Assembly: GCA_018662925.1 (NCBI GenBank)
Contig: JABJFC010000057.1
Span: 19,194-83,193, forward strand
DNA length: 64,000 nt
Reading direction: 5' to 3'
Origin: Alphaproteobacteria bacterium
Lineage (GTDB): Bacteria; Pseudomonadota; Alphaproteobacteria; 16-39-46; JABJFC01
In this document: in pieces, positions 1 to 64,000 of the stretch
Layout of the letters: each line of letters begins with the position of its first letter
Numbering within the stretch: the first letter of the stretch is position 1
Notes under the pieces: model-generated
The model's database searches: none
Seen by the model: the letters and a program-made list of their open reading frames with translations, nothing else
What the model was told of the DNA's origin: nothing
Made by a program: the position numbers and the translations under genes

Positions 1-36
1 AAACAATTCGTTTGTTTGGCGATCGGTATTTCCTTT

Positions 37-1143
37 TCAAGAAGGGCTAGACTTGTCTATCACTCTATATCTTGTCGCTTTTCCTTGACCGATCCTGGCT
101 AGGCATTTCAGGGCAACTAACTTTTTGGTGCTTTCTTCTATGGTGCGAGCAGGAAAACCTAAAGCTTCTATGGCATCCTTTCGACTAAATTCGGAATCTC
201 TGGTGGTTGCCCACTGCCATAAAGAGAGTTGCCTTTCCGAAAGGACATATTCGATATTATCACTCTCGATAAGTTCTAGAGCTTGCAGGCTTTGATTTCT
301 AACAACATCTAGGAAGAATAATAGCCAAGGACCAATATCCTCAGTTTTACTTTTCCAAGTTCTTTGCGTCTTATTGAGAGCCAGATAATACTCTGCTTTG
401 ACTGACTCTATCACTCTTTCATGGGAAACGAGGGGTGTAAAAAGGTACCCCTGTTGCAAGAGCATGAGGTTTGTCAGTAATCTACTCGTTCTACCATTGC
501 CATCTTGGAAAGGATGGATGGCTAAATATTCGAATATAAAGTTTGCTACTAGAATTAGGGGATGTTTCAGCTTTTTTTCAATAGCCCAGTTGTACCAATC
601 GACCAGTTCATGCATCTCTTTTTTTACTAAGTATGGTGGGGTCGGATCAAAAATTACTCCCACAACATTTCCAGTATGATCCTTTGCTTCAACGCGGTTG
701 GAGCCAAATTTGTACTCGCCTTTATGGCGGTCATCTTTTTCACTATGAATCAACATATCATGATGCAGCTTGAGTATGAATGACTCGCTAATTGAGAGGT
801 CTTGATAGTTTTCAAGGACGAGCTCAAGACATTGCAGATATCCTGCAACTTCCTGCTCATCACGTGTTTTCAATTTTTTGATGCGCAAATTTTTGTATAG
901 ATTTTCCACTTCTATATCGGACAAGCGGTTGCCCTCAATTCGGTTGGAGGCACCTGTTGACGTTATAATCACTGAGTGCGTCAATCTTTGAATCGTTTGA
1001 GGGAGTAATTTTCCCGTAATGGCCCAACTATTCTTTACGGCGTCAATTTCTGCAATAGCGGCATACACCTTCTCGACGATAGAAGAATCTAAGTTTAACC
1101 TCACAGAAAGGCGAAATGTATCCCAGGTCATGTATTTACTCAC
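37..1143 (-). CDS. fic: Fic/DOC family protein (AMPylase-type), with intramolecular inhibitory motif
   Basis: 368 aa; canonical Fic motif HPFQDGNGRTSRLL; upstream [S/T]xxxE[G/N] inhibitory helix motif (SNRIEGN); N-terminal Fic_N-like region. Confidence 0.85.
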   Translation of the reverse strand: MSKYMTWDTFRLSVRLNLDSSIVEKVYAAIAEIDAVKNSWAITGKLLPQTIQRLTHSVIITSTGASNRIEGNRLSDIEVENLYKNLRIKKLKTRDEQEVAGYLQCLELVLENYQDLSISESFILKLHHDMLIHSEKDDRHKGEYKFGSNRVEAKDHTGNVVGVIFDPTPPYLVKKEMHELVDWYNWAIEKKLKHPLILVANFIFEYLAIHPFQDGNGRTSRLLTNLMLLQQGYLFTPLVSHERVIESVKAEYYLALNKTQRTWKSKTEDIGPWLLFFLDVVRNQSLQALELIESDNIEYVLSERQLSLWQWATTRDSEFSRKDAIEALGFPARTIEESTKKLVALKCLARIGQGKATRYRVIDKSSPS

Positions 1144-1240
1144 ATTTACTCTATGTGAGATTATGTGAGATTATGTGAGAAAAGTCAAAAACTTTTCACA
1201 TTTACTCTATGTGAGATTATGTGAGTATATGTGAGAAAAA
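1141..1240. promoter_or_regulatory. Operator-like repeat array immediately upstream of fic start: two ~38-bp blocks (TCACAtttactctATGTGA inverted repeat followed by ATTATGTGAG x3 at 10-nt period) separated by the palindrome gaaaagtcaaaaacttttc
   Basis: read directly; blocks at ~1141-1180 and ~1197-1235; lies within 100 bp 5' of the fic ATG (minus strand). Confidence 0.45.
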
Positions 1241-1356
1241 CTTTAGATGATATATTTCTGAAAAGTTTGGGAGGTCTTTCTGGAGGATAATCCTTGCATT
1301 TTTGATGCCGAAGAGGGTAAACATGGGGGACTTCAGATTTACAAAGGATTTAGACT

Positions 1357-3174
1357 GTGACTGCACTTCGTAACATTGCCATTATTGCCCACGTGGACCA
1401 TGGAAAAACAACACTTGTGGATGCCATGCTGCAACAGAGTGGGGCCTATAGAGAGAACCAAGCTGTTACTGAGCGGGCCATGGATTCTGGGGATCTTGAG
1501 AAAGAGCGTGGCATAACCATTCTGGCTAAGTGCACCTCATTAATTTGGGATAAGACCCGTATCAACATTGTAGATACACCAGGCCATGCCGACTTTGGGG
1601 GCGAGGTAGAGCGGATCCTGGATATGGTGGATGGCGTGCTTTTGCTGGTGGACAGTGTGGATGGTCCCATGCCGCAGACCAAGTTTGTGTTGACCAAGGC
1701 TTTGAAACTGGGTCTTAAGCCTATTGTTGTGATAAATAAATCCGATCGTCCGGATGCGCGTGTTGACGAAGTTCATTCTGAAATATTTGACCTCTTTTCA
1801 GCATTGGATGCGACGGAAGAGCAACTAGACTTTCCAGTTATTTTCGCTTCTGCTAAGGAGGGCTGGGCCGTTGATGATATGGCAGATGAAAAGAATGGTG
1901 TCGGGCCCTTGTTCGATATGATCCTAAAGTATGTTCCGCTTCCAAAAGAATCCGTTGAAGAGCCCTTTTCATTCTTAGTATCTATGATGGACTATGATTC
2001 CTATTTGGGACGAGTTTTTACAGGCCGGATCCACGGTGGAATTGCAAATATAAATATGCCTCTCAAGGCATTGAACTTAAAGGGTGAAGTGGTAGAAGAG
2101 GGTCGTTTAACAAAGCTTTTAGCTTTTAGGAACTTGGGTAGGGAACCCATAGAGCACGCGGAAGCGGGTGATATTATTTCTATCGCTGGACTAAAGAATG
2201 TAACGGTTACGGATACCCTGTGTGCCATGAGTGTTGAAAAACCGTTGCCTGCGTTGCCCATTGATCCTCCCACATTGATGATGACTTTTTCGGTTAACGA
2301 TTCGCCCTTTGCGGGACGGGAAGGATCAAAGGTTACCTCACGTATGATTCGGGATCGTCTCTTCCAAGAGAAAGAAGGAAACGTCGCGATCCGCGTTAAG
2401 GAAAGCGAAGGCAAAGATTCATTCGAAGTTGCTGGTAGAGGGGAACTACAATTGGGTGTTCTGATTGAGACCATGCGACGTGAAGGTTTCGAGCTCTCCA
2501 TTAGCCGTCCTCGTGTTCTCTTTATGGATGATCCTGATACGGGCGCCAAACTTGAGCCTATGGAAGAGGCTCAGATCGATGTGGATGATGAATTCACAGG
2601 TGTTGTCATTGAAAAGATGGGGCTTCGAAAAGCAGAGTTATTAGACATGGCACCCTCAGGGGGCGGAAAGACGCGCTTGAAATTTATCATTCCAACACGT
2701 GGACTCATTGGATATCAGAACGAATTTATGTCTGACACGCGGGGAACAGGCGTAATGAGCCGCCTTTTCAGTGGATTTGCGCCTTACAAGGGAGAGATAG
2801 GATCCCGTCGTAATGGGGTGCTGATTTCCACTGAAACTGGAAAGGCAGTGGCTTATGCTCTTTGGAAACTAGAAGATCGTGGATTCATGGTCATTGATTC
2901 GGGGATGGATGTTTATAAAGGAATGATCATTGGAGAAAACAGTCGTCCCAATGACTTAGAAGTGAATCCCATCAAAGAGAAACAACTTACTAACGTTCGA
3001 GCGTCAGGAAAAGATGATGCGATTCAGCTTACACCACCCCGTAAGATGACTCTGGAGCAGTCTATGTCTTATATTGGTGACGATGAGCTGATTGAGGTTA
3101 CACCCAAGAACATCCGTTTAAGAAAACGTTATCTGGAGTCACATATTCGTAAGCGGGCTTCTAGGGAGCAATAA
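1357..3174 (+). CDS. typA: Translational GTPase TypA/BipA
   Basis: 605 aa; G1 motif [22 protein letters not shown]; EF-G-like domain organisation typical of BipA. Confidence 0.95.
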
Positions 3175-3393
3175 GCTTAATTCAACTAGAGCGACTCTCA
3201 ATTTTTGAGTTTCATTTTTTGCAAAGTGGCATTGCTAATGCCATAAACGCAGTAAAATTGGCCTTTGCGACGCCATAAATGTAGTGATCATTTCATGTTT
3301 CCTAGGCATTTCGCGATGGTAATCCCTAGACTCAGCAATGTTAAGCGGCATTGTTAAACAGAAGACTAATGGCCTCAGATTCCACTATAGAGT

Positions 3394-3918
3394 TTAAATA
3401 TCTTCAGCCGTTACAGGTACAAGCGTCCCAGAATCTGGGTCTTGCTCCAGTTCCTCAGGGGAGTCTGTTTCCATCTCAGCTTCTTCATCCAGTTCCTCGA
3501 GAACTGGATGTGGAAGAATCATGTCGGGTGCAGTTGGTTTGTTAGTCCAACGCAAGACCACGGCCTTTTGCTTAATATTATTTGTTGCTACCCCGCCCTT
3601 CCATATTTTATTTTCATTGGGAGGAAAATTCTGGTCAACGTCTTCAACTATAATGACATCACCTCCCATTTTTCCCGCATCATTTCGGAGTTTATTATGG
3701 CATGCCTTGATGTTTGCTTCGATATCTCTAGCGTTTAATCCTACCTCACAATGTACGTTTCCAATTTCCTCCAGATTATCTAAGTCATCTTCGCCGAGGC
3801 CCTCAATTTTTGAGATTTTCACAGATTCACCGTCGGAATTAAGGTCGTGCATTGGCGAATGTGAACAAGCGTTTATGACAAATAGGAGACTGATAAATAA
3901 AAGAAACCTGACGTTCAT
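3394..3918 (-). CDS. Hypothetical lipoprotein with acidic C-terminal tail (ORF extends to 3954; probable start at Met-13 MNVRFLL... with lipobox INAC)
   Basis: signal peptide + LxxC lipobox; ATG at 3916-3918 (rc); no recognisable domain. Confidence 0.45.
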   Translation of the reverse strand: MNVRFLLFISLLFVINACSHSPMHDLNSDGESVKISKIEGLGEDDLDNLEEIGNVHCEVGLNARDIEANIKACHNKLRNDAGKMGGDVIIVEDVDQNFPPNENKIWKGGVATNNIKQKAVVLRWTNKPTAPDMILPHPVLEELDEEAEMETDSPEELEQDPDSGTLVPVTAEDI

Positions 3919-4085
3919 TGGATACATTCTTATACTCCCGTGCATGCTGTGCAATTCTTATAATTCTTTATCCTACATCTTACTATTTATGCAGAGAAAC
4001 GCAAGGGAGATTTGGTTTTGAAATCTACGATAGGAAATTAAAATCATTGTGAACAAAATCATAGAAACAATGAAGGTTATCCTAT

Positions 4086-5039
4086 ATGATCGCGGCGAAG
4101 CCCAAGGAGGAGAGAATTGTGACCCATACGAAAGCTGTGGACACGCAGAGGACCATACAAAGAAAGCCAGATTGGATCCGTGTGAAAGCGCCCGTATCTG
4201 AGGAATATCACAATACTCGTAAGTTAATGCGTCAGCTAAACTTAAACACAGTTTGTGAAGAAGCGGCTTGTCCTAACATTGGGGAGTGTTGGGCAAAGAA
4301 GCATGCGACGGTGATGATCTTGGGGAGTGTGTGTACGAGGGCTTGCGCCTTTTGTAATGTGAAAACAGGCCGACCCGATCTCTTAGATCCTCACGAACCT
4401 GAGAATGTGGCCATAGCAGTGGGCAAAATGGGGCTCTCTCATGTGGTCATTACGTCGGTGGATAGAGATGACTTAGATGACGGTGGCGCGGACCATTTTG
4501 GGCAAGTTATTGAGAAAATAAGAGAACACGCTCCCAGGACGACCATTGAAGTCTTGACCCCTGACTTTTTAAGAAAAGCAGGTGCCATAGGGCGTGTAGT
4601 GAAAGCACGTCCAGATGTGTACAATCATAATTTGGAAACTGTACCAAGGCTTTATGCCACTGTGCGTCCTGGTGCTCGTTATTTCCATTCGCTGAAGCTT
4701 TTAAGTCAGGTAAAAGAATTGGACCCAAGAATGTTTACCAAGTCAGGACTCATGGTTGGGCTTGGAGAATCGAAATCAGAGATCTATCAAGTTATGGATG
4801 ATCTTCGTGCTGCAGAGGTAGATTTCTTGACCATTGGTCAGTATTTACAACCTACTCCTAAGCATCATCCAGTTGAAAGGTTTGTCCCTCCAGCTGAGTT
4901 TGAGGAGTACGCAAAAATGGCTCGTGGAAAAGGATTTTTAATGGTATCTGCTTCGCCATTAACCCGTTCTTCTTATCATGCTGGAGATGACTTTGAGCAG
5001 TTAAAAGCGAATCGTTTGGCCCAAGAAGAGGTTTCGTGA
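4086..5039 (+). CDS. lipA: Lipoyl synthase (radical SAM)
   Basis: 317 aa; N-terminal Cys cluster [12 protein letters not shown] and radical-SAM CTRACAFC motif. Confidence 0.95.
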
Positions 5040-5489
5040 GTGCCCACCCATCGTGAGAAATACTTCCTTCCCTATACGGTCGAGCAGATCTATGATCTTG
5101 TGGTTGATATAGACCGTTATCCTGAATTTTTGCCATGGTGTCTGGAAGCCCATGTTCGGGAAAAATCGCGAAAAAAGATCATAGCTGATCTTGCCGTGGG
5201 CTATTCAATTTTCAAGGAGAGATTTACATCTCGTGTTCTGTTATCTCCACCAAATCGAATTGATGTGGTCTATGAAGAAGGGCCGTTTGAACATTTGGAT
5301 AACCACTGGATTTTTACGCCAATCAACAAAAAGCATGGGAACAAAACCCTATTGTGTGAAATAGATTTCTATGTAGACTTCGCTTTCAAATCCCCTACAT
5401 TCGAAAAGTTGATGCAAGGTTTTTTCGTACAAGCTGTTCATCATATGGTTCAGGCTTTTGAGGAAAGGGCCAAAACTCTTTACGGATAG
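5040..5489 (+). CDS. SRPBCC/START-fold protein (RatA / Coq10-like), GTG start abutting lipA stop
   Basis: 149 aa; YTVEQIYDLVVDIDRYPEFLPWC resembles RatA/Coq10 family; conserved lipA neighbour in alphaproteobacteria. Confidence 0.7.
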   Translation: MPTHREKYFLPYTVEQIYDLVVDIDRYPEFLPWCLEAHVREKSRKKIIADLAVGYSIFKERFTSRVLLSPPNRIDVVYEEGPFEHLDNHWIFTPINKKHGNKTLLCEIDFYVDFAFKSPTFEKLMQGFFVQAVHHMVQAFEERAKTLYG

Positions 5490-6334
5490 CTATTCATAGC
5501 CATGTTGGGTGAGAATGTAGGTCGATCAGACTCCTGAAAAAAATACTCGATCACTTCTGACTTCGTTTTGCATTTGAATTTTTTCTTTACATTTACGATA
5601 TACTGTTCAACGGTCCTCGGTGATAGCCCCATATCACAGGCTGTCTCTTTCATGGTTTTCCCTTTGGAAATATGAGAGATGCATTCATGTTCTCTACAGG
5701 AAAGTTGTGCCCCAACACCTGGGGTGTGAGCCTCAATGTCCCTGAAGAAAGAGAGCCTGTTTTCGGAGTTGTGCTTTGGGATGCAGAGATTTCCGAAATC
5801 AAGCATTTTAGCCGGCACTGTTATCACTTCGTTTGGTGGATTGATGATAAAATCACTCGCTTTTTCTTTGAAATAAAAGGAGTACTGGGTAAGGAGGGCT
5901 TGATGATTGACGAAAAAGTCAATTATTTGATGTGAATCACGTGTGCTGGAAAAATAAAATGCCTCGGCATAATTTTTATACCTTTTATAGATGCTGAGAC
6001 CATTCCATATATTTGATTCATATAGAGAAGAAGTGAGCTGAGATTGAGGAAGCGTTTCCCACAAAACGAAATTGGAATCATCTACCGGAATTTTTTCCAG
6101 CATATTTCGATAGTGAGATTCGTTATCATAAAACTTTTTCTGAAGATAAAACTTCAGCCAGTCCGTATTTGTACACAGCTGTAAATGAGTGCCGTCTTCA
6201 AAAAATCTGATGTAAGAAAAAACAGTTATTCCGAAATTCTTGAAGAGAGGCTCGCAAAGTTCAACGAGCTGCGCGTTTATTTCGCAATTATACTTCCACG
6301 TCGACTTATTCATCGCATTGGCAGAAACTGTCAT
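5480..6334 (-). CDS. LuxR-family transcriptional regulator (C-terminal GerE/LuxR HTH; N-terminal possible ligand-binding domain), solo - no luxI nearby
   Basis: C-terminal ...CISHISKGKTMKETACDMGLSPRTVEQYIVNVKKKFKCKTKSEVIEY LuxR-type HTH. Confidence 0.65.
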   Translation of the reverse strand: MTVSANAMNKSTWKYNCEINAQLVELCEPLFKNFGITVFSYIRFFEDGTHLQLCTNTDWLKFYLQKKFYDNESHYRNMLEKIPVDDSNFVLWETLPQSQLTSSLYESNIWNGLSIYKRYKNYAEAFYFSSTRDSHQIIDFFVNHQALLTQYSFYFKEKASDFIINPPNEVITVPAKMLDFGNLCIPKHNSENRLSFFRDIEAHTPGVGAQLSCREHECISHISKGKTMKETACDMGLSPRTVEQYIVNVKKKFKCKTKSEVIEYFFQESDRPTFSPNMAMNSYP

Positions 6335-6449
6335 ACTTTACCCCTTAGTTAGTATTTGACTTTCTTTTAAAAACATTGTCAACATTTTTTGTAAATTGGG
6401 CATTCCAGGTTTTGTACATTGTTTTGTTTCAATGAGTTAAAAGAGGAAA

Positions 6450-6848
6450 GTGGTTATGAAAAAAGACTTTTATTATTTATCTCATCCCTATAATGGGACC
6501 GATTCGGAAAAAGAAAGTAGAGTTTCGGCTGCAAAAAGCGCCTGTATCCATATGCTAGAGAATAATATTCATGTTTTTAGTCCGATTCTTCACAACCATA
6601 CAATCATTGCTTCTTTTGGGACGTTGAGTTTGGAAGATCGGCGGCGCATGTTTTTGTCATTTGATTTTTCCCTACTGTCGGCCTCTGCCGCAATGATCTT
6701 ATTAAAACTTGATGGTTGGAAGAACTCTTATGGAGTTCAAAAGGAAGTTGAGTTTTGTGAAGAACAGCAAATTCCAATCTTTGAATATTCTTTGGAAGAA
6801 TTGTTGAAGGTAAAAAGCTTTTCAGATGAGGTGAGGTCCGTAGGGTAG
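6450..6848 (+). CDS. Hypothetical protein (small, possibly nucleoside 2-deoxyribosyltransferase-like fold)
   Basis: 132 aa ORF with plausible RBS (aaagaggaaagtggttATG); no clear motif. Confidence 0.4.
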   Translation: MVMKKDFYYLSHPYNGTDSEKESRVSAAKSACIHMLENNIHVFSPILHNHTIIASFGTLSLEDRRRMFLSFDFSLLSASAAMILLKLDGWKNSYGVQKEVEFCEEQQIPIFEYSLEELLKVKSFSDEVRSVG

Positions 6849-6896
6849 GGGGTTGCTATAGGGGTTGTTTCTTGTTAAAAGGCGACCAAGAGTTCA

Positions 6897-7520
6897 GTGC
6901 AAACAAAGGGAGATAACTCCATGTTGGTAACTCCACAACGTTTTAACCCACCCATTTCGTCGGTATTTCCGCAGCTTGGCAATTTGTCTATTTTGCAGCA
7001 ATTCGCGCTAGCGATTGTTGGGACATTGTTTCTGACAATTTCTGCAAAGGTACAAGTTCCCATTTGGCCAGTCAAAGTCAGCATGCAGACTTCGGCGCTG
7101 GTCCTCATTGGGATTCTATATGGTCCTAGATTAGGGATCGCAACTGTTTTTCTCTATATGTTGGAGGGAATTAGTGGGTTCCCCGTTTTCCAAGGGACAC
7201 CTGATCGCGGGTTAGGGATATCTTACATGATGGGCCCTACTGGCGGCTACCTTTTGGGCTTTTTCGCTTTAACGTATTTCATGGGAGTGTTTTTTGAAAA
7301 AGGATACGGTTCTAAACTTACGAAGGCGCTTCCCGCGGTCTTTGTAGCTTTTTGCTCGTTATACGTACCAGGGGTAGCTTGGTTGAGCTATCTCATAGGC
7401 GTTGAGAAAGGCTTACACTTAGGACTGTATGTTTTCCTCCCTTCGGCTTTTCTCCAAATGGGATTGTGTGCAACGCTGTGGTTAATGTTTTCTAGAAAGT
7501 GTTGTAAAGTTGAAAACTAG
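6897..7520 (+). CDS. bioY: Biotin transporter BioY (ECF S component)
   Basis: multi-TM; motifs GFPVFQG, GPTGGYLLGF typical of BioY; start likely Met-9 (6921). Confidence 0.75.
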   Translation: MQTKGDNSMLVTPQRFNPPISSVFPQLGNLSILQQFALAIVGTLFLTISAKVQVPIWPVKVSMQTSALVLIGILYGPRLGIATVFLYMLEGISGFPVFQGTPDRGLGISYMMGPTGGYLLGFFALTYFMGVFFEKGYGSKLTKALPAVFVAFCSLYVPGVAWLSYLIGVEKGLHLGLYVFLPSAFLQMGLCATLWLMFSRKCCKVEN

Positions 7521-7642
7521 AGGATGTTCTGAACTTTTTTTGCATGTTTCTAACAAATATTTGTTGACATTATAGTGTAGGGGCTCCTTTAGTGTATTTC
7601 GCAACTTGTATTTCTACTGCAGTAGGGCTTTGTTAGTTACCG

Positions 7643-9097
7643 ATGCAATTTTCAGATCTTGGGTTAGATGAAAAAACGTTAAAGGCTGTTGATGAGGCCG
7701 GGTTTAAGTCACCAACACCCATTCAATCAAAAACGATTCCCATATTTCTAGATGGGAAAGATGTTCTTGCTTCAGCGCAAACTGGAACGGGAAAATCGGC
7801 TTCTTTTTTGCTCCCGCTTATGTGTTTGCTTTCCCAAGGTCGTGCTAGGGCACGGATGCCGCGCGCGTTGATACTAGAGCCAACCCGAGAATTAGCGGCG
7901 CAATTGGATTCAGAATTTAAAAAGTTAGGAAAGCACCACAAACTGAATAGTGTTCTTATCGTTGGCGGAGAGTCAATGGAGGAACAAGAAAGATTGTTGG
8001 CAAAGGGCGCCGATGTCCTTATTGTGACGCCCGGACGTTTATTAGATCTTTTTTCCAGAGGGAGGATCCTTCTGACGGCTGTGAAGTATCTGGTTATTGA
8101 TGAAGCAGATAGGATGTTAGATATGGGATTTATTCCCGATCTAAAGGAGATTGTCAGAAAGTTACCTGCCAAAAGACAGACGCTTCTATTCTCAGCGACG
8201 ATGCCATCTGAAATTCGGAAACTTGCTCATGGCTTTTTGGTAAATCCAGAAGAAGTCGCGATTGAATCCAAGACGACAACAGCTGAAACCATTGACCAAT
8301 ATTTGGTTAAACTGGATTTTCTCTCGAAAAAGGCTACCGAACAGCAAGTAGGTGTCGTTAAAAGGGCTGCTTTGAGATACCTTTTAGAGAAACAGCATAT
8401 TGAACAAGCTATTATTTTTTGTAATCGAAAAAGAGACGTTGATAGTCTTAACCTTTCTTTAAAAAGACATGGTTATGACAGTGAAGCTCTTCATGGGGAT
8501 TTCCCTCAATCTAAGAGGCGAGAAATACTAGATTCGGTTAAATCTGGTGATGTTCACATACTGGTTGCAAGTGACGTAGCTGCACGAGGTCTCCATATAG
8601 ACGAAATTAGCCATGTTTTTAGTTTTGATGTCCCAACAAACCCTGAAGAGTACGTTCATCGTATTGGTCGCACAGGTCGAGCAGGGAAGTCTGGTGAATC
8701 TTATCTTTTTGAGACGCCAAAGGACCATAAATTAATGCAGGCTGTTATTACTGCCATCGGTCATCCGATAGACGCTGTGGATCTCTCTGGTTTTTCGGCA
8801 CCTGACTACTTAGCACCAGCTAGTAAGAAAAAGATGCCTGCTAAAGGACAAGGAGCTAAGGTAACTGAAAGCCAAAAGCCGTCTGTAGATGACCTGCCTC
8901 GTAAGGATGAGAGTCAGCCAAGAAAAGAAGCCTTAGAAGACAGACGAGAGAGGCGACACAACTGGAATAGGATTGAAACCGAAACTTTGCCAGAAGTTGG
9001 TTTTGGCGAGACAATCCCTGCCTTTATGAAAGTTATTCCAGCAAGTACAGGGCCTGATGCTAAAAAATCTCCTGAGAAATCAAAAAAGAAAAAGTAA
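7643..9097 (+). CDS. rhlE: DEAD-box ATP-dependent RNA helicase (RhlE-like) with Lys/Glu-rich C-terminal tail
   Basis: Q-motif, AQTGTGKS (motif I), DEAD box in VIDEADRMLDMGF, SAT, HRIGRTGRAG. Confidence 0.9.
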   Translation: MQFSDLGLDEKTLKAVDEAGFKSPTPIQSKTIPIFLDGKDVLASAQTGTGKSASFLLPLMCLLSQGRARARMPRALILEPTRELAAQLDSEFKKLGKHHKLNSVLIVGGESMEEQERLLAKGADVLIVTPGRLLDLFSRGRILLTAVKYLVIDEADRMLDMGFIPDLKEIVRKLPAKRQTLLFSATMPSEIRKLAHGFLVNPEEVAIESKTTTAETIDQYLVKLDFLSKKATEQQVGVVKRAALRYLLEKQHIEQAIIFCNRKRDVDSLNLSLKRHGYDSEALHGDFPQSKRREILDSVKSGDVHILVASDVAARGLHIDEISHVFSFDVPTNPEEYVHRIGRTGRAGKSGESYLFETPKDHKLMQAVITAIGHPIDAVDLSGFSAPDYLAPASKKKMPAKGQGAKVTESQKPSVDDLPRKDESQPRKEALEDRRERRHNWNRIETETLPEVGFGETIPAFMKVIPASTGPDAKKSPEKSKKKK

Positions 9098-9195
9098 AAA
9101 AGAATATTTAAGGGGCAATTTCTGCTTTTTTAGTGCTCTAGCGTGTGAAAAATACTTGCTTTTTTTATTGTGGCGGGTTAAATCCTTTAACCGAA

Positions 9196-9271
9196 GTCCC
9201 CATCGTCTAGCGGTCTAGGACATTGCCCTTTCAAGGCGAAAACACGGGTTCGAGTCCCGTTGGGGACGCCA
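9196..9271 (+). tRNA. tRNA-Glu (anticodon UUC), CCA encoded
   Basis: manual cloverleaf fold: acceptor GTCCCCA/TGGGGAC, anticodon loop CTTTCAA, T-loop TTCGAGT; near-identical to proteobacterial tRNA-Glu. Confidence 0.9.
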
Positions 9272-9377
9272 TCCGTCTTCGCTTCGCTACGACGTGATAA
9301 TCCGTTAGGGTTAGAGAAGCTAGACGGGCTGATCAATACATTTTCGCTACATCCGTCTTCGTTTCTCTACGAAGTGA
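9271..9377. repeat. Two direct copies of a 27-nt repeat (ATCCGTCTTCGCTTCGCTACGACGTGA / ATCCGTCTTCGTTTCTCTACGAAGTGA) starting at the tRNA-Glu 3' end; an inverted copy occurs at 55665-55691
   Basis: read directly; copies at 9271-9297 and 9351-9377. Confidence 0.7.
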
Positions 9378-9516
9378 TATATCGCTACGATGGGCTACGC
9401 CTTTCCACAAGCAGCACTACGTAAAAATCTGCTGCCCTGTATCATTCCTTGCATTAGCAATCATTGGCTAAGCCTTAGGCTGCCATATGATTCCTTAGGA
9501 TCTGGATTCCAGGCAC

Positions 9517-9575
9517 TCTACTACTCACCGGATTAAGACGCCGGGTCGCCTAGAGTGCCTAAAGGTTCTGACATG
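9517..9575. repeat. Copy of dispersed repeat module Y (…caccggAttaagacgccggGtcgcctagagt…ggttctgacatgac)
   Basis: aligns with 27311-27370 and 55457-55515. Confidence 0.6.
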
Positions 9576-10116
9576 ACACCATTGTGCTCGAGGCTCATCT
9601 CTCTTTCCAGTCATCTGTTACTAGCCAAACAAATATTCTGATTTTTCAAGCCATTAAAACCTATTTCGTGTAATAAAAACGAACATCTAATAAATAGAAC
9701 GTAAAGGGATAGTTTTATTAATATTACACTACTTAAGGTTATTTGGTCACCGCATATAAAGGCTGGATGTGGAAAACTCTGTTGAAAAAATGAAATTCCT
9801 AATATTTATAGCTTTTTATTTGGGCCAACTTATCCACAGACATCAAAAAAGTGTTTTATATCAAAACGTTACCCTCTTCTTCTTTAGGTAAAAATTTTAT
9901 TTAATTTTTTTAAAATTTGCTATTGATTTTTTTTTTGAGCATGCTAGATTATAAATAACAATAACAAAAAAATTAGCACACATGACCACAGTGCATAACT
10001 CTTGGGGTGGACGTAATGTCCACCATTTTATTATCAGCAGCTTTTGTATTCGGAACCGAGAGGATCAACCAGAGTTGATTACTTCTTAAGTTGGTTTTGT
10101 TTCTTCGCATTCAGAA

Positions 10117-10146
10117 CAAAAAAAATGCCCCCATAAAGGGAGCATT
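10117..10146 (-). terminator. Rho-independent terminator downstream of the XRE-like regulator (minus strand: ATGCTCCC-tttat-GGGGGCAT followed by T8)
   Basis: hairpin plus U-tract read on reverse complement. Confidence 0.5.
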
Positions 10147-10168
10147 TTAGTTGATAATGTAGCCTTAC

Positions 10169-10846
10169 CTATGCTGGCAGCTTTCTGTGCCATAGTATTG
10201 GGGCTGCGCTCTTTAAATTCACACTAAAAATGGTGTATTCGGGGAGCTTCGTGGTTGGATTTATGCAGCTCAGATTGAATGTACCATTCTTTCGGCCCTT
10301 GGTGACACGCCTAACGTAGGTGGCACCATCTTCTGTTTCAACAATACAGTTATTATTGAGAGCAGCTTCAGAAAGGTCGTTACCTGACTTTCTAATACCA
10401 CCAACATAATCTCCAGGCGCATAGAAGGGGAGCATGGCATCGTCAGAAACAAGACGAATATCAGCATCTTTATTTGCCTTTTGAAAAGTGCGGACCTCTG
10501 TCATCACACCAACTTCTTTCTGCAGATGCTTTAGGTCGTTATTTACAATGCTATCCACGGAGGAATCAATAACTGACTCTATTTCCTCAATGGGGCGCGG
10601 CGAGATACCTTTTCCAGACAGAAGCCACTCTACTGTACAAAAAACTTTCGCTTCCTTAAGCATTGTGACAATTCGTTTCGCGATCTTATCTTTGATTGGG
10701 TTCCTTCCAAGTTCCCAAGCATAGTAAGTATGCTTACTTATTCCAAATGTGTCGGGTATATCATTCAACGTTATCCCCGATAATCGTCGAGCAAGACGAA
10801 GTCGGTCCGCCCTTTGCTCAAATTCTAGTTCTGTTACATTAGTCAT
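10169..10846 (-). CDS. XRE-family HTH transcriptional regulator with CI/LexA-like C-terminal (S24-like, possibly non-catalytic) domain
   Basis: N-terminal Cro/C1-type HTH (ITLNDIPDTFGISKHTYYAWELG); C-terminal beta-rich domain lacks an obvious GDSM catalytic Ser. Confidence 0.55.
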   Translation of the reverse strand: MTNVTELEFEQRADRLRLARRLSGITLNDIPDTFGISKHTYYAWELGRNPIKDKIAKRIVTMLKEAKVFCTVEWLLSGKGISPRPIEEIESVIDSSVDSIVNNDLKHLQKEVGVMTEVRTFQKANKDADIRLVSDDAMLPFYAPGDYVGGIRKSGNDLSEAALNNNCIVETEDGATYVRRVTKGRKNGTFNLSCINPTTKLPEYTIFSVNLKSAAPILWHRKLPA

Positions 10847-11037
10847 TTGCCCATTCTCCTATATTACAGCAAATTGGATACATAAAACTTGCTCTTTACT
10901 ATACCAAAATTCCGTATCCATAGAATACAAATAAATAATACTTGAGCGTATTTCAAGTCAAATTCGTATAAAAATGAAATAAAATACACTTTTTATCTAT
11001 TATTATGGCGGGGTTCGGCTTAACCCTTTGTTATATA

Positions 11038-12600
11038 TTAATTATTTTTGCGCCTCAAAAAGGCTGGAATTTCCAGAGATTCTGTATCAATTTCATCCAA
11101 AGGAGAGTCGATTTGGTTAATCTTCGATGAGGAAGCCTGATTTTTGTTTCCGGAACTTTGGTCATGCCCTTTTTGTACGTGCGAAGAAGCTTCTGATTTG
11201 CGTGCCATGCCGGCTAATCTAGCAAAAAAGCCAGGGCGGCGAGTTTCTTTCTTCGCTGGAGCCTCTTCAGTTAGTTCTGCAAAAGCAGGAGGCGTTTCCT
11301 CTTCCTGGGGGAACAGGACAGTTTGTTCATTATTTCCCTCAATAACGCCCTTTTGAGCTTGGGATTCTTCGTCATTCTCTAGTATATGATCAAGATCTAG
11401 AGGATCTATTTCATCAGGAGAGGACAAGTCTGCTAAATCTTCGTTGCCTCCTTCTGTTTTATTTGCGGCTATTGAGCCCTCGAAAAGAGAAATAGTATCT
11501 GGAACTGAAGTTTGGGTTTGGTTTGATACAAAACCTTGATTTTGTGGGAGCGTAAAGCTCTCAGGAGATTCAATTCCAGTTGCAACAACGGATACACGTA
11601 TTTTTCCACTTAATTTTTCATCGAAAGTGGATCCAAAAATAATCTGTGCATTAGAGTCAACTTCATCCCTAACTCTATTTGCGGCTTCATCGACCTCAAA
11701 AAGGGTCATGTCATGGCCACCTGTTATGTTAATCAGAACGCCTCTTGCGCCCTTCATGGAAACATCGTCCAGAAGTGGATTAGAAATGGCCGCTTCTGCG
11801 GATTCAATGGCTCGGTTGTCGCCTTCGGCCTCTCCCGTTCCCATCATGGCTTTCCCCATTTCACTCATGACAGATCTTACGTCTGCAAAATCCAGATTAA
11901 TTAACCCAGGCATAATCATGAGGTCTGTGACCCCTCTGACACCAGAGTATAAAACATCGTCGGCCATTTTAAAGGCATCAGCAAAGGTCGTCTTTTCATT
12001 TGCAACGCGGAAGAGGTTTTGGTTGGGAATGATGATGAGTGTATCAACATGTTTCTGGAGTTCGTCGATCCCTTTCTCAGCTAAGCGCATGCGCTGGGCC
12101 CCTTCGAAGTGAAATGGCTTGGTTACAACGCCTACTGTAAGGATTCCTTTTTCACGGGCTGCTTGGGCAATTACTGGCGCGGCACCTGTTCCAGTTCCAC
12201 CACCCATTCCAGCCGTAATGAAGAGCATATGAGCACCGCTAATGTGCTCTTTGACCGTTTCGAGAGCTTCTTCTGCCGAAGCGCGCCCAACGTCTGGCCG
12301 AGAACCTGCTCCAAGTCCCTGTGTAATTTCAAAACCCAACTGAATTTTCTTTTCGGCTAGGGACTCACCTAAAGCCTGTGCATCCGTATTGCAGGCTGAA
12401 AATTCTGCGCCTTCTAGTTTAAGGCGAATCATGTTATTTACAGCATTGCCTCCTGCACCACCGACGCCGATCACTGAGATACGCGGTTTCAGATCTTTTA
12501 GATTTTCAACATTTGATGAAGTCGTTAAATCAAGGGGCTCAGTGGTGGTAGAGGTAGTCATTCTATGTTCTCCATGTTTATCAAAAGACCTGAGGGTCAA
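11038..12600 (-). CDS. ftsZ: Cell division protein FtsZ (long alphaproteobacterial-type C-terminal linker)
   Basis: [13 protein letters not shown] tubulin signature; 520 aa with acidic/Pro-rich linker and conserved C-terminal peptide. Confidence 0.97.
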
Positions 12601-12624
12601 CCTACACTATTTCGTACTATTGTC

Positions 12625-13863
12625 CTAAAAATATTTTTGTATCCATGCTTGTAATCGTTCCACTACTCCCATGGACATTTTTCCTTCCGATAAGTAATAA
12701 GATCGAGATTGCAAAGCGAAGCTCAAAAGTCCGGCACTTGTTGCGAAAGAGGGCCCCGAGGCTGTTTCGCTTAATCCTTGTATATGCAGAGGTTTTCCCA
12801 GTCTTACCTGACGATCTAAGATAAGACTTGCGAGCTCTTTGATGCCAGCAATTTGACTGCCTCCTCCTGTGATCACCACGCGTCGGCTTGCTGCCTTTGC
12901 TAATTTATTTTGATCCAAATGATTTTTGACAATCTCAAGTATTTCTTCAAGTCTTGGGCGAATAATTTTGTTAAGGGTCGCTTTAGATATTTGAGTTGCT
13001 TGAGTTGGGTGGTCCTCCCCTATTTGGGGGACTACGATGGTTTCTTTTTCATCCTTTGGTGTGGAAATGGCACTTCCATAGAGTGTTTTAAGCCGCTCTG
13101 CTTGTATTACAGGGGTTGAAAGACCTTGAGCAATGTCATTGGTGATATGGATTCCTCCAATGGGGATGTTATCAATGTAGACACAGTGGCCTCCCATAAA
13201 CGAGGCAATATTTGTGCTCCCTCCTCCTAGATCTAAAACTGTTACGCCAAGATCTCTCTCATCTTCTACCAGGATTGCGAGACCCGAAGCATAGGCGGAG
13301 GACACAAAATCACACACGTCAAGATGACAGTGTTCTATACATGTGGATAAATTTCGAATGAGTCCTGTAGGAGAACTAATAACATGCAGACTGACACCCA
13401 ATCGTTCTCCATACATGCCTCGAGGATCTCTTATGCCACGATTCCCGTCAATAGTGTATCCGATAGGAAAGGCGTGAATTATTTTCTTTTCTCTCGTGCT
13501 AGAAATGGCTTGTTGGCTTTGACTCAATACCTTTTGGATATCTGAATCGGAAATCTCGTGTGAAGTGATCGGTGTATCAACATCTATAATTTGTGATGCT
13601 ACTTTTCCGGAAATACTCACAAAAACGTCGTGAATGGTTTCCTTCGCCATTTCCTCGGCATTCTGTACGGCATTTAGGGTCGCATTTACAGCGGCCTCCA
13701 TATCAACAATGAAGCCATTTTTGAGCCCTTTTGATAACTGATTTCCAAGGCCAATGACTTTTAAAGTATTATCTTCTTCGACGCGTGCAATAGCGCAGCA
13801 TATTTTCGTCGTTCCAATATCCAGTGCGGTAATTAAGTCATTCTTAGAAAAGGTTTTTTTCAT
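12625..13863 (-). CDS. ftsA: Cell division protein FtsA
   Basis: actin-like ATPase fold motifs (DIGTTKI, VLDLGGGST), position between ftsQ and ftsZ. Confidence 0.95.
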   Translation of the reverse strand: MKKTFSKNDLITALDIGTTKICCAIARVEEDNTLKVIGLGNQLSKGLKNGFIVDMEAAVNATLNAVQNAEEMAKETIHDVFVSISGKVASQIIDVDTPITSHEISDSDIQKVLSQSQQAISSTREKKIIHAFPIGYTIDGNRGIRDPRGMYGERLGVSLHVISSPTGLIRNLSTCIEHCHLDVCDFVSSAYASGLAILVEDERDLGVTVLDLGGGSTNIASFMGGHCVYIDNIPIGGIHITNDIAQGLSTPVIQAERLKTLYGSAISTPKDEKETIVVPQIGEDHPTQATQISKATLNKIIRPRLEEILEIVKNHLDQNKLAKAASRRVVITGGGSQIAGIKELASLILDRQVRLGKPLHIQGLSETASGPSFATSAGLLSFALQSRSYYLSEGKMSMGVVERLQAWIQKYF

Positions 13864-13880
13864 GATTGTTTGTGTGCTTT

Positions 13881-14738
13881 CTAGGCTTCTTTCCCACGTG
13901 ACTTTCCAATCCCAGGTTTTCTTGAGTTAGGGCGCGCTGGTATTTTATCTTTCATCTGTAAGACTACATGAGGCAGAAAACGTAAATCAACAACAGAAAT
14001 GTCTCTTGTCCCTAATTTTTGATTTTCTTCCATAGCAACAAGAGATTGAAGGGCATCGGCAAAATTTTCTTCTGGGAGTTTAACCAACACTTCGTTTGAA
14101 AGATGAAGATTCCACCTGCGTTTATCCACATAAACGGCAGCCTTTAGCTTTTTTTTCATAAAGGGGACTTTCAAAACAACTTCTAAAAATTTTGGAGCTT
14201 TTTCAGCTGATCCTTCTCCAATAATAATGGGGAGATGCCGGAAAGGCGAAACCGGTATCGTATCCATTGTGAGCCCGCGATCATCGAGGAGAGAAAGTTT
14301 TTTCTTACTCTGCCAGAGTGCAAGAGGCTTTCGCTCAGAAAGTCGAATATAGAGTGTATCTGGCAGGCGTCGCTGCACCATGGCAGAGCGCACCCAAGGG
14401 AGGCGCTCCAAGTTATCCTTTATCTCACTGGGGTCGCACAAAAGGATGGAATCGCCTTTTTTTCTGTTGAGAGCAGTATATATTTGCTCCTTTTCTGTTT
14501 TGTTGCGACCTTCAATGAGTATGCCTTCGATTATGAATCCAGCCTTTTCTGACAAATTGACAATACTGTTGTGTACGAGAGTCATCCCTTTGTCCAAAAC
14601 ATTTTGAGACTTTAACCAAATAAGTCCGAGGGTAATAAGCAACAAGACAAACGGGACTCGTCCTTTCCGAAGAGAGACTTTCCAGAGAGGGGCTTTTTTT
14701 CTGCGGGTTTTATTTCTTGGTTGAGTTGCTTTCTTCAT
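13881..14738 (-). CDS. ftsQ: Cell division protein FtsQ (POTRA)
   Basis: single N-terminal TM then POTRA-like region; synteny. Confidence 0.85.
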   Translation of the reverse strand: MKKATQPRNKTRRKKAPLWKVSLRKGRVPFVLLLITLGLIWLKSQNVLDKGMTLVHNSIVNLSEKAGFIIEGILIEGRNKTEKEQIYTALNRKKGDSILLCDPSEIKDNLERLPWVRSAMVQRRLPDTLYIRLSERKPLALWQSKKKLSLLDDRGLTMDTIPVSPFRHLPIIIGEGSAEKAPKFLEVVLKVPFMKKKLKAAVYVDKRRWNLHLSNEVLVKLPEENFADALQSLVAMEENQKLGTRDISVVDLRFLPHVVLQMKDKIPARPNSRKPGIGKSRGKEA

Positions 14739-15661
14739 TTTTTCTCTTGCCCAAGGAGTTGTATTTCCATTCTGAGATTAATTCCAGAGTTTTTCAAGAC
14801 GCGTTGATGAACTTCATGAACAAGTTTTTCCAGGTCGCTGGCTGTGGCAGCACCCGTATTTATAAGGAAGTTGCAGTGTTGTTCAGATATAAGGGCGCCA
14901 CCTATCTTCAACCCACGGCATCCTGCTTGATCTATAAGTTCCCATGCTCTTAGCCCTCCCGACTCAGAGGGATCCGGATTGGTAAAGGTACATCCTCCCG
15001 TTCTCGCACGTGTAGGTTGACTGGTTTCTCGGGTGCTCATGATTTCTTGTATTTTAGCTTTGATAACTTCTGCTTTTTCCGGGATTCCTTGAAGATGAGC
15101 ATCTAGAAAAATCCATTTGTCTGGAATGCCACAGAATCTATGGGAGAAGTTCATCTCATTTACGGGAATGCTATGGATGGTACCATTAGGGTCCACGGCA
15201 GTGGCAGAAACGAGGATGTCTTTCATTTCTCGACCATAGGCACCTGCATTCATACGGAGGGCGCCTCCAATTGTGCCAGGTATTCCTGAAAGAAATTCGA
15301 GTCCTCCCAATTCTTGCTCCATGGCATACTGTGAAACAGAGCGATCGAGACAGCCTGCACCAACCAAAAGCGTATTCCCCTCCTCACGTCGGCACTGGAT
15401 AAATCCTCTTCCCAGACGAATAACGACCCCTGGAATACCTGCCTCACGGACAAGTACATTTGAACCAACCCCGAAAATGGTAATGGGAACGTCTTGGGGC
15501 TTTCTTTGCAGAAAGGCAATCAAATCGTCCTTATCTTTTGGTTTAAACAGGACTTCTGCAGGTCCTCCTACCCGAAGCCAAGTGATGGTTGCCATGGAGG
15601 TGTTTTCTGTATAACGACCTTGAACGGGAGGCAGTTGGTTTAGTAAAGAAGTTTTGGACAT
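14735..15661 (-). CDS. murB: UDP-N-acetylenolpyruvoylglucosamine reductase MurB
   Basis: FAD-binding motif region (GVGSNVLV), 308 aa, synteny. Confidence 0.9.
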   Translation of the reverse strand: MSKTSLLNQLPPVQGRYTENTSMATITWLRVGGPAEVLFKPKDKDDLIAFLQRKPQDVPITIFGVGSNVLVREAGIPGVVIRLGRGFIQCRREEGNTLLVGAGCLDRSVSQYAMEQELGGLEFLSGIPGTIGGALRMNAGAYGREMKDILVSATAVDPNGTIHSIPVNEMNFSHRFCGIPDKWIFLDAHLQGIPEKAEVIKAKIQEIMSTRETSQPTRARTGGCTFTNPDPSESGGLRAWELIDQAGCRGLKIGGALISEQHCNFLINTGAATASDLEKLVHEVHQRVLKNSGINLRMEIQLLGQEKK

Positions 15662-15662
15662 T

Positions 15663-17177
15663 TTAGATCGCTGTAGAAAGGGGCTTGTCGGACGCAGAAT
15701 TTTTCAATTCCTCAGAGATTGCATATGCCCATTGAGTAATGTTTCCAGCTCCCATGAAAATTAGGTAGTCATCTGGGGCAAGTCTACTTTCTAAGAGCGG
15801 AATAATTTCCTCGGGAGAATCAATGGTATGGATGCAGTCCTTAGGAACTTCTGAGATGGATTGGGCGAGAGTTTCATGATTGATATTTGGGATTGGAGTC
15901 TCTCCAGCGGCAAAAACGGGCGCGACGATGACTTCGTCAGCTCCTTTTAAGCAGGTTGAAAATTCTTTAAAAAGATCTTCTAAACGGCTGTACCTATGGG
16001 GTTGAAGCACAGCGATAACGCGACCTTTGCAAACTTCTTTTGCAGTATTCATCACGGCAACAATCTCTGTGGGGTGGTGGGCATAGTCATCAAAAACATG
16101 GACCCCATTTATGTGCCCAACTTTCGTAAATCGTCGTTTGACGCCGGAAAAAGTCTCAAGACCTTTTCTAACAAGTTTTTCAGGGAGGTTCATCTTTTCG
16201 GCAATAGCGATGGCTGCTAACGCATTCTGGATATTATGCTTACCGAGCATAGACAGTCGTACGTCTTTTAGGACCTTTTCCTCTTGATCGGGCAGAGAGA
16301 TGTGAGCATCAAAGATGGAGAGGGTTTGATCTACAGTCCTAATATTAGTTCCTCGAATCTGGGCTGGGTTTTCCAGGCCATAGGTGACTAAGGATCGATT
16401 TTCAATGGTTGGAATGAGTTCTTTCACAACATCATTGTCTGTGCACATTGCGGCAAAACCATAAAAAGGAATGTTTTGGACAAAGGTGCAGAAAGATTTT
16501 TTGAGAACGTCAAAGGAACCATAATATTCCATGTGTTCAGGATCGATGTTTGTGACAACACCTATGGTCGCAGGAATTTTTAGGAAGCTTCCATCGGATT
16601 CGTCAGACTCAACAACCATCCAGTCGCCTTGTCCAAGATATGCATTGGTGCCATGGGAATTGATGATTCCACCGTTGACGACGGTAGGATCTAGATCTGC
16701 TGCCGATAAGACGGCTGAGACGAGGGAAGTAGTGGTTGTTTTGCCGTGACTTCCCGCAATGGCGATTGTCCATTTGAGGCGTGTAAGCTGTCCTAACATC
16801 TCAGATCGATGTACAATAGGGATCCCACGCTTTTTTGCAGCAACGATTTCAGGGTTGTCATCTTTAATAGCTGAGGAAACAACAAGGACGCTTGCAGAGT
16901 CAATATTTTGGGCTTTTTGTCCCAAAAATATTGGGATCCCAAGGTCTTTAAGTCGTTTTACATTAGCACTTTCAGATGCATCACTTCCTTGAACCAATTG
17001 GCCCAGGTTGTGAAGAATTTCTGCAATGCCACTCATTCCAATTCCCCCAATTCCTACAAAATGAAGGCGTCCAATGGAAAGGGGGGAAAGCGCAATACTT
17101 TTCATAATAATACTTTCAATAGGTGATATTCCTCTTCTTATCCAATGGTTTTGCAAGTGAGTCAACCACTTTTGCAA
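15663..17177 (-). CDS. murC: UDP-N-acetylmuramate--L-alanine ligase MurC
   Basis: IHFVGIGGIGMSGIA N-terminal Rossmann, GSHGKTTT P-loop. Confidence 0.93.
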   Translation of the reverse strand: MQKWLTHLQNHWIRRGISPIESIIMKSIALSPLSIGRLHFVGIGGIGMSGIAEILHNLGQLVQGSDASESANVKRLKDLGIPIFLGQKAQNIDSASVLVVSSAIKDDNPEIVAAKKRGIPIVHRSEMLGQLTRLKWTIAIAGSHGKTTTTSLVSAVLSAADLDPTVVNGGIINSHGTNAYLGQGDWMVVESDESDGSFLKIPATIGVVTNIDPEHMEYYGSFDVLKKSFCTFVQNIPFYGFAAMCTDNDVVKELIPTIENRSLVTYGLENPAQIRGTNIRTVDQTLSIFDAHISLPDQEEKVLKDVRLSMLGKHNIQNALAAIAIAEKMNLPEKLVRKGLETFSGVKRRFTKVGHINGVHVFDDYAHHPTEIVAVMNTAKEVCKGRVIAVLQPHRYSRLEDLFKEFSTCLKGADEVIVAPVFAAGETPIPNINHETLAQSISEVPKDCIHTIDSPEEIIPLLESRLAPDDYLIFMGAGNITQWAYAISEELKNSASDKPLSTAI

Positions 17178-18240
17178 GCCTTTCAGCTGCCTTTGTATGC
17201 TGCTGAGAATCTAAGCTTGAAGACATTTCATTTAAGGTTGCTGGATTGGATAACAGGAAGGACAATTTTTCTGCTAGCGCCTTGGGAGAAAGAGATTTTT
17301 CTGGAAAGACGTATCCACCTCCAACAGTTTCAATATGGCGTGCATTTTTGGTTTGGTGATCATCTGTTGCATGGGGTAGGGGAACAAGAATACTTGGACG
17401 TGAAGTGACAATAAGCTCCGTTACACTAGAGGCGCCCGCTCTGCATATGACAAGATGGGCTTTGCCTAGTTTCTGAGTCATGTCACGAAAAAAGGGGGAG
17501 ATTTCGTGTGAAATTCCAAGCTTCTCTATATCTGTGCACGTTGTTTCTAATAACTCTTCTCGGCATTGTTGGACAAGATGAATACGAGATCGCAGAGAGG
17601 CGTCCATAAGAGAAAGTGACTTGGGAATGAGTTGGCTAAAAACACGTGCTCCTTGACTCCCACCAAGAACGAGTAGATTAAATGGCCCCTCTTTTTTAGG
17701 GGGAGAATAGCGAGTGTTGGAGAGCTTTTTAATTTCTGGGCGGACTGGGTTTCCAGTCACAACACATTTAGCTTTTGACTTTTTCCCAATTCGATCAGTG
17801 TGCTCAAAGGAAAGTGCAATACTTTTTACGTAGGGAGCAAAGAGACGATTTACCTGACCAAGTACAGAGTTTTGCTCATGGATAATTGTGGGGATTTTCA
17901 TTAAAATAGCAGCTAAGAGGGGAGGTGTTGATGGGTATCCTCCAAGTCCGATAACACAAACTGGATTGAGTTTTTTGAGCGTTTGCCGGGCACGTCTTGC
18001 GGCCTTTAGAATGGGAAATACTTTAGCTAATTTTGCAGTGATGGATGTTTTGCCAGAGAGCTTATTGAGAATTGGAATGATTGTCACACAATCGGGGAGA
18101 TCGCTGTATCGTTGGCCACGATGATCTGTCAGGAGAGCCACGTCATATCCGCGTTTCAAAAGCTCATGGGCAAGGGCTGTGGCTGGAAAAATATGTCCTC
18201 CAGTTCCACCTGACGCCAAAACCACGCAGGGCTTTTTCAT
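17116..18240 (-). CDS. murG: MurG (UDP-GlcNAc:lipid I GlcNAc transferase); true start at Met-93 of the 17116..18516 ORF
   Basis: MKKPCVVLASGGTGGHIFPA at the conserved MurG N-terminus; ATG at 18238-18240 (rc) overlaps ftsW stop as ATGA; upstream 92 codons have no MurG similarity. Confidence 0.9.
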   Translation of the reverse strand: MKKPCVVLASGGTGGHIFPATALAHELLKRGYDVALLTDHRGQRYSDLPDCVTIIPILNKLSGKTSITAKLAKVFPILKAARRARQTLKKLNPVCVIGLGGYPSTPPLLAAILMKIPTIIHEQNSVLGQVNRLFAPYVKSIALSFEHTDRIGKKSKAKCVVTGNPVRPEIKKLSNTRYSPPKKEGPFNLLVLGGSQGARVFSQLIPKSLSLMDASLRSRIHLVQQCREELLETTCTDIEKLGISHEISPFFRDMTQKLGKAHLVICRAGASSVTELIVTSRPSILVPLPHATDDHQTKNARHIETVGGGYVFPEKSLSPKALAEKLSFLLSNPATLNEMSSSLDSQQHTKAAERLAKVVDSLAKPLDKKRNITY

Positions 18241-19436
18241 TCCTCCCCTCCTTTTCCTCTTTTGGTCAGGGCTAAAAGCATTCCCATTCCGAGAGACAGA
18301 GCAAGAAGAGAGGATCCCCCATAGCTCAAAAAGGGAAGGGTCATGCCTTTCGTGGGAATCAGATGAAGAGAAGAAGCCATGTTGATCAAGGCCTGTAGGG
18401 CAAATTGTGTGGTAAGTCCAGCAACGGCCAAAATATGAAACAAGTTGTTTTGACCAAAAACCCGCGAGAGGCTTCTTAGAACAATAAAGGAAAAAATGCC
18501 CACGACAATCAGGCATAAAATAAGTCCAAATTCCTCTCCAGCAACGGCAAAAATAAAATCTGCATGTGCGTCTGGAAGATGTTTTTTTACAATCCCTTCT
18601 CCTGGGCCCATGCCAAAAAACCCTCCATTCATGAAGGCATCTAAGGACTGGCTAATTTGATACTGATCTCCAGCATTCGGATCCAAAAAGCGGTCAATGC
18701 GGCTTGATACGTGTGGAAGGAAGATGTAGGCCCCTAATAGGCCTGTGACACCCAAACCAGAGCCAGCGACAACCCAGATGAGAGGGAGACCTGCCAGGAA
18801 GAACTGTGTGAACCATATGGCAGAAATAACAAAGGTCATTCCAAGATCTGGTTGCAGGAGGATCAGTGCAGCAGTGATGGCATAGAGCCCTCCAGCGATG
18901 AGCGGAAAAGGTGTTTCTGGGTTTTTGTGCTTTTCGGAAAAAAGCCAAGCCATGACAATAGCGAGTGATGGTTTTATAAATTCTGATGGTTGGAGTGAGA
19001 ATCCGCCGAGGCTGATCCATCTGCGGGCTCCTTTTATTTCCGTTCCAAAGAGTAGTGTTGCAACTAACAGAAATAGACAGACGCCAAATAGAATAATAGA
19101 TATGCGGCGAATTTGCTGTGGAGACAACAGGGATACGGAAATGAGAAGGATAAAGCTTGGGACCATCATCGCAAATTGCCTTCGAACAAAATAATAGGAA
19201 TCCAAATTAATTCGTTCGGCAATGAGAGGGGTTCCTGCAAAACTCAAGATACCTCCTATAGCCATAAGAAGGCACAGTGCAGTGAGGCTCCAACGGTCTA
19301 CAGTCCACCACCAACGTCCAAGGATACTTGTATCTGTTCTAAGAAACATGAGAGGTCCTTTTCTCAATTTTAAGGAGCTCATGAACTTGACGTTTAAAGG
19401 CGTCTCCCCTTGCCTCAAAATCCTTGAATTGATCAA
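18237..19436 (-). CDS. ftsW: Lipid II flippase / SEDS protein FtsW
   Basis: 10-TM SEDS family motifs; synteny; 98-bp overlap with murD suggests a later start (Met-30, ~19349). Confidence 0.9.
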   Translation of the reverse strand: MINSRILRQGETPLNVKFMSSLKLRKGPLMFLRTDTSILGRWWWTVDRWSLTALCLLMAIGGILSFAGTPLIAERINLDSYYFVRRQFAMMVPSFILLISVSLLSPQQIRRISIILFGVCLFLLVATLLFGTEIKGARRWISLGGFSLQPSEFIKPSLAIVMAWLFSEKHKNPETPFPLIAGGLYAITAALILLQPDLGMTFVISAIWFTQFFLAGLPLIWVVAGSGLGVTGLLGAYIFLPHVSSRIDRFLDPNAGDQYQISQSLDAFMNGGFFGMGPGEGIVKKHLPDAHADFIFAVAGEEFGLILCLIVVGIFSFIVLRSLSRVFGQNNLFHILAVAGLTTQFALQALINMASSLHLIPTKGMTLPFLSYGGSSLLALSLGMGMLLALTKRGKGGEE

Positions 19437-20676
19437 AGGCTGTACAGGCTGGTGACAACAGGATAGTCGGATTCTTAGTTCCAGAAGAAAGAGCCGTAGA
19501 ATGGGCTTCTAACAATGCTTTGTCGAGGGTTTGCACTTTCGTGAAGGGGATTTTTCCCTCTAAATCCTTTGCAAAGCTATCGGTTGCTTCTCCAATTAAA
19601 TAGGCGTGGAGGATGTTGGGAAAATAGGGAGAAAGTGTGTTTAAGGATTCTTCTTTTCCTCTGCCGCCGGCAATCCATAAAATGTTTTTGTAAGTGGCAA
19701 GAGCTTGTGATGCGGCGACAACACTTGTGGCTTTGCTATCATTCACATATCGAATCCCATCATGAACGCAAATGACTTCTTGCCGATGGGGGAGTCCTGG
19801 GAAACTCTGGAAAGCCTTTTCAACAATTTTTTGATCAATTCCAAGGGTCTTGGCAACATGATAGGCCGCTGCGGCATTTTGCTTGTTATGACTGCCTTGC
19901 AAGGCGGGATAAGATGAAAAATTCAATATTTGATCGGGAATAACATTTGCAATGACGTTGAGGGATTTTCTGGATTGAAGATCCTTCAGAATTGTGGCTG
20001 TTTCTGTATCATCAGATCCAATGATGGCCGTATTTTTTACATGATTGAATATCAATTTCTTTGCTGCCACATAGCCTTGTAAATTATGATGCCGATCTAG
20101 GTGGTCAGGTGTAATGTTTAACAGGAGGGCAATTTCTGGATGAAGGGAGGGCGTCAGCTCCAGCTGAAATGAAGAGCACTCAATGACATAGAATCCATCT
20201 TCTGGAATAGGCGCAAGATCCAACACGCAGATCCCTATATTACCCCCAATGCGGCAAGGAATTTTTGCTTCTTGAAGCATGTGGCCAATGAGGGATGTCG
20301 TGGTGGATTTGCCATTGGTACCCGTAATGCAAATAAGATGTGCCTTGGGATTCCCTCTAACAAATAATTCCATGTCTCCGATGATTGGGATTTGTAAGTC
20401 CTTAGCTTTTTGAGCCACAGGATGGGGCTTTGGAAATGTGTGTGGAATCCCGGGGCTGAGCACAAGAGCGTCTATCTTCTCTGTCTCCCATGAAAATTCC
20501 ATCAAGTCTTTTAGGGGGATACCCCTGCTTGCGGCTTTCTCTCGGGTTTCCTGGTTATTGTCCCAAGCGATGACATTAATGCCCCGCTCTAGAAGCCAAA
20601 GAGCTGAGGCAATTCCTGAGCGTCCTAGGCCTAAAAGGACGACGCTCTTTGGGAGAGGGGGAATATTGAATGACAC
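19339..20676 (-). CDS. murD: UDP-N-acetylmuramoylalanine--D-glutamate ligase MurD
   Basis: VVLLGLGRSGIA N-terminus, GTNGKSTT P-loop. Confidence 0.92.
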   Translation of the reverse strand: MSFNIPPLPKSVVLLGLGRSGIASALWLLERGINVIAWDNNQETREKAASRGIPLKDLMEFSWETEKIDALVLSPGIPHTFPKPHPVAQKAKDLQIPIIGDMELFVRGNPKAHLICITGTNGKSTTTSLIGHMLQEAKIPCRIGGNIGICVLDLAPIPEDGFYVIECSSFQLELTPSLHPEIALLLNITPDHLDRHHNLQGYVAAKKLIFNHVKNTAIIGSDDTETATILKDLQSRKSLNVIANVIPDQILNFSSYPALQGSHNKQNAAAAYHVAKTLGIDQKIVEKAFQSFPGLPHRQEVICVHDGIRYVNDSKATSVVAASQALATYKNILWIAGGRGKEESLNTLSPYFPNILHAYLIGEATDSFAKDLEGKIPFTKVQTLDKALLEAHSTALSSGTKNPTILLSPACTAFDQFKDFEARGDAFKRQVHELLKIEKRTSHVS

Positions 20677-20691
20677 GTTATATGGCCCCCT

Positions 20692-21783
20692 TTAGCGCAG
20701 TTTTAAAGTGGCAAGACCAATCAGTGCTAAAACGACTGCAATGATCCAAAATCGGATAACGATGGTGGGTTCTGCCCAGCCTTTCTTTTCAAAGTGATGG
20801 TGGAGGGGCGCCATTAAGAAAATACGCTTGCCGCCGGACATCTTAAAATATGCCACTTGCAGGATAACTGAAACAGTTTCAACAACGAATAACCCTCCAA
20901 TGATGGCAAGAACCAGTTCGTGTTTGGTAATGATGCTGATGGCGCCAAGGGATCCTCCTACGGAAAGAGAACCAGTATCTCCCATAAAGATCATGGCAGG
21001 GGGAGCATTGAACCAGAGGAAACCAAGCCCGGCTCCGATGAGGGCACCACAAAAGACGGCTAACTCCCCACTTTGGGGCACAAAGTTGATCTGAAGATAG
21101 TGGGCGAAAATATTGTTTCCAACCAAATAGGAAATCAGAGCAAAGCAAAGGGTTGCAATGATGATGGGGCCAATGGCCAAGCCATCCAGGCCGTCGGTCA
21201 AATTAACGGCATTGGAAGTGCCGATGAGCACTAGGATCGCAAACGGAATGAAAAGGACACCAAAGTTTATCAGGAGATTTTTCACAAAGGGAACGGCTAG
21301 ATGGCTTTCCAGGGTTTCTGGCATTAGATAGCTGATCCAATAGGCGCCAATCCCTGCGATGATAAGTTGTAATAAGAGTTTGAGTTTTCCAGATAGACCC
21401 TTCGTGTTCCGGCGGGTTAATTTGAGATAGTCATCGATCCAACCGATACCACCAAATCCGGTGGTAATGAAAAGCGTTGCCCAAACGAAACCATTGGTCA
21501 GATTCGCCCATAAAAGCGTGCTGATAACGAGGGAGAAGAGGATTAAGCTTCCTCCCATGGTGGGCGTTCCTTGTTTCGTGAGAAGGTGACTTTCTGGGCC
21601 ATCTTCACGGATAGGTTGCCCCTCTTTTTGAATACTTTTGAGCCAACGAATCAGGGAAGGGCCTACAAAAAATGAAATAGCCAGAGCCGTAAGAATCGCT
21701 CCTCCCATCCGAAAGGTAATGTATCGGAAGAGATTTAAAAACGTTACATCCTGAGCTAAATTACTGAAAATATGGTAAAACAT
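20692..21783 (-). CDS. mraY: Phospho-N-acetylmuramoyl-pentapeptide transferase MraY
   Basis: polytopic membrane protein with MraY signature regions ([13 protein letters not shown]). Confidence 0.95.
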
Positions 21784-21786
21784 TAT

Positions 21787-23322
21787 CTATGCACTTTCTC
21801 TAATGGCTTTTTGAGCAACAAGCTGATCTTCAAATGGAAGAATTTTATCCATCACTATTTGGCCCTTCTCATGACCTTTTCCAGCAATGACCAAAGTGTC
21901 CTTCTGCTCAAGTCCTTGAATCGCTTCATAGATGGCCTCAGCTCGGTCTCCTATGTCAAGGGCTTTGGGACATTTTTCGATGATTTGTTGACGGATTTTC
22001 TCAGGATTCTCGGTTCTAGGATTATCATCTGTTACAATAACCCGATCTGCACAAAGTTGAGCAACGGACCCCATGAGAGGACGTTTCCCAGGATCACGAT
22101 CGCCACCACATCCAAAAACCACGGCAAGTTTTCCATCGGTATGGGGACGTAGTGTCTTCAAAAGCATCTCTAGGGCTTCGGGTGTATGGGCAAAATCTAC
22201 ATATACTTTGCTTCCCTTCTCAGTATGCCCCACAAACTCAAGTCGGCCGATGGGAGCCTTCAAATGTTTGATAGATTGAATTGCTTTTTCAAGGAGGACC
22301 TGATCCTGATGGGTTCCATACAAGATGGCAAGAGCGCACATGAGATTCATGGCTTGGAACTCTCCAATAAAAGGCAAGATGATCTCATGGGTTTTTGAGA
22401 GAATCTCACACCGAATAGCAAGCGTATTGTCAGAAGGTTGTAGGTCAAGAATTCGGAATTCTTTTCCCTGCTTTCCATAGGTCAATACTTTGTGGCCACT
22501 CTGTTCACATAGTTCCTTGAGGGTTTCGAATTCTGGGATGTCTGCATTGAGAACAGCAGTCTTTCCTTTTGGAAGACATTCCGCGAAGAGGCGGCTTTTA
22601 GAGACAAAGTAATCTTCGAAAGTGGCGTGATAGTCCAAGTGATCCCGGCTAATATTTGTGAATGCGGCCACTTCCAACGCCAGGCCATCGGTTCGGTACT
22701 GTTTCAAACCGTGACTAGAGGCCTCGAAAATAAGGTGATCTATCCCTATATTACCCAACTTTTGGACAATTTCGTGGAGGCTAATTGTATCTGGAGTGGT
22801 CAGAGTGCTTTTTGACAAATCAGGGGGGAGGGGAAGGCTGGTTTGGAGACCGATGGTTCCCAGACTTGCACAGCTATAATCCAAGGATTGCCATAGTTGC
22901 TGTACAAACGAAGCAACAGAAGTTTTACCATTGGTACCCGTTACAGCGGCACAGTGTTTGGGCTGCTTTCCATAAAAATTCGCGGCAATCTGGGAGAGGA
23001 TTTTTCGAGGGTCCTCAGAGGTAAAAATAATCTCTGATGATTGGGAAAGTCCCTCTTTTGGTTGCGCTAGAATAGCACTAGCTCCCTTTGACAGCGCTTG
23101 CGGAATAAAGTCTCGGCCATCAACTTGTTCTCCATTGATGGCAACGTAAAGGGCTCCAGGCACCACTTGGCGAGAGTCTGAAACGATACGTGTGATTTCA
23201 AGATCTGCCTTCCCAGTAGCGGGAGAAAGAGAATCTGGCAAGAGATTAATAAGACGCATGACGGAATCCAGTGGAGGGAATATCAATATGGAGCGCATCT
23301 TCAATGGCGGAATCTGACTCAT
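21787..23322 (-). CDS. murE: UDP-MurNAc-tripeptide synthetase MurE (meso-DAP adding)
   Basis: TGTNGKTS P-loop, DNPR motif (TDDNPRTENP) and C-terminal DRAEAI..IAGKGHE characteristic of MurE rather than MurF. Confidence 0.88.
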   Translation of the reverse strand: MSQIPPLKMRSILIFPPLDSVMRLINLLPDSLSPATGKADLEITRIVSDSRQVVPGALYVAINGEQVDGRDFIPQALSKGASAILAQPKEGLSQSSEIIFTSEDPRKILSQIAANFYGKQPKHCAAVTGTNGKTSVASFVQQLWQSLDYSCASLGTIGLQTSLPLPPDLSKSTLTTPDTISLHEIVQKLGNIGIDHLIFEASSHGLKQYRTDGLALEVAAFTNISRDHLDYHATFEDYFVSKSRLFAECLPKGKTAVLNADIPEFETLKELCEQSGHKVLTYGKQGKEFRILDLQPSDNTLAIRCEILSKTHEIILPFIGEFQAMNLMCALAILYGTHQDQVLLEKAIQSIKHLKAPIGRLEFVGHTEKGSKVYVDFAHTPEALEMLLKTLRPHTDGKLAVVFGCGGDRDPGKRPLMGSVAQLCADRVIVTDDNPRTENPEKIRQQIIEKCPKALDIGDRAEAIYEAIQGLEQKDTLVIAGKGHEKGQIVMDKILPFEDQLVAQKAIRESA

Positions 23323-24973
23323 TTACGGGATTCACCCCAAGGATGGGGGCGATTCTGGCAATAACATTGGCGCCCAGAGGTGCCGCTGTCCAGCCACCGC
23401 CGGTATATCCGAATGTCTCTGCTGATCCTTGAGGGCGGTCGAGCATCGTGAGGACCACATATTTAGGATCATGCATTGGAAAAGCGCCAACAAACGAGGA
23501 TAAGGTTTCTTTTGTGTTATACGTTTTACCGTCAGTTCTGTTGGCTGTGCCGGTTTTGCCTCCAACAACGTAGCCATCAACGTTTGCTTTTCGAGAGGTG
23601 CCGTCAGTTACGGCAAGTCTTAATAGTTGGCGCATTTGATGGGAAGTCTTTCTTGAAATAATCCGTTTTCCTTCTGGGGTTTCCGCTCTCTTAAGGAGAG
23701 TAGGTTCTACCATAATGCCATCATTTACAACACTTCCTACGCCCATTGCAAGCTGAAGGGGGCTAATAGAAAGGCCATACCCATAAGAAATGGTCATCAT
23801 ATTTATATCTCGCCATTGTTTTGGCGTGAGAGGGGCCCCAACTTCAGGAATTTCTACGCTGACTGGCTTCAAGAGTCCGAACTTATCCAGATAGGCAATA
23901 TGTCCTTCTGTTCCGACGTCCTGGGCCATTCTAACCATGCCAATATTTGAAGAATACTGAAAGATCTCGGGAACGGAGAGCCAACGGTTTTTTCCCCGAA
24001 AGTCGTTGATACTAAACTTAGCAACACGAATGGGATTGGAGGCATCGTACCCATCTTGGAAGGTAACCGTTCCTGTTTCTAGCGCCATTGCTGTCGTAAA
24101 TATCTTGATGGTAGATCCCATTTCATAAATGCCCAGTGTATTGGCATTAAAGCGCTCTTCCGACTTGGCCTTTTGCGGCATATGAGGGTCAAAATTTGGT
24201 TGGGAGACCATGGCCAAAATCTCTCCAGACTTTGCGTCTAGAACAAGGACACAACCGCCTTTTGCTTTAAAGTGTTCGATGGTTTTTGTCAGCTCATCAT
24301 TGACAGCATGTTGAACACTGAGATCTATTGAAAGTTGGACGTTATTTTTAGATAAGTCTACGTCGAAACCATATTCTATTCCTGCAATGCCCCTGTTATC
24401 TACGTCTGTAAATCCAAGAACGTGAGAAACGAGGCGTCCGTGAGGGTATACCCGCTTTTCTTCTCGATGGAAATGAAGTCCAGGAAGTCCCATGTGGTGG
24501 ACCAGGGCTTGCTGCTGGGGGGTGAGATTTCGGGCAATCCAGACGAAGTTTTTGTCAGAGGATAGTTTTTTCAAAAGGTCCTTTTGATCCAGTTGGGGAA
24601 ATATTTTAGTCAACTTTTCAAAAGCGTCTGTTGTGTCTAAGATTATTTTAGGGTTGGCGTACAAGGAGGCAGTGATGAGATTTGTGGCCAGAGTCTTTCC
24701 ATTTCGATCGAGAATGTTGAATCGAGCAACGCTGTGGCTTGAATGGGAGAGGAAATCGGAAATGCCTGGTTCATCCTGCCCTCGCAAGAGGGTCACATCA
24801 ATGAGCCTGTAAGAAACTGTCAAAAAGCCAATGGCAAAAAACAGACTCACCATTAGGAGTCTATTCCGGGCCATTTCCAACCCTTTAAAGAGGGAACCTA
24901 CAAATTCTAGGTTCTGTTTTTTAGAAAGGTCTACCGAGGAGTTTTTTTTCGGGTTATTGGGGAGATATATCAT
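23246..24973 (-). CDS. ftsI: Peptidoglycan D,D-transpeptidase FtsI (PBP3)
   Basis: N-terminal TM, transpeptidase SxxK (STIK), SSN, KTG(T) motifs; synteny. Confidence 0.9.
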   Translation of the reverse strand: MIYLPNNPKKNSSVDLSKKQNLEFVGSLFKGLEMARNRLLMVSLFFAIGFLTVSYRLIDVTLLRGQDEPGISDFLSHSSHSVARFNILDRNGKTLATNLITASLYANPKIILDTTDAFEKLTKIFPQLDQKDLLKKLSSDKNFVWIARNLTPQQQALVHHMGLPGLHFHREEKRVYPHGRLVSHVLGFTDVDNRGIAGIEYGFDVDLSKNNVQLSIDLSVQHAVNDELTKTIEHFKAKGGCVLVLDAKSGEILAMVSQPNFDPHMPQKAKSEERFNANTLGIYEMGSTIKIFTTAMALETGTVTFQDGYDASNPIRVAKFSINDFRGKNRWLSVPEIFQYSSNIGMVRMAQDVGTEGHIAYLDKFGLLKPVSVEIPEVGAPLTPKQWRDINMMTISYGYGLSISPLQLAMGVGSVVNDGIMVEPTLLKRAETPEGKRIISRKTSHQMRQLLRLAVTDGTSRKANVDGYVVGGKTGTANRTDGKTYNTKETLSSFVGAFPMHDPKYVVLTMLDRPQGSAETFGYTGGGWTAAPLGANVIARIAPILGVNPVNESDSAIEDALHIDIPSTGFRHASY

Positions 24974-24984
24974 ATGTTTGGTAT

Positions 24985-25338
24985 TTAATGTGTTGAATAG
25001 TTTGAAAGCATCAGGCGTGATGTGGGCTTTGTTGGGGGATTTTCGGGTTCAAATGAAGGATCGTTGACCCTATAGGGCAATCGGTTGAAGGCGAATATTT
25101 GGTTACTGGAAATAGGTTTAAGTTTCAAAAGTTGCTGCGATAATTTTTGGAGAGTGGAAGGATCATTGAGATGGCTCCATTCAGCTTCCAAAATGTGGAT
25201 AGTTTCTTCGTTCTTGAAGATTTGTTTGTGAACCGTTATGAGTTCTTGCTCAAGCTCGAGCACTCGGTACTTAATATGAAACAGAGCAACGCTTATGCAA
25301 ATTGTGAAAGCAATGAAAATGAGGGTAGAACGTCTCAT
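24985..25338 (-). CDS. ftsL: Cell division protein FtsL
   Basis: 117 aa, single TM plus coiled-coil, between rsmH and ftsI. Confidence 0.7.
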   Translation of the reverse strand: MRRSTLIFIAFTICISVALFHIKYRVLELEQELITVHKQIFKNEETIHILEAEWSHLNDPSTLQKLSQQLLKLKPISSNQIFAFNRLPYRVNDPSFEPENPPTKPTSRLMLSNYSTH

Positions 25339-26309
25339 GGCATCGTCCTACTTTGCGAAGGGAAAATCCGTTCAGCCACCCGAAGGCGCGCTGAACGGGA
25401 TCTGGGATTTTGGGAGATCTCAGACTGGGAAGGGGTAATGGCTTTGCGTGTAAGAAGCTTAAAGGTTTTATGCCCTTCTTCGGCTTCAGGCACATAACGG
25501 GAGAGCCCTTTATGTTCACTTCGATTCTTTAAAAAATGCTTTACGCATCGATCTTCAATGGAATGAAAAGAGACCACAGCAAGTTTTCCTCCTGGAGCGA
25601 GGATATTTTCAGCGGATTCAAGAGCCCGCTGGAGCTCTCCCATCTCGTCGTTGATGTATATCCGTATGGCTTGGAATGTCCTGGTCGCAGGGTCAATTTG
25701 GCCCTTTTTAGCTGGAATGATACGACGGACAATCTCAGCCAGTTGTCTCGTGGTGGTAATGGGCGTTTTGGCTCGCTCTCTTACGATGGCCCGCGCAATG
25801 GGGCGAGATTTCCGTTCATCTCCAAACTTATAGAGTATGTCCGCAATTTCTGTCTCTCCCAAAGTGGCCAAAGCGTCCGCGGCCGTTTCTGAAGATTCGC
25901 CCATGCGCATGTCTAAGGGACCATCCTTTTGAAAGGAAAAGCCTCGCTCAGCCTCATCAATTTGGAAGGAAGAGACGCCCAGATCTAAAGCGATGCCATT
26001 TATTTCTTTGGCGCCGTTTTCCTTGAGGAGCTGCTCCATATCGCCAAACTTTCCTAACAGAAACTTGAATCGCTGAGGAAACTCTTTTTTTAGGGAGGCA
26101 GATCGTTTGATGGCATCTTTGTCGCGATCTATGGCCCAAACAGTGCACTTGGCGGCGTTGAGTATGGAGCGACTATAGGAACCAGCGCCGAAGGTTCCGT
26201 CTACGTAGGTCTTCCCGTCCTCTGGGGCAATGGACTCTATAATCTCGTTGAGGAGGACGGGAATGTGCTGGGAGGCACATTGGGAAGGAGAAAAGGGAGG
26301 AGGGCTCAT
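25335..26309 (-). CDS. rsmH: 16S rRNA (cytosine1402-N4)-methyltransferase RsmH/MraW
   Basis: SAM-binding DGTFGAGSYS motif, 324 aa, synteny. Confidence 0.93.
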   Translation of the reverse strand: MSPPPFSPSQCASQHIPVLLNEIIESIAPEDGKTYVDGTFGAGSYSRSILNAAKCTVWAIDRDKDAIKRSASLKKEFPQRFKFLLGKFGDMEQLLKENGAKEINGIALDLGVSSFQIDEAERGFSFQKDGPLDMRMGESSETAADALATLGETEIADILYKFGDERKSRPIARAIVRERAKTPITTTRQLAEIVRRIIPAKKGQIDPATRTFQAIRIYINDEMGELQRALESAENILAPGGKLAVVSFHSIEDRCVKHFLKNRSEHKGLSRYVPEAEEGHKTFKLLTRKAITPSQSEISQNPRSRSARLRVAERIFPSQSRTMP

Positions 26310-26782
26310 CGGGCACCCTCCTCAGGGGAAGAAGTATCAGTTAATTTGAGTGTTGCCTTCTTTTCGTGGATACGTTTACGAGCCTCACTCTGATGTTTTT
26401 GGAAGATTTCTGGCGACCATATCTGAAAAGTAGCTCCGCGACCCACGAATGCAGCATGGGATTCGATTTGAGCATGGGCCAAAAGTTCTTGTGGGAGCAT
26501 GATGCGCCCCTCACTGTCGAAGGGCAATTGATGGGAGTCAGCAAATATCGTGGAAGCAAAGTCATCTTGAGTCTCCGAAAATAAGTCGAGTCGATCAACG
26601 CTCTGAGAGAGTTGCGTCATACGATCGATCCCGCAGGCTTCAATTGAGGGAGATTTATAAGAACGAAAGGCAACAATCCCGAGGAATGGTTGTCCCGCAA
26701 GGGCCGTCCGAAAGGTAACAGGTACCGATACTCGACCTTTCTTGTCGATCTTATTTGTAAATGTGGAGAGAAATAGGGCCAT
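26306..26782 (-). CDS. mraZ: Transcriptional regulator MraZ
   Basis: 158 aa, duplicated MraZ/SpoVT-AbrB-like halves (DxxxR motifs), first gene of dcw block. Confidence 0.93.
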   Translation of the reverse strand: MALFLSTFTNKIDKKGRVSVPVTFRTALAGQPFLGIVAFRSYKSPSIEACGIDRMTQLSQSVDRLDLFSETQDDFASTIFADSHQLPFDSEGRIMLPQELLAHAQIESHAAFVGRGATFQIWSPEIFQKHQSEARKRIHEKKATLKLTDTSSPEEGAR

Positions 26783-26844
26783 TTATACGTATCCCATACC
26801 TTTCAACATTACTCCCTACACACTGACCACAAACCACACTATTA

Positions 26845-26879
26845 TGGGATAGCATGGGATTCTATGGGAGTCAATGGGA
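26845..26879. promoter_or_regulatory. Four TGGGA boxes at exact 10-bp phasing (ATGGGAtagcATGGGAttctATGGGAgtcaATGGGA) 60-100 bp upstream of mraZ - candidate MraZ operator / Pmra
   Basis: read directly; TGGGA at 26845, 26855, 26865, 26875; E. coli MraZ is known to bind phased TGGGN direct repeats in its own promoter. Confidence 0.5.
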
Positions 26880-27123
26880 AAATAGCATTTCCAGGTGGGA
26901 TTATAGCCTACTTTGACGGGCTAGTGCTTTTAAATCACTGTGGATAAAGGCAAAAAAGAATTCGGCAGGCGAATATGTTTTTTCGCCCTCCATAATTTCA
27001 GCCAAGAGGAAAGCTTTAGATCCATCGTGACGGGCACACACTGGATGCATCGTGAGGGGAAGGCTCTGGATGCAATCATATACTGCGTTATCCGGCCCAT
27101 ACTGCGTTATCCGGTCCAAAATT

Positions 27124-27375
27124 CGTCTTCCCGGCCATTAGGAATTCTTAGCAAGCCGAAGGCGCGCTTTAGAATTTCTTATGAGCGCGGGATCCAGGGG
27201 CCGGGAGTAAGAGCTTTGAGATCAAATCCATATTATTGGGCACTTTTGGCACACTGATCTCTGGTTACTAATCCCTGAAAGCTGGATACCGAGATACCAA
27301 CTCACTCTAAGACTTGCCGGCTTAAGACGCCGGCTCGCCAAGAGTTCGTAGGTTCCGGCATGACGGCTATTTAAT
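27124..27375. repeat. Dispersed repeat family, composite copy: module X (27124-27196, …ccgtcttcccggccattaggaatt…cttatgagcgcgggatcc, with internal hairpin) plus module Y (27289-27375, …ataccaactcactctaag…ccggcttaagacgccgg…ggttccggcatgacgg)
   Basis: aligns with 55430-55620 (both modules, swapped order), 9517-9575 (Y), 46349-46385 (partial Y, inverted), 63186-63210 (X tail). Confidence 0.7.
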
Positions 27376-27455
27376 TCGTTCCCTTAAAATAGTTGCCCAC
27401 CCTATCCTTCCTCTTAAATGCCTGATACTGTCTCAAAAAAAAAGAGGGTGGCAAG

Positions 27456-28355
27456 GTGGAAGCTAAACAATCCAAGATAATTCATTTCATTATTTTTTTG
27501 TCTCTATTTCAGGCCTTATTATTGGCACAGGCCCCAATTTGTAAAGCATCCATCTGTGAAGAGCTTCGTTCGGAAGTGGATATTGACTTGGAACAGGCAG
27601 AGGTACTTTACACGAAAGAAAATGGGTATGTGGTATTAAAGGAGGGTCCTTATTATGCTTTATCCTTTAATGGAGGAGAGGATGTGCAGGGAACAAAAGA
27701 TCCTTCAGACGTTACTGAGTTGCCGCTTTTGTTTGCACGCTTGATGTCTATGGGGGTTTTGTATCCCAAGCATATCAAAAGAGTTCTTATGGTGGGTTTG
27801 GGGACAGGTATGTTGAGCAGTTACTTGCACCACTATTTCCCCGAGGCACACATTACCTGTGTTGATCACAATCCATTGGTTATTGAGGCGGCCAAGGCAT
27901 ATTTTGGGGTGCCAGATACAAGTCGGCATAAACTCGTTCTTGCGGATGGATTGACGTTTTTGAAAGACACCCAAGAAAAGTATGATCTAATCTTCTCTGA
28001 TGCTTACATGGAATTTATTCCAACCCATATGGCAACTGCTTCCTTTTATGCACTCGCTAAGGAGAAGTTGGCACCAAACGGTGCCTTGGTCCAAAATGCT
28101 ATTCCCTCCAAGCATCTCAATATTCAGCAAGTGCGGGAGAAGCTGAGTCAAAGTTTTGCACATGTGGATACGTACAATGAAGATGTGGCAGGAAATGCCC
28201 TGCTAGGAGAGGATGAAGAAGGGGATAATACAATTCTCATTGCTTATAACGGTCCCAAAATATCCAATAAAAGTTTCAAAAAGAGAGCAATAAGGCTTCA
28301 AAAGCAACATGGATTTCGTTATGGTCTGAGAGAGTTGTTGAAATGTTGGATGTAG
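27456..28355 (+). CDS. Secreted spermidine-synthase (polyamine aminopropyltransferase, PABS)-like protein, paralog 1
   Basis: GTG start with RBS; N-terminal signal peptide; PABS-like N-domain then Rossmann core VLMVGLGTGMLSSYL…ITCVDHNPLVIEAAKAYFG…YDLIFSDAY…NGALVQN. Confidence 0.6.
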   Translation: MEAKQSKIIHFIIFLSLFQALLLAQAPICKASICEELRSEVDIDLEQAEVLYTKENGYVVLKEGPYYALSFNGGEDVQGTKDPSDVTELPLLFARLMSMGVLYPKHIKRVLMVGLGTGMLSSYLHHYFPEAHITCVDHNPLVIEAAKAYFGVPDTSRHKLVLADGLTFLKDTQEKYDLIFSDAYMEFIPTHMATASFYALAKEKLAPNGALVQNAIPSKHLNIQQVREKLSQSFAHVDTYNEDVAGNALLGEDEEGDNTILIAYNGPKISNKSFKKRAIRLQKQHGFRYGLRELLKCWM

Positions 28356-29288
28356 GTGGGAGAAGCATTTTTACGGAGATGTTATTGTAGAGGGGCAAAG
28401 GTGAAATTGAGAAGAACTAAACTTTTCTTTGCAGGGGTTATTATTTTTCTAGGTTGTCATGGGAGTGTCCAGGGACAGTTTGATAAAACTCTTTGTAAGA
28501 AACAAAGTAAGGAACTACACTTTGATATTAAAACGCAGGATTCTTTGAGTGGAGATAGGTCAGGAAAAAGCTCTTTTTCGGTTTCAAAAAAAGGAAAATA
28601 TATAAATTTTTCTTTTGGTGATAATGTCCAGCGAATAAGAAATTCAGAGGATCCCACAGAACTATCACAATTTTCGGCTCGTTTGATGACGCTAGGCCTT
28701 TTATATCCAAAAAAATTAGAAAAGATTCTTTTTATCGGTTTAGGAAGTGGGCAAATAAATTCCTACCTTCATCAATTCGCTCCAGAGATAGAGATAACCT
28801 GTTTAGAGGTTAAATCTGAGGTCGTTAAGGCTGTGGAGAATTATTTTGGTTTGTCTCCGGATCAGAAAATCGTGACCGAGGATGTGTGGGAACACCTCCA
28901 AAATACGAAAGAAAGATACGATATTATAATTTTGGATTTTGACGTAATATCTTCCCTAGGCAAACATTCCGGTGATCTGTCTCTATATAGGCTGATACGA
29001 AGTAAATTGGTAACCGGCGGTGTTTTTGTTGGAAATTTTCTCACAAAAATTGATCGTTCTCCCAGTGACATACGAGAAGTCCTTTTGAAGGTTTTCGATC
29101 ATGTTGATGGATTCAATGTACGGGAAGAGCCTAGTAAATTTGAGGAACAAAGAAGTGATGATGCAATTTTAATTTCATACAACGGCCCTCCTAAAACAGA
29201 AGAAATACTTTTAAAGCGAACGTTGGGTCTTCAAAAAAAATATAACTTCCGATACAATATCAGTGAACTTTTTTTGTGTTGGTACTAA
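28356..29288 (+). CDS. Secreted PABS-like protein, paralog 2 (start uncertain: GTG 28356 / GTG 28401 / TTG 28407)
   Basis: ILFIGLGSGQINSYL…ITCLEVKSEVVKAVENYFG…YDIIILDFD…GGVFVGN; hydrophobic signal-like N-terminus. Confidence 0.55.
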   Translation: MGEAFLRRCYCRGAKVKLRRTKLFFAGVIIFLGCHGSVQGQFDKTLCKKQSKELHFDIKTQDSLSGDRSGKSSFSVSKKGKYINFSFGDNVQRIRNSEDPTELSQFSARLMTLGLLYPKKLEKILFIGLGSGQINSYLHQFAPEIEITCLEVKSEVVKAVENYFGLSPDQKIVTEDVWEHLQNTKERYDIIILDFDVISSLGKHSGDLSLYRLIRSKLVTGGVFVGNFLTKIDRSPSDIREVLLKVFDHVDGFNVREEPSKFEEQRSDDAILISYNGPPKTEEILLKRTLGLQKKYNFRYNISELFLCWY

Positions 29289-29299
29289 TGAGGTTAATA

Positions 29300-30241
29300 A
29301 TGAAAAATCGCAAAAATGAAGGTGGTTTAGAACGCTATAGCTGCTTTGTTAAGTACTGTTTTATTGTTTTTACTATTGTTACTACTTGTTTTCAGTTGGC
29401 AACAGCATCGGATACTGCAAATCCCTTAGCTTGCTATCAACTTTCAAGCCAACCAAAATTCAATCTGAAGAAGGCTGACGTCATTGATGTAATTCAAGGA
29501 AAAGATATTTCGGTATATGTTTTAGAAGTTGGTCCCCATATAGGAATGTCATTCGAGAGAAAACATGATATTCAGTCTATGTATAACCCCTTAGATAGTA
29601 CTGAACTGGCTATGAGTTATGGGCGGATCATGACTCTAGGAGTTCTGTATCCTACGACAAAAGAGATTAAGAAAGTTCTTATGATAGGCCTAGGAGGGGG
29701 TAGAATTACCAGTTACTTGAGTCAGTATATGAAAAACACACATTTCACTGGGGTTGAGCTTAGTCCTGAGGTTATAAAGGTTGCTCAGCAGTATTTTGAC
29801 GTAAAACCTTCAGAAAAAATTAAGATCGTAGAAAGTGAAGGTTGGAAGTTTTTGAAGGGGAGTAAGGAAAAATTTGATTTAATTTTCTTAGACGCATATT
29901 GGAAGGAAATTCTTCCTGAACATCTTAAAGGTGAAGCGTTTTATAAAGAAGTGAAGAAGCATCTTGTTTCTGGTGGAGCGGTTGTTCAAAATGTATTCAA
30001 TAAAAGGTATTTTTTGTCAGAGGCGGAAGATGTAATGACAAAGCTTTTTGATCATGTGGATATTTTTGAGAGGGGACATAATTTTATTTTAATTGGGTAT
30101 GATGGGCCTCTAAAAACAGAAAGTGAGAAAGTAACACTAGCCGAGACATTGCAGAAAAAATATGACTTTCGATATAACCTTAAGGATTTATTTGAATGTT
30201 TTTTCTACGAAAGTATTCCAGACGCGCCGAGGAAGAACTAG
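29300..30241 (+). CDS. Secreted PABS-like protein, paralog 3 (ORF from 29276; ATG 29300 has GAGG RBS)
   Basis: VLMIGLGGGRITSYL…FTGVELSPEVIKVAQQYF…FDLIFLDAY…GGAVVQN; signal peptide. Confidence 0.6.
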   Translation: MKNRKNEGGLERYSCFVKYCFIVFTIVTTCFQLATASDTANPLACYQLSSQPKFNLKKADVIDVIQGKDISVYVLEVGPHIGMSFERKHDIQSMYNPLDSTELAMSYGRIMTLGVLYPTTKEIKKVLMIGLGGGRITSYLSQYMKNTHFTGVELSPEVIKVAQQYFDVKPSEKIKIVESEGWKFLKGSKEKFDLIFLDAYWKEILPEHLKGEAFYKEVKKHLVSGGAVVQNVFNKRYFLSEAEDVMTKLFDHVDIFERGHNFILIGYDGPLKTESEKVTLAETLQKKYDFRYNLKDLFECFFYESIPDAPRKN

Positions 30242-30458
30242 CAGTTACTATTCATAAAAGTTTTAAAACAAGTCTTTTGGGTTTATTCCATAATGCAAAG
30301 CCAATTTGAGAGTTTTTGCTTTATCTTTCGGAGTTTTCTTTGTATAAATTATATAAAAATTGGTAGTTTCAAGGGAGCTACAGAGTGATCTGTTTTTCGG
30401 TACAAAACTTCTTCCCGTATTTTTTCCGTAAAATAGGGGCTATTCCAAAGATCAATTT

Positions 30459-33400
30459 ATGCTGAATGGATCCAATACAAAAACAATTATAGCTCTATGT
30501 TTTAAGAGTCTGACAATATTCAATTATTATTTTTTTATTGTCGCTTTCTTGCTGATTCCTGAATATTCTCTCAGCACTCGTATTGGAATTTTTGAGGAGT
30601 CAGACGAACCTCCCCCAGGCTTCGAAGCTGTAGATGTTGCTGAAGAGACTAACTATGTGGAAGCCTATTTTTTCGGGAATTTGCTTGGTAGTTCTCTAAT
30701 GACATACCAAGATAACAAGGTAGTTATTAAAAATCCGGGCCTACTTGTAAAGAAAATGAAAGGGCTTAAAGATCCTGAAGCTGTCCTTAAAGCATTAACA
30801 GGAGAAATAGCTGGCAACTCAGAGTTAGCATGTAGTAATGAAAATGCACGACAACCCTGTGGAATTTTAAGTCCCAAAGTAGCTGCAGTTATTTATGACA
30901 GATTCAAAAGAGAATTGTCTATTTTTGTTAATGCAGATCTCTTAGACAAAAAAGAACTTGAATTTGATCAACTGCCACGATCAACGAGTAATTTTTCTTT
31001 CCTGAATAATGTTTTTGTGAATTCGACAGGGAGTAAACGAGAAAGGAACTATACTGTTAACAATAGAAATGTTTTTGCCTATAAAGAGGCATTTATAGAT
31101 ATTGACTCGAGTTATTTCCTGGATGAAGGTGATACGTCTTTATCTACTGTTGGTGAAAAGCGTTTTCGTTTCAGTACAATTACTGGAAATTTGAATAGAT
31201 GGAATAAGACATTTCAGATTGGAACTGTGAGAAATGAAGGAAGTAACTTTCTATCATCTCAGCTTCTTATAGGAGGTAAGTTTTTTACCACACTTAATCA
31301 ACTTACAGACCTAAATAGCGCCCAGTCGACTCCAATAGAGGTTTTCCTAGCTTTACCCGGGGAGGTCCAAGTTTTTAGGGATAAAAAACTTCTGTACGCT
31401 CAAAACTATACGGCTGGCAATCAGTTCATCAATACTTCTAGTTTTCCAGCAGGAAATTACGATGTTCAAATCAAAATTATTGACATAAATGGCAACGTAA
31501 CGGAAACAACACAGGCTTTTGTTAAGACGGAAGTTATTCCTCCATTTGATTATCCATTTTACTATGGGAGTTTTGGATTTATTGAAAATACAGCAAATAG
31601 AACTCAAGAGCTGTTTCCTCAGTTTTTTAATGATTTGGTTGGGCAGATGGGGACGGCTGTAAGAGTAGCTAACTCTTGGGCCTTAGCTGAAAATGTTCAG
31701 TTGGCTCGGAGTGTTGCTGCATCAGAGTCTAGTGTAATTTTTGTCGATTCTGACATAACGTTAAAGGTTGGTGGGTTAATTACAACAAAGAAAAATTATG
31801 GATACTTTTCGGATCTACGTTATAGAGCAAGTTTTTTTTCTGGAGGCGGAAATTTTCTTAGTATGTTTGGTCCAACAAAGGCTCAAAGGAACAAAATAGC
31901 TTCTGAATTTGACCCTGTTTCTGGGACGCGTGTAAGATATTCAGCCTTTCTTAATTTGCCTCTATATAAAGGAAATTTTTTGTTCAACACTAGTTATGGA
32001 AAATCAGATGTTGGGACAAAGAATAGAGCTTACACTGCCACCTTTAGTTATCCTCTTTACAGGGAAAGTGGCATTTTTGCAAATTGGTTAACAAGCTATA
32101 ATGTTAGAAATAACGACAGGCTCTATATATTTGGTATAAATGTGAGTTTTTCCCATGATAATTGGAGACACGCGTTTCGGGGGACTTACAATAGGGAGCA
32201 AGATATTGAAAATCAGCTTAGTGAACGTGATACACAGGATTATACTTTAAGTTCTGCTTGGACAAAATCTGAATCTGGGCGCTATGATTTGGGAGCAGGA
32301 GTGACTGGGAGTCATACTTCAGCGTCTGATTCTTTAAGGCCATCCGTATCATATAGCGATAATTTTGGGCGCTTTCAAAGCAGTGCGTCTTATAGCAAAC
32401 CTATTTCTGGGGCAATTAGTCGGCAGTTTAGTTTTTCGGGGGACACAAGTTTTATTGCTGCAGAAGAGAAGAGCGGTTTCTCGAACTCTTCCCGTAATAC
32501 TACGGGGATTTTTGTGGATGTAATATCTTCTGAGGCTGACCAGGAATTTGAAGTGCTCATTAATAACCGCCCTGCTCAAGTTATTAAGTCAGGAACTGCT
32601 GCATTCATACAACTGTCACCGTTCAAGACTTATATGGTTTCTATTAACTCCTTAGCGGGTAATCTGTATACGTATAATCCTGAACCAAAGTTTGTCACTT
32701 TGTATGAGAGTAATATTCAACCACTTTCGTGGGAAGTGCAAAAAGTGTTTTTGCTTATTTCACAGTTTGTAAGGCCTGATGGAAGTTTTGTCCAATATGC
32801 AGGTGTGGAAGGTGGAGTTGATTTAGCCCAAACAGATGAAAATGGGTATATTCAAGTTGAAATTCCTGAGGGGACAGAAAAATTGTTTGTTGAACCCATT
32901 GAAGGAGCTTTTTGTGAAGTTAAGGTTGGCGGGTTGGCTCCGGAAGATAACTATGTATATAAGGAGAGTATAGTCTGTGTTCCTACAAAGAAGAGGCCAA
33001 AAAGAATTGATAATAAAAGAGAGAATAAATATGAAGGGGAAGTTCTTTTTGAAGAACTTAAGAAGGATGAAACTTCAGAGGGGAAAATAGAAGGTGATAT
33101 ACCTGTTGTTACAGAAGAGGAGATTCAATCACCATCGCAGAAACAGCCAGATCATTTGAATGCTATCGATCCTGGAAAGACTAGTTTTGAGGAAGAGTCC
33201 ATGGAAGGAGTTCAAGATCAAAAAGAGATGGCAGAAGAGAGTATTCAAGAAGAAGTCGGTGCAGGAGTTTCTTCGCAAGAGAATATTCAGCCTGAAGATA
33301 ATATCGAGGATCTTGATGGAATTTCTTCAAAATCGAAACCAGTGATTGAAGAATCGGTGCACAGAGAAATACCAATGATTGATATCGATAAAAATATTAA

Positions 33401-34043
33401 TAAAACAACTGAGAACAAGAAAGCAACAAGATTTAGTAAAGAATTAGTTTATCAAGAAGGGAAGCCAGCTATTTCACCAAAACGAGCTAAGCCTATGAAT
33501 AAGAAGTTTAAGAAAGAACTGGTTCATCAAGAAGGGAAATCAGAAGGAGCTGAAAAGAAGGGTACATCTACAAACAAAAATTTTGAGAAAGAATTAGTTC
33601 ATCAGGAGGGCAAATTAGTTGATCTAGTAAAACAAGGCAAGGCATCGGGCAGACAGTCTGAAAAAGAACTGGTTTATCAAGTGCGTGATTCTTCAGTGAA
33701 CAGGGCAAGTGGTCAAGCAGTAAATCCTACTAGAGTGACTAAATCTGTAAAACGCCTAAAGGAGCTGGTATATCATGAGGTAATTCCTGCTGTTGAGAAA
33801 GCTATGAACAAAAAATCTACGCAACGCCCTGAAGTCGGTCCGACTAAGAATAAGGTTTACGGAGAGAATAGTCTATTAGGGATAGTTCCTAAAGAAAAAG
33901 CCAAAAAAGGTATCAAAACAGGGCCCATCCCAAAAAAGGCTGTGTATTATGAAAAAGGACATCCTGAAAGTCTTGGAGAAAAGACACCTTCCTCGAATAG
34001 AAAAGAGCTCGTTTATCGAGAAGTTTCTTTTCTAGAGCGGTAG
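30459..34043 (+). CDS. Giant (1194 aa) outer-membrane usher-like protein with C-terminal ~200-aa extension carrying six KELV[YH]QEG-type repeats
   Basis: N-terminal hydrophobic segment. Middle region (…GEVQVFRDKKLLYAQNYTAGNQFINTSSFPAGNYDVQIKIIDINGNVTETTQAFV…) resembles the conserved usher segment seen in the bona fide usher at 41041 (…VEVFINESTRL…GPFLIEDLPVISGEGDIKIVTTDLLGRRQEV…). Beta-rich Ser/Thr/Asn/Tyr composition. Repeats at ~33430-34040. Confidence 0.4.
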   Translation: MLNGSNTKTIIALCFKSLTIFNYYFFIVAFLLIPEYSLSTRIGIFEESDEPPPGFEAVDVAEETNYVEAYFFGNLLGSSLMTYQDNKVVIKNPGLLVKKMKGLKDPEAVLKALTGEIAGNSELACSNENARQPCGILSPKVAAVIYDRFKRELSIFVNADLLDKKELEFDQLPRSTSNFSFLNNVFVNSTGSKRERNYTVNNRNVFAYKEAFIDIDSSYFLDEGDTSLSTVGEKRFRFSTITGNLNRWNKTFQIGTVRNEGSNFLSSQLLIGGKFFTTLNQLTDLNSAQSTPIEVFLALPGEVQVFRDKKLLYAQNYTAGNQFINTSSFPAGNYDVQIKIIDINGNVTETTQAFVKTEVIPPFDYPFYYGSFGFIENTANRTQELFPQFFNDLVGQMGTAVRVANSWALAENVQLARSVAASESSVIFVDSDITLKVGGLITTKKNYGYFSDLRYRASFFSGGGNFLSMFGPTKAQRNKIASEFDPVSGTRVRYSAFLNLPLYKGNFLFNTSYGKSDVGTKNRAYTATFSYPLYRESGIFANWLTSYNVRNNDRLYIFGINVSFSHDNWRHAFRGTYNREQDIENQLSERDTQDYTLSSAWTKSESGRYDLGAGVTGSHTSASDSLRPSVSYSDNFGRFQSSASYSKPISGAISRQFSFSGDTSFIAAEEKSGFSNSSRNTTGIFVDVISSEADQEFEVLINNRPAQVIKSGTAAFIQLSPFKTYMVSINSLAGNLYTYNPEPKFVTLYESNIQPLSWEVQKVFLLISQFVRPDGSFVQYAGVEGGVDLAQTDENGYIQVEIPEGTEKLFVEPIEGAFCEVKVGGLAPEDNYVYKESIVCVPTKKRPKRIDNKRENKYEGEVLFEELKKDETSEGKIEGDIPVVTEEEIQSPSQKQPDHLNAIDPGKTSFEEESMEGVQDQKEMAEESIQEEVGAGVSSQENIQPEDNIEDLDGISSKSKPVIEESVHREIPMIDIDKNINKTTENKKATRFSKELVYQEGKPAISPKRAKPMNKKFKKELVHQEGKSEGAEKKGTSTNKNFEKELVHQEGKLVDLVKQGKASGRQSEKELVYQVRDSSVNRASGQAVNPTRVTKSVKRLKELVYHEVIPAVEKAMNKKSTQRPEVGPTKNKVYGENSLLGIVPKEKAKKGIKTGPIPKKAVYYEKGHPESLGEKTPSSNRKELVYREVSFLER

Positions 34044-34184
34044 ACATAAGGATTTTATTGTTGTCATTAAATAGAAGAGATGTCTTATTAAGAATTTCCT
34101 AATACATCTTCAGGTTTTTTTGTGTTACTATTTACTTGTATTGTTGTTTTAATTATTTGTTTAGTTCAATTTTAATGGTGGTAA

Positions 34185-34442
34185 ATGATTAAGGTTACTA
34201 TATTATTCTTTTCATTTTTATGTACATTTTGTTTGATAAATGAAGAGGTGTTAGCCAAAAATATAACATACGGTATTTTAGCTCCAGAATTCTCTAAAAG
34301 TCAGCATCAGAAGCTTAAGGAGTGCAACCTAACGTGTTCAGTTTACTTGGGGGGAGCGTGTGCTCAAGTGCCTAATTGCAGCTTTTGTTGTGATAGCCAG
34401 TATGGCCCAGGGACAGAAATACTTCACAATTTTAGTAGTTGA
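34185..34442 (+). CDS. Small secreted Cys-rich peptide (85 aa, 8 Cys in the mature 60 aa)
   Basis: signal peptide MIKVTILFFSFLCTFCLINEEVLA; CNLTC…GGAC…PNCSFCC pattern; AT-rich context, weak RBS. Confidence 0.3.
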   Translation: MIKVTILFFSFLCTFCLINEEVLAKNITYGILAPEFSKSQHQKLKECNLTCSVYLGGACAQVPNCSFCCDSQYGPGTEILHNFSS

Positions 34443-34504
34443 GCCAAGAGACAGCCCACTGTTATTGGGAAGTAAAATTTTTCATGCAATTCTTGTATAA
34501 TGTA

Positions 34505-35239
34505 TTAGTTTGTTTGCCCTGCACTTTTTTTATCTAGAGTCTCTGCAACCGTTTCAAAAGAGACAGGACCTGCTTCAGGGATTTCAAAAGTGTAAGTGTT
34601 TCCAGCATAGAGGCGTTTGCCAGTTACCCCTGTTTCCACACATTTATCAGCTGAAGTGCATTGTTGGATCTTCCCAAAAAGCAGATTTGTATTGCCGATA
34701 TTTTTTACGGTAACAGACTTGCCATTCCGAATTGCAGAAATTTTTGCAACTGGTTTTATAGGAGGTATTACTAACTCAACTAAAAAAGCAACATTTACAC
34801 GTAAAAATAGTCGTTTTTCACCTTGTGAAACTGGTGCTACACGCTTTAGTTGTCCCAAAACGGGCATCACCTTAATTCTGTAGATGCGTTCTTGTTCACC
34901 TGGCGGTTTTAAAAGTGAAACACGAATGCTTCTCCTTTGATTCGGTGCAAGGACTAATTTTGGAGGTGTCAGAAGTAAGCCAACTTCCTTTGGATTTCGA
35001 CTTTCTATGGAACGTTCGTTCGGCATGCCAGGATTCTCAATAAGTTTTAGAGTAGTGCCAACGTATGACTTTTTATCTTTTTGTTGGTTGAAAACTGAAA
35101 TATCTTGATACGGCTTATCTTTTAATTTGAACTGTGTCCTTAATGGAGAGACGATAATACGTGCACACGCATGATGAACACACAGCGTACACGCTAATGT
35201 CATAAAAATTACTTTTGAAAAAAAACTTCGAAGCTGCAT
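34505..35239 (-). CDS. Periplasmic pilus chaperone (PapD/CsuC-like)
   Basis: signal peptide; IIVSPLR…, LLLTPPKLVLAPNQRRSIRV (chaperone …PP.f.l.p…q.iR motif), overall similarity to the chaperone at 46490. Confidence 0.6.
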   Translation of the reverse strand: MQLRSFFSKVIFMTLACTLCVHHACARIIVSPLRTQFKLKDKPYQDISVFNQQKDKKSYVGTTLKLIENPGMPNERSIESRNPKEVGLLLTPPKLVLAPNQRRSIRVSLLKPPGEQERIYRIKVMPVLGQLKRVAPVSQGEKRLFLRVNVAFLVELVIPPIKPVAKISAIRNGKSVTVKNIGNTNLLFGKIQQCTSADKCVETGVTGKRLYAGNTYTFEIPEAGPVSFETVAETLDKKSAGQTN

Positions 35240-35463
35240 CTTATTCTTTATTATTCATCATATATAATCACTGACCACATGATACTATTACCTAAATCCG
35301 TTGTCAAACCGTGGATGGAAATTAATTTATTATAAAATTGATATTTGCGTTTAAGGTTCATGTTAAATTTTTATATTTCCTGCTGCAAAATTTAGCTAGA
35401 ATGTGTTAAAGTATGTGCTAAAATACTAACAGAGACGGGTAACTTTTAAGGATTTGCGGAAAA

Positions 35464-36117
35464 ATGCGTTATAGTGATTGGAAAGGCCTTTGTTTTCAAG
35501 ACGTGAGGGTGGCTGTTAGGGTTCTTTCAGTGGCACTTTTTCTCTGCTATTTTATTGGTATTTCGTTTTCACAAGCTGGCTCTTCTGGAGGAGGAGGTGG
35601 TGGTGGAGGTGGTGGTCCAGGCGGGGGAAGTCCTTCGAAGGTTATTCCAGTGGGTGCCTCGATAGGGCTCCAAATTTTCATTCAAGATTCTAGTATTGAT
35701 GGACTCACTTTTGATGAAATATTAGATTCAACTGCGGGTGACGTTACGGCTCAGGACAAAATATGTGTCTTTAGCAATGTGAATTTTGGAGGTTTAGCTA
35801 GGGCGTACACAGTGACTGTAACGAGTGATAATGGGGAGTACAAGCTGTTGAATGCAGATGCTGCAGCTGCGGCAACGCCTGGTGGGCAGATGGTATATTC
35901 GATCCAATTTGCCGATAATGTGAATGGCGCTGGTGCACAACAGGTGCCCGAGGGCGCAACATTGACGGGGTTTCAAGCAACTTCTGTTGGTAAGTGTAGA
36001 GGAAACAATCCTGGAAATAATTCTGTTGTTATAGCTACAATTCTGGAGTCGGATTATCAAGCAAAGCTGGCTGGTGACTATCTTGATAATATTACTGTGA
36101 CAGTTGCCTCGCCGTAG
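35464..36117 (+). CDS. Divergent SCPU/Csu-type pilin-like secreted protein with (Gly)n tract
   Basis: signal peptide; G12-PGGG run; IGLQIFIQDSSIDGLTFDEI…ICVFSNV…GKCRG…YLDNITVTVASP (two Cys, C-terminal Y.D.ITVTV as in SCPU pilins); paralogous to 36500/37264. Confidence 0.5.
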   Translation: MRYSDWKGLCFQDVRVAVRVLSVALFLCYFIGISFSQAGSSGGGGGGGGGGPGGGSPSKVIPVGASIGLQIFIQDSSIDGLTFDEILDSTAGDVTAQDKICVFSNVNFGGLARAYTVTVTSDNGEYKLLNADAAAAATPGGQMVYSIQFADNVNGAGAQQVPEGATLTGFQATSVGKCRGNNPGNNSVVIATILESDYQAKLAGDYLDNITVTVASP

Positions 36118-36499
36118 ACTTTTCTTTTAAAAAACAATAGCTAATTAGAGTTTTAAGCTAAGCCTAATATAATAATCTTTGAGAATGTGTGTATTCTGAG
36201 TTTTAGAATTGAACCATAGAATAAAACTCAACAAAAACAATCGAATGTATTATTTTTGTATGGGTTTAGCATCTGACATCTCTTGTCCCAATGAAAAACA
36301 GATCATTTATCTCATTGCAACTCCTTAAATGCTTTAGAAAAATGTACCAAAAATAGTTCGGTTTATTATTTTAATTAATTCAAATAGATATTGTTATGCA
36401 ATGAAAAAGAAATAATAACTTTAGACTATTTGTGGTAATATTATATTGAGATGTTTGTTTCATTGTGGTTTTAAAGTTTGTGTTTAAAGAGGTGGAGTT

Positions 36500-37102
36500 A
36501 TGTCAGGAAAGTTTAGTAGCGTTAAACGTTTAAATGTATTTGCTGCAAGTGCTTTAGGCTTGGGGCTGCTCTTGTCTTCGTCAACAGGCATTAAGTCGGC
36601 GTCTGATAGTGATGATATAACTCTGACATTGGCTGTTGGACAACAGATCTTTATACAAGATTCCAGCATTGATAACATAGATTTTGGTACTGTTTCTGAG
36701 GTTACAAGCGGTGATTTAGATGGAACAGATGATCTATGTGTTTTTAGCAATGTGAAGTCAGGCACAGGTAATCAAACTAAGGCCTTTAAGCTTACACTTA
36801 CCACAGCAGAGACGGCAACCTTTCAATTGGAAGAGGACGGTGGAGCCGGCACGATAGCCTACTCTGTGGAATGGATTGATGAAATCGGAGGATCATTTGG
36901 TGATGGTGGAAATAGTACTGTAACGTATAACACCGCTGTTGACGATCAAACTGCGACAACCATTGGTCAGTGTCGAGGGTCGGGTGGAAATGACAATACG
37001 AAGTTGTTTATCCGAATACTTGAGGCAAACTATACTGAATTAGATGCTGCAACGTACAATGGTACTATTACTGCAGTGGTCGCTCAAGCTACGGGCACCT
37101 AA
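36500..37102 (+). CDS. SCPU/Csu-type pilin-like secreted protein, tandem paralog B1
   Basis: signal peptide; VGQQIFIQDSSIDNIDFG…LCVFSNV…GQCRG…YNGTITAVVAQATGT; ~80% identical to 37264. Confidence 0.5.
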   Translation: MSGKFSSVKRLNVFAASALGLGLLLSSSTGIKSASDSDDITLTLAVGQQIFIQDSSIDNIDFGTVSEVTSGDLDGTDDLCVFSNVKSGTGNQTKAFKLTLTTAETATFQLEEDGGAGTIAYSVEWIDEIGGSFGDGGNSTVTYNTAVDDQTATTIGQCRGSGGNDNTKLFIRILEANYTELDAATYNGTITAVVAQATGT

Positions 37103-37263
37103 TACGGGATAGTAATGGCCTTCCATCATTTCGATCGTATGGAAGAATTAAGGAGAGAGCGTTTGTTTTGTGTAGGTAGTTTTGAGTTCTTAATTTTAGC
37201 CTCATCTCAAGGAAAGTTTGTTGAGGCGCTTTAAGTTGATTTTGAAGAGTTGGAGACATAATT

Positions 37264-37866
37264 ATGTTGAGGAAACTTCGTGGTATAGAATCGAGAGTTG
37301 TGTTGGGTGCAAGTTTTTTGGCATTTCTGGTGGCTTTTTTTCCTCCCACAGGCCTGAAGACTGCATCGGATAGCGATGACCTCACCTTAACAATCGCGGT
37401 CGGGCAACAGATATTTATACAAGATTCCAGCATTGACAATTTGGATTTTGGGACGTTAATTGAGTCTACAACTGGTAATTTAGATCAATCTGACGATCTT
37501 TGCGTTTTTAGCAATGTGAAGTCAGGAACAGGTAATCAAACTAAAGCCTTTAAGCTTACACTTACCACAGCAGAGACGGCAACTTTTCAACTGGAAGAAT
37601 CCGGTGGGTCAGGTACCGTTGCCTATTCTGTGGAATGGATTGATGAAATCGGAGGAGCATTTGGTGATGGTGGAAATAGTGCTGTAACATATAACACCGC
37701 TGTCGACGATCAGGCTGCGACGACTATTGGTCAATGCCGAGGATCGGGGGGAACTGACAATTCCAAGCTATTTGTGCGGATAATTGAAGCTAGCTATGAA
37801 GCATTGGATTCTGGGACGTACGATGGAACAATCACTGCAGTGGTCGCTCAAGCGACTGGGACGTGA
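37264..37866 (+). CDS. SCPU/Csu-type pilin-like secreted protein, tandem paralog B2
   Basis: same length (200 aa) and near-identical to 36500..37102. Confidence 0.5.
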   Translation: MLRKLRGIESRVVLGASFLAFLVAFFPPTGLKTASDSDDLTLTIAVGQQIFIQDSSIDNLDFGTLIESTTGNLDQSDDLCVFSNVKSGTGNQTKAFKLTLTTAETATFQLEESGGSGTVAYSVEWIDEIGGAFGDGGNSAVTYNTAVDDQAATTIGQCRGSGGTDNSKLFVRIIEASYEALDSGTYDGTITAVVAQATGT

Positions 37867-38007
37867 TTAGTTTGATAATTTTCATTCATTCGAATATATG
37901 AAGTATAAGAGTGGAGGCCATTCTTTTCATTTCTGCTTGGGTGTTTTATTTTCAGTTCCAAGTAGTATATAGTGACGTGGTATGTTTCCGTTTAGCAACA
38001 GGTACGT

Positions 38008-38517
38008 TTGGATATGTTTATTAGCCGGAATGGGTTGCAGTTTATTTTGTTTCTTCTAGCATCCTGTTTTGTTTCGCAATGTGCCCAGGGGAAAGTTGCT
38101 ATTTTGTCGCAGAATGGGGATGGGACATGGATGGGGACTTTAACTTTTGGGATCAGTGGATCTGGGTACAATGATTTTTGCATATATCAAACAAAAAAAA
38201 GCAAAAAAGCTAAATCCAAAGGGCAATACCGTTATTCAGTAACCATATCGAGCGATAACAATTTTAATTTAGTAGAACCTGTTTCTGGGGAAAAGATCCC
38301 TTATCGAGTTTACTTTACCGATAAGGCCTCAGACGTTGGTCGGCGTGAAGTATCTAACCGTGTTCCTATTAATAAACTGACAACTTCGATTTCAAAGGAG
38401 AAGAAATGCAAAGAGAATGCTCGATTGCGTGTGATAGCCCCTTCTAAGGGATTTGAGCTAGCTTTGTCTGGGAGGTACTCGGACCACTTAACGGTCACTG
38501 TAGATTCTGATGAGTAA
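38008..38517 (+). CDS. Divergent pilin-like secreted protein (possible SCPU-type subunit)
   Basis: signal peptide; two Cys; C-terminal YSDHLTVTVDSDE resembles SCPU C-terminal strand. Confidence 0.4.
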   Translation: MDMFISRNGLQFILFLLASCFVSQCAQGKVAILSQNGDGTWMGTLTFGISGSGYNDFCIYQTKKSKKAKSKGQYRYSVTISSDNNFNLVEPVSGEKIPYRVYFTDKASDVGRREVSNRVPINKLTTSISKEKKCKENARLRVIAPSKGFELALSGRYSDHLTVTVDSDE

Positions 38518-38689
38518 GCTTGTAGTAATTCATAGACACATCTTTACTTGCGTAATGATGTGTCAGATAGCAACTTCTAGCGGTGCTTTACTTACATATT
38601 TATCCCATTTATCGCCATGCAACCCCACAAACCCCATTCCATGGACAATGATAGCCTGATATAGTGTTTTGGAGCTTATAGGGGGAGAT

Positions 38690-39589
38690 ATGGTGAAAAC
38701 ACGGCTATTTTATGAAATTATGTTGCTGGTTTTAGTGCTGGTGTGGCCTGTGGCAGGATTTGGAGCCGATTTTGGCCCTGTTTCTGGGGAAATTTGCCAG
38801 AATCTATATAATCAGCCCCCAGCGGATCCAAAGCTGGCTAATTTGGTTGAATATCGCGCCTCTTCTCAGAATCCAGTCTATGTTCTTGAACAAAATCAAT
38901 ATCTTATTATGTCATTCGGGGCTGTGCATGACCTTCAATCCATGTATAATCCCAAAGATGAATTGGAGGTTCCTCTTGTTTATCAAAGGATTATGAGCAT
39001 TGGGGCTGCCTATCCAAAAAATTTGAAGAAGGTGCTTATGCTGGGCTTGGGGGGAGGCCGTCTGACCCAGTATCTGCGTCAGTATCTGAAAAGAGCTGAA
39101 TTTACAGTTGTGGAACTAGATCCAGCTGTTATTAGCGTGGCCAAGGCGCATTTTGGGGTTCAGGAAAAGGATAAGCATCTTAAAATTGTCCAGGCTGATG
39201 CATGGGAGTATCTTAAAGATTCTAAAGACAAATTTGATCTCATTCTCGTGGATGTTTGTGTGAGTGACACAGTTCCTCCACAGGTCAAGTCGGCAGATTT
39301 CTATAAAGAGGTAAAAGCCCATTTGGCAAAAGGCGGGACCGCTGTTCAAAATGTTTCCCTAAAGCACTATTATTTGGGGGAAGCTGAGGCGGCTATGAGA
39401 GAAGCTTTTGGCGGCTTTGATTCCTTTGAAACCGATATGAACTTTATCCTTGTGGCTCCAGAAATGATCACGAAACATTCAGGTGTTCTTTCCTATCGTG
39501 CCAAGAGTCGTCAAAAGAAGTATTCTTTTCGATATCCTTTGGGCGAATTACTAGGGTGCTTTCATCGGAAAGAACCCATTTCCGACTAA
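38690..39589 (+). CDS. Secreted PABS-like protein, paralog 4 (ORF from 38669; ATG 38690 follows GGGGGAG)
   Basis: VLMLGLGGGRLTQYL…FTVVELDPAVISVAKAHFG…FDLILVDVC…GGTAVQN; signal peptide. Confidence 0.6.
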   Translation: MVKTRLFYEIMLLVLVLVWPVAGFGADFGPVSGEICQNLYNQPPADPKLANLVEYRASSQNPVYVLEQNQYLIMSFGAVHDLQSMYNPKDELEVPLVYQRIMSIGAAYPKNLKKVLMLGLGGGRLTQYLRQYLKRAEFTVVELDPAVISVAKAHFGVQEKDKHLKIVQADAWEYLKDSKDKFDLILVDVCVSDTVPPQVKSADFYKEVKAHLAKGGTAVQNVSLKHYYLGEAEAAMREAFGGFDSFETDMNFILVAPEMITKHSGVLSYRAKSRQKKYSFRYPLGELLGCFHRKEPISD

Positions 39590-39617
39590 TGTAAAGTCTG
39601 ACTTTACATTAGTCGGA
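39581..39617. terminator. 37-nt perfect palindrome (tccgactaatgtaaagtc t gactttacattagtcgga) overlapping the stop codon of PABS paralog 4, followed by a second hairpin ggctcggggagggagcc + TGTTTT (39644-39668)
   Basis: read directly. Confidence 0.5.
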
Positions 39618-39758
39618 TTTCCATAAAGATTGACTGTGGAAATGGGCTCGGGGAGGGAGCCTGTTTTGCCAAAGTCTCCCCACCCCGTTACACCATTAAA
39701 TTAAAAAACAAAATGAACAAATAATATTGTATAATAGAATTAAATATAAAATTTTACT

Positions 39759-40265
39759 GTGGTGGTCATGTTGAATAAATATTTAAGTATTATTACTTTA
39801 TCTATTGTTTTATGTGCATTTTCTGAGGCGCAGGCGTCGGGGGTGAATGGCTCTTTTCAAGTATCTGCGACTGTTTCGGCTTCTTGTTCTGTATCAACTA
39901 ATGATCTAAATTTTGGAAATTATAATAGCGGTCAAAATGGCGATTTGGATGCGACGGGACAGCTGGGAGTAGCCTGTACCAACGATACTTCCTATACAAT
40001 TGATGTGGGAACGGGATTATATGGGAACGGATCTAGCAGGAAATTGAAGAGTGGCAATTCGGCGACGGCATCACTGAACTACCAAATTTATAAAGACGCA
40101 GGCAGAAATAGTGTCTGGGGCGAAGGATCAGGCGGAGCCAGTAAAGTAGCAACCGGAACGGGCGGACAACAAAGCCACGCTATGTATGGTCGGATTCCCG
40201 CGGGACAATCGGGAATGCCCACTGGTGCGTATTCAGATCATGTAATCGTCGAGGTAACATTTTGA
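39759..40265 (+). CDS. Spore coat protein U (SCPU) domain pilin (CsuA/B-like)
   Basis: signal peptide; SCSVSTNDLNFGNY…GVACT…LNYQIYKD…VWG…YGRIPAGQ…GAYSDHVIVEVTF. Confidence 0.8.
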   Translation: MVVMLNKYLSIITLSIVLCAFSEAQASGVNGSFQVSATVSASCSVSTNDLNFGNYNSGQNGDLDATGQLGVACTNDTSYTIDVGTGLYGNGSSRKLKSGNSATASLNYQIYKDAGRNSVWGEGSGGASKVATGTGGQQSHAMYGRIPAGQSGMPTGAYSDHVIVEVTF

Positions 40266-40432
40266 TTTATAATAGTTTTTTCAGAATGTTCTCAAATTAT
40301 CTAAAATTTTAAAAAAATTTTGGTTTGTTAACCTTTTGTTAACCTTTTCACTCTAACATTAAAGATAGAGGCAAATTCTCTGACGAGAATATTGACGCAT
40401 CTTACTGTTAACAAAGGAAATACAGGAGGACA

Positions 40433-40939
40433 TTGGCAATGAAACTAAAAATGACAAGCATAGCCTTGATTCTTGTGGGAGCGCTCGTCATGGGGACTGC
40501 AAAGGCTGATTCTTCAAATGATTCTTTTCAGGTACTCGCAACTGTTGTGGCAAGCTGCACGGTGACGAGCAATGATTTGAACTTTGGCACCTATGAGGTA
40601 TCGGGGATTCATGCCTCCAGTAACTTAAATGCAACCGGCAGCCTGGATGTGAATTGTACGCAAAATATTGCCTATGACATCGGTATGGATAATGGTTTGT
40701 ATTATGGGGCTGGGGGTCGTCAGATGGAGAGTTTGACTGGAACAGATAAACTTTCTTATCAGATTTATAGAGATTCTTCTCGGTCTAGCCAGTGGGGGGC
40801 CGTTATTGGATCAAATACAGAGTCCGATATTGGTACGGGCATTATTCAGTCTCATACTCTATATGGTACTATTCCAGGTGGTCAAAGTGCTGCTGTTGAT
40901 GATTATTCGGATACGATTGTGGTTTCTGTGACTTTTTAA
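40433..40939 (+). CDS. Spore coat protein U (SCPU) domain pilin
   Basis: signal peptide; SCTVTSNDLNFGTY…VNCT…LSYQIYRD…QWG…YGTIPGGQ…YSDTIVVSVTF. Confidence 0.8.
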   Translation: MAMKLKMTSIALILVGALVMGTAKADSSNDSFQVLATVVASCTVTSNDLNFGTYEVSGIHASSNLNATGSLDVNCTQNIAYDIGMDNGLYYGAGGRQMESLTGTDKLSYQIYRDSSRSSQWGAVIGSNTESDIGTGIIQSHTLYGTIPGGQSAAVDDYSDTIVVSVTF

Positions 40940-40965
40940 CTTTTTAACCGGCATACCTTCCAATT

Positions 40966-41001
40966 CCGCCTTCTTCCCCTGTGGACGAAGGCGGTTTTTT
41001 A
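40966..41001 (+). terminator. Rho-independent terminator (CCGCCTTC-ttcccctgtggac-GAAGGCGG + T6)
   Basis: hairpin + T-tract directly after SCPU gene. Confidence 0.6.
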
Positions 41002-41040
41002 TACGATAATGCAAAAATAATGCTATAAAAACAGGGATGT

Positions 41041-43560
41041 TTGTCGTTGCCAGCCACTACACCAAAAATCTTTTTTAGACTCATTTTTGTTGTAAGTTTG
41101 CTTGTGCTTTGGGCAAAACCATCTTTTTCAAATCCCTCTCCAGCCGAAATGCAGGAGTTTTTACTTGAGACATCGGTTAACCACTCTAAACAGCCTGGTG
41201 TTGCTCTCTTTCTGATGGATAGCGAACAGCATCTCTGGGCGGATAAGGACGAGATACTGAAATGGCGACTAAAATTGCCAGAAGGCGTCTCCCCAGTTCA
41301 GTATCAGGGGAAAGAGTACTATGCCTTAGATTGGTATGAAGGCAGCAAATATGAGCTGGACTACGGTGCCATGCATGTATTTATTACGTTGCCGCCAAGG
41401 CATTTTCCTGAAACAGTTCTAAGCGATCTTCCCGAAAAGGTATTTGCCAAACTACCCGAAGATGTGGGTGGCTTTTTGAATTATGATTTTACAGGGACGC
41501 GCACGGGGACGCAGGCAAAAACCCGGGGTACGGGTGTAACAGAGCTGGGTGTCTTTCTTCCCTATGGCGTGGTGACCAATGATATTCTTTATAAAAATAT
41601 TGGAGGCAATTTTAAACCCATAAGATTAGAGAGCACCTGGACCGTTGATAATCCAGAAACGCCCAGTCGGTGGCAATTTGGAGATGCGACTGCTCGGCCC
41701 TCACCGTGGGGGGGCTCAGTCCTTTTTGGCGGTGTTAAATGGGGGACGGAATATGACATTCGGCCGGATATTGTAAAATTTCCTGTCCCAAGCTATCGAG
41801 GAAAAGCAGCTCTTCCCAGCAATGTGGAAGTGTTCATAAACGAATCAACTCGATTACGAAAGGAAGTGGAAAGCGGCCCCTTTTTGATCGAAGATTTGCC
41901 CGTTATATCTGGGGAAGGGGACATAAAAATCGTAACGACGGATCTATTAGGGCGGCGGCAAGAGGTAATTATGCCCTACTATACATCCCAGGAACTTTTG
42001 AAGCCTGGTTTGGAAGATATGTCCGTCTCGGTGGGTGTGATCCGCAGTGATTTCGGCATTGCGAGCAACCAATATACAGAGCCCATGGCCTCAGGAGATT
42101 ACAGGCTTGGGATTACGGATGATTTTACCTATGGTCTGCATACGGATATTTTAAAGAAGAGTCAGTCAGGGGGGCTTACCCTTGAGTATCTTCTCTTAAA
42201 TTACGCTATTTTGTCCAGTTCCTATGCCGTTAGCCGAGATACACGAGGGCCAGGGAGGCTGCTTTCCTTTGAGTTTTTGAGGCAGGGTAAATTCACCTAC
42301 GGTGGGAGAGGAACCTTTACGTCGCGTGATTTTTCCAGTGCAAGCACTCTTTTGACTTCTGTTGCCCCTAGTTTTACGGGGCAGGTTTCCACAGGCTATA
42401 CATTCGAAGATTTTGGGTCGTTAAACTTATCCTATACGTTGCAAAACCGGCGCTTGGAAGACTCAACAAAGTTTTTGACGCTAAGCTATACGAAAAATAT
42501 TACGAATGGTCTTAACTTTAGAACCAGTACGCTTATGAATCTTGTGGACAAAAAGCAAAATCAGATAACCTTTTCTCTCGTTTGGACACTGGACTCCGAT
42601 CATGTCTTGGCATCAAGTTATATCCATCGTAAGAATCAAGAAGATCAAAAAGTGACTCGATTCCGGAAGCGTCTCCCCACAGGCACTGGCTTTGGATACA
42701 ATATTTTGGCCCGGAAAGATGATAATAACTTTTATGAAGCAGGGCTAGATTACCAAAACAATTATGGGAAATATCGTTTTATTGGATCTCGCTTTAAGGC
42801 CAATGATAGTTATCAATTAGAGGCTTCTGGTGGGATAATCCATTATGGTGGAACAACGATTATGGCACGGCACGTGGATCAAGGATTTGCGCTTGTCGAA
42901 GTGCCAGACATGAAAGATGTGCGTGTCTATAGTAATAATCAGCTTGTTGGAACCACAAACTCTGATGGGAAGCTATTAATCCCCAATTTACGAGCCCATC
43001 AGAAAAACAAAGTATATTTAGAAACAAAAGACTTGCCTCTGGATGCTCAACTGCTAGATGAGCCAGAGCTTATCTTTGTTCCTTATTTCCGCAGTGGTGT
43101 TCGCGCTCGATTCGATGTGAAACGATCAAAGAGTGCAACGGCTCAGATCATGATGGATTCTGGCGAACCTGTTCCGACAGGGGCATCTGTTAAATTAGAG
43201 GATCATGCACAGTCGTACCCCGTGGCATATGACGGAGAAGTTTTCTTGACGGATCTGAAAGTGGGGACTTGGAAAGGTGAGGCACAGTGGAAAGGCAACC
43301 GTTGTTCGTTCACGATCCAACTGGATAAGACCGATGATCCCATGCCTTATTTGGGGGCAATAGGGTGTAAGCATCGCCTTACGAAGGAACAGAAAGCTAT
43401 TCCAGTTTTAAAGAAAGACGATGAAGCCGAAGCTGAAAAAGCTTCCAAAGATGATTCTGTAGATGGATCTAAGGGAGCTCAATCCCAGTCAGGTGAGAGT
43501 AAATTGCCAGCAGTTCAAGAACAAAAGTTGACGGACGAAACGGGGCCTCAAGATGAGTAA
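41041..43560 (+). CDS. Fimbrial usher protein (PapC/CsuD-like outer-membrane assembly platform), TTG start
   Basis: 839 aa; signal peptide; conserved usher segment …NVEVFINESTRLRKEVESGPFLIEDLPVISGEGDIKIVTTDLLGRRQEVIMPYY…; beta-barrel composition; acidic low-complexity C-terminal tail. Confidence 0.8.
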   Translation: MSLPATTPKIFFRLIFVVSLLVLWAKPSFSNPSPAEMQEFLLETSVNHSKQPGVALFLMDSEQHLWADKDEILKWRLKLPEGVSPVQYQGKEYYALDWYEGSKYELDYGAMHVFITLPPRHFPETVLSDLPEKVFAKLPEDVGGFLNYDFTGTRTGTQAKTRGTGVTELGVFLPYGVVTNDILYKNIGGNFKPIRLESTWTVDNPETPSRWQFGDATARPSPWGGSVLFGGVKWGTEYDIRPDIVKFPVPSYRGKAALPSNVEVFINESTRLRKEVESGPFLIEDLPVISGEGDIKIVTTDLLGRRQEVIMPYYTSQELLKPGLEDMSVSVGVIRSDFGIASNQYTEPMASGDYRLGITDDFTYGLHTDILKKSQSGGLTLEYLLLNYAILSSSYAVSRDTRGPGRLLSFEFLRQGKFTYGGRGTFTSRDFSSASTLLTSVAPSFTGQVSTGYTFEDFGSLNLSYTLQNRRLEDSTKFLTLSYTKNITNGLNFRTSTLMNLVDKKQNQITFSLVWTLDSDHVLASSYIHRKNQEDQKVTRFRKRLPTGTGFGYNILARKDDNNFYEAGLDYQNNYGKYRFIGSRFKANDSYQLEASGGIIHYGGTTIMARHVDQGFALVEVPDMKDVRVYSNNQLVGTTNSDGKLLIPNLRAHQKNKVYLETKDLPLDAQLLDEPELIFVPYFRSGVRARFDVKRSKSATAQIMMDSGEPVPTGASVKLEDHAQSYPVAYDGEVFLTDLKVGTWKGEAQWKGNRCSFTIQLDKTDDPMPYLGAIGCKHRLTKEQKAIPVLKKDDEAEAEKASKDDSVDGSKGAQSQSGESKLPAVQEQKLTDETGPQDE

Positions 43561-43667
43561 CTTTGTTTTTAGGTTGAAGAGGATGTTCAACTGGAGTGAT
43601 TTCTATTATTATGGGTACAATGGGGGATGTGAGTGTGTTCATGAAGAATATAAATGAAAAAAAGAAT

Positions 43668-44153
43668 CTGCATAAAACCTACATATGGTTGATCTGTATT
43701 TGTGCCATGTTTTTTGTCAGTCAAAATGCGCAGGCGAAATGTAATGGGGAGACTTGTACATGTGACGTGACAGCAGACTCCTTTTCTTTCGGAGAATATA
43801 CCCCATTTGAAAATCATTCCGTGGATTCGACCAGCACCATAAAAGTGACTTGTAGTGCCTCTGACTCTTTTAGGGCTCGGTATGTTATTTCTCTTATGAC
43901 GGGCAATTCTGGCTCCTATCGGGTTCGAAAAATGAGCAGTGGCAGATCCTTTCTCCAATACAACCTCTACACAGGGCCTTCTCATCGCGTTGTGTGGGGA
44001 AATGGGAGTCAGGGCTCCAAAAGGGTTACGGGCAGAAGTTCCGGGTCTCGGGCAGTGACCAAGGAATTTACCTTGTATGGTCGAATCCCTTCGAACCAGA
44101 ATGTGCCGGTTGGGTTTTACTCTGATACCATCGTCGTGGGGATAGATTTCTAG
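43668..44153 (+). CDS. SCPU-domain pilin (ORF from 43596; likely start at MKNINEKK…)
   Basis: signal peptide; CTCDVTADSFSFGEY…VTCS…LQYNLYTG…VWG…YGRIPSNQ…FYSDTIVVGIDF. Confidence 0.75.
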   Translation: MHKTYIWLICICAMFFVSQNAQAKCNGETCTCDVTADSFSFGEYTPFENHSVDSTSTIKVTCSASDSFRARYVISLMTGNSGSYRVRKMSSGRSFLQYNLYTGPSHRVVWGNGSQGSKRVTGRSSGSRAVTKEFTLYGRIPSNQNVPVGFYSDTIVVGIDF

Positions 44154-44169
44154 TTTCTAGAGAGCGGGA

Positions 44170-44208
44170 AAGGCCAAATCTATTATCTTATGTTTGGCCT
44201 CTTGTTTT
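44170..44208 (+). terminator. Rho-independent terminator (AGGCCAAA-loop-TTTGGCCT + CTTGTTTTG)
   Basis: read directly downstream of SCPU gene. Confidence 0.55.
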
Positions 44209-44314
44209 GCCTCTGGGCCCTTTGATCGCTAAAAACTCTATACTGTCATCTCACGTTCCGACATTCGATAAATCCGATGCAAAAAGTTCCCACTCCGGCA
44301 TCAGTTATCCGTTC

Positions 44315-44992
44315 CTACGAAACCTTTCTCAAAGCCCGCTTCTCAAACACATGTACGATTTTTTCGCCATTCCAGTGATAAGACAGGTGGCGTTCTTGGC
44401 GGCAATTGCTTAGGACAGCAGCTTTAAAGGTTGCGGTACACAGGCCATCAGGTTGGCGAACGCTTTTGTACGTTAGGCCATTGGAATCTTCAGACTTTAG
44501 ACGAAGGGCGAGTGCTTGGGAATTTCCATAGTTGGTAGGGTGGTAAACATCAGATACATCCTCATTCAGGGTCCTGAGATCATGAAAGTCCCCCACTAGG
44601 TCTGCAACCAAGACGCGCATATCAATGAACATGGCCCCTTCCCCGGTTGCTCGGAGAAAGTTTTCCCGATGATAAGTGGTCTCGGCAATGGCGGTTTGCA
44701 GGTCGAAGGCCGCATAATACACGCCCCAAGAGCCATCACTAAAGCGGCTGCCACGCCTATTCTTGTGGGTAAAAGCTGCGGAGATATAGTTTGACGCAGG
44801 CTTTGTTCCGGCCGCATCTTTCCAGGCGGGGGCGCCACTGCGCAGCCGATCGTTGGTCATGCTTTCAATTTCGGCGAGGGCTCGGTGATTTTGTGGCCCG
44901 GCAATGCGTTCGAAAGGATTTACCGGGGGATACCGGCTGGGAATAATGCGCCAACAGGGAAGCCAGCGTATGGCACTTTTGGGTATCTTCAT
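44315..44992 (-). CDS. RES-domain toxin (NAD+-depleting ParT/MbcT-like)
   Basis: 225 aa; N-terminal W..WR..P.RY start typical of RES domain; 4-bp overlap with upstream antitoxin gene. Confidence 0.75.
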   Translation of the reverse strand: MKIPKSAIRWLPCWRIIPSRYPPVNPFERIAGPQNHRALAEIESMTNDRLRSGAPAWKDAAGTKPASNYISAAFTHKNRRGSRFSDGSWGVYYAAFDLQTAIAETTYHRENFLRATGEGAMFIDMRVLVADLVGDFHDLRTLNEDVSDVYHPTNYGNSQALALRLKSEDSNGLTYKSVRQPDGLCTATFKAAVLSNCRQERHLSYHWNGEKIVHVFEKRALRKVS

Positions 44993-45384
44993 GACCAGCC
45001 TCCGCGCTGGGCATCCAAATACTGGCGTACTTCAAATAGATCAACCACATTACCAGATAGCATCCGATCTAGGGCAGACTTCTCGTCAAAAGCCGTATTG
45101 CTTTTATGGATCCATTCATCGGCAATGCTAGGGTTGGGGAATAGAATCTGGAGGGCTTTGTAAATGCCTAAGATATAGGAAATCCGCTCTAGTGTATCTT
45201 TGGACAAAAGGCCATTTTTCTCTTTTTTCCATTTGAAAAAGGTGGAGCGGGATTCTAGGCCCAACAAATTCATTTGTTGCTCAGTATCAAGGTGCCAAAG
45301 ATTTGCAATGTTGAAAAATGCATCCAAGGCAGGGCGCGCCAAATCGCGACGATTAATCTCTTGTGAGGTACTTGTATCAACCAT
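44989..45384 (-). CDS. Xre-like/DUF2384 antitoxin (ParS/MbcA-like) partnered with the RES toxin
   Basis: 131 aa; C-terminal DUF2384-like toxin-binding region; operonic with RES gene. Confidence 0.7.
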   Translation of the reverse strand: MVDTSTSQEINRRDLARPALDAFFNIANLWHLDTEQQMNLLGLESRSTFFKWKKEKNGLLSKDTLERISYILGIYKALQILFPNPSIADEWIHKSNTAFDEKSALDRMLSGNVVDLFEVRQYLDAQRGGWS

Positions 45385-45548
45385 TTCCCTGATCCCTTTG
45401 CGGTTGTTTATGGATAGTCTATATATAAAATTTATCTAAAATTTTATCCATATTTGGACTTTTGTCAAGGGGGAGGATAGAAGACGGTTGACGTCCTAAT
45501 TTTTACATAATAAATCTATCCATAGAGTTAAACGGAAATATTATATAT

Positions 45549-46349
45549 ATGGAGAGTTTCCAGATGAGCAGAATATCCAGTTTTTTCAGCAAGCCTTTGT
45601 TGGTTTTGGCGTTTATATTTGTTGGTACGACAGTTACTGAGGCATCTAGTAAAGTATTTGGGATGGAGGGGGCTACCTATTCTATGGTAGATAATTCAGA
45701 GTTTGAAGAAGACGGGAAAATGTATGCAGTGGTGCGGGCAACAGTTCAGAGTCAGTCGGAAGAGGAAGATTTCACTCAAGAGAAAGAGTTTGAGGTACGA
45801 GGATCCCACTCAAAGTATGCGTATCATGATGGTGAATTATATGCGACTGATGTTTTCAGTGTGAGTAGATTTATGCTCAACGAGGAAAGAACTCCTTTAG
45901 CTTCCCATATATTTAACCGTACGGAACAATATGGCTATGAGGCTTTAGGAGAAACCACTCTTAGAACAGCCTTGGAAGATGGTTGGGAGGCCGTTTTTAA
46001 AGGAACGCGCTTCCAAAGGCCTTTTGAGGGTGGTGAGTTTGTTCTTGAAGATGAGCAGCAGAATGATGAGCGTGTGAGAGAACAAAGGACAAAGGAAGCG
46101 AGTCTGAATTTTTCAATTTGTGTGCGGGAGTGGGATGAATTTTCAGGTTTTAAGAAAAAAAAGCGCCATTCCCTGAAGCAGTATGATGGTTACAAAGTTT
46201 CAAAAGTGACGGAGCATCGGATCCCTGGAGAAACAGAAATTAGTCGGACTGAAACTAAGGAATTAGAGCCAGGGGGAATATATACCACGACGACAGAGGC
46301 CCCTGAGTGTGCATCGGGACAAAAATTACGAGAGCTTAATCCTCTGTAA
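45549..46349 (+). CDS. Secreted acidic hypothetical protein
   Basis: signal peptide (…LLVLAFIFVGTTVTEA); Glu-rich; no recognisable domain. Confidence 0.4.
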   Translation: MESFQMSRISSFFSKPLLVLAFIFVGTTVTEASSKVFGMEGATYSMVDNSEFEEDGKMYAVVRATVQSQSEEEDFTQEKEFEVRGSHSKYAYHDGELYATDVFSVSRFMLNEERTPLASHIFNRTEQYGYEALGETTLRTALEDGWEAVFKGTRFQRPFEGGEFVLEDEQQNDERVREQRTKEASLNFSICVREWDEFSGFKKKKRHSLKQYDGYKVSKVTEHRIPGETEISRTETKELEPGGIYTTTTEAPECASGQKLRELNPL

Positions 46350-46489
46350 GTCTTAAGCCGGTGGGATCTAGAGGCACTTGGTATATCCTTCAGGCTTCCG
46401 GAAACAAGTTCAAGAAACGGAGGGCAGCAATGGTCAAAGCCATTAATCTGACCTCCGATTTGAGGCTGTTCTCTGCCCCTTGAGATATC

Positions 46490-47236
46490 TTACTCAACCG
46501 TGATCGTTGTTGTGTATTCGTCCTCTTTAAGGAGCCCGGTCAGCTTGATTTCATTGCCTGTAAGGTCTTTATCTAGGCTTATTTTCCAGGTGTGACGTTG
46601 TTCTGGAAGCACGTAGCTGAACGTAGATTCCTTTTTGCTAATTGGCTTATCAGCGGTATCTTTTAGCTGTAAGTCTGCGACACGGATATGGTTTTCTCCT
46701 GCGTTGTGGAGATCCACTTGCACCGTTTTGCTATCTAGGCGCTTTGCTTTCCAAATAGGTTTCATCTCCGTTTCATTTTTCGGATGTACGAATACGGGAA
46801 TACTCATAACCAATTGGACCTGGAGCTTTCCCTGTCGAGCCTTCGCCTGAGCCGCTGTTGTGACTTCGGGGATGATTTCCGTGATAAACAGGCGATATGC
46901 TTTTTCCCGTTTTTCATCGGGGGCATTTCTAAGGGCGACCCGAATGGTCTGGCTCTTTTTTCCTTTTACGGGAAAGATAGGAGGGCTTACGACCATGTCT
47001 CGGCTCAATTCATATAAATCTTCACCGTCCTTTTGGTCCCAAGATTTTAGTTGGACCTGAAGCTGTCCACTTTCATCATTTAAGTTCCTGAGAAGGAGCT
47101 TTGTCACCGTGTCTTGAGGGGACAAATGGAGGCGGATAGGATTTAAATGATAGCTTCCTGTCGCAAATACCTTTGATGGATTGGACAGAAGTAAGCAGCT
47201 AAAGAAAGCGAGTAGGATTTTGTTTTTATGTTTCAT
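46490..47236 (-). CDS. Periplasmic pilus chaperone (PapD/CsuC-like)
   Basis: signal peptide; …LNPIRLHL…MVVSPPIFPVKGKKSQTIRVALR… chaperone signature; immediately downstream of SCPU gene 47238..47780. Confidence 0.7.
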   Translation of the reverse strand: MKHKNKILLAFFSCLLLSNPSKVFATGSYHLNPIRLHLSPQDTVTKLLLRNLNDESGQLQVQLKSWDQKDGEDLYELSRDMVVSPPIFPVKGKKSQTIRVALRNAPDEKREKAYRLFITEIIPEVTTAAQAKARQGKLQVQLVMSIPVFVHPKNETEMKPIWKAKRLDSKTVQVDLHNAGENHIRVADLQLKDTADKPISKKESTFSYVLPEQRHTWKISLDKDLTGNEIKLTGLLKEDEYTTTITVE

Positions 47237-47237
47237 T

Positions 47238-47780
47238 TTAGTATGTCACCGTAACTGTTATTACATCACTATACGTATCGTTATCAATCACTTGCCCTGA
47301 CAGGACGGCACCGTAGACTGTAATAGTCTCGTTGGTGCCCGAAGAGGTCCCTGATTTCGTATCGGAGCCGGGAGAATTTCCCCAGTTGATGCTTCGAGAC
47401 GAATTTTGGAATAACTTATAATTTAAGGTATCCGACCCGTTGGCGGCTTTCATCTTTCGCGTCGTCGTTGTTCCACCAGAAGTCGTTCCTTGGTTCAAAC
47501 CGACGTCATACGTTGTCCCAACGGTACAAGTGAGTTGAATATTTGAGCTAGAGTTCAGATTATTGGTAGCGTTGACGCCAATTGGGTCGTAACTGCCAAA
47601 GCTCAAATCGTTGGCGGTGACCTGACAGGACTCCGCAACAGAGGCTGAAACTTGGAATGTGGTTCTATCTGATTCTCCCGAGTCGCCGGCGTCTTCTCCC
47701 CCTGAAGAACCAGCGAATGCTCCTGTTGCATAAAAAAGGCCAAATGCTACAGCAGTCGCTTTAGAAATTGCTATTTTCAT
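47238..47780 (-). CDS. SCPU-domain pilin
   Basis: signal peptide; SCQVTANDLSFGSY…LTCT…LNYKLFQN…NWG…YGAVLSGQ…YSDVITVTVTY. Confidence 0.8.
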   Translation of the reverse strand: MKIAISKATAVAFGLFYATGAFAGSSGGEDAGDSGESDRTTFQVSASVAESCQVTANDLSFGSYDPIGVNATNNLNSSSNIQLTCTVGTTYDVGLNQGTTSGGTTTTRKMKAANGSDTLNYKLFQNSSRSINWGNSPGSDTKSGTSSGTNETITVYGAVLSGQVIDNDTYSDVITVTVTY

Positions 47781-47909
47781 TGTTGATACTTTCTCATTTT
47801 TTTCTTTTCAGTATGTCATGATATAAAAATTAGGTATAGCAATTTTGAAATAAATACATTTTTTACTTTTAAATCAATGATAAAAGTTAATTTGGTCCCT
47901 GTATTTTTT

Positions 47910-50900
47910 TTAATAGCCAAAATGTCCTTGGCGGAGGACGTATTTAATAACTCGGACGGTATGGTCGTCTAACCCACTGTTAAAATCTAGATTAAGGTGT
48001 TGTAAGCTCCGATTAAAAACTATCCCATTTGTGTTTAGTTTTGTACTGGGGCCTTCCTCATCTGTTCTCGATTCATTTTTGCCCTCTTCTTTTTTACCCT
48101 CTTCGTTTTCGTCCTTAAAAGCTGAAACATCAACAAGTCCTAAGGTAAGCATGGTAAACCACCCCTGATTATTAATAGAATTATGAGAGAGGTCAACGTC
48201 CTTCAAAACAGAATTCTTTCTAAATAATCTGGCTAGGCAAGAACAATCTCGAACATCAATTCGATTATCTTTCAAATTCAAAATGGAGACAGTTTCATGA
48301 TTTTCGAGTGAGTCGACAAGCGTTGTCAACAGTTGGCCATTAACGCTATTTGAGGAGAGGTCGAGTAGGCTAAGTTTACTACGTTTAACGGCGGGACTAA
48401 GTTTTTCAATGGCAGGTTGATTAAGTCTCGAGCTAGCAAGATAAAGCTTAGTCAAATTTCCATCACCCAAAACGAGCAATCTGGCTATGCTTTTTATACC
48501 TGCTTCTCCAAAAACGTTATCACTGGCGTCCAATGAAATAAGGTTATTGGCATCGTATAGAATAGTTTCAATTCTATCGTCGGAAATACCGCAGCGTGAA
48601 ATACTCAAATGGGTTAAGTGAGAGTGTTTTCTAAGTTGTTGTCCAAGTGTTTCAGCCTCTGTATCTGATAATTGTCGTCCAGAAAGATTTAATTCAGTGA
48701 TGAATTTGCTGCTTAAGACTCTTTCAAGTTGAACAGAAAAATCCCCATCGATTTCATAACTTGGATCGGCAAATTCGACGGGGAATCCATTCTCAAATGC
48801 GAACTTTCTGGCCAGGGCAAGAAGCTTATCCTGAGGAGTAGAGTCATCGGTAAGCCTAAGTTCCTTGGGGAGGTATATATGATTTTTTCCATCTAATTTT
48901 GGGTATTTTCTTTTTGTTTGTGGTTTTGAAGCCATTTCCCTCAGTTGTTCTAGTTCTTGGGCCTCATGAACAACTTGCACCAGATCTAAATCCTGGTCTG
49001 TAGGAGTGGCTCGTGAATTGGAGGTCGAGCTTTTTACTGGAGCTAAGGCACCTGGAAAACCAAGAATATAGTCTTTGAGGACTGGATCGAGAGTTTGAAT
49101 GCCGGGTTCGGTAGCAAAGCGGGTTAAAAGTTTTTCAAGAATCAAAATTCCTAAACTAGCAGCATACGTGCCCTTCAATGCAGCAGCAAAAAAAACGTCG
49201 TTTGCCTCCTTAAAAGCGGAGATCAAGGCAATCGGACTACGCTTTCGGAGAGAAAGTTCTGTACTCAAAGTACACCTTACACGCATCTCAGGAACTTCTA
49301 TTTCAATGCCTGGATATAAACCCTGTACATGATCTACTGTTTTTTGTGACCTTGTATCAAGTTCGTCCTTTGATGGTGTCATAAGAGCTGCAATGTTTCC
49401 TAGTAGATTGCTTCGGAAACAGGAGACTGTGTCAGAATCTAATCGGCACCCCTCATCTGTTGGACTGTAGATGGCTGCGAACTTCTCATTGACTGGGCAC
49501 AACATAGCACCACCGCGTTCAGGTTGTCCGAAAAGCCCAGACCTATGTCCCTTGAAAATAGGGATTTGATTTTGATTTATTTTAGCAAGAACGATCCCGC
49601 GAACATAAATGTGTAATTCAGGATGTTTTACGAATCTACTGAGGTCTTTATAGGAATAGGGTGAATCAGGGGCGATAGAAAAAGAGCTACCTCGGCTGGT
49701 TGATGGAGTGTTGTCTCTTGTGACGTGCTGGGGTATGGCGTTTGCATCGGTAGGTGATGCACTGTTGGATTTTACTTTCTCTTCTTCTTTGGGCGGAGGG
49801 GGGGGCACTACGAAGGAAGAAACATTAGATAGCGATTCTTTGAGTGCCGATTCATCTGCAGCTTCATTCAGTTTATTTCGAAGATTCTGTGCGATAGTTA
49901 GCATTTCCTCGTCAGAGTGCTTAACAAAAATACTGCTATCTGTTGGACTACCTGTTGAATTAATCAGCTTATTTATGAGGGGGTAGGATCCCTCTGAACC
50001 TGCAATTACGACAAAATCAGCGTGAATTCTTTTGGTGGGCTCTCCTGCTAAGACCATGTATCCAGTTGGTGTTTCTCCATCAGGATAAGTAGCATATTTG
50101 ATTATTCCAGTTACTTCATGATTGGTGTACGTCTCAATATTCTTTCTTTTCAGAAGGTTAAGTAGATATGACCCTACTAACATAGGGTTCATCCCCTTTT
50201 CCTTTGTCAAGATCCCTCCCAGGAATTGAGGAAATCTTTCGTCTTCTTCTAATTCTTCAAAAAGGGCACTAGGAAGTCCCAGGAATTGATTGCCTGTTTC
50301 TTCATCGCTGTCAAAATGTTTTCGAAGTTCAGCAAAAAGTTCTGAATACTGTTCTTGACGTCTCTCATAATTTTCTCTGACTTGTTCTAATGTTAGTTCT
50401 TCTTCTGACTCCAACTTTTCTTGTTTTAACTTTGAAACAAGAAAGGCTAGACGTGGTAAGTTTGCGAAAATGTATTCTGGAAGCATTTGTAAAAATAGCA
50501 AGCTTGAGTACATACAGGACTCGGAAGTGTGCTCATGGGTAGAGTATTCTCCTCCAGAGTGAAGTCTGATAGCGAGGATACTAGCACCAGAAAATAACCG
50601 CTCATTTTTCTCTACTATGATGACATTAAGTCCAAAACTACGGCACAATATTGCTGCGGGGAGAGACGAATATCCTGATCCAACAAACACAATAGTTGGC
50701 ATGTTTTTGGCAAGAGAAGGAGTGACAGCTCTTGAGGCGGGATTTTCTAATTTAGTTTTACACGTGACGTACATCCCCTCCAAAAAGAGAGGGGCTCTTG
50801 TGTGGTTTTCGTTAGTGGCTTGAGTAAACCACTCCACTGCTTCCAAGTTATTGCCAGCATTCAGGGCTTTCACGCCGTTAAGGAAAAATTGATTTGCATT

Positions 50901-51224
50901 CCATTTTCTATCTTCAATACTACTAGTTGATGAGGGAGGTAGGGGGTGACCATGTGAATCAGTTTTGAAGCTCACCTCCCCCAGGCTACTGGTAGACACT
51001 CCTCTTTCTCTAGTAGTATTCCACTGATCCTCGTTTACAGGTTCGTCCGTTGTTGGATAGATCGAAATTTTTTTGGATGTGAATCGTTTAATACTAATAA
51101 TAGGTGATCCGGGGGAAGTGTCTTCATCTCCCTCTACTGCCCACACAAGGCTAGGGGCGCTTACAAAACAAGCTATACAGAATATGGTTGCGAACTTTTT
51201 ATAACTTAAGAAAATCGATTTCAT
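47910..51224 (-). CDS. Large secreted multidomain protein: signal peptide, Sel1-like repeat, FAD/NAD(P)-binding Rossmann oxidoreductase-like domain, Pro-rich linker, C-terminal ribonuclease-inhibitor-type leucine-rich repeats (candidate eukaryote-like effector). ORF extends to 51314; start at MKSIFLSYKK (51224)
   Basis: IVFVGSGYSSLPAAILCRSFGLNVIIVEKNERLF (GxGxxG/…E dinucleotide fold); repeated 28-29-aa LxxLxLxxNxIxxxGxxxL units (…LTHLSISRCGISDDRIE…, …LISLDASDNVFGEAGIKSIARLL…, …LSLLDLSSNSVNGQLLTTLVDSL…). Confidence 0.7.
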   Translation of the reverse strand: MKSIFLSYKKFATIFCIACFVSAPSLVWAVEGDEDTSPGSPIISIKRFTSKKISIYPTTDEPVNEDQWNTTRERGVSTSSLGEVSFKTDSHGHPLPPSSTSSIEDRKWNANQFFLNGVKALNAGNNLEAVEWFTQATNENHTRAPLFLEGMYVTCKTKLENPASRAVTPSLAKNMPTIVFVGSGYSSLPAAILCRSFGLNVIIVEKNERLFSGASILAIRLHSGGEYSTHEHTSESCMYSSLLFLQMLPEYIFANLPRLAFLVSKLKQEKLESEEELTLEQVRENYERRQEQYSELFAELRKHFDSDEETGNQFLGLPSALFEELEEDERFPQFLGGILTKEKGMNPMLVGSYLLNLLKRKNIETYTNHEVTGIIKYATYPDGETPTGYMVLAGEPTKRIHADFVVIAGSEGSYPLINKLINSTGSPTDSSIFVKHSDEEMLTIAQNLRNKLNEAADESALKESLSNVSSFVVPPPPPKEEEKVKSNSASPTDANAIPQHVTRDNTPSTSRGSSFSIAPDSPYSYKDLSRFVKHPELHIYVRGIVLAKINQNQIPIFKGHRSGLFGQPERGGAMLCPVNEKFAAIYSPTDEGCRLDSDTVSCFRSNLLGNIAALMTPSKDELDTRSQKTVDHVQGLYPGIEIEVPEMRVRCTLSTELSLRKRSPIALISAFKEANDVFFAAALKGTYAASLGILILEKLLTRFATEPGIQTLDPVLKDYILGFPGALAPVKSSTSNSRATPTDQDLDLVQVVHEAQELEQLREMASKPQTKRKYPKLDGKNHIYLPKELRLTDDSTPQDKLLALARKFAFENGFPVEFADPSYEIDGDFSVQLERVLSSKFITELNLSGRQLSDTEAETLGQQLRKHSHLTHLSISRCGISDDRIETILYDANNLISLDASDNVFGEAGIKSIARLLVLGDGNLTKLYLASSRLNQPAIEKLSPAVKRSKLSLLDLSSNSVNGQLLTTLVDSLENHETVSILNLKDNRIDVRDCSCLARLFRKNSVLKDVDLSHNSINNQGWFTMLTLGLVDVSAFKDENEEGKKEEGKNESRTDEEGPSTKLNTNGIVFNRSLQHLNLDFNSGLDDHTVRVIKYVLRQGHFGY

Positions 51225-51521
51225 TAAAGCACCAAGCTTCACATAAATACATTTTATTTGTATAATGATGATGTATATATGAAATTCAATGAAAAGAAAA
51301 TGCATAAAATTCAATTGGTTTTTTGAATGTTGCTACAATATAATGTGAGTCTGGGCTTGGTTGTGCATAAATAAATTTAATGCATTGTTAAGTGTATGTC
51401 CAAGTGGCTAAAAAACTCACTTCCAACTTTCTGAAGCTTTAAATACATTCTTTCGAGGATTCGCGGCGATACTGCGATTCTTGTCTTTGTTCAGACTTTT
51501 CTGCGCGAGGATGTGAAGAAT

Positions 51522-52628
51522 TTAGACGTTAAAGCGGAAGTGGAAGACATCGCCGTCTTGGACGAGATAGTCTTTTCCCTCTAGGCGGAGCTTGCCCGCT
51601 TCTTTGGCACCTTGCTCTCCTTTGAGAGATAAGAAATCGTTATAGGCGATGGTTTCTGCGCGAATAAACCCTTTTTCAAAGTCCGTGTGAATACAGCCAG
51701 CGGCTCCGGGTGCCTTTGAACCCTTTTGGACAGTCCAAGCCCTAGCTTCCTTGGGACCTATGGTAAAGAAGGTAATGAGACTTAGCAGAGAATAGCCCTC
51801 TCGGATGACTTGGGAAAGCCCTGTTTCTTTGAGATCAAGGGATTCAAGATATTCTTGTCGATCTTCCGTTGAAAGCTCAGCCGCTTCTGCCTCAATGGCG
51901 GCAGAGATAATGGCTGTTCTGGCTCCTACTTTTTTGGCATGTTCCGCAACCTTTTGGCTGTGTTCATTTCCAGTACTGGCTTCCTCTTCGTTCACATTAC
52001 AAACGTAGAGAATGGGTTTTAATGTCAGCAAATTTAATTGATTCAAAAAGGGCTCTTCATCGGGTGATACATCCAATAGGCGAGCAGGTTTTCCATCCTT
52101 CAAAAGTTCGAGGGCTCTTAAAATTAGGGCATGGAGCGCTTTTGCTTCAATAGCTTCCTTTCCCTGGGAGCGGGTTTTCTTTAAAACAGAAGCTTCTTGG
52201 CGCTCTAGGCTTTCCATATCGGATAGCATAAGTTCCGTTTCTATAATTTCAATATCACGAACGGGGTCGAGGGATCCTTCCACGTGGGAGATATCATTGT
52301 TCTCAAAACATCTGACAATTTCAATCAGGGCGTCCACTTCTCGAATGTTAGCCAAAAACTGGTTGCCGAGACCTTCTCCTTTGCTGGCGCCCCGCACAAG
52401 GCCGGCAATATCCACAAATTCCAGTTGGGTTGGGATGGTTTTCGCTGATTTAGCTATGTCTGACAATGTGTTTAATCGAAGGTCGGGGACCCCGACGCGG
52501 CCCACATTAGGCTCAATGGTACAAAAAGGATAGTTCGCGGCTTCCGCTGATGCCGTGGATGTTAGAGCATTAAAGAGGGTCGATTTCCCAACATTAGGGA
52601 GCCCAACGATGCCACAATTAAATCCCAT
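51522..52628 (-). CDS. ychF: Ribosome-binding ATPase YchF (Obg family)
   Basis: [19 protein letters not shown]-loop, TGS-like C-terminal domain. Confidence 0.95.
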
Positions 52629-53277
52629 GTGAGTCTCCTATAGGGGAAGGGGTTGAGGACGGTTCTTTTGTTTTTTCTTTTGGGGGCGACATTTTAAGGG
52701 CTACATGGGTGCTCAGCCGGTCAGAATCTCCCTCCAGCCAGAATTTAATGCCCTCTGAAATGGCCAAACATAGGGTCCCAATCCAAGTGTTATCAGCTTT
52801 TGCAAAGTCTTTTAGGACGTATGAGTGGACAAGGGCTCGATCTCCGGGGTGCCCGATCCCCATTCGAAGTCGCCAATAATCGGGACCAAGATGAGCGGAA
52901 ACGCTTTTAAGGCCGTTATGGCCGGCAGAGCCACCACCCTTTTTGAGGCGGATTTTACCGGGATCAAGATCCAACTCGTCGTGAATGACAAGGATGCGTT
53001 CGGGAGGAATTTTATAAAAGCTTGCCAAGGGCAGAACAGAGTCCCCAGATAGGTTCATAAATGTTTCTGGTTTAAGGAGGAGAACGTGCTTTCCATGGAT
53101 GATTCCTTCCGAATAGAGGCCGTTAAACTTCTTTCGGAAAGGCGGAAAGTGATGAGCCTCTGCAATATGATCTACGCAAATAAATCCAATATTGTGCCTG
53201 TTGGCTACATACTTTGGCCCCGGATTCCCGAGGCCAACAATTAGAAAGATGGTTGCGGCTGTCAAAGCGGGGCCCAC
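52618..53277 (-). CDS. pth: Peptidyl-tRNA hydrolase with C-terminal extension
   Basis: [21 protein letters not shown] signature; start probably a few codons inside the ORF. Confidence 0.9.
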
Positions 53278-53285
53278 TGAGAAGG

Positions 53286-53987
53286 CTATTCGCCTTCTTT
53301 TTCTTTCTTGTCCTCAGCGTCTTTCTCGTCCTTACCTTCAGCAGCCTCAACACCTTCAGCGCCTTCTTCTGCAGCAGCTTCAGCGGCAGCTGCTTCTTCA
53401 GCTTCTTCTTCGGCGGTTGCAATGGTTGGAGCAACGATGGTGGCAAGGGTATTATCCCTTTCTGCATGGGTTGCTTTAACTTTAGGAGGCAGTTCAATGG
53501 CATCCAAATGGAAAGCATGTCCAATATCAAAGCCTTCCAGATCGATGGTGATGCCTTCTGGAATGGTATCGGCAGGACATGTAATTTCTAGCTCATGAAG
53601 GACGATATTAAGAACACCACCTCTTTTGAGGCCAGGGGACTTATCTTCATTCGTGAAATGCACAGGGATAAAGAGGCTAATTTCTTTATCTTTACTGACT
53701 TGGAGGAGATCCAAGTGAACAGGTTGATCCGTTACGGGATGTAACTGGAGTTCCTTAACAAGAGCACGGTGCTTTTTGTCGCCAACCGTGACTTCAAACA
53801 ATCTAGAAAAGAAAGCAGGATCATGCATCTCTATTGATAGCTTTTTCTTGTCTAAACAAAAACTGATTGGGGTAATATCAGAACCGTACAAGACTCCGGG
53901 GATGAGCCCTTCTCGCCTTAAAGCACGGGCAGATCCTGTGCCACTCTCTGAACGCTCTTTTAATTTTAGAGCTGCCATTGCCGTCAT
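53286..53987 (-). CDS. rplY: 50S ribosomal protein L25/general stress protein Ctc, Ala/Glu-rich C-terminal tail
   Basis: [13 protein letters not shown]25 N-terminal motif; 233 aa. Confidence 0.9.
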
Positions 53988-54013
53988 TTGTCTATCTCCT
54001 CATCCACTAAATA

Positions 54014-54945
54014 TCATTCAAACAAACAGGAAACCGATCGTTCCTCACTAATCCGTCCAATAGCATCTGCCATCAAAGGCGCAACTGTGAGCTGTCTCAC
54101 CTTCGTTTCGGCGGTTACAGCTTCCGTTGCACGTATGCTGTCCGTAATGACCAATGACTCTAGAGGGGACTTGCGAACTTTCTCTAGAGCTCCGTCTGAC
54201 AGCACTCCGTGTGTGGAGTAGGCAGAGACGCTACGCGCTCCTGAATCCGTCAACGCTTGTGCAGCTTTACACAAGGTTCCGGCAGAATCTACAATGTCAT
54301 CAACAAGAATACAACGTTTATCTTTAATATTTCCGATAATATTCATAACGTCGGAAGTGCCCGGCTGCTCTCGCCTTTTATCAATAATGGCCAGATTGCA
54401 GTTTAGTCGTGTGGCAATCTCTCGAGCACGGGCAATACCGCCAATGTCAGGAGATACAATTGTGATGTCGTTGTCTGGGTATTGTTCTACTATATCGCGG
54501 TAGAAAACGGGGGCGGCATGTAAGTTGTCCACCTGAATGTCAAAAAAGCCTTGAATTTGATCCGTGTGAAGATCCAGAGTTAGAACACGGTTTGCTCCAG
54601 CCGTTGTGATGAGATTAGCGACAAGTTTTGCTGAAATGGGTGTTCGGGGGCCCGATTTTCGTCTTGGCGTGCGTATCCGAAATAGGGCATCACAGCGGTA
54701 ATGCGGCGGGCAGAACCTCTTTTGAGAGCATCGATGATAATCAAAAGCTCCATCAAGTGATCGTTGGTGGGGTAGGAGGTAGATTGAATCAAGAAAACAT
54801 CATCTCCTCGGACGCTTTCTTGTATTTCGACAAAAATTTCCTTATCGGCAAAACGTCGAATGATGGCCTTTGAAATTGGGACTGACAAATGGGTCGCGAT
54901 GTCATTCGCGAGGGGGATATTACTATTTCCGGCAAGGAGCTTCAT
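54014..54945 (-). pseudogene. prs: Ribose-phosphate pyrophosphokinase (prs) interrupted by a 1-nt frameshift near 54660/54661
   Basis: The ORFs 54580..54945 (N-terminal part, …[11 protein letters not shown]) and 54014..54532 (C-terminal part, VDNLHAAPVFY…) are both Prs. Reading the minus strand in the +1 frame after …YARQD gives [47 protein letters not shown], a perfect Prs continuation. One base appears to be missing in the Arg codon (gac[c]gaaaa). Confidence 0.85.
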
Positions 54946-55429
54946 GGCATTTTTCTTGATCGTTACAACTTGCCTTCTTTAGCACTTCTGATGGAATTTG
55001 TAAAATAGTAACCATATTTATTAACTTTTTGTAAAATTGGGGAAGTTTCCTATTTTCAATTTTGTAAAAAGGGTGTATAAAGGAAATAATAAGTAATAAA
55101 AAAAACAACACGGGGTTGGTTATGGTTAACAAAATCGTAAAGCGATTTGTACCTGCGAAAGATGTTTTCAAAGCTTTTGGCTTTGTTAGTTTTTTCTTTG
55201 TGCTAGGTTTCTCTCCTTTGGTTATGTTGAATGCAGCACAGACTGGAGAAGTCGTGCCTGAATCTACAAGTATGATGATTTTTGATATGGCCAAGGCGAA
55301 TGCGTTGGACTCATCGGGTGAAGGCAAAAATTCATTTCAGTTTTTTCTATTTCCTTAAACGGTCGTAGTTTCAAGTTACATGGGGAGTAAAGGGGGCAGT
55401 GTGCCCCCTTTTTTAGATTTCTGCTCCAT

Positions 55430-55620
55430 GGATCCCACGATACCAACTCACTCTAAGTCTCACCGGCTTAAGACGCCGGTTCGCCTAGAGTTCATAGGTT
55501 CTGGGAAGACGGGAATTGAGAGGATGCTAGAATACATGCCCCAAGCCGTCTTCCCGGCCATTAGGAATTATGGGCAAGCCGGAGGCGCGCCCATAATTCC
55601 TTATGAGCGCGGGATCCATC
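55430..55620. repeat. Dispersed repeat family, composite copy (module Y 55437-55515 then module X 55544-55620), bounded by GGATCC at both ends; internal inverted pair ctgggaagacgg / ccgtcttcccgg
   Basis: aligns base-by-base with 27124-27375 copy. Confidence 0.7.
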
Positions 55621-55646
55621 TTTCATAAATCAGAGAAGGTTCAAAA

Positions 55647-55691
55647 TCACGTCGTAGCGACCTGTCACGTCGTAGCGTAGCGCAGACGGAT
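55647..55691. repeat. Inverted copy (plus a half copy) of the 27-nt tRNA-Glu-adjacent repeat (tcacgtcgtagcgtagcgcagacggat)
   Basis: reverse complement matches 9271-9297 with 2-3 mismatches. Confidence 0.6.
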
Positions 55692-55706
55692 CACCTCTGA
55701 CTTCCG

Positions 55707-57224
55707 TCAATCCTGCACCATTTCCTGCAGAGCTTTATTATTAATCGTTACAGGGAAATGCTGTTGCAGAGCGCCGAGGAACTGTATGAAAATTTCCTGA
55801 TTCATCTCTTTTCCCAGATTTTGCCGGTAGGCTGTAAATTTAAAATGATCTTTTGCCAGCTTAGTTGGCGTGATTTTTGTAACCATAGCCACCAGATATC
55901 CCTTTGCGTTAGGAACAGCCGTTGCTTTTTTCACCGGAAGAGAAAATACCTGGGGTAAAAGGTTTTCAGGCAGGTCTTTAGGGGGAGATTGCATGGAGAC
56001 ACCTGAAACTTGCCTAGTTTTATAAAGGATTTTCCCCAGTTTTCCTGTGCCATTGATATTCTTGACCAAGGCAATAGCCTCTTTCTTCGCAAGATCAAAT
56101 TTGTTTGCCGCCATATATTTCTCTGAAACTTTCTTTTGGATGGTATTAAGGGGCGGCACGCTTTTGGAAACACTTTCCTCGGGCATGACAATATAAAATT
56201 TACCATCCTCTGTTTCCTTGAGATCGCTCTCAAAGTTTTGAGAGAGTTCAAAGCCTGTTTTGAGGATCTCCTTCGTAAAGGCAGAGTCTTTAAGGGCGTT
56301 TCGTCCCGAAGCTGTTTTACCCCTGACATCTACTTTTTCAAGCAGATGGAAAGAGAGCTTTAGGGCATTCGCAGACTCTTTAAGGGTCGCGCCTGAGGCG
56401 AGGGAATCCTCCAGTTCGTTGGCTTGCTTATAAATACGACTGAGAGCTTCCTGGCGATGTTCGTCATCTGAAAGTTCTGGGTGCTCTTTTTTTATGGCGG
56501 GGATTAATTTTTTTGGATCTAAAATGACAGAAGAAAGTGTTCTGCGCTCAGGCTCTACAAAGAGGTTCTTGTTTTCCTCATAGAACTTTTTAAGGGTCTC
56601 TTCGGAGGGCTTTTTAGAATACTTAACGCTCGAAAGAGGGATCTCTACGATCGTTAGGTTTCGTGTTTCCTGTGATTGCTTGAAAAGAGGGGCGGCGATT
56701 GGAGAGGGCGCATCTCCACCGACGGCAATCGCTTTCGTCAAAAATTCTTTCTTGAGGGCATCTCGGAGAAGATAAAGGTACCCTGATTCCGTTAGACCGC
56801 TATTGTACATGGCTGCATTGAATTTTTCCCGGTCAAACGTACCTGATTTAGTGCGAAACTGTGCGTGGACAATTTCGCGAATAGTATCATCACTAATGAC
56901 AAGTTTTAGCTTTTTGGCTTCTAAATCGAGGAGCTGGCCTTGGATTAGGTTCAGGAGAACCAATTGGGCAACTTCCATCTGAAGCATGGGGTCTGTGTCA
57001 ATTCTGCTGCCAAGTTTTTTACGAAGTCTATTAATTTCTTCGCGCATGGCACGACTGACTTGCGCCTTGGAAATGACATTATCGCCTACTTGAGCCACAT
57101 CGTCTCCCCCAAAGCGGCTCCGAAGTGAATCACCGACGCCCCACACTCCAAAACTGAGGATCAGGACGAAGAACAAGATTTTGGCAACCCATGAAGATGT
57201 ATGTTTGCGAATATATTGGAGCAT
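55707..57224 (-). CDS. ppiD: Periplasmic chaperone PpiD-like (SurA N-terminal domain plus parvulin-like PPIase)
   Basis: N-terminal TM anchor then SurA-like region (…VISKAQVSRAMREEINRLRKKLG…), 505 aa. Confidence 0.7.
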   Translation of the reverse strand: MLQYIRKHTSSWVAKILFFVLILSFGVWGVGDSLRSRFGGDDVAQVGDNVISKAQVSRAMREEINRLRKKLGSRIDTDPMLQMEVAQLVLLNLIQGQLLDLEAKKLKLVISDDTIREIVHAQFRTKSGTFDREKFNAAMYNSGLTESGYLYLLRDALKKEFLTKAIAVGGDAPSPIAAPLFKQSQETRNLTIVEIPLSSVKYSKKPSEETLKKFYEENKNLFVEPERRTLSSVILDPKKLIPAIKKEHPELSDDEHRQEALSRIYKQANELEDSLASGATLKESANALKLSFHLLEKVDVRGKTASGRNALKDSAFTKEILKTGFELSQNFESDLKETEDGKFYIVMPEESVSKSVPPLNTIQKKVSEKYMAANKFDLAKKEAIALVKNINGTGKLGKILYKTRQVSGVSMQSPPKDLPENLLPQVFSLPVKKATAVPNAKGYLVAMVTKITPTKLAKDHFKFTAYRQNLGKEMNQEIFIQFLGALQQHFPVTINNKALQEMVQD

Positions 57225-57445
57225 TTTTTTCCTTATCTCTATAGCGAATACGTTCCGGATGATAATAGCCTCTTACGGGAACGGCAAACAGAAAATTTGC
57301 AGAAAGGTGATTTTGTTGTGATTGAGGATTGGATATGGATCAGAAAATCATGCTTTTCAGGAAGGCTAGAGAATTCAATTGAGGTTTTCTCCACTGTTAT
57401 CTCTGCACTTTGATATTGTTACATCACTGTTTTAACGCTTCATAG

Positions 57446-57497
57446 TATGGTCATTATAGTGACCATATAATAGCGTTACGGTCACTATAATGACCAT
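57446..57497. promoter_or_regulatory. Two palindromic sites GGTCA-N6(AT)-TGACC 31 bp apart (tATGGTCAttatagTGACCATa and cGGTCActataaTGACCATt) in the ppiD upstream / gltA downstream intergenic region
   Basis: read directly; 57446-57467 and 57479-57498. Confidence 0.35.
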
Positions 57498-57709
57498 TTA
57501 CTCTTTGACAATCGGTATTCATTGGAAAAAAGTTTGTGATGAAGGAGATCTTAGCGAAATTGATAGATGGGGCCGGCAGTTCTTAAACCCGTTTGTATTT
57601 GACGACTTAAAGGGTAAGAGGGCATTTCTAAAAGAATTGGCACGGCAGTTAAGGAAGAGAATATCCTGATGTCAGGCTTCGGGAATCTGACATAATACCT
57701 CTGCCAACC

Positions 57710-59017
57710 CTACCGTTTTTTCAAAGGCACGTAGTCTCTTTGTGTCGGTCCGACATATAATTGGCGTGGCCGGCCGATGCGTTGATCGGGATCGGAAATC
57801 ATTTCATTCCAATGGGCAACCCACCCCACGGTACGGGCAACGGCAAAAAGAACTGTGAACATGGATTTTGGGATTCCCATGGCGCGGAGAATAATGCCCG
57901 AATAAAAATCCACATTGGGGTAAAGCTTTTTCTCAATAAAGTAGGGATCCTCGAGGGCAATGCGCTCTAATTCAAGCGCTAGCTCCATAAGTGGGTCGTT
58001 TTCTTTTCCGAGTTCTTTGAGGACTTCATGGCATGTTTTTTGGAGGACTTTTGCGCGTGGATCATAATTTTTATAGACACGGTGTCCAAAACCCATAAGG
58101 CGAATGCCGCTTTTTTTGTCTTTTGCCTTTTCTATATAGGCGGGAATGTGTTTTTTTGTTCCAATTTCCTCTAGCATGTTGAGGACTGCTTCATTGGCAC
58201 CGCCGTGGGCTGGTCCCCAAAGTGCTGTGATGCCAGAGGCAATGCAAGCAAAGGGATTGGCGCCACTGGATCCAGCCAGACGAACTGTGGAGGTTGAGGC
58301 ATTTTGTTCGTGATCCGCATGAAGAATCAGGATGCGATCAAGTGCCCTTGCTAGAATAGGATTGACCTCGTATGGAGCGCTGGGCACTGCAAACATCATA
58401 TGTAAAAGATTGGCAGCATATGAAAGATGATTTTGGGGAAAGACAAAGGGCTGTCCTTCTGAATATTTGTAAGCCATGGCTGCAATGGTAGGCATTTTGG
58501 CTATAAGCCGGTATGAGGCAATCATTCGTTGATGAGGGTCATGAATATCCAGGCTGTCGTGATAGAAGGCTGAGAGGGCTCCTACGACTCCTACCATAAT
58601 AGCCATGGGATGGGCATCTCTCCGAAATCCTCTGTAGAGATAGGTCATTTGATCGTGGAGCATTGTATGGAGCGTGATATCTTTCTCAAAGGCAGCCAAC
58701 GTCTTTTCATTGGGGAGCTCTTTATTAAGGAGGAGACAGGCTATCTCCATGAAAGAACTTTTCTCGGCCAATTGATCGATGGGATATCCTCTGTAAAGAA
58801 GGGTGCCCTTTTCTCCATCAATATAGGTGATGGCAGACCGACAGCTCGCCGTGGACATAAATCCTGGATCAAAGGTAAATTTGCCCGTTTCGCTGAATAA
58901 CTTTCGAACATCCATGACTTGCGGACCGACAGTTCCGTCTAACACGGAAAATTCTGCGAGAATATCTCCACTTTCATTTACAAGTTTTAGAGAAGATTTT
59001 TTGTCCGAAGACCCCAT
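57710..59017 (-). CDS. gltA: Citrate synthase (type II)
   Basis: [14 protein letters not shown] catalytic-site motif, 435 aa. Confidence 0.95.
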
Positions 59018-59192
59018 TTTTTTGCTTTCTTAGTTATGCAGTAATATCACGGCTACCCTATCATCCCCAGTTTGCCTGATTTCCTTAGGAGACGCAAGAG
59101 ATGCACAGGCTTTTTCTGAAAGATTAGACTAGCATCCGAGAGCAGGATCTCGTATAAGGAGATATCAATTCACGATAGGAGCGCAATTTGCT

Positions 59193-59744
59193 ATGTCCGG
59201 AAGCATAAATAAGGTAATTCTTGTCGGCAATTTAGGCCGAGATCCTGAAACTAGAATGACACAAGATGGTGGAAAAATTGTTAATCTTTCCATTGCCACA
59301 TCTGAAAATTGGAAAGATCGCACGACGGGCGAACGTCGAGATCGCACTGAATGGCATCGCGTCGTTATTTTCAATGAACGGTTGTCGGAAGTTGCAGAGC
59401 GGTATTTAAAGAAGGGGTCCAAAGTTTACTTGGAAGGACAACTTCAAACACGCAAGTGGACGGATCAGAGCGGTGTTGAAAAATATACCACCGAAGTCGT
59501 TCTATCTAAATTTAGAGGCGAACTCACAATGTTAGATAGTCGTGGGGGTGGCGAAGGTTTTGCTCCGGGTCCTGATAGTGGTTCTTTTGCTGGTTCGGGT
59601 AAAGCTGCGACTGATGTTTCAGGGTCTCCTGCAAACTTTGGTGGATCGGGTAGTTCAGGCCCTGTGGCGGCAGCTGCGAGCCAGAGCAGTGGAACATCTG
59701 CACCCAGTTCGACCAACGATTTTGACGACGACATTCCCTTTTGA
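59193..59744 (+). CDS. ssb: Single-stranded DNA-binding protein
   Basis: OB-fold N-terminus ([14 protein letters not shown]), Gly-rich linker, acidic C-terminal DDDIPF. Confidence 0.93.
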
Positions 59745-59766
59745 TTCATAAAACTAAGAGACAATA

Positions 59767-62673
59767 GTGACAACAGATTCATCAACGGCACTCGATATTG
59801 AACCCATTACCATAGAAGAGGAAATGAAGAAGTCCTACTTGGATTACGCCATGAGCGTGATCGTCAGTAGGGCTATTCCCGATGTACGAGACGGATTAAA
59901 ACCCGTGCATCGTCGGATTCTCTTTGCCATGGGTGAAGTGGGGCTGGATTACAATAGGCCCTATAAAAAATCAGCCAGAACGGTTGGTGATGTGATGGCC
60001 AAATACCATCCTCATGGGGAAATGGCCATCTATGATGCTTTGGTTCGAATGGCCCAGGATTTCTCTATGGGACTTATGTTGGTTGATGGACAAGGGAACT
60101 TTGGGTCCGTGGATGGTGATCCCGCCGCGGCCATGCGCTATACGGAATCCCGCTTAAGTCGTCCTTCTCATTATTTGTTGGAAGACATCGATAAGGATAC
60201 CATCGATTTCAAAGCCAACTACGATGAGTCCATGAAGGAACCCACGCTTTTGCCAGCTCGTTTCCCAAATGTTTTGGTAAATGGAGCCAGCGGTATTGCA
60301 GTGGGTATGGCGACTAATATTCCTCCCCATAATTTGGGTGAATTGTTGGATGCGTGTTGTGCTTATGTGGACAATCCTGATGTAACGTTGGAAGAACTCA
60401 TGGAACTCGTTCCGGGTCCTGACTTTCCCACGGGTGGAAGCATTTTAGGAAGAGCGGGAATTTTGTCTGCTTTCCAGACAGGGCGTGGTTCGGTTTTGAT
60501 GCGCGCCAAGACACATATAGAAGAGATTCGCAAGGATCGTGAAGCGATCATTGTAACGCAAATTCCATATCAGGTGAACAAGGCCAAATTGGTTGCTCGA
60601 ATAGCTGAACTCGTCCATGGGAAGATCATAGAAGGTATTTCCGATCTGAGAGATGAGTCTGATCGTCAGGGGATGCGGGTCGTCATTGAGTTGAAGCGGG
60701 ATGCTGTTTCAGATGTGGTCTTGAGTTTGCTTCATCGGCACACATCCTTACAGACTTCTTTTGGGGTGAACATGTTAGCTCTGAACAAAGGGCAGCCGAT
60801 TTTGATGGGCCTCAAGGATGTGCTCGTTGCCTTTGTGGAATTCCGGGAAGAGGTGATTACTCGTCGCACTCGATTTGAGCTGGATAAAGCCCGAAATAAG
60901 GCTCATGTTCTTGCTGGTTTAGCAATTGCAGTTGCCAATATTGATCCTGTTATAGCGCTAATTCGCAATGCTGCTGATCCCGAAGTGGCGCGTCAACAGC
61001 TCATGGAAAAGCCTTGGCCAGCAGAATCAGTGGCGCCTCTCATCGCGCTTATTGACGATCCTGAGTATCAAGTGGTTGATGGGAAATACAAGCTTTCCGA
61101 AGTTCAAGCGCGGGCCATTTTGGAGTTGCGACTCCATAGACTGACTGGCCTCGAACGGGATAAGATCGGATCTGACTTGGAAGCTCTTGCTGCCGTTATA
61201 AAGGACTATTTGGAGATTTTAGCATCCCGTCCTCGCCGTCTTGCGATCATGAAGGAAGAGTTCCTAGAAGTTAAAGAAAAATTTGCCGTGCCACGTCGGA
61301 CTCAAATCGAAGATGGTGAATTTACCCATGACATGGAATCATTGATTCAGCGCGAAGAGATGGTGGTGACCGTGAGCCATGAGGGTTATATTAAGCGAGT
61401 GCCTCTATCTACTTACCGTTCTCAAAAGCGTGGAGGGCGGGGCCGAACAGGCATGTCCACACGTGATGAAGATTTTGTGGATGATCTTTTTGTGGCCAAC
61501 ACGCATACGCCCGTGCTGTTTTTCTCTAAGAAGGGGAAAGTGTACCAACTGAAGGTATATCGGTTACCCATGGGGTCGGCCCAAGCCAGAGGAAAGGCTA
61601 TGGTCAATATCTTCCCAGTGGACGGGGACGAAAATATTTCAACTGTATTGCCGTTGCCCGAAGATAGAGAAGAGAGCGAGGGCAAATTCATTTTCTTTGC
61701 CACATCTTCTGGAAATGTCAGAAGGAACTCCATTGATGATTTTTCCAATATTCGCGCCAACGGAAAAATAGCTATGAAGCTGGACGATGGGGAAAAGCTG
61801 ATCGGCGTTTCCCTCTGTTCAGAAGGGGACACAGTTCTGCTGTCTACTAAGTTGGGCAAGTGCATTCGATTCCCAATGGATAAGGTTCGTGTTTTTGCGG
61901 GTCGTGCCTCTAACGGTGTTAGGGGAATTAAATTGGCCAAGGACGATGAGGTTATTTCCATGTGTATCCTCAAGACGGGAGGATTTTCTTCGGAAGAAAG
62001 GGAAATGTACCTGAAGCAAGCCAATCGTGAGAGGCGTGGTGATGATGCTGAACTTGATACTGAAAATGCTACCCCGACTTTGCCGACGGAGAAATACCAA
62101 GAGATGGCAGAAATCGAGCAATTTATCCTGACGGTTTCGGAGAAGGGATTTGGGAAGCGCACTTCCAGCTATGCCTATCGTCAAACCAATCGCGGTGGTT
62201 CGGGAATTGTGAGCATGTCGTTGACCGAAAAGACCGGCGAAGTGGTTTCTTCTTTCCCGGTTTTGGAGGGAGACCAAGTGATGCTGGTGACCAATGGTGG
62301 TCAGCTAATTCGTTGTCCTATTCATGATATTCGACTTTGTGGCCGTCAGTCCCAAGGGGTGATTCTCTTCAGGGTAGGAAAGGGCGAAAAGGTGGTGTCT
62401 GTAACCGGTTTGACCGAAGAGAATCTTGCCCGTGCCAATGTGAACGGGGATGATGAAGAAGAATCTTCTGAGTCCATGGAAGGCGCTGAGGCGACGGAAG
62501 CCACCGAATCTATGGGGGGCGCAACAGAAGCTACTGAATCTGTCACGGCTAACGAAGGGGATTCTTCAGAGGCGACGTCGATTGTTGATTCTACAGAAGC
62601 TCCTGAATCGTCCGAAACGGAGACCTCATCCGAAGCAATTGGTGAAGATGAAGGTGATCCACAAGCGGAGTAA
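59767..62673 (+). CDS. gyrA: DNA gyrase subunit A with acidic repetitive C-terminal tail
   Basis: active-site region AMRYTE (catalytic Tyr), QRDR-like region, GyrA-box, 968 aa; tail with TEATES repeats. Confidence 0.97.
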
Positions 62674-62678
62674 AGCTT

Positions 62679-63185
62679 ATTGGTGCTGACAGAGTAGCTA
62701 TCTATCCTGGAACATTTGATCCCATAACTAAGGGCCACATAGATATTATCCAAAGGGCAGTTCCTCTTATGGATAGACTTGTTGTTGCCATTGCCAAGGA
62801 TACAACGAAAGATTCGCTTTTTTCCCTTAACGAACGATTGAGTCTTGTGCGTCAAGAGTTAGAATCTGTGGATGGTAAAGGATGTAAAATAGAGGTCCGT
62901 TCCTTTGAAGGCCTTTTGATTGATTTTTCAAAGGAAATCAAAAAAGAATTCAAGGCAGCTTCGTGTGTCATTGTGCGGGGCCTGCGGGTTGCTTCTGACT
63001 TTGAGTATGAATTCCAAATGGCGGGGATGAATAATAAGCTGAGTCCTGATTTTGAGACGCTCTTTCTCATGGCCTCCGATTGCTATCAATTTATTTCCTC
63101 CCGCTTTGTTCGTGAAATTGCCCGCTTGGGAGGAGACGTGACGCCCTTCGTTTCTGCTGCTGTAGTAAAGGCCTTGAAGCGCTAG
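62679..63185 (+). CDS. coaD: Phosphopantetheine adenylyltransferase CoaD; conserved N-terminus lies upstream of the first ATG (62769) with no canonical start codon in frame
   Basis: in-frame translation 62694-62768 gives VAIYPGTFDPITKGHIDIIQRAVPL (nucleotidyltransferase T/HxGH motif region); only ATT (62679) available as an initiator before the gyrA stop. Confidence 0.8.
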   Translation: MGADRVAIYPGTFDPITKGHIDIIQRAVPLMDRLVVAIAKDTTKDSLFSLNERLSLVRQELESVDGKGCKIEVRSFEGLLIDFSKEIKKEFKAASCVIVRGLRVASDFEYEFQMAGMNNKLSPDFETLFLMASDCYQFISSRFVREIARLGGDVTPFVSAAVVKALKR

Positions 63186-63263
63186 ATTTTCTTATGAGCT
63201 CGTGATCCAAGAAAACAAGCGTCCCCGTTTCAGGACAGCCTCTTTAAATATGGCAGGTTATCC

Positions 63264-64000
63264 TTAAAATAAATACTTCTCTAGTTTTTCCATTGTAAAT
63301 TCTTGCAATCCAAAAGCGTTTACCTCATCGCTAAGCGGATAGTCAATTTTTCCCGGATAGATAATGCTTACTTTCTCTAGGTCTAGTTCTTTGAGAGCCG
63401 AGCGAATTGAGGGGGTGATTTTGGGGGCATCTTGATATTTAAATTCAAATCCAAAGCGTTTCCCCTTTTTTAAGATGATGAGATCGAGTTCTGCTTGATT
63501 GTGGGTAGCCCAGAAATAGCAGTTATCAGTTTCTGCTCCCATTAGTTGAATGATTTGCTCCATAGCAAACCCTTCCCATGAAGCTCCCAAACCAGGATAT
63601 GTTTGCAAATCATCCCAGGTTTCAAGATTCCAAAAATAGTGTAGGAGTCCGCTATCACGAAAGAATAATTTAGGGCTCTTTACAAGGCGTTTTGATAAGT
63701 TGTTATGCCATGGTTTTAGAATACGAATCATAAATGTATCTGCCAGCAATTCTAGATAATTCTTAATGGTAGGATTTGATAGGTTCAGGCTCGATGATAT
63801 TTGTGAGGCATTAAATATTTGTCCATGAAAGTGTGATATCATTTTCCAGAAACGTCGGATATTTTCAGAAGAAGGTCGAAGACCCAGTGCAGGAAGGTCT
63901 TGTTCTATGTATGTGCGTGTATAGTTAGCTCTCCAATTGAAGCTTCCTTCATCAGTATTGTTAAGAAAGCTCGGGGGGAAGCCGCCGCGTAGCCACAGCT
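63264..64000 (-). CDS. AAA+ ATPase with DUF4143 C-terminal domain (ATP-binding protein), 5'-partial - continues beyond window end
   Basis: The 63264..63842 ORF encodes the DUF4143-like C-terminal half. The same frame stays open upstream to 64000 (…YIEQDLPALGLRPSSENIRRFWKMISHF…). Confidence 0.65.
   Translation of the reverse strand, partial: LWLRGGFPPSFLNNTDEGSFNWRANYTRTYIEQDLPALGLRPSSENIRRFWKMISHFHGQIFNASQISSSLNLSNPTIKNYLELLADTFMIRILKPWHNNLSKRLVKSPKLFFRDSGLLHYFWNLETWDDLQTYPGLGASWEGFAMEQIIQLMGAETDNCYFWATHNQAELDLIILKKGKRFGFEFKYQDAPKITPSIRSALKELDLEKVSIIYPGKIDYPLSDEVNAFGLQEFTMEKLEKYLF

Follow-up and report, generated by a model that had tools for sequence, protein, structure and literature searches.

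The 64-kb window analysed here, by which we mean the whole stretch of DNA and to which all coordinates given without a contig handle refer, carries a family of short repeats at five extragenic sites. At 27 kb, the repeats lie between the divergent mraZ and methyltransferase genes, while the other four sites lie between convergent genes: a tRNA-Glu and an HTH gene at 9 kb, an ORF of unknown function and a PapD/SCPU operon at 46.35 kb, a small terminated ORF and a PpiD-like gene at 55 kb, and coaD and a DUF4143 gene at 63.18 kb. The sequence-only reading of this DNA had described two modules, X and Y, and all the copies that it reported are present within a few bases of where it had placed them (direct reading and a repeat finder). 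The features are as follows, with covariance-model scores referring to a model of Y.

9271-9297 (+): Z motif, beginning at the 3' end of the tRNA-Glu gene (repeat finder)
9351-9377 (+): second Z motif, 80 nt past the first (repeat finder)
~9452-9502 (+): degenerate X adjoining the Y at 9503, a weak match (nhmmer E 0.05; covariance model 12.4 bits, E 0.65)
9503-9579 (+): Y unit lacking 9 nt near its 5' end, with the GACAC variant of the tail (62.5 bits)
27080-27117 (+): two degenerate, X-head-like 19-nt tandem repeats (atactgcgttatccggYcc; direct reading)
27123-27196 (+): X unit (model matches on the minus strand, 56.7 bits, E 6e-13)
27197-27282: X-Y spacer, not related to those of other X-Y pairs
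27283-27366 (+): Y unit (106.5 bits)
46350-46387 (-): inverted 5' half of Y (nhmmer E 0.0026)
55429-55512 (+): Y unit, left half of a Y-X doublet (110.3 bits)
55513-55545: inner spacer of the 55-kb doublet (loop of the b/b' stem), common to the doublet at L006:4853-5045
55546-55618 (+): X unit, right half of the doublet (model matches on the minus strand, 46.2 bits)
55665-55691 (-): Z motif with a partial duplicate (~55640-55655), 16 nt past the stop of the PpiD-like gene
63179-63209 (+): 3' third of X (nhmmer E 0.006)
L006 ~13190-13216: inverted Z motif on another contig

The Y unit at 27283-27366 consists of a 5' tail (TGGAT), a long imperfect hairpin and a 3' tail ((A/T)GACGG), and it is 84% identical over 89 nt to the Y unit at 55429-55512; the core CCGGC-TTAAGAC-GCCGG is invariant in Y. 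The copy at 9503-9579 is the most decayed full Y, and the half-Y at 46350-46387 is broken in its own loop, exactly at the stop codon of the ORF 45549-46349. The X unit at 27123-27196 likewise has a 5' tail ((T/C)CGTCTT), a long imperfect hairpin (CCCGG...CGGG) and a 3' tail (ATCCA). At 55 kb, the 3' end of X, CGCGGGATCCA, is the inverted repeat of the 5' end of Y, TGGATCCCACG, and both the reported GGATCC bracketing of this copy and its internal ctgggaagacgg/ccgtcttcccgg inverted pair are present. The X remnant at 63179-63209 is the one unit that is not wholly extragenic, as it shares sequence with the final codons and TAG stop of a CoaD-like ORF (62769-63185). Searches with the core patterns, allowing up to three mismatches, returned 3, 3 and 2 matches against 0.00 expected from 100 shuffles, and a filter-free covariance-model scan of the whole window added no further copies.

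Two smaller elements accompany these units. A third short repeat, the Z motif (ATCCGTCTTCGCTTCGCTACGACGTGA), had been missed by the sequence-only reading. Z and X have a common CCGTCTTC head and, apart from the two copies next to tRNA-Glu, Z is found 45-190 bp past the X end of Y-X doublets, and it may represent an accessory motif in the style of the bacterial interspersed mosaic elements (BIMEs). Some X units, moreover, are preceded by two to three tandem copies of a 20-nt X head with an A-rich linker (L009:7845-7902, L008:11452-11483 and window 27080-27122). In the window, the A-rich linker runs up to 27122, and in L008 and L009 the extra heads 5' of X read CCGTCTTCCCGGCCATTAGG followed by TCCAAAA. 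These tandem heads could be repeated binding or cleavage sites, or the product of replication slippage.

Other repeats were noted along the same DNA. Two 44-nt direct repeats (95% identical; 1130-1239), each with three ATGTGAGA(T/A)T motifs, lie between a Fic gene and a translational-GTPase-like ORF (1357-3174) and may form a regulator-binding array. Four tandem 75-nt repeats (25 aa; 33430-33681) lie within a TcfC/usher-like ORF of 1194 aa (30459-34043), and a 300-nt direct repeat (78% identical; 36535-36834 and 37299-37598) corresponds to two adjacent paralogous ORFs of 200 aa (36500-37102 and 37264-37866), which may encode fimbrial subunits. The ribose-phosphate pyrophosphokinase gene at 54014-54945 (-) is split into ORFs of 121 and 172 aa, 47 nt apart, and may be a frameshift or a pseudogene.

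The units occur in both orientations relative to the neighbouring genes. It had been proposed that one copy sits exactly where an accessory island abuts mraZ and that another abuts the end of a pilin-chaperone operon at 46.35 kb. The first of these placements stands in that GC drops after 28 kb, the stretch from 27 to 46 kb carries fimbrial, methyltransferase and RES/Xre toxin-antitoxin genes, and the 27-kb copy lies between mraZ and this lower-GC accessory stretch; however, the sites other than those at 27 and 46 kb flank housekeeping genes (tRNA-Glu/DEAD helicase, PpiD-like, CoaD, H+-PPase, HemY, IF-1/HldE, accC/moxR and BatD). The 46.35-kb copy does adjoin the PapD/SCPU fimbrial operon, but chaperone-usher genes are found on both sides of it, and it is therefore not a clean island end. 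Because fimbrial genes continue past 46.4 kb and housekeeping genes flank the copies elsewhere, a specific link with island borders is not established.

Several neighbouring features deserve mention in their own right. The toxin-antitoxin pair, a RES-domain toxin and an Xre-like antitoxin, is encoded at 44315-45384 (-), among the chaperone-usher genes. In L006 (12388-13589; also in L103 and L010), the accC and moxR genes enclose an ORF of 151 aa that has no Pfam match and whose N terminus resembles a signal peptide. A Y-X-Z array borders this ORF on one side and an inverted Y on the opposite side, a geometry that resembles that of the 27-kb and 46-kb copies around accessory DNA. Finally, a strong intrinsic terminator hairpin (GGGGGCAGTGTGCCCCC and then a T run; 55389-55411, +) follows the small ORF at 55116-55358; it is directly upstream of the 55-kb Y-X doublet and outside the repeat.

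X and Y had been regarded as independent modules that occur together in swapped order. Comparison by nhmmer, consensus alignment and covariance model led us to abandon this idea, as X is a diverged Y in the opposite orientation. A covariance model built from Y only matches each of the seven full X copies over its whole length and on the opposite strand, with 44-60 bits (E 1e-8 to 1e-13), and the nhmmer profiles of Y and X cross-match end to end, also on the opposite strand, with E values of 4e-4 to 7e-3. Aligned with the X consensus in reverse complement, the Y consensus agrees in 53 of 84 columns (z 7.9; z 2.7 when only the inner bodies are compared). The consensus ends are TGGATCCCGCG...CCGGGAAGACGG for Y and CCGTCTTCCCGG...CGCGGGATCCA for X, the ends of X being the reverse complements of those of Y; in the orientation of Y, the tails are TGGAT (5') and AAGACGG (3'), and X bears the same tails inverted. 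With 11 copies of Y and seven of X considered, unit length ranges from 73 to 86 nt. X and Y represent two subfamilies that go back to a single extragenic palindromic repeat unit.

This also accounts for the arrangements. We found five Y-X pairs, three X-Y pairs, one Y-X-Y array, seen directly in L009, and two adjacent doublets in L008, with spacers of 30-125 nt within pairs, mostly unrelated in sequence. Y-X, X-Y and Y-X-Y are different stretches of one alternating BIME-like arrangement, and the apparently swapped order arises because the reading starts at different points of an alternating series.

The stem-loops had been noticed from the sequence alone, and a check of their structure shows that the fold is kept across copies, with compensatory changes. 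Each single unit folds by itself into a structure with CCCG/CGGG as its basal stem, followed by internal loops and, at the tip, a GC-rich hairpin; 4-7 bases at either end stay unpaired. In Y (11 copies), 98% of the consensus pair cells form and four pairs show changes on both sides; in X (seven copies), the figures are 97% and three pairs. None of 500 shuffles for Y, and one of 500 for X, matched the observed paired percentage and covariation score, although these statistics treat as independent copies that are related by descent and so overstate their independence. As a control, when the 3' partners were slid by 1-3 columns, only 12-58% of cells paired. Individual changes are easily followed: columns 14 and 74 of Y switch together from A-T to G-C (seven copies against four), the X stem variants CTTAGC/GCT..AG and ATGGGC/GCCCAT are clear, and the basal stem is kept between X and Y despite its different sequence (GA/TC versus GC/GC, and ACC/GGT versus CAT/ATG). 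All 11 copies of Y have the 7-nt loop TTAAGAC unchanged. Selection acts on hairpin formation.

Because units that face each other have complementary tails, four-way junctions are predicted for Y-X and X-Y pairs alike, and also for the Y-X-Y array; the predicted fold of the 55-kb doublet has z-scores of -7.7 (plus strand) and -10.0 (minus strand). The two strands of a unit are not equivalent. When folded with RNA energy parameters, 10 of 11 Y copies are more stable on the minus than on the plus strand (means of -36.4 and -30.8 kcal/mol), and the minus strand is richer in G.U pairs; for X, the plus strand is the more stable in five of seven copies. These preferences, Y(-) and X(+), correspond to the same strand relative to the element, 5'-CCGTCTTCCCGG...GGGATCCA-3', an asymmetry in keeping with each hairpin being recognized on one particular single strand. 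Within a doublet, the favoured strands of the two units fall on opposite DNA strands, which argues against one functional transcript spanning the doublet.

The family extends well beyond the window. A scan of metagenomes with the Y core returned at least seven loci, although one contig with the known 27-kb copy was not among them; leaving out L012, a chance match with a GC content of 67%, and counting two duplicated pairs once, four new loci were kept, all with a GC content of 43-47%. They hold eleven further units, seven Y and four X: L006 carries two Y-X doublets and an inverted Y, L008 carries X(-) Y(-) X(+) Y(+), L009 carries Y-X-Y and L011 a lone Y. The end of the L008 contig is a long (CTGACTG)n microsatellite (11780-11934), about 60 nt past the X/Y array. 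Because the proteins encoded next to these units (H+-pyrophosphatase, HldE and MoxR) occur in the accession series of the window's metagenome-assembled genome (MAG), we regard the loci as other sites of the same genome. The claim of a dispersed family, which would sit badly with copies confined to the window and lacking a conserved structure, is therefore upheld by copies outside it and by their common fold. The density is about one site per 12-15 kb in some 120 kb of this species' DNA; by extrapolation alone, this would suggest a genomic total of the order of 100 sites or more.

Comparison of copies indicates how they have spread. The 55-kb Y is identical to L008:11316-11397 over 82 nt, the 27-kb X is 98.7% identical to L008:11479-11557 over 79 nt, and the complete Y-spacer-X doublet at 55 kb forms a single 196-bp alignment (88.8%) with L006:4853-5045. 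Whole doublets have been copied, and single units, too, have undergone copying or conversion without their partners; some of the copy-and-paste signal could be mimicked by gene conversion from one copy to another. Among Y units, those that lack an intact partner score lowest, at 62.5 and 84.4 bits, with paired Y reaching 99-112, and remnants of decayed X are found beside them. There is no insertion polymorphism among the metagenome versions of the 27-kb and 55-kb loci, which are all 100% identical and were assembled identically in NCBI, ENA, JGI and Logan data, and several metagenome contigs terminate within the 55-kb array, which is what a multi-copy repeat would be expected to cause.

The host belongs to a phylogenetically isolated lineage, given that its nearest RsmH among the GTDB species representatives is at most 58% identical and its nearest PpiD homologues among 5.8 billion proteins are 25-36% identical. 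The MraZ, RsmH and PpiD-like proteins of the window are found as identical sequences in NCBI MAGs named 'Alphaproteobacteria bacterium' (for example, GCA_018664645.1) and in ENA, JGI and Logan data. The PpiD-like protein (55707-57224, -) has 505 aa, against about 610-675 in most homologues, and has retained the rotamase domain only in part. A gene for an ATP/ADP translocase (TLC) at L102:6642-8231, about 2 kb past the right end of the window, a Fic-domain gene at 37-1143 and an ankyrin-repeat gene on another contig of the species hint at a host-associated lifestyle.

Searches outside this species found no relatives of the family. The exact Y core has no match in the GTDB representative genomes or in viral contigs, the doublet has no blastn match in plasmids, and the covariance model found no related elements in 1.4 Mb of sequence that covers 80 other dcw loci of Alphaproteobacteria. 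With Rfam 15, only tRNA-Glu passes the gathering threshold over the window, and for the 55-kb array, with E values of up to 10, the best scores are 13-17 bits against thresholds of 50-100. Three other identities were tried and rejected. The tip of Y, a 5-6 bp stem with a 7-nt loop, resembles an anticodon arm, but neither ARAGORN (tRNA or tmRNA) nor Rfam gave a match, and the long hairpin accounts for the sequence better than a tRNA-like element. A circularly permuted ribozyme or structured RNA has no Rfam match, and the favoured strands of X and Y are opposite. A protein-coding repeat was suggested by the 82-aa ORF (55380-55628) across the Y-X doublet, for which 5.8 billion proteins include a single match, the ENA copy of that very ORF (99% identical).

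What the data describe is a family of X/Y units that has reached many sites between the genes of one marine, uncultured alphaproteobacterium, probably as non-autonomous mobile DNA acting through single-strand hairpins. We consider it likely that this is a lineage-specific family akin to the repetitive extragenic palindromes (REPs), BIMEs and REPINs, in which X and Y are one palindromic unit spread by a trans-acting enzyme that works on the folded single strand. Neighbouring units usually face each other, and their tails and basal stems can pair across to give a four-way junction or cruciform, comparable to the way REPs alternate in BIMEs and pair in REPINs. Spread would depend on an enzyme supplied in trans that recognizes the folded strand, presumably the favoured one, 5'-CCGTCTTCCCGG...GGGATCCA-3'. 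As no transposase or integrase was found among the 40 ORFs scanned in the window and the fetched loci, nor a transposase beside any copy, the mobilizing enzyme is one that we infer; it would most likely be an HUH/Y1 transposase (RAYT or IS200/IS605-like), which we favour because enzymes of this type leave no target duplication. A PDDEXK_2 gene was observed in L105, without adjoining units. Any effects on neighbouring genes, such as hairpins at the 3' ends of mRNAs or a replaced stop codon, would be by-products.

Other explanations have to be weighed against this one. It is unlikely that the unit, instead of being a passive REP-like repeat, serves as the substrate of an undescribed single-strand-specific mobilization system, or that the favoured-strand hairpin is a functional RNA or DNA ligand for a host protein. 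Such a system would recognize one strand of a nested hairpin of about 80 nt with complementary tails and an invariant loop, GUCUUAA on the favoured strand, and would copy it both as single units and as four-way-junction doublets, in a deep-branching and probably host-associated organism. We are equally doubtful about a classical miniature inverted-repeat transposable element (MITE), in which the Y-X doublet (190-270 bp) would be an internally deleted insertion sequence of the DDE-transposase type, mobilized through its 11-bp terminal inverted repeats, TGGATCCCGCG...CGCGGGATCCA. The sharp ends of the doublet, the perfect or near-perfect match of these repeats, a size within the MITE range and the copying of one doublet along with its inner spacer would all suit a MITE. 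Nevertheless, target-site duplications, which the sequence-only reading had proposed to look for, are absent from all ten boundaries examined, X-Y pairs have alternative outer ends (CCGTCTTCCCGG...CCGGGAAGACGG), single units are exchanged without their partners, and the interior is kept as a structure instead of decaying; moreover, no parent insertion sequence was seen, and the plasmid and viral collections gave no match.

A multi-copy structured RNA, with Y-X or X-Y transcribed as a four-way-junction small RNA, cis-regulator or ribozyme that tolerates circular permutation, would make sense of the very stable predicted folds (z -7.7 to -10), the compensatory changes, the TTAAGAC loop invariant in 11 of 11 Y copies and the excess of G.U pairs on one strand. 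We nonetheless judge it improbable: no single transcript has both units in the better-folding sense, orientation varies relative to the flanking genes, promoter or terminator signals inside the units are not above background, Rfam gives no match even at E values of up to 10, the spacers of 30-125 nt are mostly unrelated, and truncated and decayed copies exist. More improbable still are recombination or attachment sites at island borders, where inverted Y units would flank cargo moved by a site-specific recombinase or by homologous recombination. This idea draws on the X-Y(+) at 27.1-27.4 kb and the inverted half-Y at 46.35 kb, which flank 19 kb of partly low-GC accessory genes, and on the Y-X doublet and inverted Y that flank the 151-aa ORF between accC and moxR in L006; against it, most copies flank housekeeping genes only, the fimbrial genes extend past the 46.35-kb copy, the ORFs scanned include no integrase or recombinase, and two neighbouring copies have an even chance of lying inverted. 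Chance similarity, an assembly artefact or a protein-coding repeat can be set aside with near certainty, as the matches expected by chance are zero, the loci are assembled identically in four data sources, and the 82-aa ORF, called as a gene by some pipelines and occupying the one open frame of the Y consensus, is matched solely by its own ENA copy, the other five frames carrying stop codons.

Returning to the REP-like reading, the work describes a family of palindromic repeats in a marine alphaproteobacterium that is uncultured and phylogenetically isolated, and it reduces two apparently different modules to one unit in two orientations. In practical terms, these repeats break metagenome assemblies of this organism and generate spurious ORFs, such as that at 55380-55628, and they can supply or replace gene ends, as with the stop codon of coaD. 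Should a cognate transposase be found, the REP/RAYT or IS200/IS605 model would be extended to much longer nested hairpins; without one, the X/Y family would be an ordinary feature of a bacterial genome.

The assignment of these repeats to the REP/MITE type was broadly right, and the likeness to known systems can be made more precise. The REPs and BIMEs of E. coli and other Proteobacteria are built from palindromic units of about 20-40 nt, there named Y and Z, that alternate in orientation, and their copy numbers usually exceed 100 per genome. Following the descriptions of BIMEs in PMC2817692 and PMC3333891, both families consist of extragenic imperfect palindromes in two sequence subtypes of alternating orientation, with linkers, head-head and tail-tail, whose sequence varies; doublets and longer arrays occur in both, alongside extra short motifs (here, Z and the repeated X-heads), and both lie mostly at the 3' ends of genes, without target duplications. 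In contrast, the units described here, at 73-86 nt, are about twice as long as REP sequences, which are tabulated at 21-37 nt (PMC2817692), and they lack the conserved 5' GTAG/GTGG, the consensus having CTAG at a comparable place and GTAG being present only in the 27-kb copy. Their hairpin is nested, with a basal stem and a tip hairpin, they have no sequence similarity to REPs, and their host is an uncultured marine alphaproteobacterium. Given the unit length and the missing GTAG, the family falls outside formal REP/BIME membership.

REPINs are mobilized by RAYT Y1 transposases; in such a system, the inverted doublet, as the replicated unit, is more conserved than single copies, and the repeats flank a cognate single-copy RAYT gene, of which none occurs among the ORFs scanned in the window and the fetched loci. 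A REPIN consists of two inverted REPs around a spacer and folds as single-stranded DNA or mRNA; compensatory changes preserve the fold, and decaying singlets are left behind (PMC3116915). Similarly, an inverted doublet with a variable spacer here appears to be copied as a unit, folds when single-stranded, has unpaired tails and compensatory changes, and is accompanied by singlets that resemble decayed remnants (PMC3116915). The two REPs of a REPIN, however, pair into one long hairpin, whereas each unit here is a complete hairpin and partners would pair through tails and basal stems into a four-way junction. Single units here also seem to move or convert without their partners; in this small sample, one doublet was copied with its spacer, yet single units are common to loci that do not have their partners in common.

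Modular or MITE-like repeats offer a further comparison, made here by description only: the pneumococcal BOX (boxA-boxB-boxC), the enterobacterial ERIC, the Neisseria Correia and the Rickettsia palindromic elements. They resemble the X/Y family in being composites of about 100-250 bp with terminal inverted repeats and stable predicted folds, dispersed between genes and occasionally overlapping gene ends. The modules of BOX are unrelated boxes, whereas those described here are inverted copies of each other; unlike Correia elements, the X/Y units show no TA or other target duplication, and unlike Rickettsia palindromic elements they do not insert in frame inside genes. Rickettsia palindromic elements occur in host-associated Alphaproteobacteria, and the organism that carries the X/Y family is also an alphaproteobacterium and encodes an ATP/ADP translocase.

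Follow-up and report, generated by a model that had tools for sequence, protein, structure and literature searches.

Four predicted exported PABS-fold paralogs beside the chaperone-usher pilus clusters of a marine alphaproteobacterium resemble methyltransferases rather than spermidine synthases

The locus analyzed here, from an uncultured marine alphaproteobacterium, raises the question of what four related proteins resembling spermidine synthase may do outside the cytoplasm and next to pilus genes. An initial annotation of the window, the whole 64,000-nucleotide stretch of DNA under analysis, had described three consecutive PABS-like paralogs and a fourth at 38690-39589. All four, of about 300 amino acids each, were confirmed as plus-strand ORFs. 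PABS1 (27456..28355; 299 aa; GenBank MBT4879942.1), PABS2 (28401..29288; 295 aa), PABS3 (29300..30241; 313 aa) and PABS4 (38690..39589; 299 aa) have starts favored by Shine-Dalgarno sequences at GTG 27456, GTG 28401, ATG 29300 and ATG 38690, according to start and ribosome-binding-site (RBS) analysis. The ORFs of the last three open at 28356, 29276 and 38669, but these longer starts are probably unused; public gene calls match the 295-aa and 313-aa forms. Pairwise identity among the paralogs is 29-47%, PABS2 being the most divergent copy, and the four are monophyletic. A fifth PABS copy was not found in the window or in the 10 kb past each end, and Rfam and tRNA scans of the region returned no matches. 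PABS2 is a 'hypothetical protein' in GenBank, while PABS1, PABS3 and PABS4 carry the automatic GenBank/IMG name 'fused MFS/spermidine synthase'. Judged by their domains and motifs this name is misleading, since the three have neither an MFS part nor an aminopropyltransferase signature.

Hydropathy analysis of the re-annotated proteins found a single hydrophobic segment in each paralog, located at the N terminus, preceded by K/R and followed by small-residue sites, in agreement with the export signal attributed to all four in the initial annotation. In PABS1 the signal-like N terminus (27456..27551, plus strand; hydropathy and start/RBS analysis) has K4, K7 and an h-region from I8 to A26, and cleavage is possible between AQA and P or between CKA and S, sites read from the sequence and not from a trained predictor. 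The four paralogs are predicted exported proteins, either periplasmic or N-terminally anchored. A Cys pair is restricted to the paralog clade, with one residue just past the signal segment and the other near the C terminus (Cys34/Cys297 in PABS1, Cys32/Cys293 in PABS2, Cys45/Cys300 in PABS3 and Cys36/Cys290 in PABS4), and it probably forms a disulfide. A lipoprotein reading of PABS2 (FLGC) and of P0006, the nearest clade member (YVSC), was considered and is not claimed, as both lipoboxes are non-canonical.

The neighbors had been read as pilus genes, and domain searches agree. PABS1-3 precede cluster A and PABS4 precedes cluster B. Usher A, of the alternate (TcfC/CooC) class (30459..34043, plus strand; 1194 aa; PF16967, 68.9 bits; PF15976, CooC_C), starts 217 bp 3' of PABS3 and carries a Lys-rich C-terminal extension of about 360 aa. 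A TcfA-like periplasmic chaperone (34505..35239, minus strand; NF011836, E 1.2e-15; PapD_N weak) follows, and its homologs adjoin usher A homologs in other loci. Cluster A also contains four plus-strand genes for secreted pilin-like proteins (35464-36117, 36500-37102, 37264-37866 and 38008-38517), which have no Pfam match. Weak homologs of this set adjoin usher homologs in loci L032, L034 and L035, and the three larger proteins align mutually. A homolog search with the product of 36500-37102 gave self matches only, and its AF2 model, built on a 3-sequence alignment, has a pLDDT of 30. Cluster B, of the sigma/archaic type, occupies 39759..44153 on the plus strand and consists of SCPU1 (39759-40265), SCPU2 (40433-40939), usher B (41041-43560; PF00577 and PF13953, Usher/PapC_C) and SCPU3 (43596-44153), the three SCPU proteins matching PF05229. 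A PapD-like chaperone with a PapD_N domain (46490-47236) and the fourth SCPU gene, SCPU4 (47238-47780), lie side by side on the minus strand at 46490..47780, and the PapD-like protein is probably the chaperone that cluster B itself lacks. Gaps are short: 45 bp between PABS1 and PABS2, 11 bp between PABS2 and PABS3, 172 bp between p169 and PABS4, and 169 bp between PABS4 and SCPU1. Terminator-like sites were found in none of these gaps, nor between PABS3 and usher A. The GC content is 0.36 in PABS2 and PABS3 and 0.379 in usher A, and together with chaperone A these genes span 0.36-0.39, compared with 0.45-0.50 in the flanks. A RES-Xre pair in the region is an unrelated insertion.

The two-domain PABS fold proposed for the paralogs was confidently predicted by AF2 (pLDDT 91.5). 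Every one of the top 50 Foldseek matches is a PABS enzyme, and the full two-domain fold is closest to aminopropyltransferases. The best Pfam family is PF01564, which the paralogs pass, PABS2 with 23.9 bits just above the gathering threshold (GA). The best NCBIfam model is PRK04457, 'polyamine aminopropyltransferase' (58-111 bits), followed by PRK00811 (27-59 bits) and TIGR00417 (19-48 bits); all these scores are far under the respective equivalog cut-offs of 304, 260 and 249.55. NF037959, with a cut-off of 40 bits, is passed by PABS1 (50.6), PABS3 (53.7) and PABS4 (56.5) and failed by PABS2 (31.3), and the matches span only profile positions ~273-417, the C-terminal PABS-like half. A word-indexed homolog search with the four paralogs returned proteins of the same organism and two distant matches only, and the family emerged only from an exhaustive HMM search. 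This gave 126 cluster representatives with E<=1e-30, or 6664 when the limit was relaxed to E<=1e-10, mostly fused forms of about 500 aa or forms of about 300 aa with N-terminal hydrophobic segments. Among standalone relatives 68 of 85 have such a segment, and a crude prediction method places the catalytic domain outside in 21 of 24 fused relatives, most of them predicted with 7 TM (15 of 24). Against the PDB, the four-paralog profile has METTL13 as its top match (7e-15). With a 70-sequence family profile the METTL13 methyltransferase domain reaches 5.3e-34, entry 3gjy 2.2e-27 and true spermidine synthases no better than 6e-26, a difference of about 8 orders between METTL13 and the latter.

We are highly confident that the paralogs are exported PABS-fold proteins of the NF037959 type. 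By profile matches and phylogeny they are a lineage-specific four-fold expansion, an unfused offshoot of the 'fused MFS/spermidine synthase' family, also called in COG style 'predicted membrane-bound spermidine synthase', which is their true sequence family. Members of NF037959 have a membrane half (profile ~1-270) and a C-terminal LTDDFAPV tail. The offshoot has lost both and gained the Cys pair, and it also differs from the family norm by having four copies, no nearby partner gene and a place in pilus clusters.

The genomic setting of the relatives bears on the pilus genes as possible partners. Relatives at 30-38% identity occupy loci without pilus genes, beside or fused to a polytopic membrane partner; near relatives almost always have one (loci L004-L006, L008-L012, L014, L026-L029 and L031), in a cassette that sometimes includes an M28 peptidase. 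Neither a homolog of the membrane half nor an M28 partner was found in the window or in the 10 kb past either end. Around the loci of 28 relatives, all of them distant comparators, no pilus homolog was found in the 10 kb on either side or as far as the contig reached. In the opposite direction, four usher-homolog loci contain chaperone and pilin genes and no PABS genes; the nearest usher homologs are only 24-27% identical, which makes this test informative but weak. PABS genes heading pilus clusters are a new arrangement, seen nowhere else so far. Of the functional link to pili suggested earlier, co-location stands, in one lineage only; co-occurrence elsewhere was not found, and the presence of related genes away from pilus genes in part weakens the link. 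With comparators that are all distant (24-38% identity), such a link is not refuted but stays unproven. A reading that fits the comparative data is that the paralogs are active exported enzymes that happen to lie on one island with the two chaperone-usher clusters, their targets being other envelope or secreted molecules or host molecules. The relatives' cassette, the usher loci, the insertion of genes such as the RES-Xre pair and the contig of P0006, which lacks pilus genes, all suit it. However, that contig is only 3.7 kb long, co-directional, closely spaced PABS genes head each of two different classes of chaperone-usher cluster, and PABS2/3 share their atypical GC with usher A and chaperone A, so that we consider incidental adjacency improbable.

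Whether the proteins are enzymes, and of which kind, can be approached through their motifs. The Rossmann-core consensus of the initial annotation held in part, as '[IV]TCV[DE]' fits PABS1 only, the others reading ITCLE, FTGVE and FTVVE. The glycine loop is GLGTG, GLGSG, GLGGG and GLGGG in PABS1-4, which puts T, S, G and G at the acidic position of GxG(D/E)G; the corresponding loop is GGGDG in the E. coli enzyme and GGGEG in that of T. thermophilus. This acid binds the aminopropyl amine of dcAdoMet, and its loss was the criterion by which the fungal enzyme NHMT was reclassified as a methyltransferase (PMC10349129). Position 137 is D/E/E/E and position 164 is D/D/E/D, the latter within D-V in PABS2, E-G in PABS3 and D-A in PABS4. 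The Post-II motifs SDAYME, LDFDVI, LDAYWK and VDVCVS (with D182-A-Y, D-F-D, D-A-Y and D-V-C) had been read exactly: the first Asp of D-[SC]-T-D-P is invariant (D182 in all four), and the position of the second Asp is M, V, W and V. Roles of the corresponding Asp173 and Asp176 in human spermidine synthase are described in PMC6109062. The paralogs and the NF037959 family have G114, G116, G118, E137, D164, D182 and N214 in common as family-invariant positions, and G114, G116, G118, D/E137, D/E164, D182 and N214 are retained in all four copies despite 29-47% identity; PABS1 also has N258. The conserved residues map to Gly503, Glu524, Asp551 and Asp575 of METTL13, of which the first three serve the cofactor and Asp575 is required for activity (mutational data in PMC6109062). 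Among the peptide-coordinating residues of METTL13, the Asp577 position is Y/D/Y/C, matched only in PABS2, and the Asn647 position is N/D/N/N.

That residues for the cofactor and for catalysis have survived four old duplications speaks for selection to bind the cofactor and to catalyze. We somewhat favor the view that the paralogs bind AdoMet or a close analog and are catalytic. The opposite possibility is that they are pseudoenzymes, in which an exported non-catalytic PABS fold serves as a ligand-binding or scaffold module, for nucleosides or polyamines or as an aid to pilus biogenesis. Several residues conserved on the substrate side of the family are lost, namely R166 and E196 in all four copies, T194 in three and Y/F184 in PABS2 and PABS4, a pattern that is also compatible with decay to non-catalytic proteins. 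The strong divergence of the copies, the marginal Pfam score of PABS2 and the lack of a known periplasmic AdoMet pool or a nearby membrane partner point the same way. Nevertheless, the glycine loop, Post-I acid, DG-motif acid and Post-II Asp are kept in four of four, and their METTL13 counterparts are required for activity or contribute to it, which makes the pseudoenzyme explanation unlikely.

The paralogs are not ordinary cytoplasmic spermidine synthases, as the earlier annotation had argued: they have export signals, substrate-side motifs unlike SpeE, and scores under the equivalog cut-offs. SpeE-type aminopropyltransferases (TIGR00417, PRK00811; PDB 3o4f, 1uir and 1inl) have the two-domain PABS fold, PF01564, the Post-I acid, the DG-motif Asp (E in PABS3) and the first Post-II Asp in common with them, but are cytoplasmic and possess the dcAdoMet-specifying acid and the second Post-II Asp. 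Judged by the two missing acids and by scores far below the SpeE cut-offs, the paralogs are not aminopropyltransferases, and they would belong to the methyltransferase branch of the PABS fold, with the METTL13 C-terminal domain and fungal NHMT. If they are catalytic, methyl transfer is clearly likelier than aminopropyl transfer, because the GxG(D/E)G acid is lacking, METTL13 is the best solved relative and the equivalents of Glu524, Asp551 and Asp575 are kept; of the two activities first offered, aminopropyl and methyl transfer, the latter is thus retained. Exported aminopropyl- or other alkyltransferases decorating envelope components (lipid head groups, glycans or polyamines) are very unlikely, as the best Pfam and NCBIfam models, the Foldseek ranking and the Post-II Asp common with SpeE are set against the absence of both acids, 19-111 bits versus cut-offs of 250-304 and the far better METTL13 match.

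Two characterized systems help to frame the methyltransferase reading. The C-terminal domain of METTL13 (MT13-C; PDB 5wcj), the N-terminal methyltransferase of human eEF1A (Jakobsson et al. 2018, PMC6109062), is the closest solved relative by sequence. It has a glycine loop without the acid (G-L-G-G-G) as well as the Post-I Glu, the Post-II Asp and the Asp of the DG motif, with Asn647 matched in three of the four paralogs. MT13-C, however, is cytosolic, eukaryotic and part of a two-domain enzyme, while the window proteins are bacterial and predicted exported; moreover, the alignment with solved MT13-C leaves out the N-terminal beta domain of the family profile, the match beginning at profile position 78. 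Fungal NHMT (A. nidulans AN4663; Batth et al. 2023) is annotated as a spermidine synthase yet is a methyltransferase that acts on the N termini of secreted proteins in a secretory compartment (PMC10349129). Its SpdS-like domain has a non-acidic loop, GLGIG (I322), as do the window proteins with GLG[TSG]G, and its Post-II D-V-F is similar to the D-A-[YF] of the family. The 7TM plus SpdS-like architecture resembles the bacterial fused relatives, whereas the window proteins lack a polytopic domain. NHMT targets His1 of LPMOs, but none of the predicted pilin N termini here begins with His. As a close family relative NHMT was rejected, scoring 86 bits with the family HMM, no closer than SpeE (81-95 bits), and its residues 1-235, which include the 7TM domain (1-215), are not detectably homologous to the membrane domain of the bacterial relatives (hmmsearch -3.3 bits; hhalign probability 0.1%). 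The query was a 558-aa sequence rebuilt from the supplement of the paper with 13 OCR-damaged blocks repaired, and its I322/E340 numbering agrees with the paper. On these scores NHMT is an analog and not a member of the family.

AdoMet-dependent chemistry is assumed to take place, in bacteria, only in the cytoplasm. A family of 6664 cluster representatives that is methyltransferase-like, predicted to face outward and mis-named as spermidine synthases challenges this assumption, and NHMT is its single functional precedent. Literature searches found no bacterial periplasmic AdoMet-dependent methyltransferase, no paper characterizing NF037959, and nothing relevant to bacteria on COG4262 or on secreted or membrane-bound spermidine-synthase-like proteins.

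Our best reading, to which we give about an even chance, is that the paralogs are exported AdoMet-dependent amine methyltransferases of the PABS fold, with pilins as candidate substrates. Three elements would bind AdoMet: the G-L-G-x-G loop, the acidic residue at Post-I (Asp or Glu) and that of the 'DG' motif (likewise Asp or Glu). The invariant Post-II Asp (D182 of PABS1, equivalent to METTL13 Asp575 and SpeE Asp173) would position or deprotonate the amino group of the substrate, and the methyl group would pass from AdoMet to this amine. Differences among the paralogs at positions 184, 166, 194 and 196 suggest different substrates. Because PABS1-3 head a TcfC-type cluster and PABS4 heads an SCPU cluster, the leading candidates are the co-encoded chaperone-usher subunits, modified at alpha-amino termini or lysines, although we regard it as rather doubtful that pilus proteins are the actual substrates. 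The window offers a concrete entry point, with four soluble, partner-free paralogs (as predicted) and eight adjoining pilus subunits as candidate substrates. Should the pilins be modified, chaperone-usher pili would prove to be under a novel form of post-translational control; otherwise the paralogs still expose a systematic annotation error in GenBank naming.

Cofactor supply is the weak step of the proposed mechanism. AdoMet from a host could enter the periplasm through porins, in which case the membrane partner of the relatives would be dispensable. A broader and decidedly unlikely scheme is an extracytoplasmic N-methylation system, in which four periplasmic METTL13-C/NHMT-like enzymes without a membrane partner would each serve a different pilus subunit, at its N-terminal donor strand or lysines, using AdoMet leaked by the host. 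The thousands of 'fused MFS/spermidine synthase' proteins would then be bacterial counterparts of NHMT, outward-facing enzymes that methylate exported proteins and receive the cofactor from their membrane half. The organism is probably host-associated, because the window encodes a Fic protein and an NTP/NDP exchange transporter (ATP/ADP translocase; TIGR00769, 474 bits) is found 0.8 kb past its end.

The four open reading frames reported in the initial annotation for the spermidine-synthase-like (PABS-fold) paralogs exist at the places given there, and each is preceded by a good Shine-Dalgarno sequence: PABS1 (GTG start at 27456, 299 aa), PABS2 (GTG, 28401, 295 aa), PABS3 (ATG, 29300, 313 aa) and PABS4 (ATG, 38690, 299 aa). 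The 295- and 313-aa forms of PABS2 and PABS3 are also the public gene calls on identical contigs. No fifth copy was found in the window with an HMM made from the four proteins, which share 29-47% pairwise identity and group as a single clade when 139 family members are placed in a neighbour-joining tree. The Spermine_synth profile (PF01564) is matched by all of them with 50.5, 23.9, 42.2 and 56.2 bits for PABS1 to PABS4, above the gathering score of 22.9 bits, which PABS2 clears narrowly. NF037959, the NCBIfam 'fused MFS/spermidine synthase' model with a membrane half and a PABS-like half, is matched at profile positions ~273-417 only. Its 40-bit cut-off is cleared by PABS1, PABS3 and PABS4 and missed by PABS2, so that GenBank names the former three 'fused MFS/spermidine synthase' and PABS2 'hypothetical protein'. 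Several assemblies of marine metagenomes (source samples JGI 3300025614, 3300004277 and 3300025656) encode identical proteins, as do GenBank MAGs with the label 'Alphaproteobacteria bacterium', one of which includes proteins MBT4879933-MBT4879956. A MAG labelled 'Nitrospinaceae bacterium' (MBT5868694.1; locus tag HOH38_07655) also contains an identical PABS4 with a shorter N terminus and a match to the pilin-like paralog encoded at 37264-37866 (window 36500-39589 in GenBank records); this copy is probably a mis-binned short contig, since all the others are labelled Alphaproteobacteria.

The proposed PABS fold was borne out by an AlphaFold2 model of PABS1, built from a 70-sequence alignment and predicted confidently (pLDDT 91.5, pTM 0.87). 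Its N-terminal part contains a helix (the signal segment), a short helix with Cys34 and four beta strands (residues 49-81), and the remainder is a Rossmann-like core with two C-terminal helices, the last carrying Cys297. In a Foldseek search of the PDB the top 50 hits were spermidine or thermospermine synthases only (probability 1.00), with alignments spanning ~250-300 columns. The SpeE N-terminal domain profile PF17284, also named initially as a check, found none of PABS1-4 in the profile search, so the assignment of the beta domain rests on structure prediction.

A word-indexed search with the PABS proteins gave almost no match outside their own organism; an exhaustive profile search retrieved 6664 cluster representatives at E<=1e-10, of which 126 reach E<=1e-30. 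The near relatives occur in two forms, one of ~500 aa with a polytopic domain at the N terminus and one of ~300 aa that begins with a signal-like segment and ends in an LTDDFAPV tail. By sequence they are assigned to NF037959, which one of them, P0007, matches end to end (226.7 bits). In 14 of the 28 relatives' loci (L004-L006, L008-L012, L014, L026-L029 and L031) the PABS-like gene is fused to, or directly neighbours, a homologue of the membrane half; these include eight of the ten loci that score at least 100 bits against the four-paralog profile. A three-gene set recurs in the nearest outgroup, composed of a secreted PABS-like protein, a polytopic membrane protein of ~215 aa and, next to it, a secreted M28 peptidase (L005 9881-12422; L006 9869-12406; L026 1850-4554, where the peptidase is on the opposite strand). 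The ~215-aa protein is the split 'MFS' half of NF037959, covering positions 2-182 in L005, and the set may form a module for the N-terminal processing and modification of exported proteins.

PABS1-4 are very probably exported members of this family. Each has a single hydrophobic segment, N-terminal, with Lys/Arg before it and small residues after it, and by the positive-inside rule the PABS domain is predicted to lie outside the cytoplasm. The signal peptide claimed for all four proteins holds as a signal-like segment in each, either cleaved or kept as an anchor; at 19-21 residues, the h-regions of PABS1 and PABS4 are longer than is usual for a signal that is cleaved. Common to the four are also one Cys a few residues past this segment and a second one near the mature C terminus, at a distance of three to ten residues. 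The column of this second Cys in the family alignment of 140 sequences holds Cys only in the PABS1-4 clade and in its nearest relative, P0006 (293 aa, E 1e-59), the sole outside protein that has both Cys residues together with a truncated C terminus; neither a membrane partner nor pilus genes are present on its 3.7-kb contig. A Cys pair confined to one clade in this way suggests that a disulfide forms, as would be in keeping with an oxidising compartment. Among the relatives, 68 of 85 standalone proteins carry an N-terminal hydrophobic segment, several with textbook AxA sites (e.g. L005, P0010 and P0013). In a crude hydropathy and positive-inside analysis of 24 fused relatives, the PABS domain was predicted outside in 21 and seven TM segments in 15. 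PABS1-4 are best described as an unfused, Cys-pair-bearing and four-fold expanded offshoot of NF037959, and as proteins amenable to experiment they give access to a large family of outward-facing methyltransferase-like proteins that is uncharacterised and mis-annotated.

PABS1-3, separated by gaps of 45 bp and 11 bp, lie 217 bp upstream of usher A (TcfC/CooC class, 1194 aa). After usher A come the genes for a small secreted protein rich in Cys and, on the other strand, for a TcfA-like chaperone; next are four genes for secreted pilin-like proteins, and weak homologues of three of them adjoin usher homologues elsewhere. PABS4 starts 172 bp after this cluster and 169 bp upstream of a second one, with the order SCPU, SCPU, usher, SCPU (39759-44153) and no in-line chaperone gene; the sole PapD-like chaperone gene and a fourth SCPU gene are found on the other strand (46490-47780), 2.3 kb away and past a RES-Xre pair. 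The interleaving with pilus genes described initially is confirmed. Incidental co-location of the PABS genes with them, a main rival explanation besides pseudoenzymes and aminopropyl-type decoration, is opposed by several features. Chaperone-usher systems of two different classes each have PABS gene(s) at their head, the gaps joining PABS genes to pilus genes contain no terminator-like sites, and PABS2 and PABS3 are as poor in GC as usher A and its chaperone (0.36-0.39; adjoining dcw genes 0.45-0.50). However, homologues of the window's 13 pilus-cluster proteins are absent from the 28 relatives' loci, and genes for chaperones and pilin-like proteins, but no PABS gene, neighbour the closest usher homologues (24-27% identity), as incidental co-location would have it. 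Because neither occurs with the other in the loci compared, the PABS-pilus association is unique to this lineage, its evidence consisting of position and composition, and the pilus role suggested initially for the paralogs finds no co-occurrence behind it. That pilus subunits are the substrates of PABS1-4 appears doubtful.

Other features of these clusters and of their surroundings were observed. Usher A has a Lys/Glu-rich C-terminal extension of ~360 aa (32960-34043) in which a KELV[YH]xE motif recurs about six times; the Lys-rich tail could itself be a methylation target. A distant usher homologue, P0157, is similarly long (1152 aa). The gap between usher A and the chaperone encodes an 85-aa secreted protein with seven Cys (34185-34442), for which no family match was found. 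The first pilin-like protein (35464-36117) has a run of at least 10 Gly straight after the signal segment, coded by a GGAGGTGGTGGT tandem repeat (35593-35616); its two 200-aa paralogs, 75% identical to each other, begin with SDSDD instead of the Gly run. Immediately upstream of mraZ (minus strand), between divergent genes, are four ATGGGA direct repeats with a 10-bp period (26844-26879), where zero matches are expected by chance. They lie ~570 bp away from the start of PABS1 and look like the TGGGN-N5 MraZ operator described for E. coli. The 673-bp mraZ-PABS1 gap also contains tandem repeats (25-bp x2.7 and 19-bp x2.1, 27008-27118), overlapping a probably spurious 105-aa ORF (26940-27257). A RES toxin and an Xre-MbcA-ParS antitoxin form a pair (44315-45384, minus strand) whose insertion separates the SCPU cluster from the chaperone and SCPU4 genes of opposite orientation, and the RES gene has the highest GC of the region (0.52). 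The SCPU4/chaperone pair is directly followed by a gene (47910-51314, minus strand) whose 1134-aa product contains an FAD-oxidoreductase (DAO) region and weakly matches a leucine-rich repeat.

By sequence, the best solved relative of the four-paralog profile is the METTL13 C-terminal domain (E 7e-15). The family profile gives it an E-value of 5.3e-34, whereas 3gjy reaches 2.2e-27 and true spermidine synthases 6e-26 at best. This domain is the N-terminal methyltransferase of eEF1A, and which of its residues bind AdoHcy or are needed for activity has been shown (PMC6109062). Gly503, Glu524, Asp551 and Asp575 have equivalents in every PABS paralog, namely the G-L-G-x-G loop, position 137 (D/E/E/E in PABS1 to PABS4; PABS1 numbering), position 164 (D/D/E/D) and the invariant D182; Asn647 has an equivalent in three of the four and Asp577 in PABS2 only. 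That cofactor and catalytic residues survived four old duplications argues for a cofactor site that still works, and against the paralogs being pseudoenzymes. Losses are seen elsewhere: R166 of the wider family is L/W/W/W, Y/F184 is missing from PABS2 and PABS4, T194 from three paralogs and E196 from all four. These positions are probably substrate-side, and their changes fit either new substrate specificities or the partial decay that pseudoenzymes would display. Catalysis dependent on AdoMet seems to us somewhat probable. Aminopropyl-type decoration is hard to reconcile with proteins that fail the defining features of aminopropyltransferases: Met/Val/Trp/Val stand in place of the second D-[SC]-T-D-P Asp, SpeE equivalog scores are 19-111 bits (cut-offs 250-304), and Thr/Ser/Gly/Gly replace the GxG(D/E)G acidic residue, which contacts the aminopropyl amine of dcAdoMet and whose absence reclassified the fungal NHMT (PMC10349129). 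The early view that they are not ordinary spermidine synthases agrees with this, and PABS1-4 are best described as putative exported, METTL13-C/NHMT-like methyltransferase-type members of the PABS superfamily.

NHMT (AN4663) is an ER-resident protein in which a seven-TM domain is fused to an SpdS-like methyltransferase domain, and it methylates the N-terminal His of secreted LPMOs once the signal peptide is removed (PMC10349129). The bacterial fused relatives resemble it in architecture and logic, as their SpdS-like methyltransferase-type domain is predicted to face outward and would act on exported proteins, with the supply of cofactor an acknowledged problem. The 558-aa NHMT sequence was rebuilt from the paper's supplement, with I322 and E340 at the published positions. 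Against the family profile the catalytic domain of NHMT reaches 86 bits (METTL13 120, SpeE sequences 76-95), and no similarity was found between its 7TM domain and the membrane domain of the bacterial relatives. Since this score is within the SpeE range and the 7TM domains are dissimilar, close homology was ruled out, and NHMT is judged an analogue within the same superfamily, outside the NF037959 family.

Host AdoMet is imported by Rickettsia and hence must cross its periplasm. If the present organism lives in host cytoplasm, AdoMet could likewise enter the periplasm through porins and reach the PABS proteins, which would explain why the clade is independent of a membrane partner. Possession of an ATP/ADP translocase is a sign of host dependence, as in Rickettsiales and Chlamydiae. 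At 0.8 kb past the window end, beside EamA and LysE transporters, is the gene for an NTP/NDP exchange (ATP/ADP translocase, TLC) transporter (L036 6642-8231; TIGR00769, 474 bits, cut-off 387), and a Fic-domain protein is present at 37-1143 (minus strand); together they suggest a host-associated, possibly intracellular alphaproteobacterium.

Follow-up and report, generated by a model that had tools for sequence, protein, structure and literature searches.

Introduction

A gene of an uncultured marine bacterium, labelled Alphaproteobacteria at NCBI, raises two questions: to which family of outer-membrane proteins does its large product belong, and what could be the role of the long tail with which this product ends? 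The open reading frame occupies positions 30459–34043 (+) of the 64,000-nucleotide stretch of DNA analysed here (the window), starts with ATG and encodes 1194 amino acids plus a stop; the same product has been called in independent metagenome assemblies. The original prediction had described a usher-like protein with a Lys-rich last ~200 residues carrying six KELV[YH] motifs, and this description was confirmed. Here, we report that the gene product is almost certainly an alpha-clade ('alternate', CooC/CfaC/TcfC/EcpC-type) fimbrial usher, an outer-membrane pilus-assembly pore, and we weigh what its tail might do. The features of the locus are collected in Table 1.

Table 1 Features of the usher gene and its neighbours (positions in the window)
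Feature	Residues	Positions	Strand	Basis or remark
N-terminal leader	1–39	30459..30575	+	hydrophobic core TIIALCF...FFIVAFLLIP; putative Sec signal peptide
Usher body, ending at Cys819...Cys840	46–840	30594..32978	+	phmmer relatives, invariant Cys, Foldseek
Periplasmic N-terminal domain	about 50–160	30606..30938	+	NCBIfam TcfC positions 23–184; strands 63–157 with pLDDT 65–84
Predicted beta-barrel, split by plug	about 179–675	30993..32483	+	
Plug-position domain (TcfC E-set-like)	290–353	31326..31517	+	PF16967; after sixth barrel strand in model
C-terminal periplasmic domain (CooC_C)	749–822	32703..32924	+	PF15976; pLDDT 70–88
Linker	841–989	32979..33425	+	first 20 residues basic, then acidic, E/Q/S/P-rich; predicted disordered
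Basic repeat module	990–1194	33426..34040	+	net +21, 22% K+R
Motif copy 1, KELVYQEGK	994–1002	33438..33464	+	
Motif copy 2, KELVHQEGK	1019–1027	33513..33539	+	
Motif copy 3, KELVHQEGK	1044–1052	33588..33614	+	
Motif copy 4, KELVYQV	1069–1075	33663..33683	+	
Motif copy 5, KELVYHE	1101–1107	33759..33779	+	
Degenerate seventh copy, KAVYYEKG	1160–1167	33936..33959	+	
Motif copy 6, KELVYRE	1182–1188	34002..34022	+	6 residues from C-terminus
85-aa ORF		34185..34442	+	signal-like N-terminus, 8 Cys; called as gene in L002–L004
Cognate periplasmic chaperone (TcfA/CfaA-like)		34505..35239	-	NCBIfam TcfA E = 1.3e-15; weak PapD_N
Pilin-like subunit, 217 aa		35464..36117	+	paralogue of next three ORFs; subunit ORF of L006 cluster, E = 3e-5
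Pilin-like subunit, 200 aa		36500..37102	+	weak similarity to SCPU subunit at 39759
Pilin-like subunit, 200 aa		37264..37866	+	75% identical to 36500 ORF over 200 aa; 84% over residues 29–200
Pilin-like subunit, 169 aa		38008..38517	+	pilin paralogue

Identity and family of the usher

The usher identity put forward in the original prediction is borne out by Pfam, phmmer, Foldseek and hhalign, which agree. The TcfC E-set-like domain (PF16967) was matched with 68.9 bits against a Pfam cutoff of 29.4, and CooC_C (PF15976) with 28.2 bits (E = 2e-6), 0.8 bits short of its cutoff of 29; the precomputed annotation grades the latter match 'weak', and the relatives have CooC_C. The NCBIfam TcfC model (NF011838) was matched partially, over the N-terminal domain only, and with 43.3 bits against an equivalog cutoff of 1428 a TcfC orthologue is ruled out, the protein being a member of the family only. 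The JGI/IMG label for the protein is 'Mat/Ecp fimbriae outer membrane usher protein'. A phmmer search yielded 983 relatives at E <= 1e-3, the closest at no more than 33% identity and every match lying within about residues 10–863; the best 150 of them are collinear with the usher over residues ~46–840. The homologue alignments begin only at about residue 46, just before the PPPGFE sequence (residues 51–56). A pair of cysteines, Cys819 and Cys840, is invariant in the relatives and closes the usher body.

A structure search led to the same family. The best 19 PDB matches in Foldseek are all FimD or PapC (E = 1e-25 to 6e-7, ~880 columns aligned), with identities of about 11–14% and, the model being poor, TM-scores of only 0.34–0.39. 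These two ushers (PDB entries 3RFZ, 6E14, 7LHG and 2VQI) are the best structural matches across the N-terminal domain, barrel, plug and C-terminal domains; unlike the present protein, they finish at CTD2 and are tail-less. Residues ~46–840 have the make-up of a common usher, with an N-terminal domain in the periplasm, a large predicted beta-barrel holding an E-set plug, and C-terminal periplasmic domains that close with the cysteine pair. Six strands precede the plug in the model, and the plug of PapC is likewise positioned after the sixth barrel strand.

The original prediction had also likened the central part of the protein to the usher encoded at 41041. The resemblance is lost in BLASTP, in which the best match, in the plug region, is not significant (E = 0.12), but it holds at the profile level: hhalign gave E = 5e-5 and a probability of 67% over 544 collinear columns at 15% identity, running from the plug, where the two plug regions align, to the last cysteine. 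The two ushers belong to different families. Whereas the usher at 41041 matches both PF00577 (Usher) and PapC_C, neither domain was found by Pfam in the 1194-residue usher at E <= 0.1; a classical or sigma usher is rejected, and the protein belongs instead to the alpha or alternate family. No usher clade is further removed from the classical ushers than the alpha clade (PMC3559732), which fits the weak similarity between the two genes. Its members CooC (CS1), CfaC (CFA/I), TcfC (Salmonella Typhi) and EcpC/MatC share the TcfC E-set and CooC_C signature, and for CfaC pilus assembly and secretion have been shown by genetics or in-vitro assembly (PMC7531860). Typical alpha-clade ushers lack the 354 additional C-terminal residues seen here.

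It is most improbable that the protein is a large outer-membrane barrel of another class (an autotransporter or a TonB-dependent receptor, for example), with motifs unrelated to pili. Its TcfC and CooC_C domains are usher-specific, the leading Foldseek matches are ushers aligned over the full length, the profile alignment with the PF00577 usher is collinear, and a cognate chaperone and pilins adjoin the gene; the Pfam and NCBIfam searches gave no match to families of TonB-dependent receptors, plugs or autotransporters.

Gene neighbourhood

The partners of the usher would be the TcfA-like chaperone and the products of the four pilin-like genes (35464–38517) that follow it, just as other alpha-clade systems comprise a TcfA/CfaA-type chaperone and small pilins. 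The chaperone is 30–33% identical (E = 1e-26 to 1e-34) to ORFs adjoining the ushers of relatives in three clusters (L006, L007 and L011), and all three share the syntenic arrangement of usher, TcfA-like chaperone and pilin paralogues. Among the pilins no match to the CS1, CblD or MatB families was obtained, and no obvious two-domain tip adhesin was seen in the cluster. Four signal-bearing SpeE-like (spermidine-synthase-like) paralogues flank the cluster, whereas the relatives' clusters are without them.

The usual usher stop position and the chaperone gene are separated by about 1.5 kb of lineage-specific sequence, which adds 354 residues to the usher. The Cys-rich 85-aa ORF, which has no family match in Pfam or NCBIfam, falls within the same stretch, which is missing from the relatives' loci. 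The DNA encoding the tail is part of a low-GC block that was maybe horizontally acquired.

Composition of the C-terminal extension

The extension (residues 841–1194) consists of an acidic linker followed by a basic repeat module. The net charge of residues 861–990 is -22. The linker, which the relatives lack, has a pLDDT of about 25 and no secondary structure; the basic module stays below 40, with three low-confidence helices, and over residues 846–1194 the value is about 25. No hydrophobic stretch was found among 25-residue windows of the tail. As modelled, the 354-residue tail is disordered.

The consensus of the motif is [F]-x-K-E-L-V-[YH]-[QHR]-E-(G-K), and in 20,000 shuffles of the 205-residue segment no 4-mer ever occurred six times. 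The regular spacing ascribed to the repeats applies to copies 1–4, which are exactly 25 residues (75 nt) apart, but not to the later copies, with gaps of 32 and 81 residues. Repetition had also been claimed at the nucleotide level, with aaagaattagtttatcaagaaggg, which is motif copy 1 (33438–33461), quoted as an example. This is true of the 27-nt motif, in which the units are 77% identical, and fails for the other 48 nt, in which identity falls to 40%; exact stretches common to the units are only about 12 nt long, and Tandem Repeats Finder detected no 75-nt array in the tail. In the KELV codons, 29 synonymous and no non-synonymous differences were counted over the 15 pairs of copies. Together with the decayed sequences between the motifs, this ratio implies purifying selection on the peptide. 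The reading frame of the tail is free of stops in 354 codons, whereas the other five frames contain 14–42; at the local base composition (38% GC), the probability of such an open frame is about 6e-13. We consider it very likely that the tail is translated and under selection.

Occurrence of the tail

The exact 1194-residue protein is present on 13 contigs. Five independent metagenome contigs, from different samples and from three sources (ENA, JGI and Logan), were read at the DNA level and are identical across the gene, by which an assembly artefact, raised as a possibility in the original prediction, is ruled out. Among the relatives, 119 of the best 150 end at most 15 residues from the last conserved cysteine, and a Legionellaceae relative (31% identical) stops one residue past it, with the gene in the chaperone position 5 nt downstream. 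Only eight of the 150 extend more than 150 residues beyond this point and none has the sequence of the tail, so that the tail is indeed as unusual as had been supposed. No homologue of the tail was found at E <= 0.1 in a search of billions of proteins, and no Pfam family was matched in residues 841–1194. An Alphaproteobacteria MAG encodes a relative (P0105) with a K/R-rich disordered tail.

The tail could also be a young, near-neutral read-through product, in which an insertion or the loss of a stop fused low-complexity sequence to the usher and the repeats reflect past internal duplication. Its orphan sequence, its predicted disorder, its occurrence in one clonal population only and the low-GC, possibly horizontally acquired block would all agree with this, and a relative (P0004) with a spurious-looking long C-terminal extension illustrates that such extensions do occur in database entries of the usher family. 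Nevertheless, we regard such an origin as quite unlikely: an open frame of this length would scarcely arise at 38% GC without selection, KELV has been kept in all six copies with exclusively synonymous changes while the sequence between the copies decayed, and the layout of an acidic linker and a basic end parallels that of the related ushers described below.

The original prediction had further suggested a hotspot for repeat-number variation, and phase-variable surface proteins commonly have repetitive tails. The four units of exactly 75 nt might then form a contingency locus, in which slippage or recombination varies a surface epitope. This suggestion is not supported, and we give it hardly any weight. 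The units share stretches of only about 12 nt and are ~40% identical outside the motif, and the array goes unscored by Tandem Repeats Finder. Apart from fragments, there are no length variants in the three members of the 90% cluster or in the five contigs, which represent one clonal population and are a weak test of copy-number variation. Furthermore, the C-terminus is periplasmic in the solved ushers, which would place it away from immune or phage pressure.

Usher–SPOR fusions among relatives

Six relatives (P0024, P0032, P0058, P0140, P0143 and P0142) carry TcfC and CooC_C and end in a SPOR domain, a peptidoglycan-binding fold. Their extension is joined at the same point as in the 1194-residue usher, past the last conserved cysteine. 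The charge layout is also the same: in the three proteins measured, the linkers are 98–199 residues long and acidic (net -4 to -19), and the terminal parts range from neutral to basic, with a net charge of +1 to +18. The difference lies in the terminal module, which is a recognizable folded SPOR domain (PF05036) in these relatives and a disordered array of short motifs in the present usher. Both of the taxon-labelled SPOR-bearing ushers, including P0024, come from Alphaproteobacteria MAGs and so bear the same label as the source of the window. A cryptic SPOR domain in the tail was rejected, since PF05036 gave no match and hhalign against the SPOR domains of the related ushers returned a probability of 0.06%. 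In the open-access literature we found no paper on usher–SPOR fusions.

Possible roles of the tail

The C-terminal domains of ushers are periplasmic in the structures of FimD and PapC, from which a periplasmic position would follow for the tail as well. Of the two locations that had been envisaged, the periplasm is by this analogy probably the right one, and exposure at the surface is not supported. In the periplasm, the acidic linker may act as a flexible spacer, and the basic, multivalent motif array could bind to an anionic component of the envelope, with peptidoglycan as the most likely candidate. The tail would in this way hold the pilus-assembly platform to the cell wall, as SPOR domains would in related ushers. 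The peptidoglycan- or ligand-binding module put forward in the original prediction is thus plausible. We favour a tether to the cell wall or envelope, tentatively, on account of the SPOR domains that six relatives carry at this position behind an acidic linker; the argument for peptidoglycan binding is one of analogy plus charge. The concept of an outer-membrane component linked to the cell wall by a periplasmic module that sits on a flexible segment is shared with the C-terminal domain of OmpA, Pal and AtaA–TpgA (PMC12523085; see also PMC12826056), the last of these being an outer-membrane adhesin anchor reinforced through a peptidoglycan-binding partner (PMC12523085). In these systems the link is made by a folded domain of the OmpA type or by a separate protein, whereas the present usher has no such domain.

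Alternatively, the motif array may be a docking arm for a protein partner, its six linear motifs capturing and concentrating chaperone–subunit complexes near the N-terminal domain by 'fly-casting'; periplasmic proteins encoded nearby, namely the four secreted spermidine-synthase-like paralogues and the Cys-rich 85-aa ORF product, are further candidate partners. Linear-motif arrays typically consist of short conserved motifs with variable linkers between them, set in a disordered region, and the alternation of Y and H with flanking E/Q is suggestive of a specific contact over pure charge. The neighbourhood is compatible with such a partner, the 85-aa ORF being in the same ~1.5-kb stretch, lacking in relatives, as the tail, and the SpeE-like paralogues flanking this cluster and not those of relatives. 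We nevertheless consider a docking arm unlikely. The tail has no sequence similarity to any local protein, and the SPOR precedent in relatives favours peptidoglycan over a protein partner. Mimicry of a donor strand is also improbable, KELVYQE being without the 4–5 alternating hydrophobic residues of donor strands, exemplified by ITLTLAV in the pilins.

Taken as a whole, the explanation of an alpha-type usher with a selected periplasmic tail that serves as a tether is a reasonable candidate, to which we assign somewhat less than an even chance. A broader proposal, which we put forward with some doubt, is that the KELV[YH] array might be a previously unrecognized periplasmic short-linear-motif module and that, together with the usher–SPOR fusions of marine Alphaproteobacteria, it might indicate that some alternate-pathway platforms are coupled to the cell wall or to an envelope partner. 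In a bolder version, the tail would recruit the co-located secreted spermidine-synthase-like paralogues or chaperone–subunit complexes. If the broader proposal is true, chaperone–usher machines would not always be free-floating units of the outer membrane, and a long disordered C-terminal arm would be a means of coupling them.

The usher gene and its repeat-bearing tail

The usher gene opens with an ATG and encodes 1194 amino acids. Its C-terminal 205 residues contain 22% Lys+Arg and carry a net charge of +21, and they directly follow an acidic stretch (aa 861–990, net −22). Six KELV copies lie in the basic segment together with a degenerate seventh, KAVYYEKG; no 4-mer was seen six times in any of 20,000 shuffles of this segment, and all six frames of the window hold no further KELV motif. 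Copies 1–3 share the extended consensus [NK]-K-x-F-x-K-E-L-V-[YH]-Q-E-G-K, and ELVYQEGKPAISPK is an example of a peptide from the tail. The start codon, the composition and the shuffles bear out the original prediction of a 1194-residue ORF with a basic C-terminal tail and six KELV[YH] copies. The regular spacing claimed for the array was found in part: all six copies exist, but the fixed interval of 25 aa (75 nt) is limited to the first four. The nucleotide-level repeats also described are weak; pairwise identity reaches 77% in the 27-nt motif but 40% in the remaining 48 nt of each unit, and Tandem Repeats Finder reported no 75-nt array on the DNA.

The six cores were compared in 15 pairs, in which all 29 of the 29 codon differences are synonymous (TTA/CTG/CTC, AAA/AAG, GAA/GAG, GTT/GTA), while the sequence between the motifs has decayed to near-random identity. 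For this reason the pattern, judged from the codons, is the signature of purifying selection on the peptide motif. Recent DNA duplication or a slippage-prone repeat as the origin of the motif does not fit synonymous-only changes in KELV and decayed spacers, and it is very improbable that the tail is a contingency repeat or a surface epitope. The tail frame contains no stop in 354 codons, against 14–42 in each of the other five frames, and the probability of such an open frame is ~6e-13 at this base composition; the reading of the tail as a neutral read-through product, which has to be weighed here, seems to us quite unlikely.

Copies in other assemblies

The exact 1194-aa protein was present on 13 contigs among those read, and the five with readable DNA are identical to the window across the whole gene. 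Their samples and sources differ (two ENA scaffolds HAWL17-1_SAMN0522..., JGI 3300025614, Logan SRR3719644 and ENA ERZ4201035), so that misassembly, named in the original prediction as a possible refutation, is ruled out and the repeats are real. The names of the contigs suggest that the samples belong to a marine time series. One of the five contigs, L005, shows 39 mismatches, all within its last 49 nt, which is a contig-end artefact. All copies of the gene belong to one clonal population, and a comparison of copy number between strains is therefore uninformative. The NCBI records (MBT4879939.1 and MBT5390013.1) derive from MAGs labelled 'Alphaproteobacteria bacterium', and JGI/IMG names the protein 'Mat/Ecp fimbriae outer membrane usher protein'.

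Family placement of the usher body

Pfam identifies a TcfC E-set-like domain at aa 290–353 (68.9 bits against a cutoff of 29.4) and a CooC_C 'CS1-pili formation C-terminal' domain at aa 749–822 (28.2 bits against a cutoff of 29). It gives no match to PF00577 or PapC_C, both of which are matched by the usher at 41041, and the NCBIfam TcfC model covers the N-terminal domain only, far under its equivalog cutoff. When 1.84 billion representatives were searched exhaustively, phmmer returned 983 relatives, the nearest 33% identical and all collinear with aa ~46–840. A word-indexed protein search with the whole usher gave only four distant matches, which a body profile recovered again without adding any; the family profile found no meaningful relative in a PDB sequence search. 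GTDB genomes yielded no close relative in a single-protein scan, and one Legionellaceae MAG usher, without a tail, in a scan with a 3-sequence alignment.

AlphaFold2, given an alignment of five sequences, produced a poor model (mean pLDDT 56.7, pTM 0.36). Its fold is all-beta: six strands come first, the TcfC domain forms a beta-sandwich, and ~16–18 more strands and C-terminal sandwiches follow; in PapC, too, the plug comes after strand 6. The central part had been said to resemble the usher at 41041. BLASTP finds no significant similarity (E = 0.12, in the plug region), but a match emerges at the profile level, where hhalign gives E = 5e-5 and a probability of 67% over 544 collinear columns that start at the plug and reach the terminal Cys pair. 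Such profile-only similarity agrees with the alpha clade (CS1/CFA-I, 'alternate' pathway) being the most distant branch of ushers (PMC3559732). The family evidence thus points to an alpha-clade usher, the structural evidence being weaker, and the protein adds a new, divergent member to an already known family; that it is not an usher at all is scarcely credible.

The tail as an addition to the usher

Among the best 150 of the 983 phmmer matches, 119 end at most 15 residues from the last conserved Cys (Cys840 here), only eight extend more than 150 aa past it, and none contains a stretch aligned to the tail. In the Legionellaceae relative (31% identity) the usher ends one residue past that Cys, and a minus-strand chaperone homologue follows 5 nt on; in the window the interval from the last Cys to the chaperone is ~1.5 kb and holds the coding sequence of the 354-aa tail together with a secreted, Cys-rich ORF of 85 aa. 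From these alignments, the tail is an addition to a normal usher.

The tail has no homologue at E ≤ 0.1 in an index of 5.8 billion proteins, no Pfam family and no hydrophobic 25-aa window. AlphaFold2, run on the full-length protein, gives a pLDDT of ~25 for aa 846–1194, with three low-confidence helices; on this model, which has no alignment depth for the tail, the tail is best described as an intrinsically disordered region. A motif-encoding DNA pattern found no KELV array in JGI metagenome contigs, the source samples evidently not being in the collection, and returned three single chance matches (two phage-capsid-like ORFs and one non-coding stretch). KELVYQEGK occurs exactly once in each phage-capsid-like ORF (L008 658–684 and L010 650–676; Ga0180007_10081559 and Ga0180008_1051193); in these unrelated contigs it was judged a chance match to the degenerate pattern. 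No mention of the KELV motif strings was found in the literature. As far as these searches reach, the tail sequence and its motif array are new and without relatives; other long C-terminal extensions do exist in the usher family. One relative of 1152 aa, P0004, carries an Arg/Ala/Gly-rich C-terminal extension of ~370 aa that resembles high-GC DNA translated out of frame or by read-through and not a real domain, so that each long tail in this family has to be checked individually.

Usher–SPOR fusions among the relatives

Six of the best 150 representatives (P0024, P0032, P0058, P0140, P0142 and P0143; ~4%) are TcfC + CooC_C ushers with one or two C-terminal SPOR domains at the position of the tail, joined to the usher by a long disordered linker. 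SPOR is a peptidoglycan-binding fold. In the three fusions measured, an acidic linker of 98–199 aa (net −4 to −19) leads into a terminal part of neutral to basic charge (net +1 to +18), a charge layout like that of the window tail, in which a mostly acidic linker of ~150 aa precedes the +21 module. The window tail differs from the fusions in giving no SPOR signal, and a cryptic or degenerate SPOR domain was rejected (hhalign probability 0.06%); any wall binding would thus be achieved in a different way. Another relative, P0105, has yet another K/R-rich disordered tail, and P0024 and P0105 come, like the window protein, from MAGs labelled 'Alphaproteobacteria bacterium'. No description of ushers with SPOR or peptidoglycan-binding tails was found in the open-access literature, and the fusions may merit attention in their own right.

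Genomic context

The TcfA-like chaperone is 30–33% identical to ORFs adjoining the ushers of relatives (loci L006, L007 and L011), and two of the four pilin-like ORFs are related to subunit ORFs in L006. With usher, chaperone and subunit genes all at the locus, the alpha fimbrial system is complete. No chaperone-like ORF of at least 100 aa lies inside the second fimbrial cluster; the TcfA-like gene is the sole chaperone detected in the region and might serve both systems. The second usher ends in an acidic low-complexity tail of ~50 aa (aa 787–839). ORF85, between the usher tail and the chaperone, is a gene call in several assemblies and has no family match.

Features of the usher locus (nucleotide positions in the window unless marked aa)
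Feature	Position	Strand	Details
mraZ (dcw cluster)	26306–26782		
SpeE-like ORF 1	27456–28355	+	class I methyltransferase fold; PF01564; NCBIfam PRK04457-like, below cutoff
SpeE-like ORF 2	28356–29288	+	paralogue, as ORF 1
SpeE-like ORF 3	29276–30241	+	paralogue, as ORF 1
Alpha usher	30459–34043	+	1194 aa
Basic C-terminal segment	33426–34040	+	aa 990–1194
KELV copies	aa 994, 1019, 1044, 1069, 1101, 1182	+	six copies
Degenerate copy KAVYYEKG	aa 1160	+	
ORF85	34185–34442	+	signal-like N-terminus, eight cysteines
TcfA-like chaperone	34505–35239	−	downstream of usher; NCBIfam E = 1.3e-15
Four paralogous pilin-like ORFs	35464–38517		signal peptides, Cys pair, donor-strand-like N-termini (e.g. ITLTLAV)
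SpeE-like ORF 4	38669–39589	+	paralogue, as ORF 1
Second fimbrial cluster	39759–44153	+	sigma/Csu-type; three SCPU-domain subunits and usher
PF00577 usher	41041–43560	+	
RES-domain toxin gene	44315–44992	−	
Overlapping upstream ORF	44989–45384	−	presumed antitoxin

Of the four SpeE-like ORFs, which resemble spermidine synthases, three immediately precede the usher and the fourth lies between the fimbrial clusters. All four begin with a hydrophobic, signal-like segment and have conserved Cys close to either end. Secreted proteins of this kind would be surprising, since neither SAM nor dcSAM is expected in the periplasm. SpeE-like genes are absent beside the alpha ushers of relatives in the loci compared, and a general link between the two was accordingly not seen. 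Just past the dcw cluster, the G+C content at ~28000–40000 is 0.36–0.41 against 0.44–0.47 on both sides; this block, which takes in the alpha fimbrial cluster and most of the SpeE-like genes, may be an island gained by horizontal transfer. The RES-domain toxin gene and its presumed antitoxin stand right after the fimbrial region.

Proposed function of the tail

Usher C-terminal domains are periplasmic in the FimD and PapC complexes, and by this analogy the tail should be periplasmic as well. The outer membrane lies ~10 nm from the peptidoglycan, and 150 disordered residues would, by a rough polymer estimate, span ~10 nm from end to end. We tentatively suggest that the acidic segment could be a spacer and that the basic multivalent motif array could bind peptidoglycan or another anionic envelope component, whereby the bound array would tether the pilus-assembly platform. 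This possibility is favoured because the usher–SPOR relatives, with their shared charge layout, are the most informative clue. A conceptual precedent is AtaA–TpgA, in which the anchor of an outer-membrane adhesin is reinforced through a peptidoglycan binder (PMC12523085). The selected motif might instead make the tail a docking arm for a protein partner, which we consider unlikely. KELVYQE is also unlikely to mimic a donor strand or the chaperone G1 strand: it lacks an alternating run of hydrophobic residues, resembles none of the local proteins and shows hydrophobic moments that are only modest.

Implications

Chaperone–usher pili, a textbook class of machine, are generally portrayed as self-contained units of the outer membrane that do not depend on the cell wall. 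The tail, real and by its codons selected, is confined to one uncultured clone, and the tether would be a mechanism drawn from analogy; the practical importance, for one uncultured lineage, is modest. Should the tail do nothing, it would still illustrate cleanly how a conserved machine can carry a de novo-like extension. Were KELV[YH] to bind sacculi or one defined partner, it would represent a new envelope-targeting motif of very small size, possibly useful as a tag and for recognizing similar tails elsewhere. The selected, disordered, multivalent tail and the SPOR domains, which sit at the same place in their ushers, suggest that for alpha-clade systems outside enteric bacteria the self-contained picture leaves something out. 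Taken together, they suggest that fixing or placing the assembly platform with respect to peptidoglycan may be a recurrent solution.

Follow-up and report, generated by a model that had tools for sequence, protein, structure and literature searches.

Alternate and archaic chaperone-usher pili

Among the described chaperone-usher pili, two non-classical groups matter for the locus to be discussed here. The alternate (alpha, class 5) fimbriae, i.e., CFA/I (CfaABCE), CS1 (CooBACD), Tcf and the cable pili of Burkholderia, are closest to it by their machinery. The archaic (sigma) pili contain SCPU subunits and are represented by Csu of Acinetobacter, CupE of Pseudomonas and the spore coat protein U of Myxococcus. 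A third system to be considered is the E. coli common pilus (Mat/Ecp), whose operon codes for a pair of chaperones and for a large tip pilin that polymerises. In a 2015 paper ECP is assigned to the alternate pathway, and the alternate class is limited to Beta- and Gammaproteobacteria (PMC4654587).

The locus lies in a stretch of 64,000 nucleotides from an alphaproteobacterium (contig JABJFC010000057.1, positions 19,194 to 83,193), which we call the window. At its centre stand four genes. It is probable (about 0.72) that they supply a single chaperone-usher pilus with its structural subunits.

Four paralogous genes

The four open reading frames (ORFs) are:

35464-36117, plus strand: putative pilin paralogue 1 (protein 1), 217 aa; signal peptide, 11-Gly/PGGG leader, donor-strand-like KVIPVGASIGL and pilin domain, in this order
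36500-37102, plus strand: putative pilin copy A, 200 aa; first gene of a tandem pair, presumed donor strand DDITLTLAV
37264-37866, plus strand: putative pilin copy B, 200 aa; second gene of that pair, presumed donor strand DDLTLTIAV
38008-38517, plus strand: putative pilin paralogue 4 (protein 4), 169 aa with a TTG start (167 aa if the ATG at 38014 is used); without an N-terminal donor strand

They are flanked by a chaperone gene on the minus strand (34505-35239) and by a spermidine-synthase-like gene (38669-39589); the sequence-only reading had placed them correctly between this chaperone and the latter gene, there called a PABS paralogue. Copy B is identical to the NCBI MAG protein HOH38_07655, and the MAGs that carry the locus label the four genes 'hypothetical protein'.

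All four proteins begin with a hydrophobic, signal-like sequence. Protein 1 shares 33% identity with copy A (BLASTP E 5e-22). Protein 4 is 19-23% identical to proteins 1, A and B, and hhalign relates it to the other three with an E of 1.2e-4. A profile of 89 distant relatives alone, which is not fully independent since the window proteins had seeded the profile by which these relatives were collected, matches all four (E 1e-30 to 1e-23; 3.5e-25 for protein 1, 1e-30 for copy A, 1.2e-23 for protein 4) and no other ORF of the window. The paralogy is far above chance. The four ORFs thus exist at the coordinates that had been given, and their paralogy, likewise proposed, is confirmed by the profile matches. 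The motif set ascribed to all of them (IFIQDSSID, CVFSNV and C-RG) is found in three only; protein 4 has VAILSQNGD, CIYQT and KKCK in its place. Part of the Gly run of protein 1 is encoded by a 12-nt tandem repeat.

The conserved antisense frames that had been described as spurious do exist (36484-36765 and 37089-37439, both on the minus strand, with the common segment SMLESCI.ICCPTA), and nothing about them suggests real genes. Two possible signals were noted in the region:

35279-35307, minus strand: sigma-70-like promoter match, TTGACA-17-TATCAT, 11/12, a consensus match only; upstream of the chaperone gene
37907-37925, plus strand: weak and tentative terminator-like hairpin, 8-bp stem with T-rich tail; 41 nt past the stop codon of copy B

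The promoter match falls into the divergent intergenic region common to the chaperone and pilin 1. Promoter-like and terminator-like sites are not more numerous in the region than expected from shuffled sequence. Rfam has no match there, its sole match in the window being a tRNA (9196-9268).

The fold

The AlphaFold (AF2) model of copy A has a pLDDT of 82 and a pTM of 0.71, with low confidence for residues 1-49. Its Foldseek search against the PDB yielded 12 matches at E ≤ 0.001, the best being CfaE (6k73, 5e-6), with CupE, CfaB and CsuA/B among the others; the ranks below consist mostly of PapA, FimG and other pilins. The model of protein 4 (pLDDT 80) has FimA and CsuA/B as its four best matches, which are weak (E 1e-3 to 4e-3, TM 0.34-0.49). 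For protein 1 and copy B the fold is predicted by homology. The structural comparison, in which a fold unrelated to pilins would have counted against the sequence-only reading, has instead upheld the pilin-like nature of the proteins: the models match chaperone-usher pilins including CsuA/B.

Of course, the likeness could be one of fold only, and the four proteins could be secreted or periplasmic beta-sandwiches that do not polymerise, e.g., surface-binding or matrix proteins. Such a role would be compatible with the absence of any Pfam or NCBIfam family among their matches and with the modest TM-scores of copy A to pilins (0.4-0.5, normalised to the query). Yet all 12 structural matches at E ≤ 0.001 are chaperone-usher pilins. 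The N-terminal strand, in which hydrophobic residues alternate, is conserved; in the AF2 model it is unfolded and of low confidence. The C-terminal pattern G-x-Y-x-x-T-L-T-x-x-V is shared with the C-terminal strand of SCPU pilins, and the linkage to an usher and a chaperone is kept across phyla (27-28 of 31 related loci, see below). We therefore consider a non-polymerising role very unlikely and take that of pilus subunits as the probable one.

A pilin family without a database name

The pilins belong to a family of about 500 distant relatives (501 representatives at E ≤ 1e-3 in a profile search). It is widespread, has no name in the databases and, as judged from profile comparison, is distantly related to the SCPU (archaic) pilins. 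We found no paper on it.

The likeness to SCPU pilins, which had been noticed from the sequence, is real but remote. None of the four proteins matches Pfam SCPU (PF05229) at E ≤ 1, whereas the genuine SCPU proteins of the window score 96-121 bits, and no more than 7 of 91 aligned family members (4 from the window, 87 relatives) reach this model. The 91-sequence profile, however, aligns with the SCPU trio of the window over its full length (hhalign probability 94%, E 1.2e-7, 151 columns). Only such a deep profile brings the relationship to light, as the profile of the four window sequences gives an insignificant 4%. The same holds for the comparison with PDB sequences: the four-sequence profile finds nothing, the deep one finds the CsuE pilin domain as its best match and, at E ≤ 10, no chain of CfaB, CfaE or EcpA. 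The relatives-only profile matched none of the SCPU proteins of the window.

Within the family the four window proteins form an isolated branch. Their next relative stands at E 4e-18, which makes any transfer of function indirect, and the relatives are themselves uncharacterised; three of them from cultured genomes match no Pfam or NCBIfam model. Word-seeded searches with copy A or with the 91-sequence alignment returned essentially the window's own proteins only. When the three close paralogues were used to scan species-representative genomes and JGI metagenomes for loci, nothing came up.

The probable partner machinery

A locus scan with a four-sequence subset of the distant relatives detected 31 related loci. 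Their gene content can be compared with two genes upstream of or next to the pilins:

30459-34043, plus strand: putative outer-membrane usher, 1194 aa; alternate type (TcfC/CooC)
34505-35239, minus strand: putative periplasmic chaperone; alternate type (CfaA/TcfA), presumably serving the four pilins

The usher matches TcfC (E 2.8e-19) and CooC_C (2e-6) in Pfam and TcfC in NCBIfam (1.2e-11), and it has no match to PF00577 in Pfam. JGI names it 'Mat/Ecp fimbriae outer membrane usher protein'. The chaperone matches NCBIfam TcfA with an E of 1.2e-15 and PapD_N with 0.003 only; in a phmmer search of the PDB it retrieves CfaA chains exclusively (4ncd, 4y2o, 6k73; E 1e-8 to 5e-8). Both NCBIfam matches, TcfC and TcfA, fall below the equivalog cut-offs. 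An unusual feature of the usher is its C-terminal tail of about 350 aa with six KELV[YH]xE repeats; the ushers of the related loci measure 795-929 aa, as compared to 1194 aa here.

In 28 of the 31 related loci, two to four pilins of the family adjoin a homologous usher, and in 27 a homologue of the chaperone is present as well. The gene order differs from that of the relatives in that the chaperone gene here runs in the opposite direction and the usher gene lies upstream, not downstream, of the pilins. The sequence-only reading makes no mention of an alternate-type usher and chaperone as upstream partners. The chaperone of one related locus (L021) also shows a weak match (9e-5) to the SCPU-type chaperone, which ranks below its own match to the CfaA type.

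A different partner would be close at hand. Just 1.2 kb further down, and in the same orientation, a complete SCPU-type cluster begins (39759-44153 and 46490-47780), and the four proteins could be extra subunits of this archaic pilus that make use of its usher and chaperone. Apart from the proximity, the remote homology to SCPU proteins and CsuE as best PDB sequence match speak for this possibility. Homologues of the window's SCPU-type usher or chaperone, however, occur in none of the 31 related loci (phmmer E < 1e-5), as opposed to 28 with a TcfC-type usher. Moreover, four SCPU subunits are already encoded within the SCPU cluster itself, there is no cross-match between the two pilin families at the HMM level, and a spermidine-synthase-like gene stands between the two clusters. 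Service to the archaic pilus is very unlikely, although, judged from sequence alone, some cross-use may occur. Judged from these gene neighbourhoods, the machinery that handles the four pilins is probably the usher 30459-34043 together with the chaperone 34505-35239, rather than the downstream SCPU cluster. A link of the pilins with the spermidine-synthase-like paralogues was also considered and rejected: such a gene is found in 0/31 related loci.

Age and fate of the tandem pair

Copies A and B had been described as a near-identical pair that arose by recent duplication and diverged towards antigenic or functional diversification of the fibre. None of this is borne out. Over the full length they share 151 of 200 amino acids (75%) and 77% of their nucleotides; the mature parts are 84% identical in amino acid sequence, the signal peptides only about 30%. 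The duplication unit measures 764 nt. Synonymous divergence amounts to a dS of 0.75 in the mature part and exceeds 1 in both flanks, and accordingly the duplication cannot be called recent; even the most similar central block has a dS of 0.38. In the non-coding DNA upstream of A and B all similarity is lost.

Pairwise alignment and dN/dS, which had been suggested as a check, indicate purifying selection and argue against diversification. The ratio is 0.13 for the mature part and 0.10-0.15 in each mature segment examined, and the substitutions are mainly conservative. The presumed donor strand is conserved as well: in codons 33-47 the synonymous sites are saturated, while dN is 0.13. A and B, thus, go back to an old tandem duplication and have since been preserved by purifying selection.

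The low-dS central block is not a random feature, as it contains 20 identical third positions in a row (p = 0.006). This tract suggests gene conversion between the copies. One might still think of a recent duplication of the major subunit that diverges under diversifying selection and possibly recombines to vary the surface of the fibre. The tandem layout and the mosaic identity would be compatible with exchange between the copies, and the differences are indeed gathered mostly in the N- and C-terminal thirds. The age of the duplication, the low dN/dS of every mature segment and the complete loss of upstream similarity, however, stand against it. Nor did the region contain an invertible element, a silent cassette or convincing inverted repeats flanking a promoter, as a phase-variation switch would have. 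As to recombination in population data, all retrieved contigs, drawn from various metagenomes and MAGs, agree at 100% identity along as much as 5.7 kb, a result to be read with the bias of a look-up that picks exact copies of B. Altogether, diversifying selection on this pair is improbable, and the claim of a rapid antigenic diversification does not hold.

Donor strands and the proposed assembly

Three of the four proteins carry alternating hydrophobic residues near the N-terminus, I-V-A-I in protein 1, I-L-L-V in copy A and L-L-I-V in copy B. Protein 1 is somewhat peculiar: its donor-strand columns are occupied, but the presumed strand contains a Pro and two Gly, and the poly-Gly leader is without explanation. 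In protein 4 the donor-strand residues are absent; its sequence begins directly at the first strand of the fold. The same division is seen in nearly every related locus, where one to three pilins with a donor strand are accompanied by one without, usually beside the usher gene. In some related loci this place is taken by a two-domain protein, in which a domain with no donor strand comes first and is fused to one that has kept it. With the strand-less domain in front, this is the order expected for a tip followed by a shaft.

Its lack of a donor strand, which recurs in one subunit at nearly all related loci, makes protein 4 the probable tip or initiator subunit. A distinct class of subunit without donor strand had not been recognised in the sequence-only reading. 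A LASC motif resembling a lipobox raised the idea that protein 4 is a lipoprotein; the motif is probably due to chance, as 24 of 25 strand-less subunits of the relatives have no lipobox-like match.

How the pilus is assembled, in which order its subunits follow one another and which of them is the major one we infer as follows. Each of the four proteins would be exported by the Sec pathway and captured in the periplasm by the divergently transcribed CfaA/TcfA-like chaperone. The captured subunits would then be polymerised by donor-strand exchange at the TcfC/CooC-like usher, the N-terminal strand of protein 1, A or B being inserted into the groove of the subunit before it. Protein 4 could accept a strand but not donate one and, in consequence, would be assembled first, as distal cap or initiator. 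A and B are most likely both shaft subunits, be it redundant or co-polymerising; they may also be the major ones, for which the sequence-only reading had taken them.

What the locus may mean

With recognition of the family, about 500 protein clusters and their operons could be annotated as pilus subunits. SCPU-like subunits that appear to be served by an alternate-type usher and chaperone bear on the kinship of the two non-classical chaperone-usher pathways, and alternate-type machinery would no longer be limited to Beta- and Gammaproteobacteria. The recurring single-domain subunit without donor strand, together with its fused two-domain form, may offer a simple system for the start of pilus assembly. 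The source genome, that of an uncultured marine bacterium, would have two different pilus systems side by side.

A more far-reaching reading is tentative, and we would give it somewhat less than even odds: the loci may represent a widespread, undescribed chaperone-usher clade of environmental Alpha- and Gammaproteobacteria and Bdellovibrionales, which combines alternate machinery with pilins closer to SCPU and replaces the two-domain adhesin by a single-domain cap, in some lineages fused to a shaft domain. If true, it would connect the archaic and the alternate pathways in evolution.

Comparison with known systems

The tie to Mat/Ecp consists in the name that JGI gives to the usher. The two chaperones and the large polymerising tip pilin of that system are not seen here, and no EcpA chain appears among the PDB sequence matches (E ≤ 10) or the best 50 Foldseek matches of copy A.

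As in the archaic pili, an operon comprises several small paralogous pilins, and the motif in the C-terminal strand is similar (Y-x-D/G-x-I/L-T-V); the top structural matches include CupE and CsuA/B, and CsuE is the best PDB match by sequence. The differences are equally clear. The cysteines are arranged as C...CRG, as opposed to an early C...C pair in SCPU proteins; the family ends in ...VAPE, the SCPU proteins in an aromatic residue; and in 0/31 loci does the family lie beside an usher of the PF00577/PapC_C type.

From the alternate fimbriae the locus differs in the pilins themselves, which match neither Fimbrial_CS1 (PF04449) nor CblD in Pfam and resemble CfaB/CS1 in fold only. It also has three pilins with a donor strand where those systems have one major pilin, another gene order, and hosts among environmental Alpha- and Gammaproteobacteria and Bdellovibrionales. 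Its presumed tip is a single domain of 140 residues, in contrast to the two-domain adhesins CfaE, CooD and CblD; a two-domain subunit is not found in the window, where protein 4 takes that position, and is present in some related loci. What is shared is nevertheless substantial: an usher with TcfC E-set and CooC_C domains, a TcfA/CfaA-like chaperone, a model of copy A that matches the CfaE pilin domain best and CfaB also at E ≤ 0.001, and, like CfaE and CooD in their systems, what is probably a dedicated tip or initiation subunit without a donor strand.

A divergent member of a widespread pilin family

The block consists of four open reading frames, each with a hydrophobic, signal-like N-terminus:

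35464-36117, plus strand, protein 1, 217 aa
36500-37102, plus strand, copy A, 200 aa
37264-37866, plus strand, copy B, 200 aa
38008-38517, plus strand, protein 4, 169 aa

It is indeed flanked by a gene on the minus strand (34505-35239) and a spermidine-synthase-like gene (38669-39589). The motif set QIFIQDSSID / CVFSNV / CRG, which the sequence-only reading had ascribed to all four proteins, is common to protein 1, copy A and copy B; protein 4 does not have it. Protein 4 is 19-23% identical to the other three (hhalign E 1.2e-4), protein 1 and copy A share 33% identity (E 5e-22), and copy B is identical to the NCBI MAG protein HOH38_07655. The antisense ORFs common to the copies do exist; they are merely the conserved N-terminal coding sequence read from the other strand.

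Structure prediction had been chosen beforehand as the test that could refute the pilin-like character of these proteins, and it gave pilin folds for copy A and protein 4. For copy A, AlphaFold gave a model with a pLDDT of 82 and a pTM of 0.71, in which residues 1-49 are unstructured. All 12 of its Foldseek matches at E <= 0.001 are chaperone-usher pilins, among them the CfaE pilin domain (5e-6), CupE, CfaB and CsuA/B; the next ranks are mostly PapA, FimG and other pilins. For protein 4, the best matches of the model (pLDDT 80) are FimA and CsuA/B, weaker than those of copy A. The four genes are real pilus subunit genes.

A Pfam and NCBIfam scan of the four pilins matched no family, and word-seeded searches recovered only the query proteins themselves. 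Exhaustive profile search yielded 501 representatives at E <= 1e-3, of which 33 reached E <= 1e-10; the only close matches were three of the window's own proteins. Other members have 160-200 aa, or 310-350 aa if two-domain, and typically end in G-x-Y-x-x-T-L-T-x-x-V-x-P-E. A profile built from 89 relatives without the window proteins matches all four pilins (E 1e-30 to 1e-23) and none of the remaining window ORFs, four SCPU proteins included. The locus belongs, as a divergent member, to a widespread, unannotated pilin family, on which we found no paper in the literature.

The four-sequence profile gave an insignificant score against three of the window's SCPU pilins; the 91-sequence family profile aligned with them at 94% probability (E 1.2e-7, 151 columns). 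Pfam SCPU was reached by 7 of the 91 aligned members, CblD by one. Against PDB sequences, the family profile had six weak matches (E 0.16-1.3), of which the best, the CsuE pilin domain (E 0.16), is the sole pilus protein; CfaB, CfaE and EcpA chains were not among them. Profile comparison, Pfam and PDB matches together mark the family as a distinct, unnamed branch, remote kin of the archaic pilins.

Usher, chaperone and related loci

The probable assembly machinery lies upstream of the pilins:

30459-34043, usher, 1194 aa (TcfC E-set domain 2.8e-19, CooC_C domain 2e-6)
34505-35239, minus strand, chaperone (NCBIfam TcfA 1.2e-15)

Pfam finds no PF00577 in the usher, which JGI labels as Mat/Ecp usher. 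In the PDB, the chaperone matches CfaA chains only (1e-8 to 5e-8).

A Logan contig carries one distant relative next to a TcfC/CooC_C usher. Scanning genomes with distant relatives as seeds added 30 loci (n=31 compared) from Sphingomicrobium, Sphingomonas, Novosphingobium, Odyssella, Woeseia, Pseudomonadales, Granulosicoccaceae, Azotimanducaceae and Bdellovibrionales. Each of the 31 holds 2-4 family pilins. In 28, an usher homologous to the TcfC-type one of the window is encoded, accompanied in 27 by a CfaA-type chaperone; the three loci without such an usher are contigs of 2.7-4.1 kb. Homologues of the window's SCPU-type usher or chaperone were found in none of the 31. The pilins of three related loci (two cultured Sphingomonadales, one gammaproteobacterial MAG) matched no Pfam or NCBIfam family, and in the one of them with machinery scanned the usher again showed TcfC and CooC_C.

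The window usher carries a Lys/Glu-rich C-terminal tail of ~350 aa (residues ~840-1194) with six KELV[YH]xE repeats at aa 994, 1019, 1044, 1069, 1101 and 1182, the first four spaced by ~25 residues. The 28 homologous ushers, a few of which are truncated by a contig end or ORF call, otherwise have 795-929 aa and show no sign of such a tail. Between usher and chaperone, an 85-aa ORF (34185-34442, plus strand) encodes a signal peptide and seven Cys in the mature part; it is a gene call in two metagenome contigs, belongs to no Pfam or NCBIfam family and has no homologue among the related loci.

A probable set of three donors and one cap

Alignment of all locus pilins to the family profile reveals two subunit classes in nearly every related locus. 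One, with 1-3 subunits per locus, has an N-terminal extension, typically AATQGTLGxTSTGS followed by an alternating-hydrophobic strand, the donor strand that would fill the groove of the preceding subunit. The other, one subunit per locus and usually encoded beside the usher gene, lacks the extension; its mature N-terminus is the first core strand (e.g., AQNVRISGLSDVNFG). The window's pilins divide likewise: the extension is seen in protein 1 (I-V-A-I), copy A (I-L-L-V) and copy B (L-L-I-V) and is absent from protein 4 (KVAILSQNGDGTWMG). In some loci, the position beside the usher gene is held by a two-domain protein of 310-350 aa, in which an extension-less first domain is fused upstream of a domain with extension. 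This order is expected if the extension-less subunit is capped by the strand of the next one. We infer a role as distal cap or initiator for protein 4, and as fibre subunits for the other three; the cluster can be read as three donors plus one cap.

Examples of the two-domain proteins, which look like fusions, are at 2586-3590 of locus L010 and 167-1144 of L015, and the family proteins P0005 and P0006. In protein 1, the mature N-terminus has a run of 11 Gly and then PGGGS before the donor strand (35581-35640, residues ~40-58), which is unusual in a pilin; a 12-nt tandem repeat (35593-35616) encodes part of it. The LASC in the signal peptide of protein 4 (38008-38090) fits a lipobox; this is probably a chance match, since 24 of 25 equivalent subunits of related loci have no lipobox-like match. 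The signal-peptidase I sites of these 24 appear ordinary.

An old tandem pair

Copies A and B had been taken for a near-identical, recent and diversifying pair. None of this holds. The duplication unit measures 764 nt. Over their full length the copies share 151/200 residues (75%) and 77% of nucleotides; identity is 84% (aa) in the mature part and ~30% in the signal peptides, and the non-coding DNA upstream shows no similarity past the ribosome-binding region. By Nei-Gojobori, the mature part has dS 0.75, dN 0.096 and dN/dS 0.13. Along the copies, dS is a mosaic:

codons 33-77, dS about 2.1
codons 78-152, dS 0.38
codons 153-200, dS 1.16

In codons 33-47, which include the donor strand, synonymous sites are saturated at a dN of 0.13. 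The duplication is therefore old, with purifying selection acting on both copies. Gene conversion probably homogenised a central tract of ~225 nt later on; 20 consecutive third positions are identical (permutation p = 0.006).

Copy B is present on 15 contigs. For 8 of them, which come from several metagenomes and MAGs, the DNA was retrieved; all match the window at 100% identity over up to 5.7 kb, and no variation was seen among them in a look-up that favours exact matches. Three independent metagenome or MAG assemblies (L005, L007, L009) each begin within copy A, consistent with short-read assembly breaking at a 77%-identical tandem repeat. In MAGs these proteins are mostly labelled 'Alphaproteobacteria bacterium', once 'Nitrospinaceae bacterium'; NCBI MAGs bin the same locus as both.

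Genomic neighbourhood

On either side of the pilus cluster lie spermidine-synthase-like (PF01564) genes, four paralogues in all:

27456-28355
28356-29288
29276-30241
38669-39589

Translations were read for the last two and show hydrophobic N-termini. The 31 related loci contain no gene of this kind; the association is therefore specific to this genome. A perfect palindrome (39581-39617; 18 + 18 nt, 1 nt spacer) lies over the stop codon of the fourth gene. From 28000 to 38000, GC is 0.36-0.39, against 0.41-0.48 elsewhere in the window; this stretch spans the third spermidine-synthase-like gene and the TcfC-type cluster, and suggests horizontal acquisition. Downstream follows another pilus system, this one of archaic SCPU type (39759-44153 and 46490-47780). 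It comprises four SCPU subunits, an usher with PF00577 and PapC_C and a chaperone with a strong PapD_N match; a RES/Xre toxin-antitoxin pair (44315-45384, minus strand) interrupts it, together with a 266-aa ORF (45549-46349).

Comparison with known systems

In its machinery the system most closely resembles alternate (class 5) fimbriae, in its subunits archaic SCPU pili. Structural work has grouped both pathways as related 'non-classical' systems (PMC4654587). In sequence-family tests, the window pilins matched neither the CS1 type nor SCPU and, unlike alternate fimbriae, the system has no two-domain adhesin. Alternate systems are said to be restricted to Beta- and Gammaproteobacteria (PMC4654587); the related loci found here widen that range.
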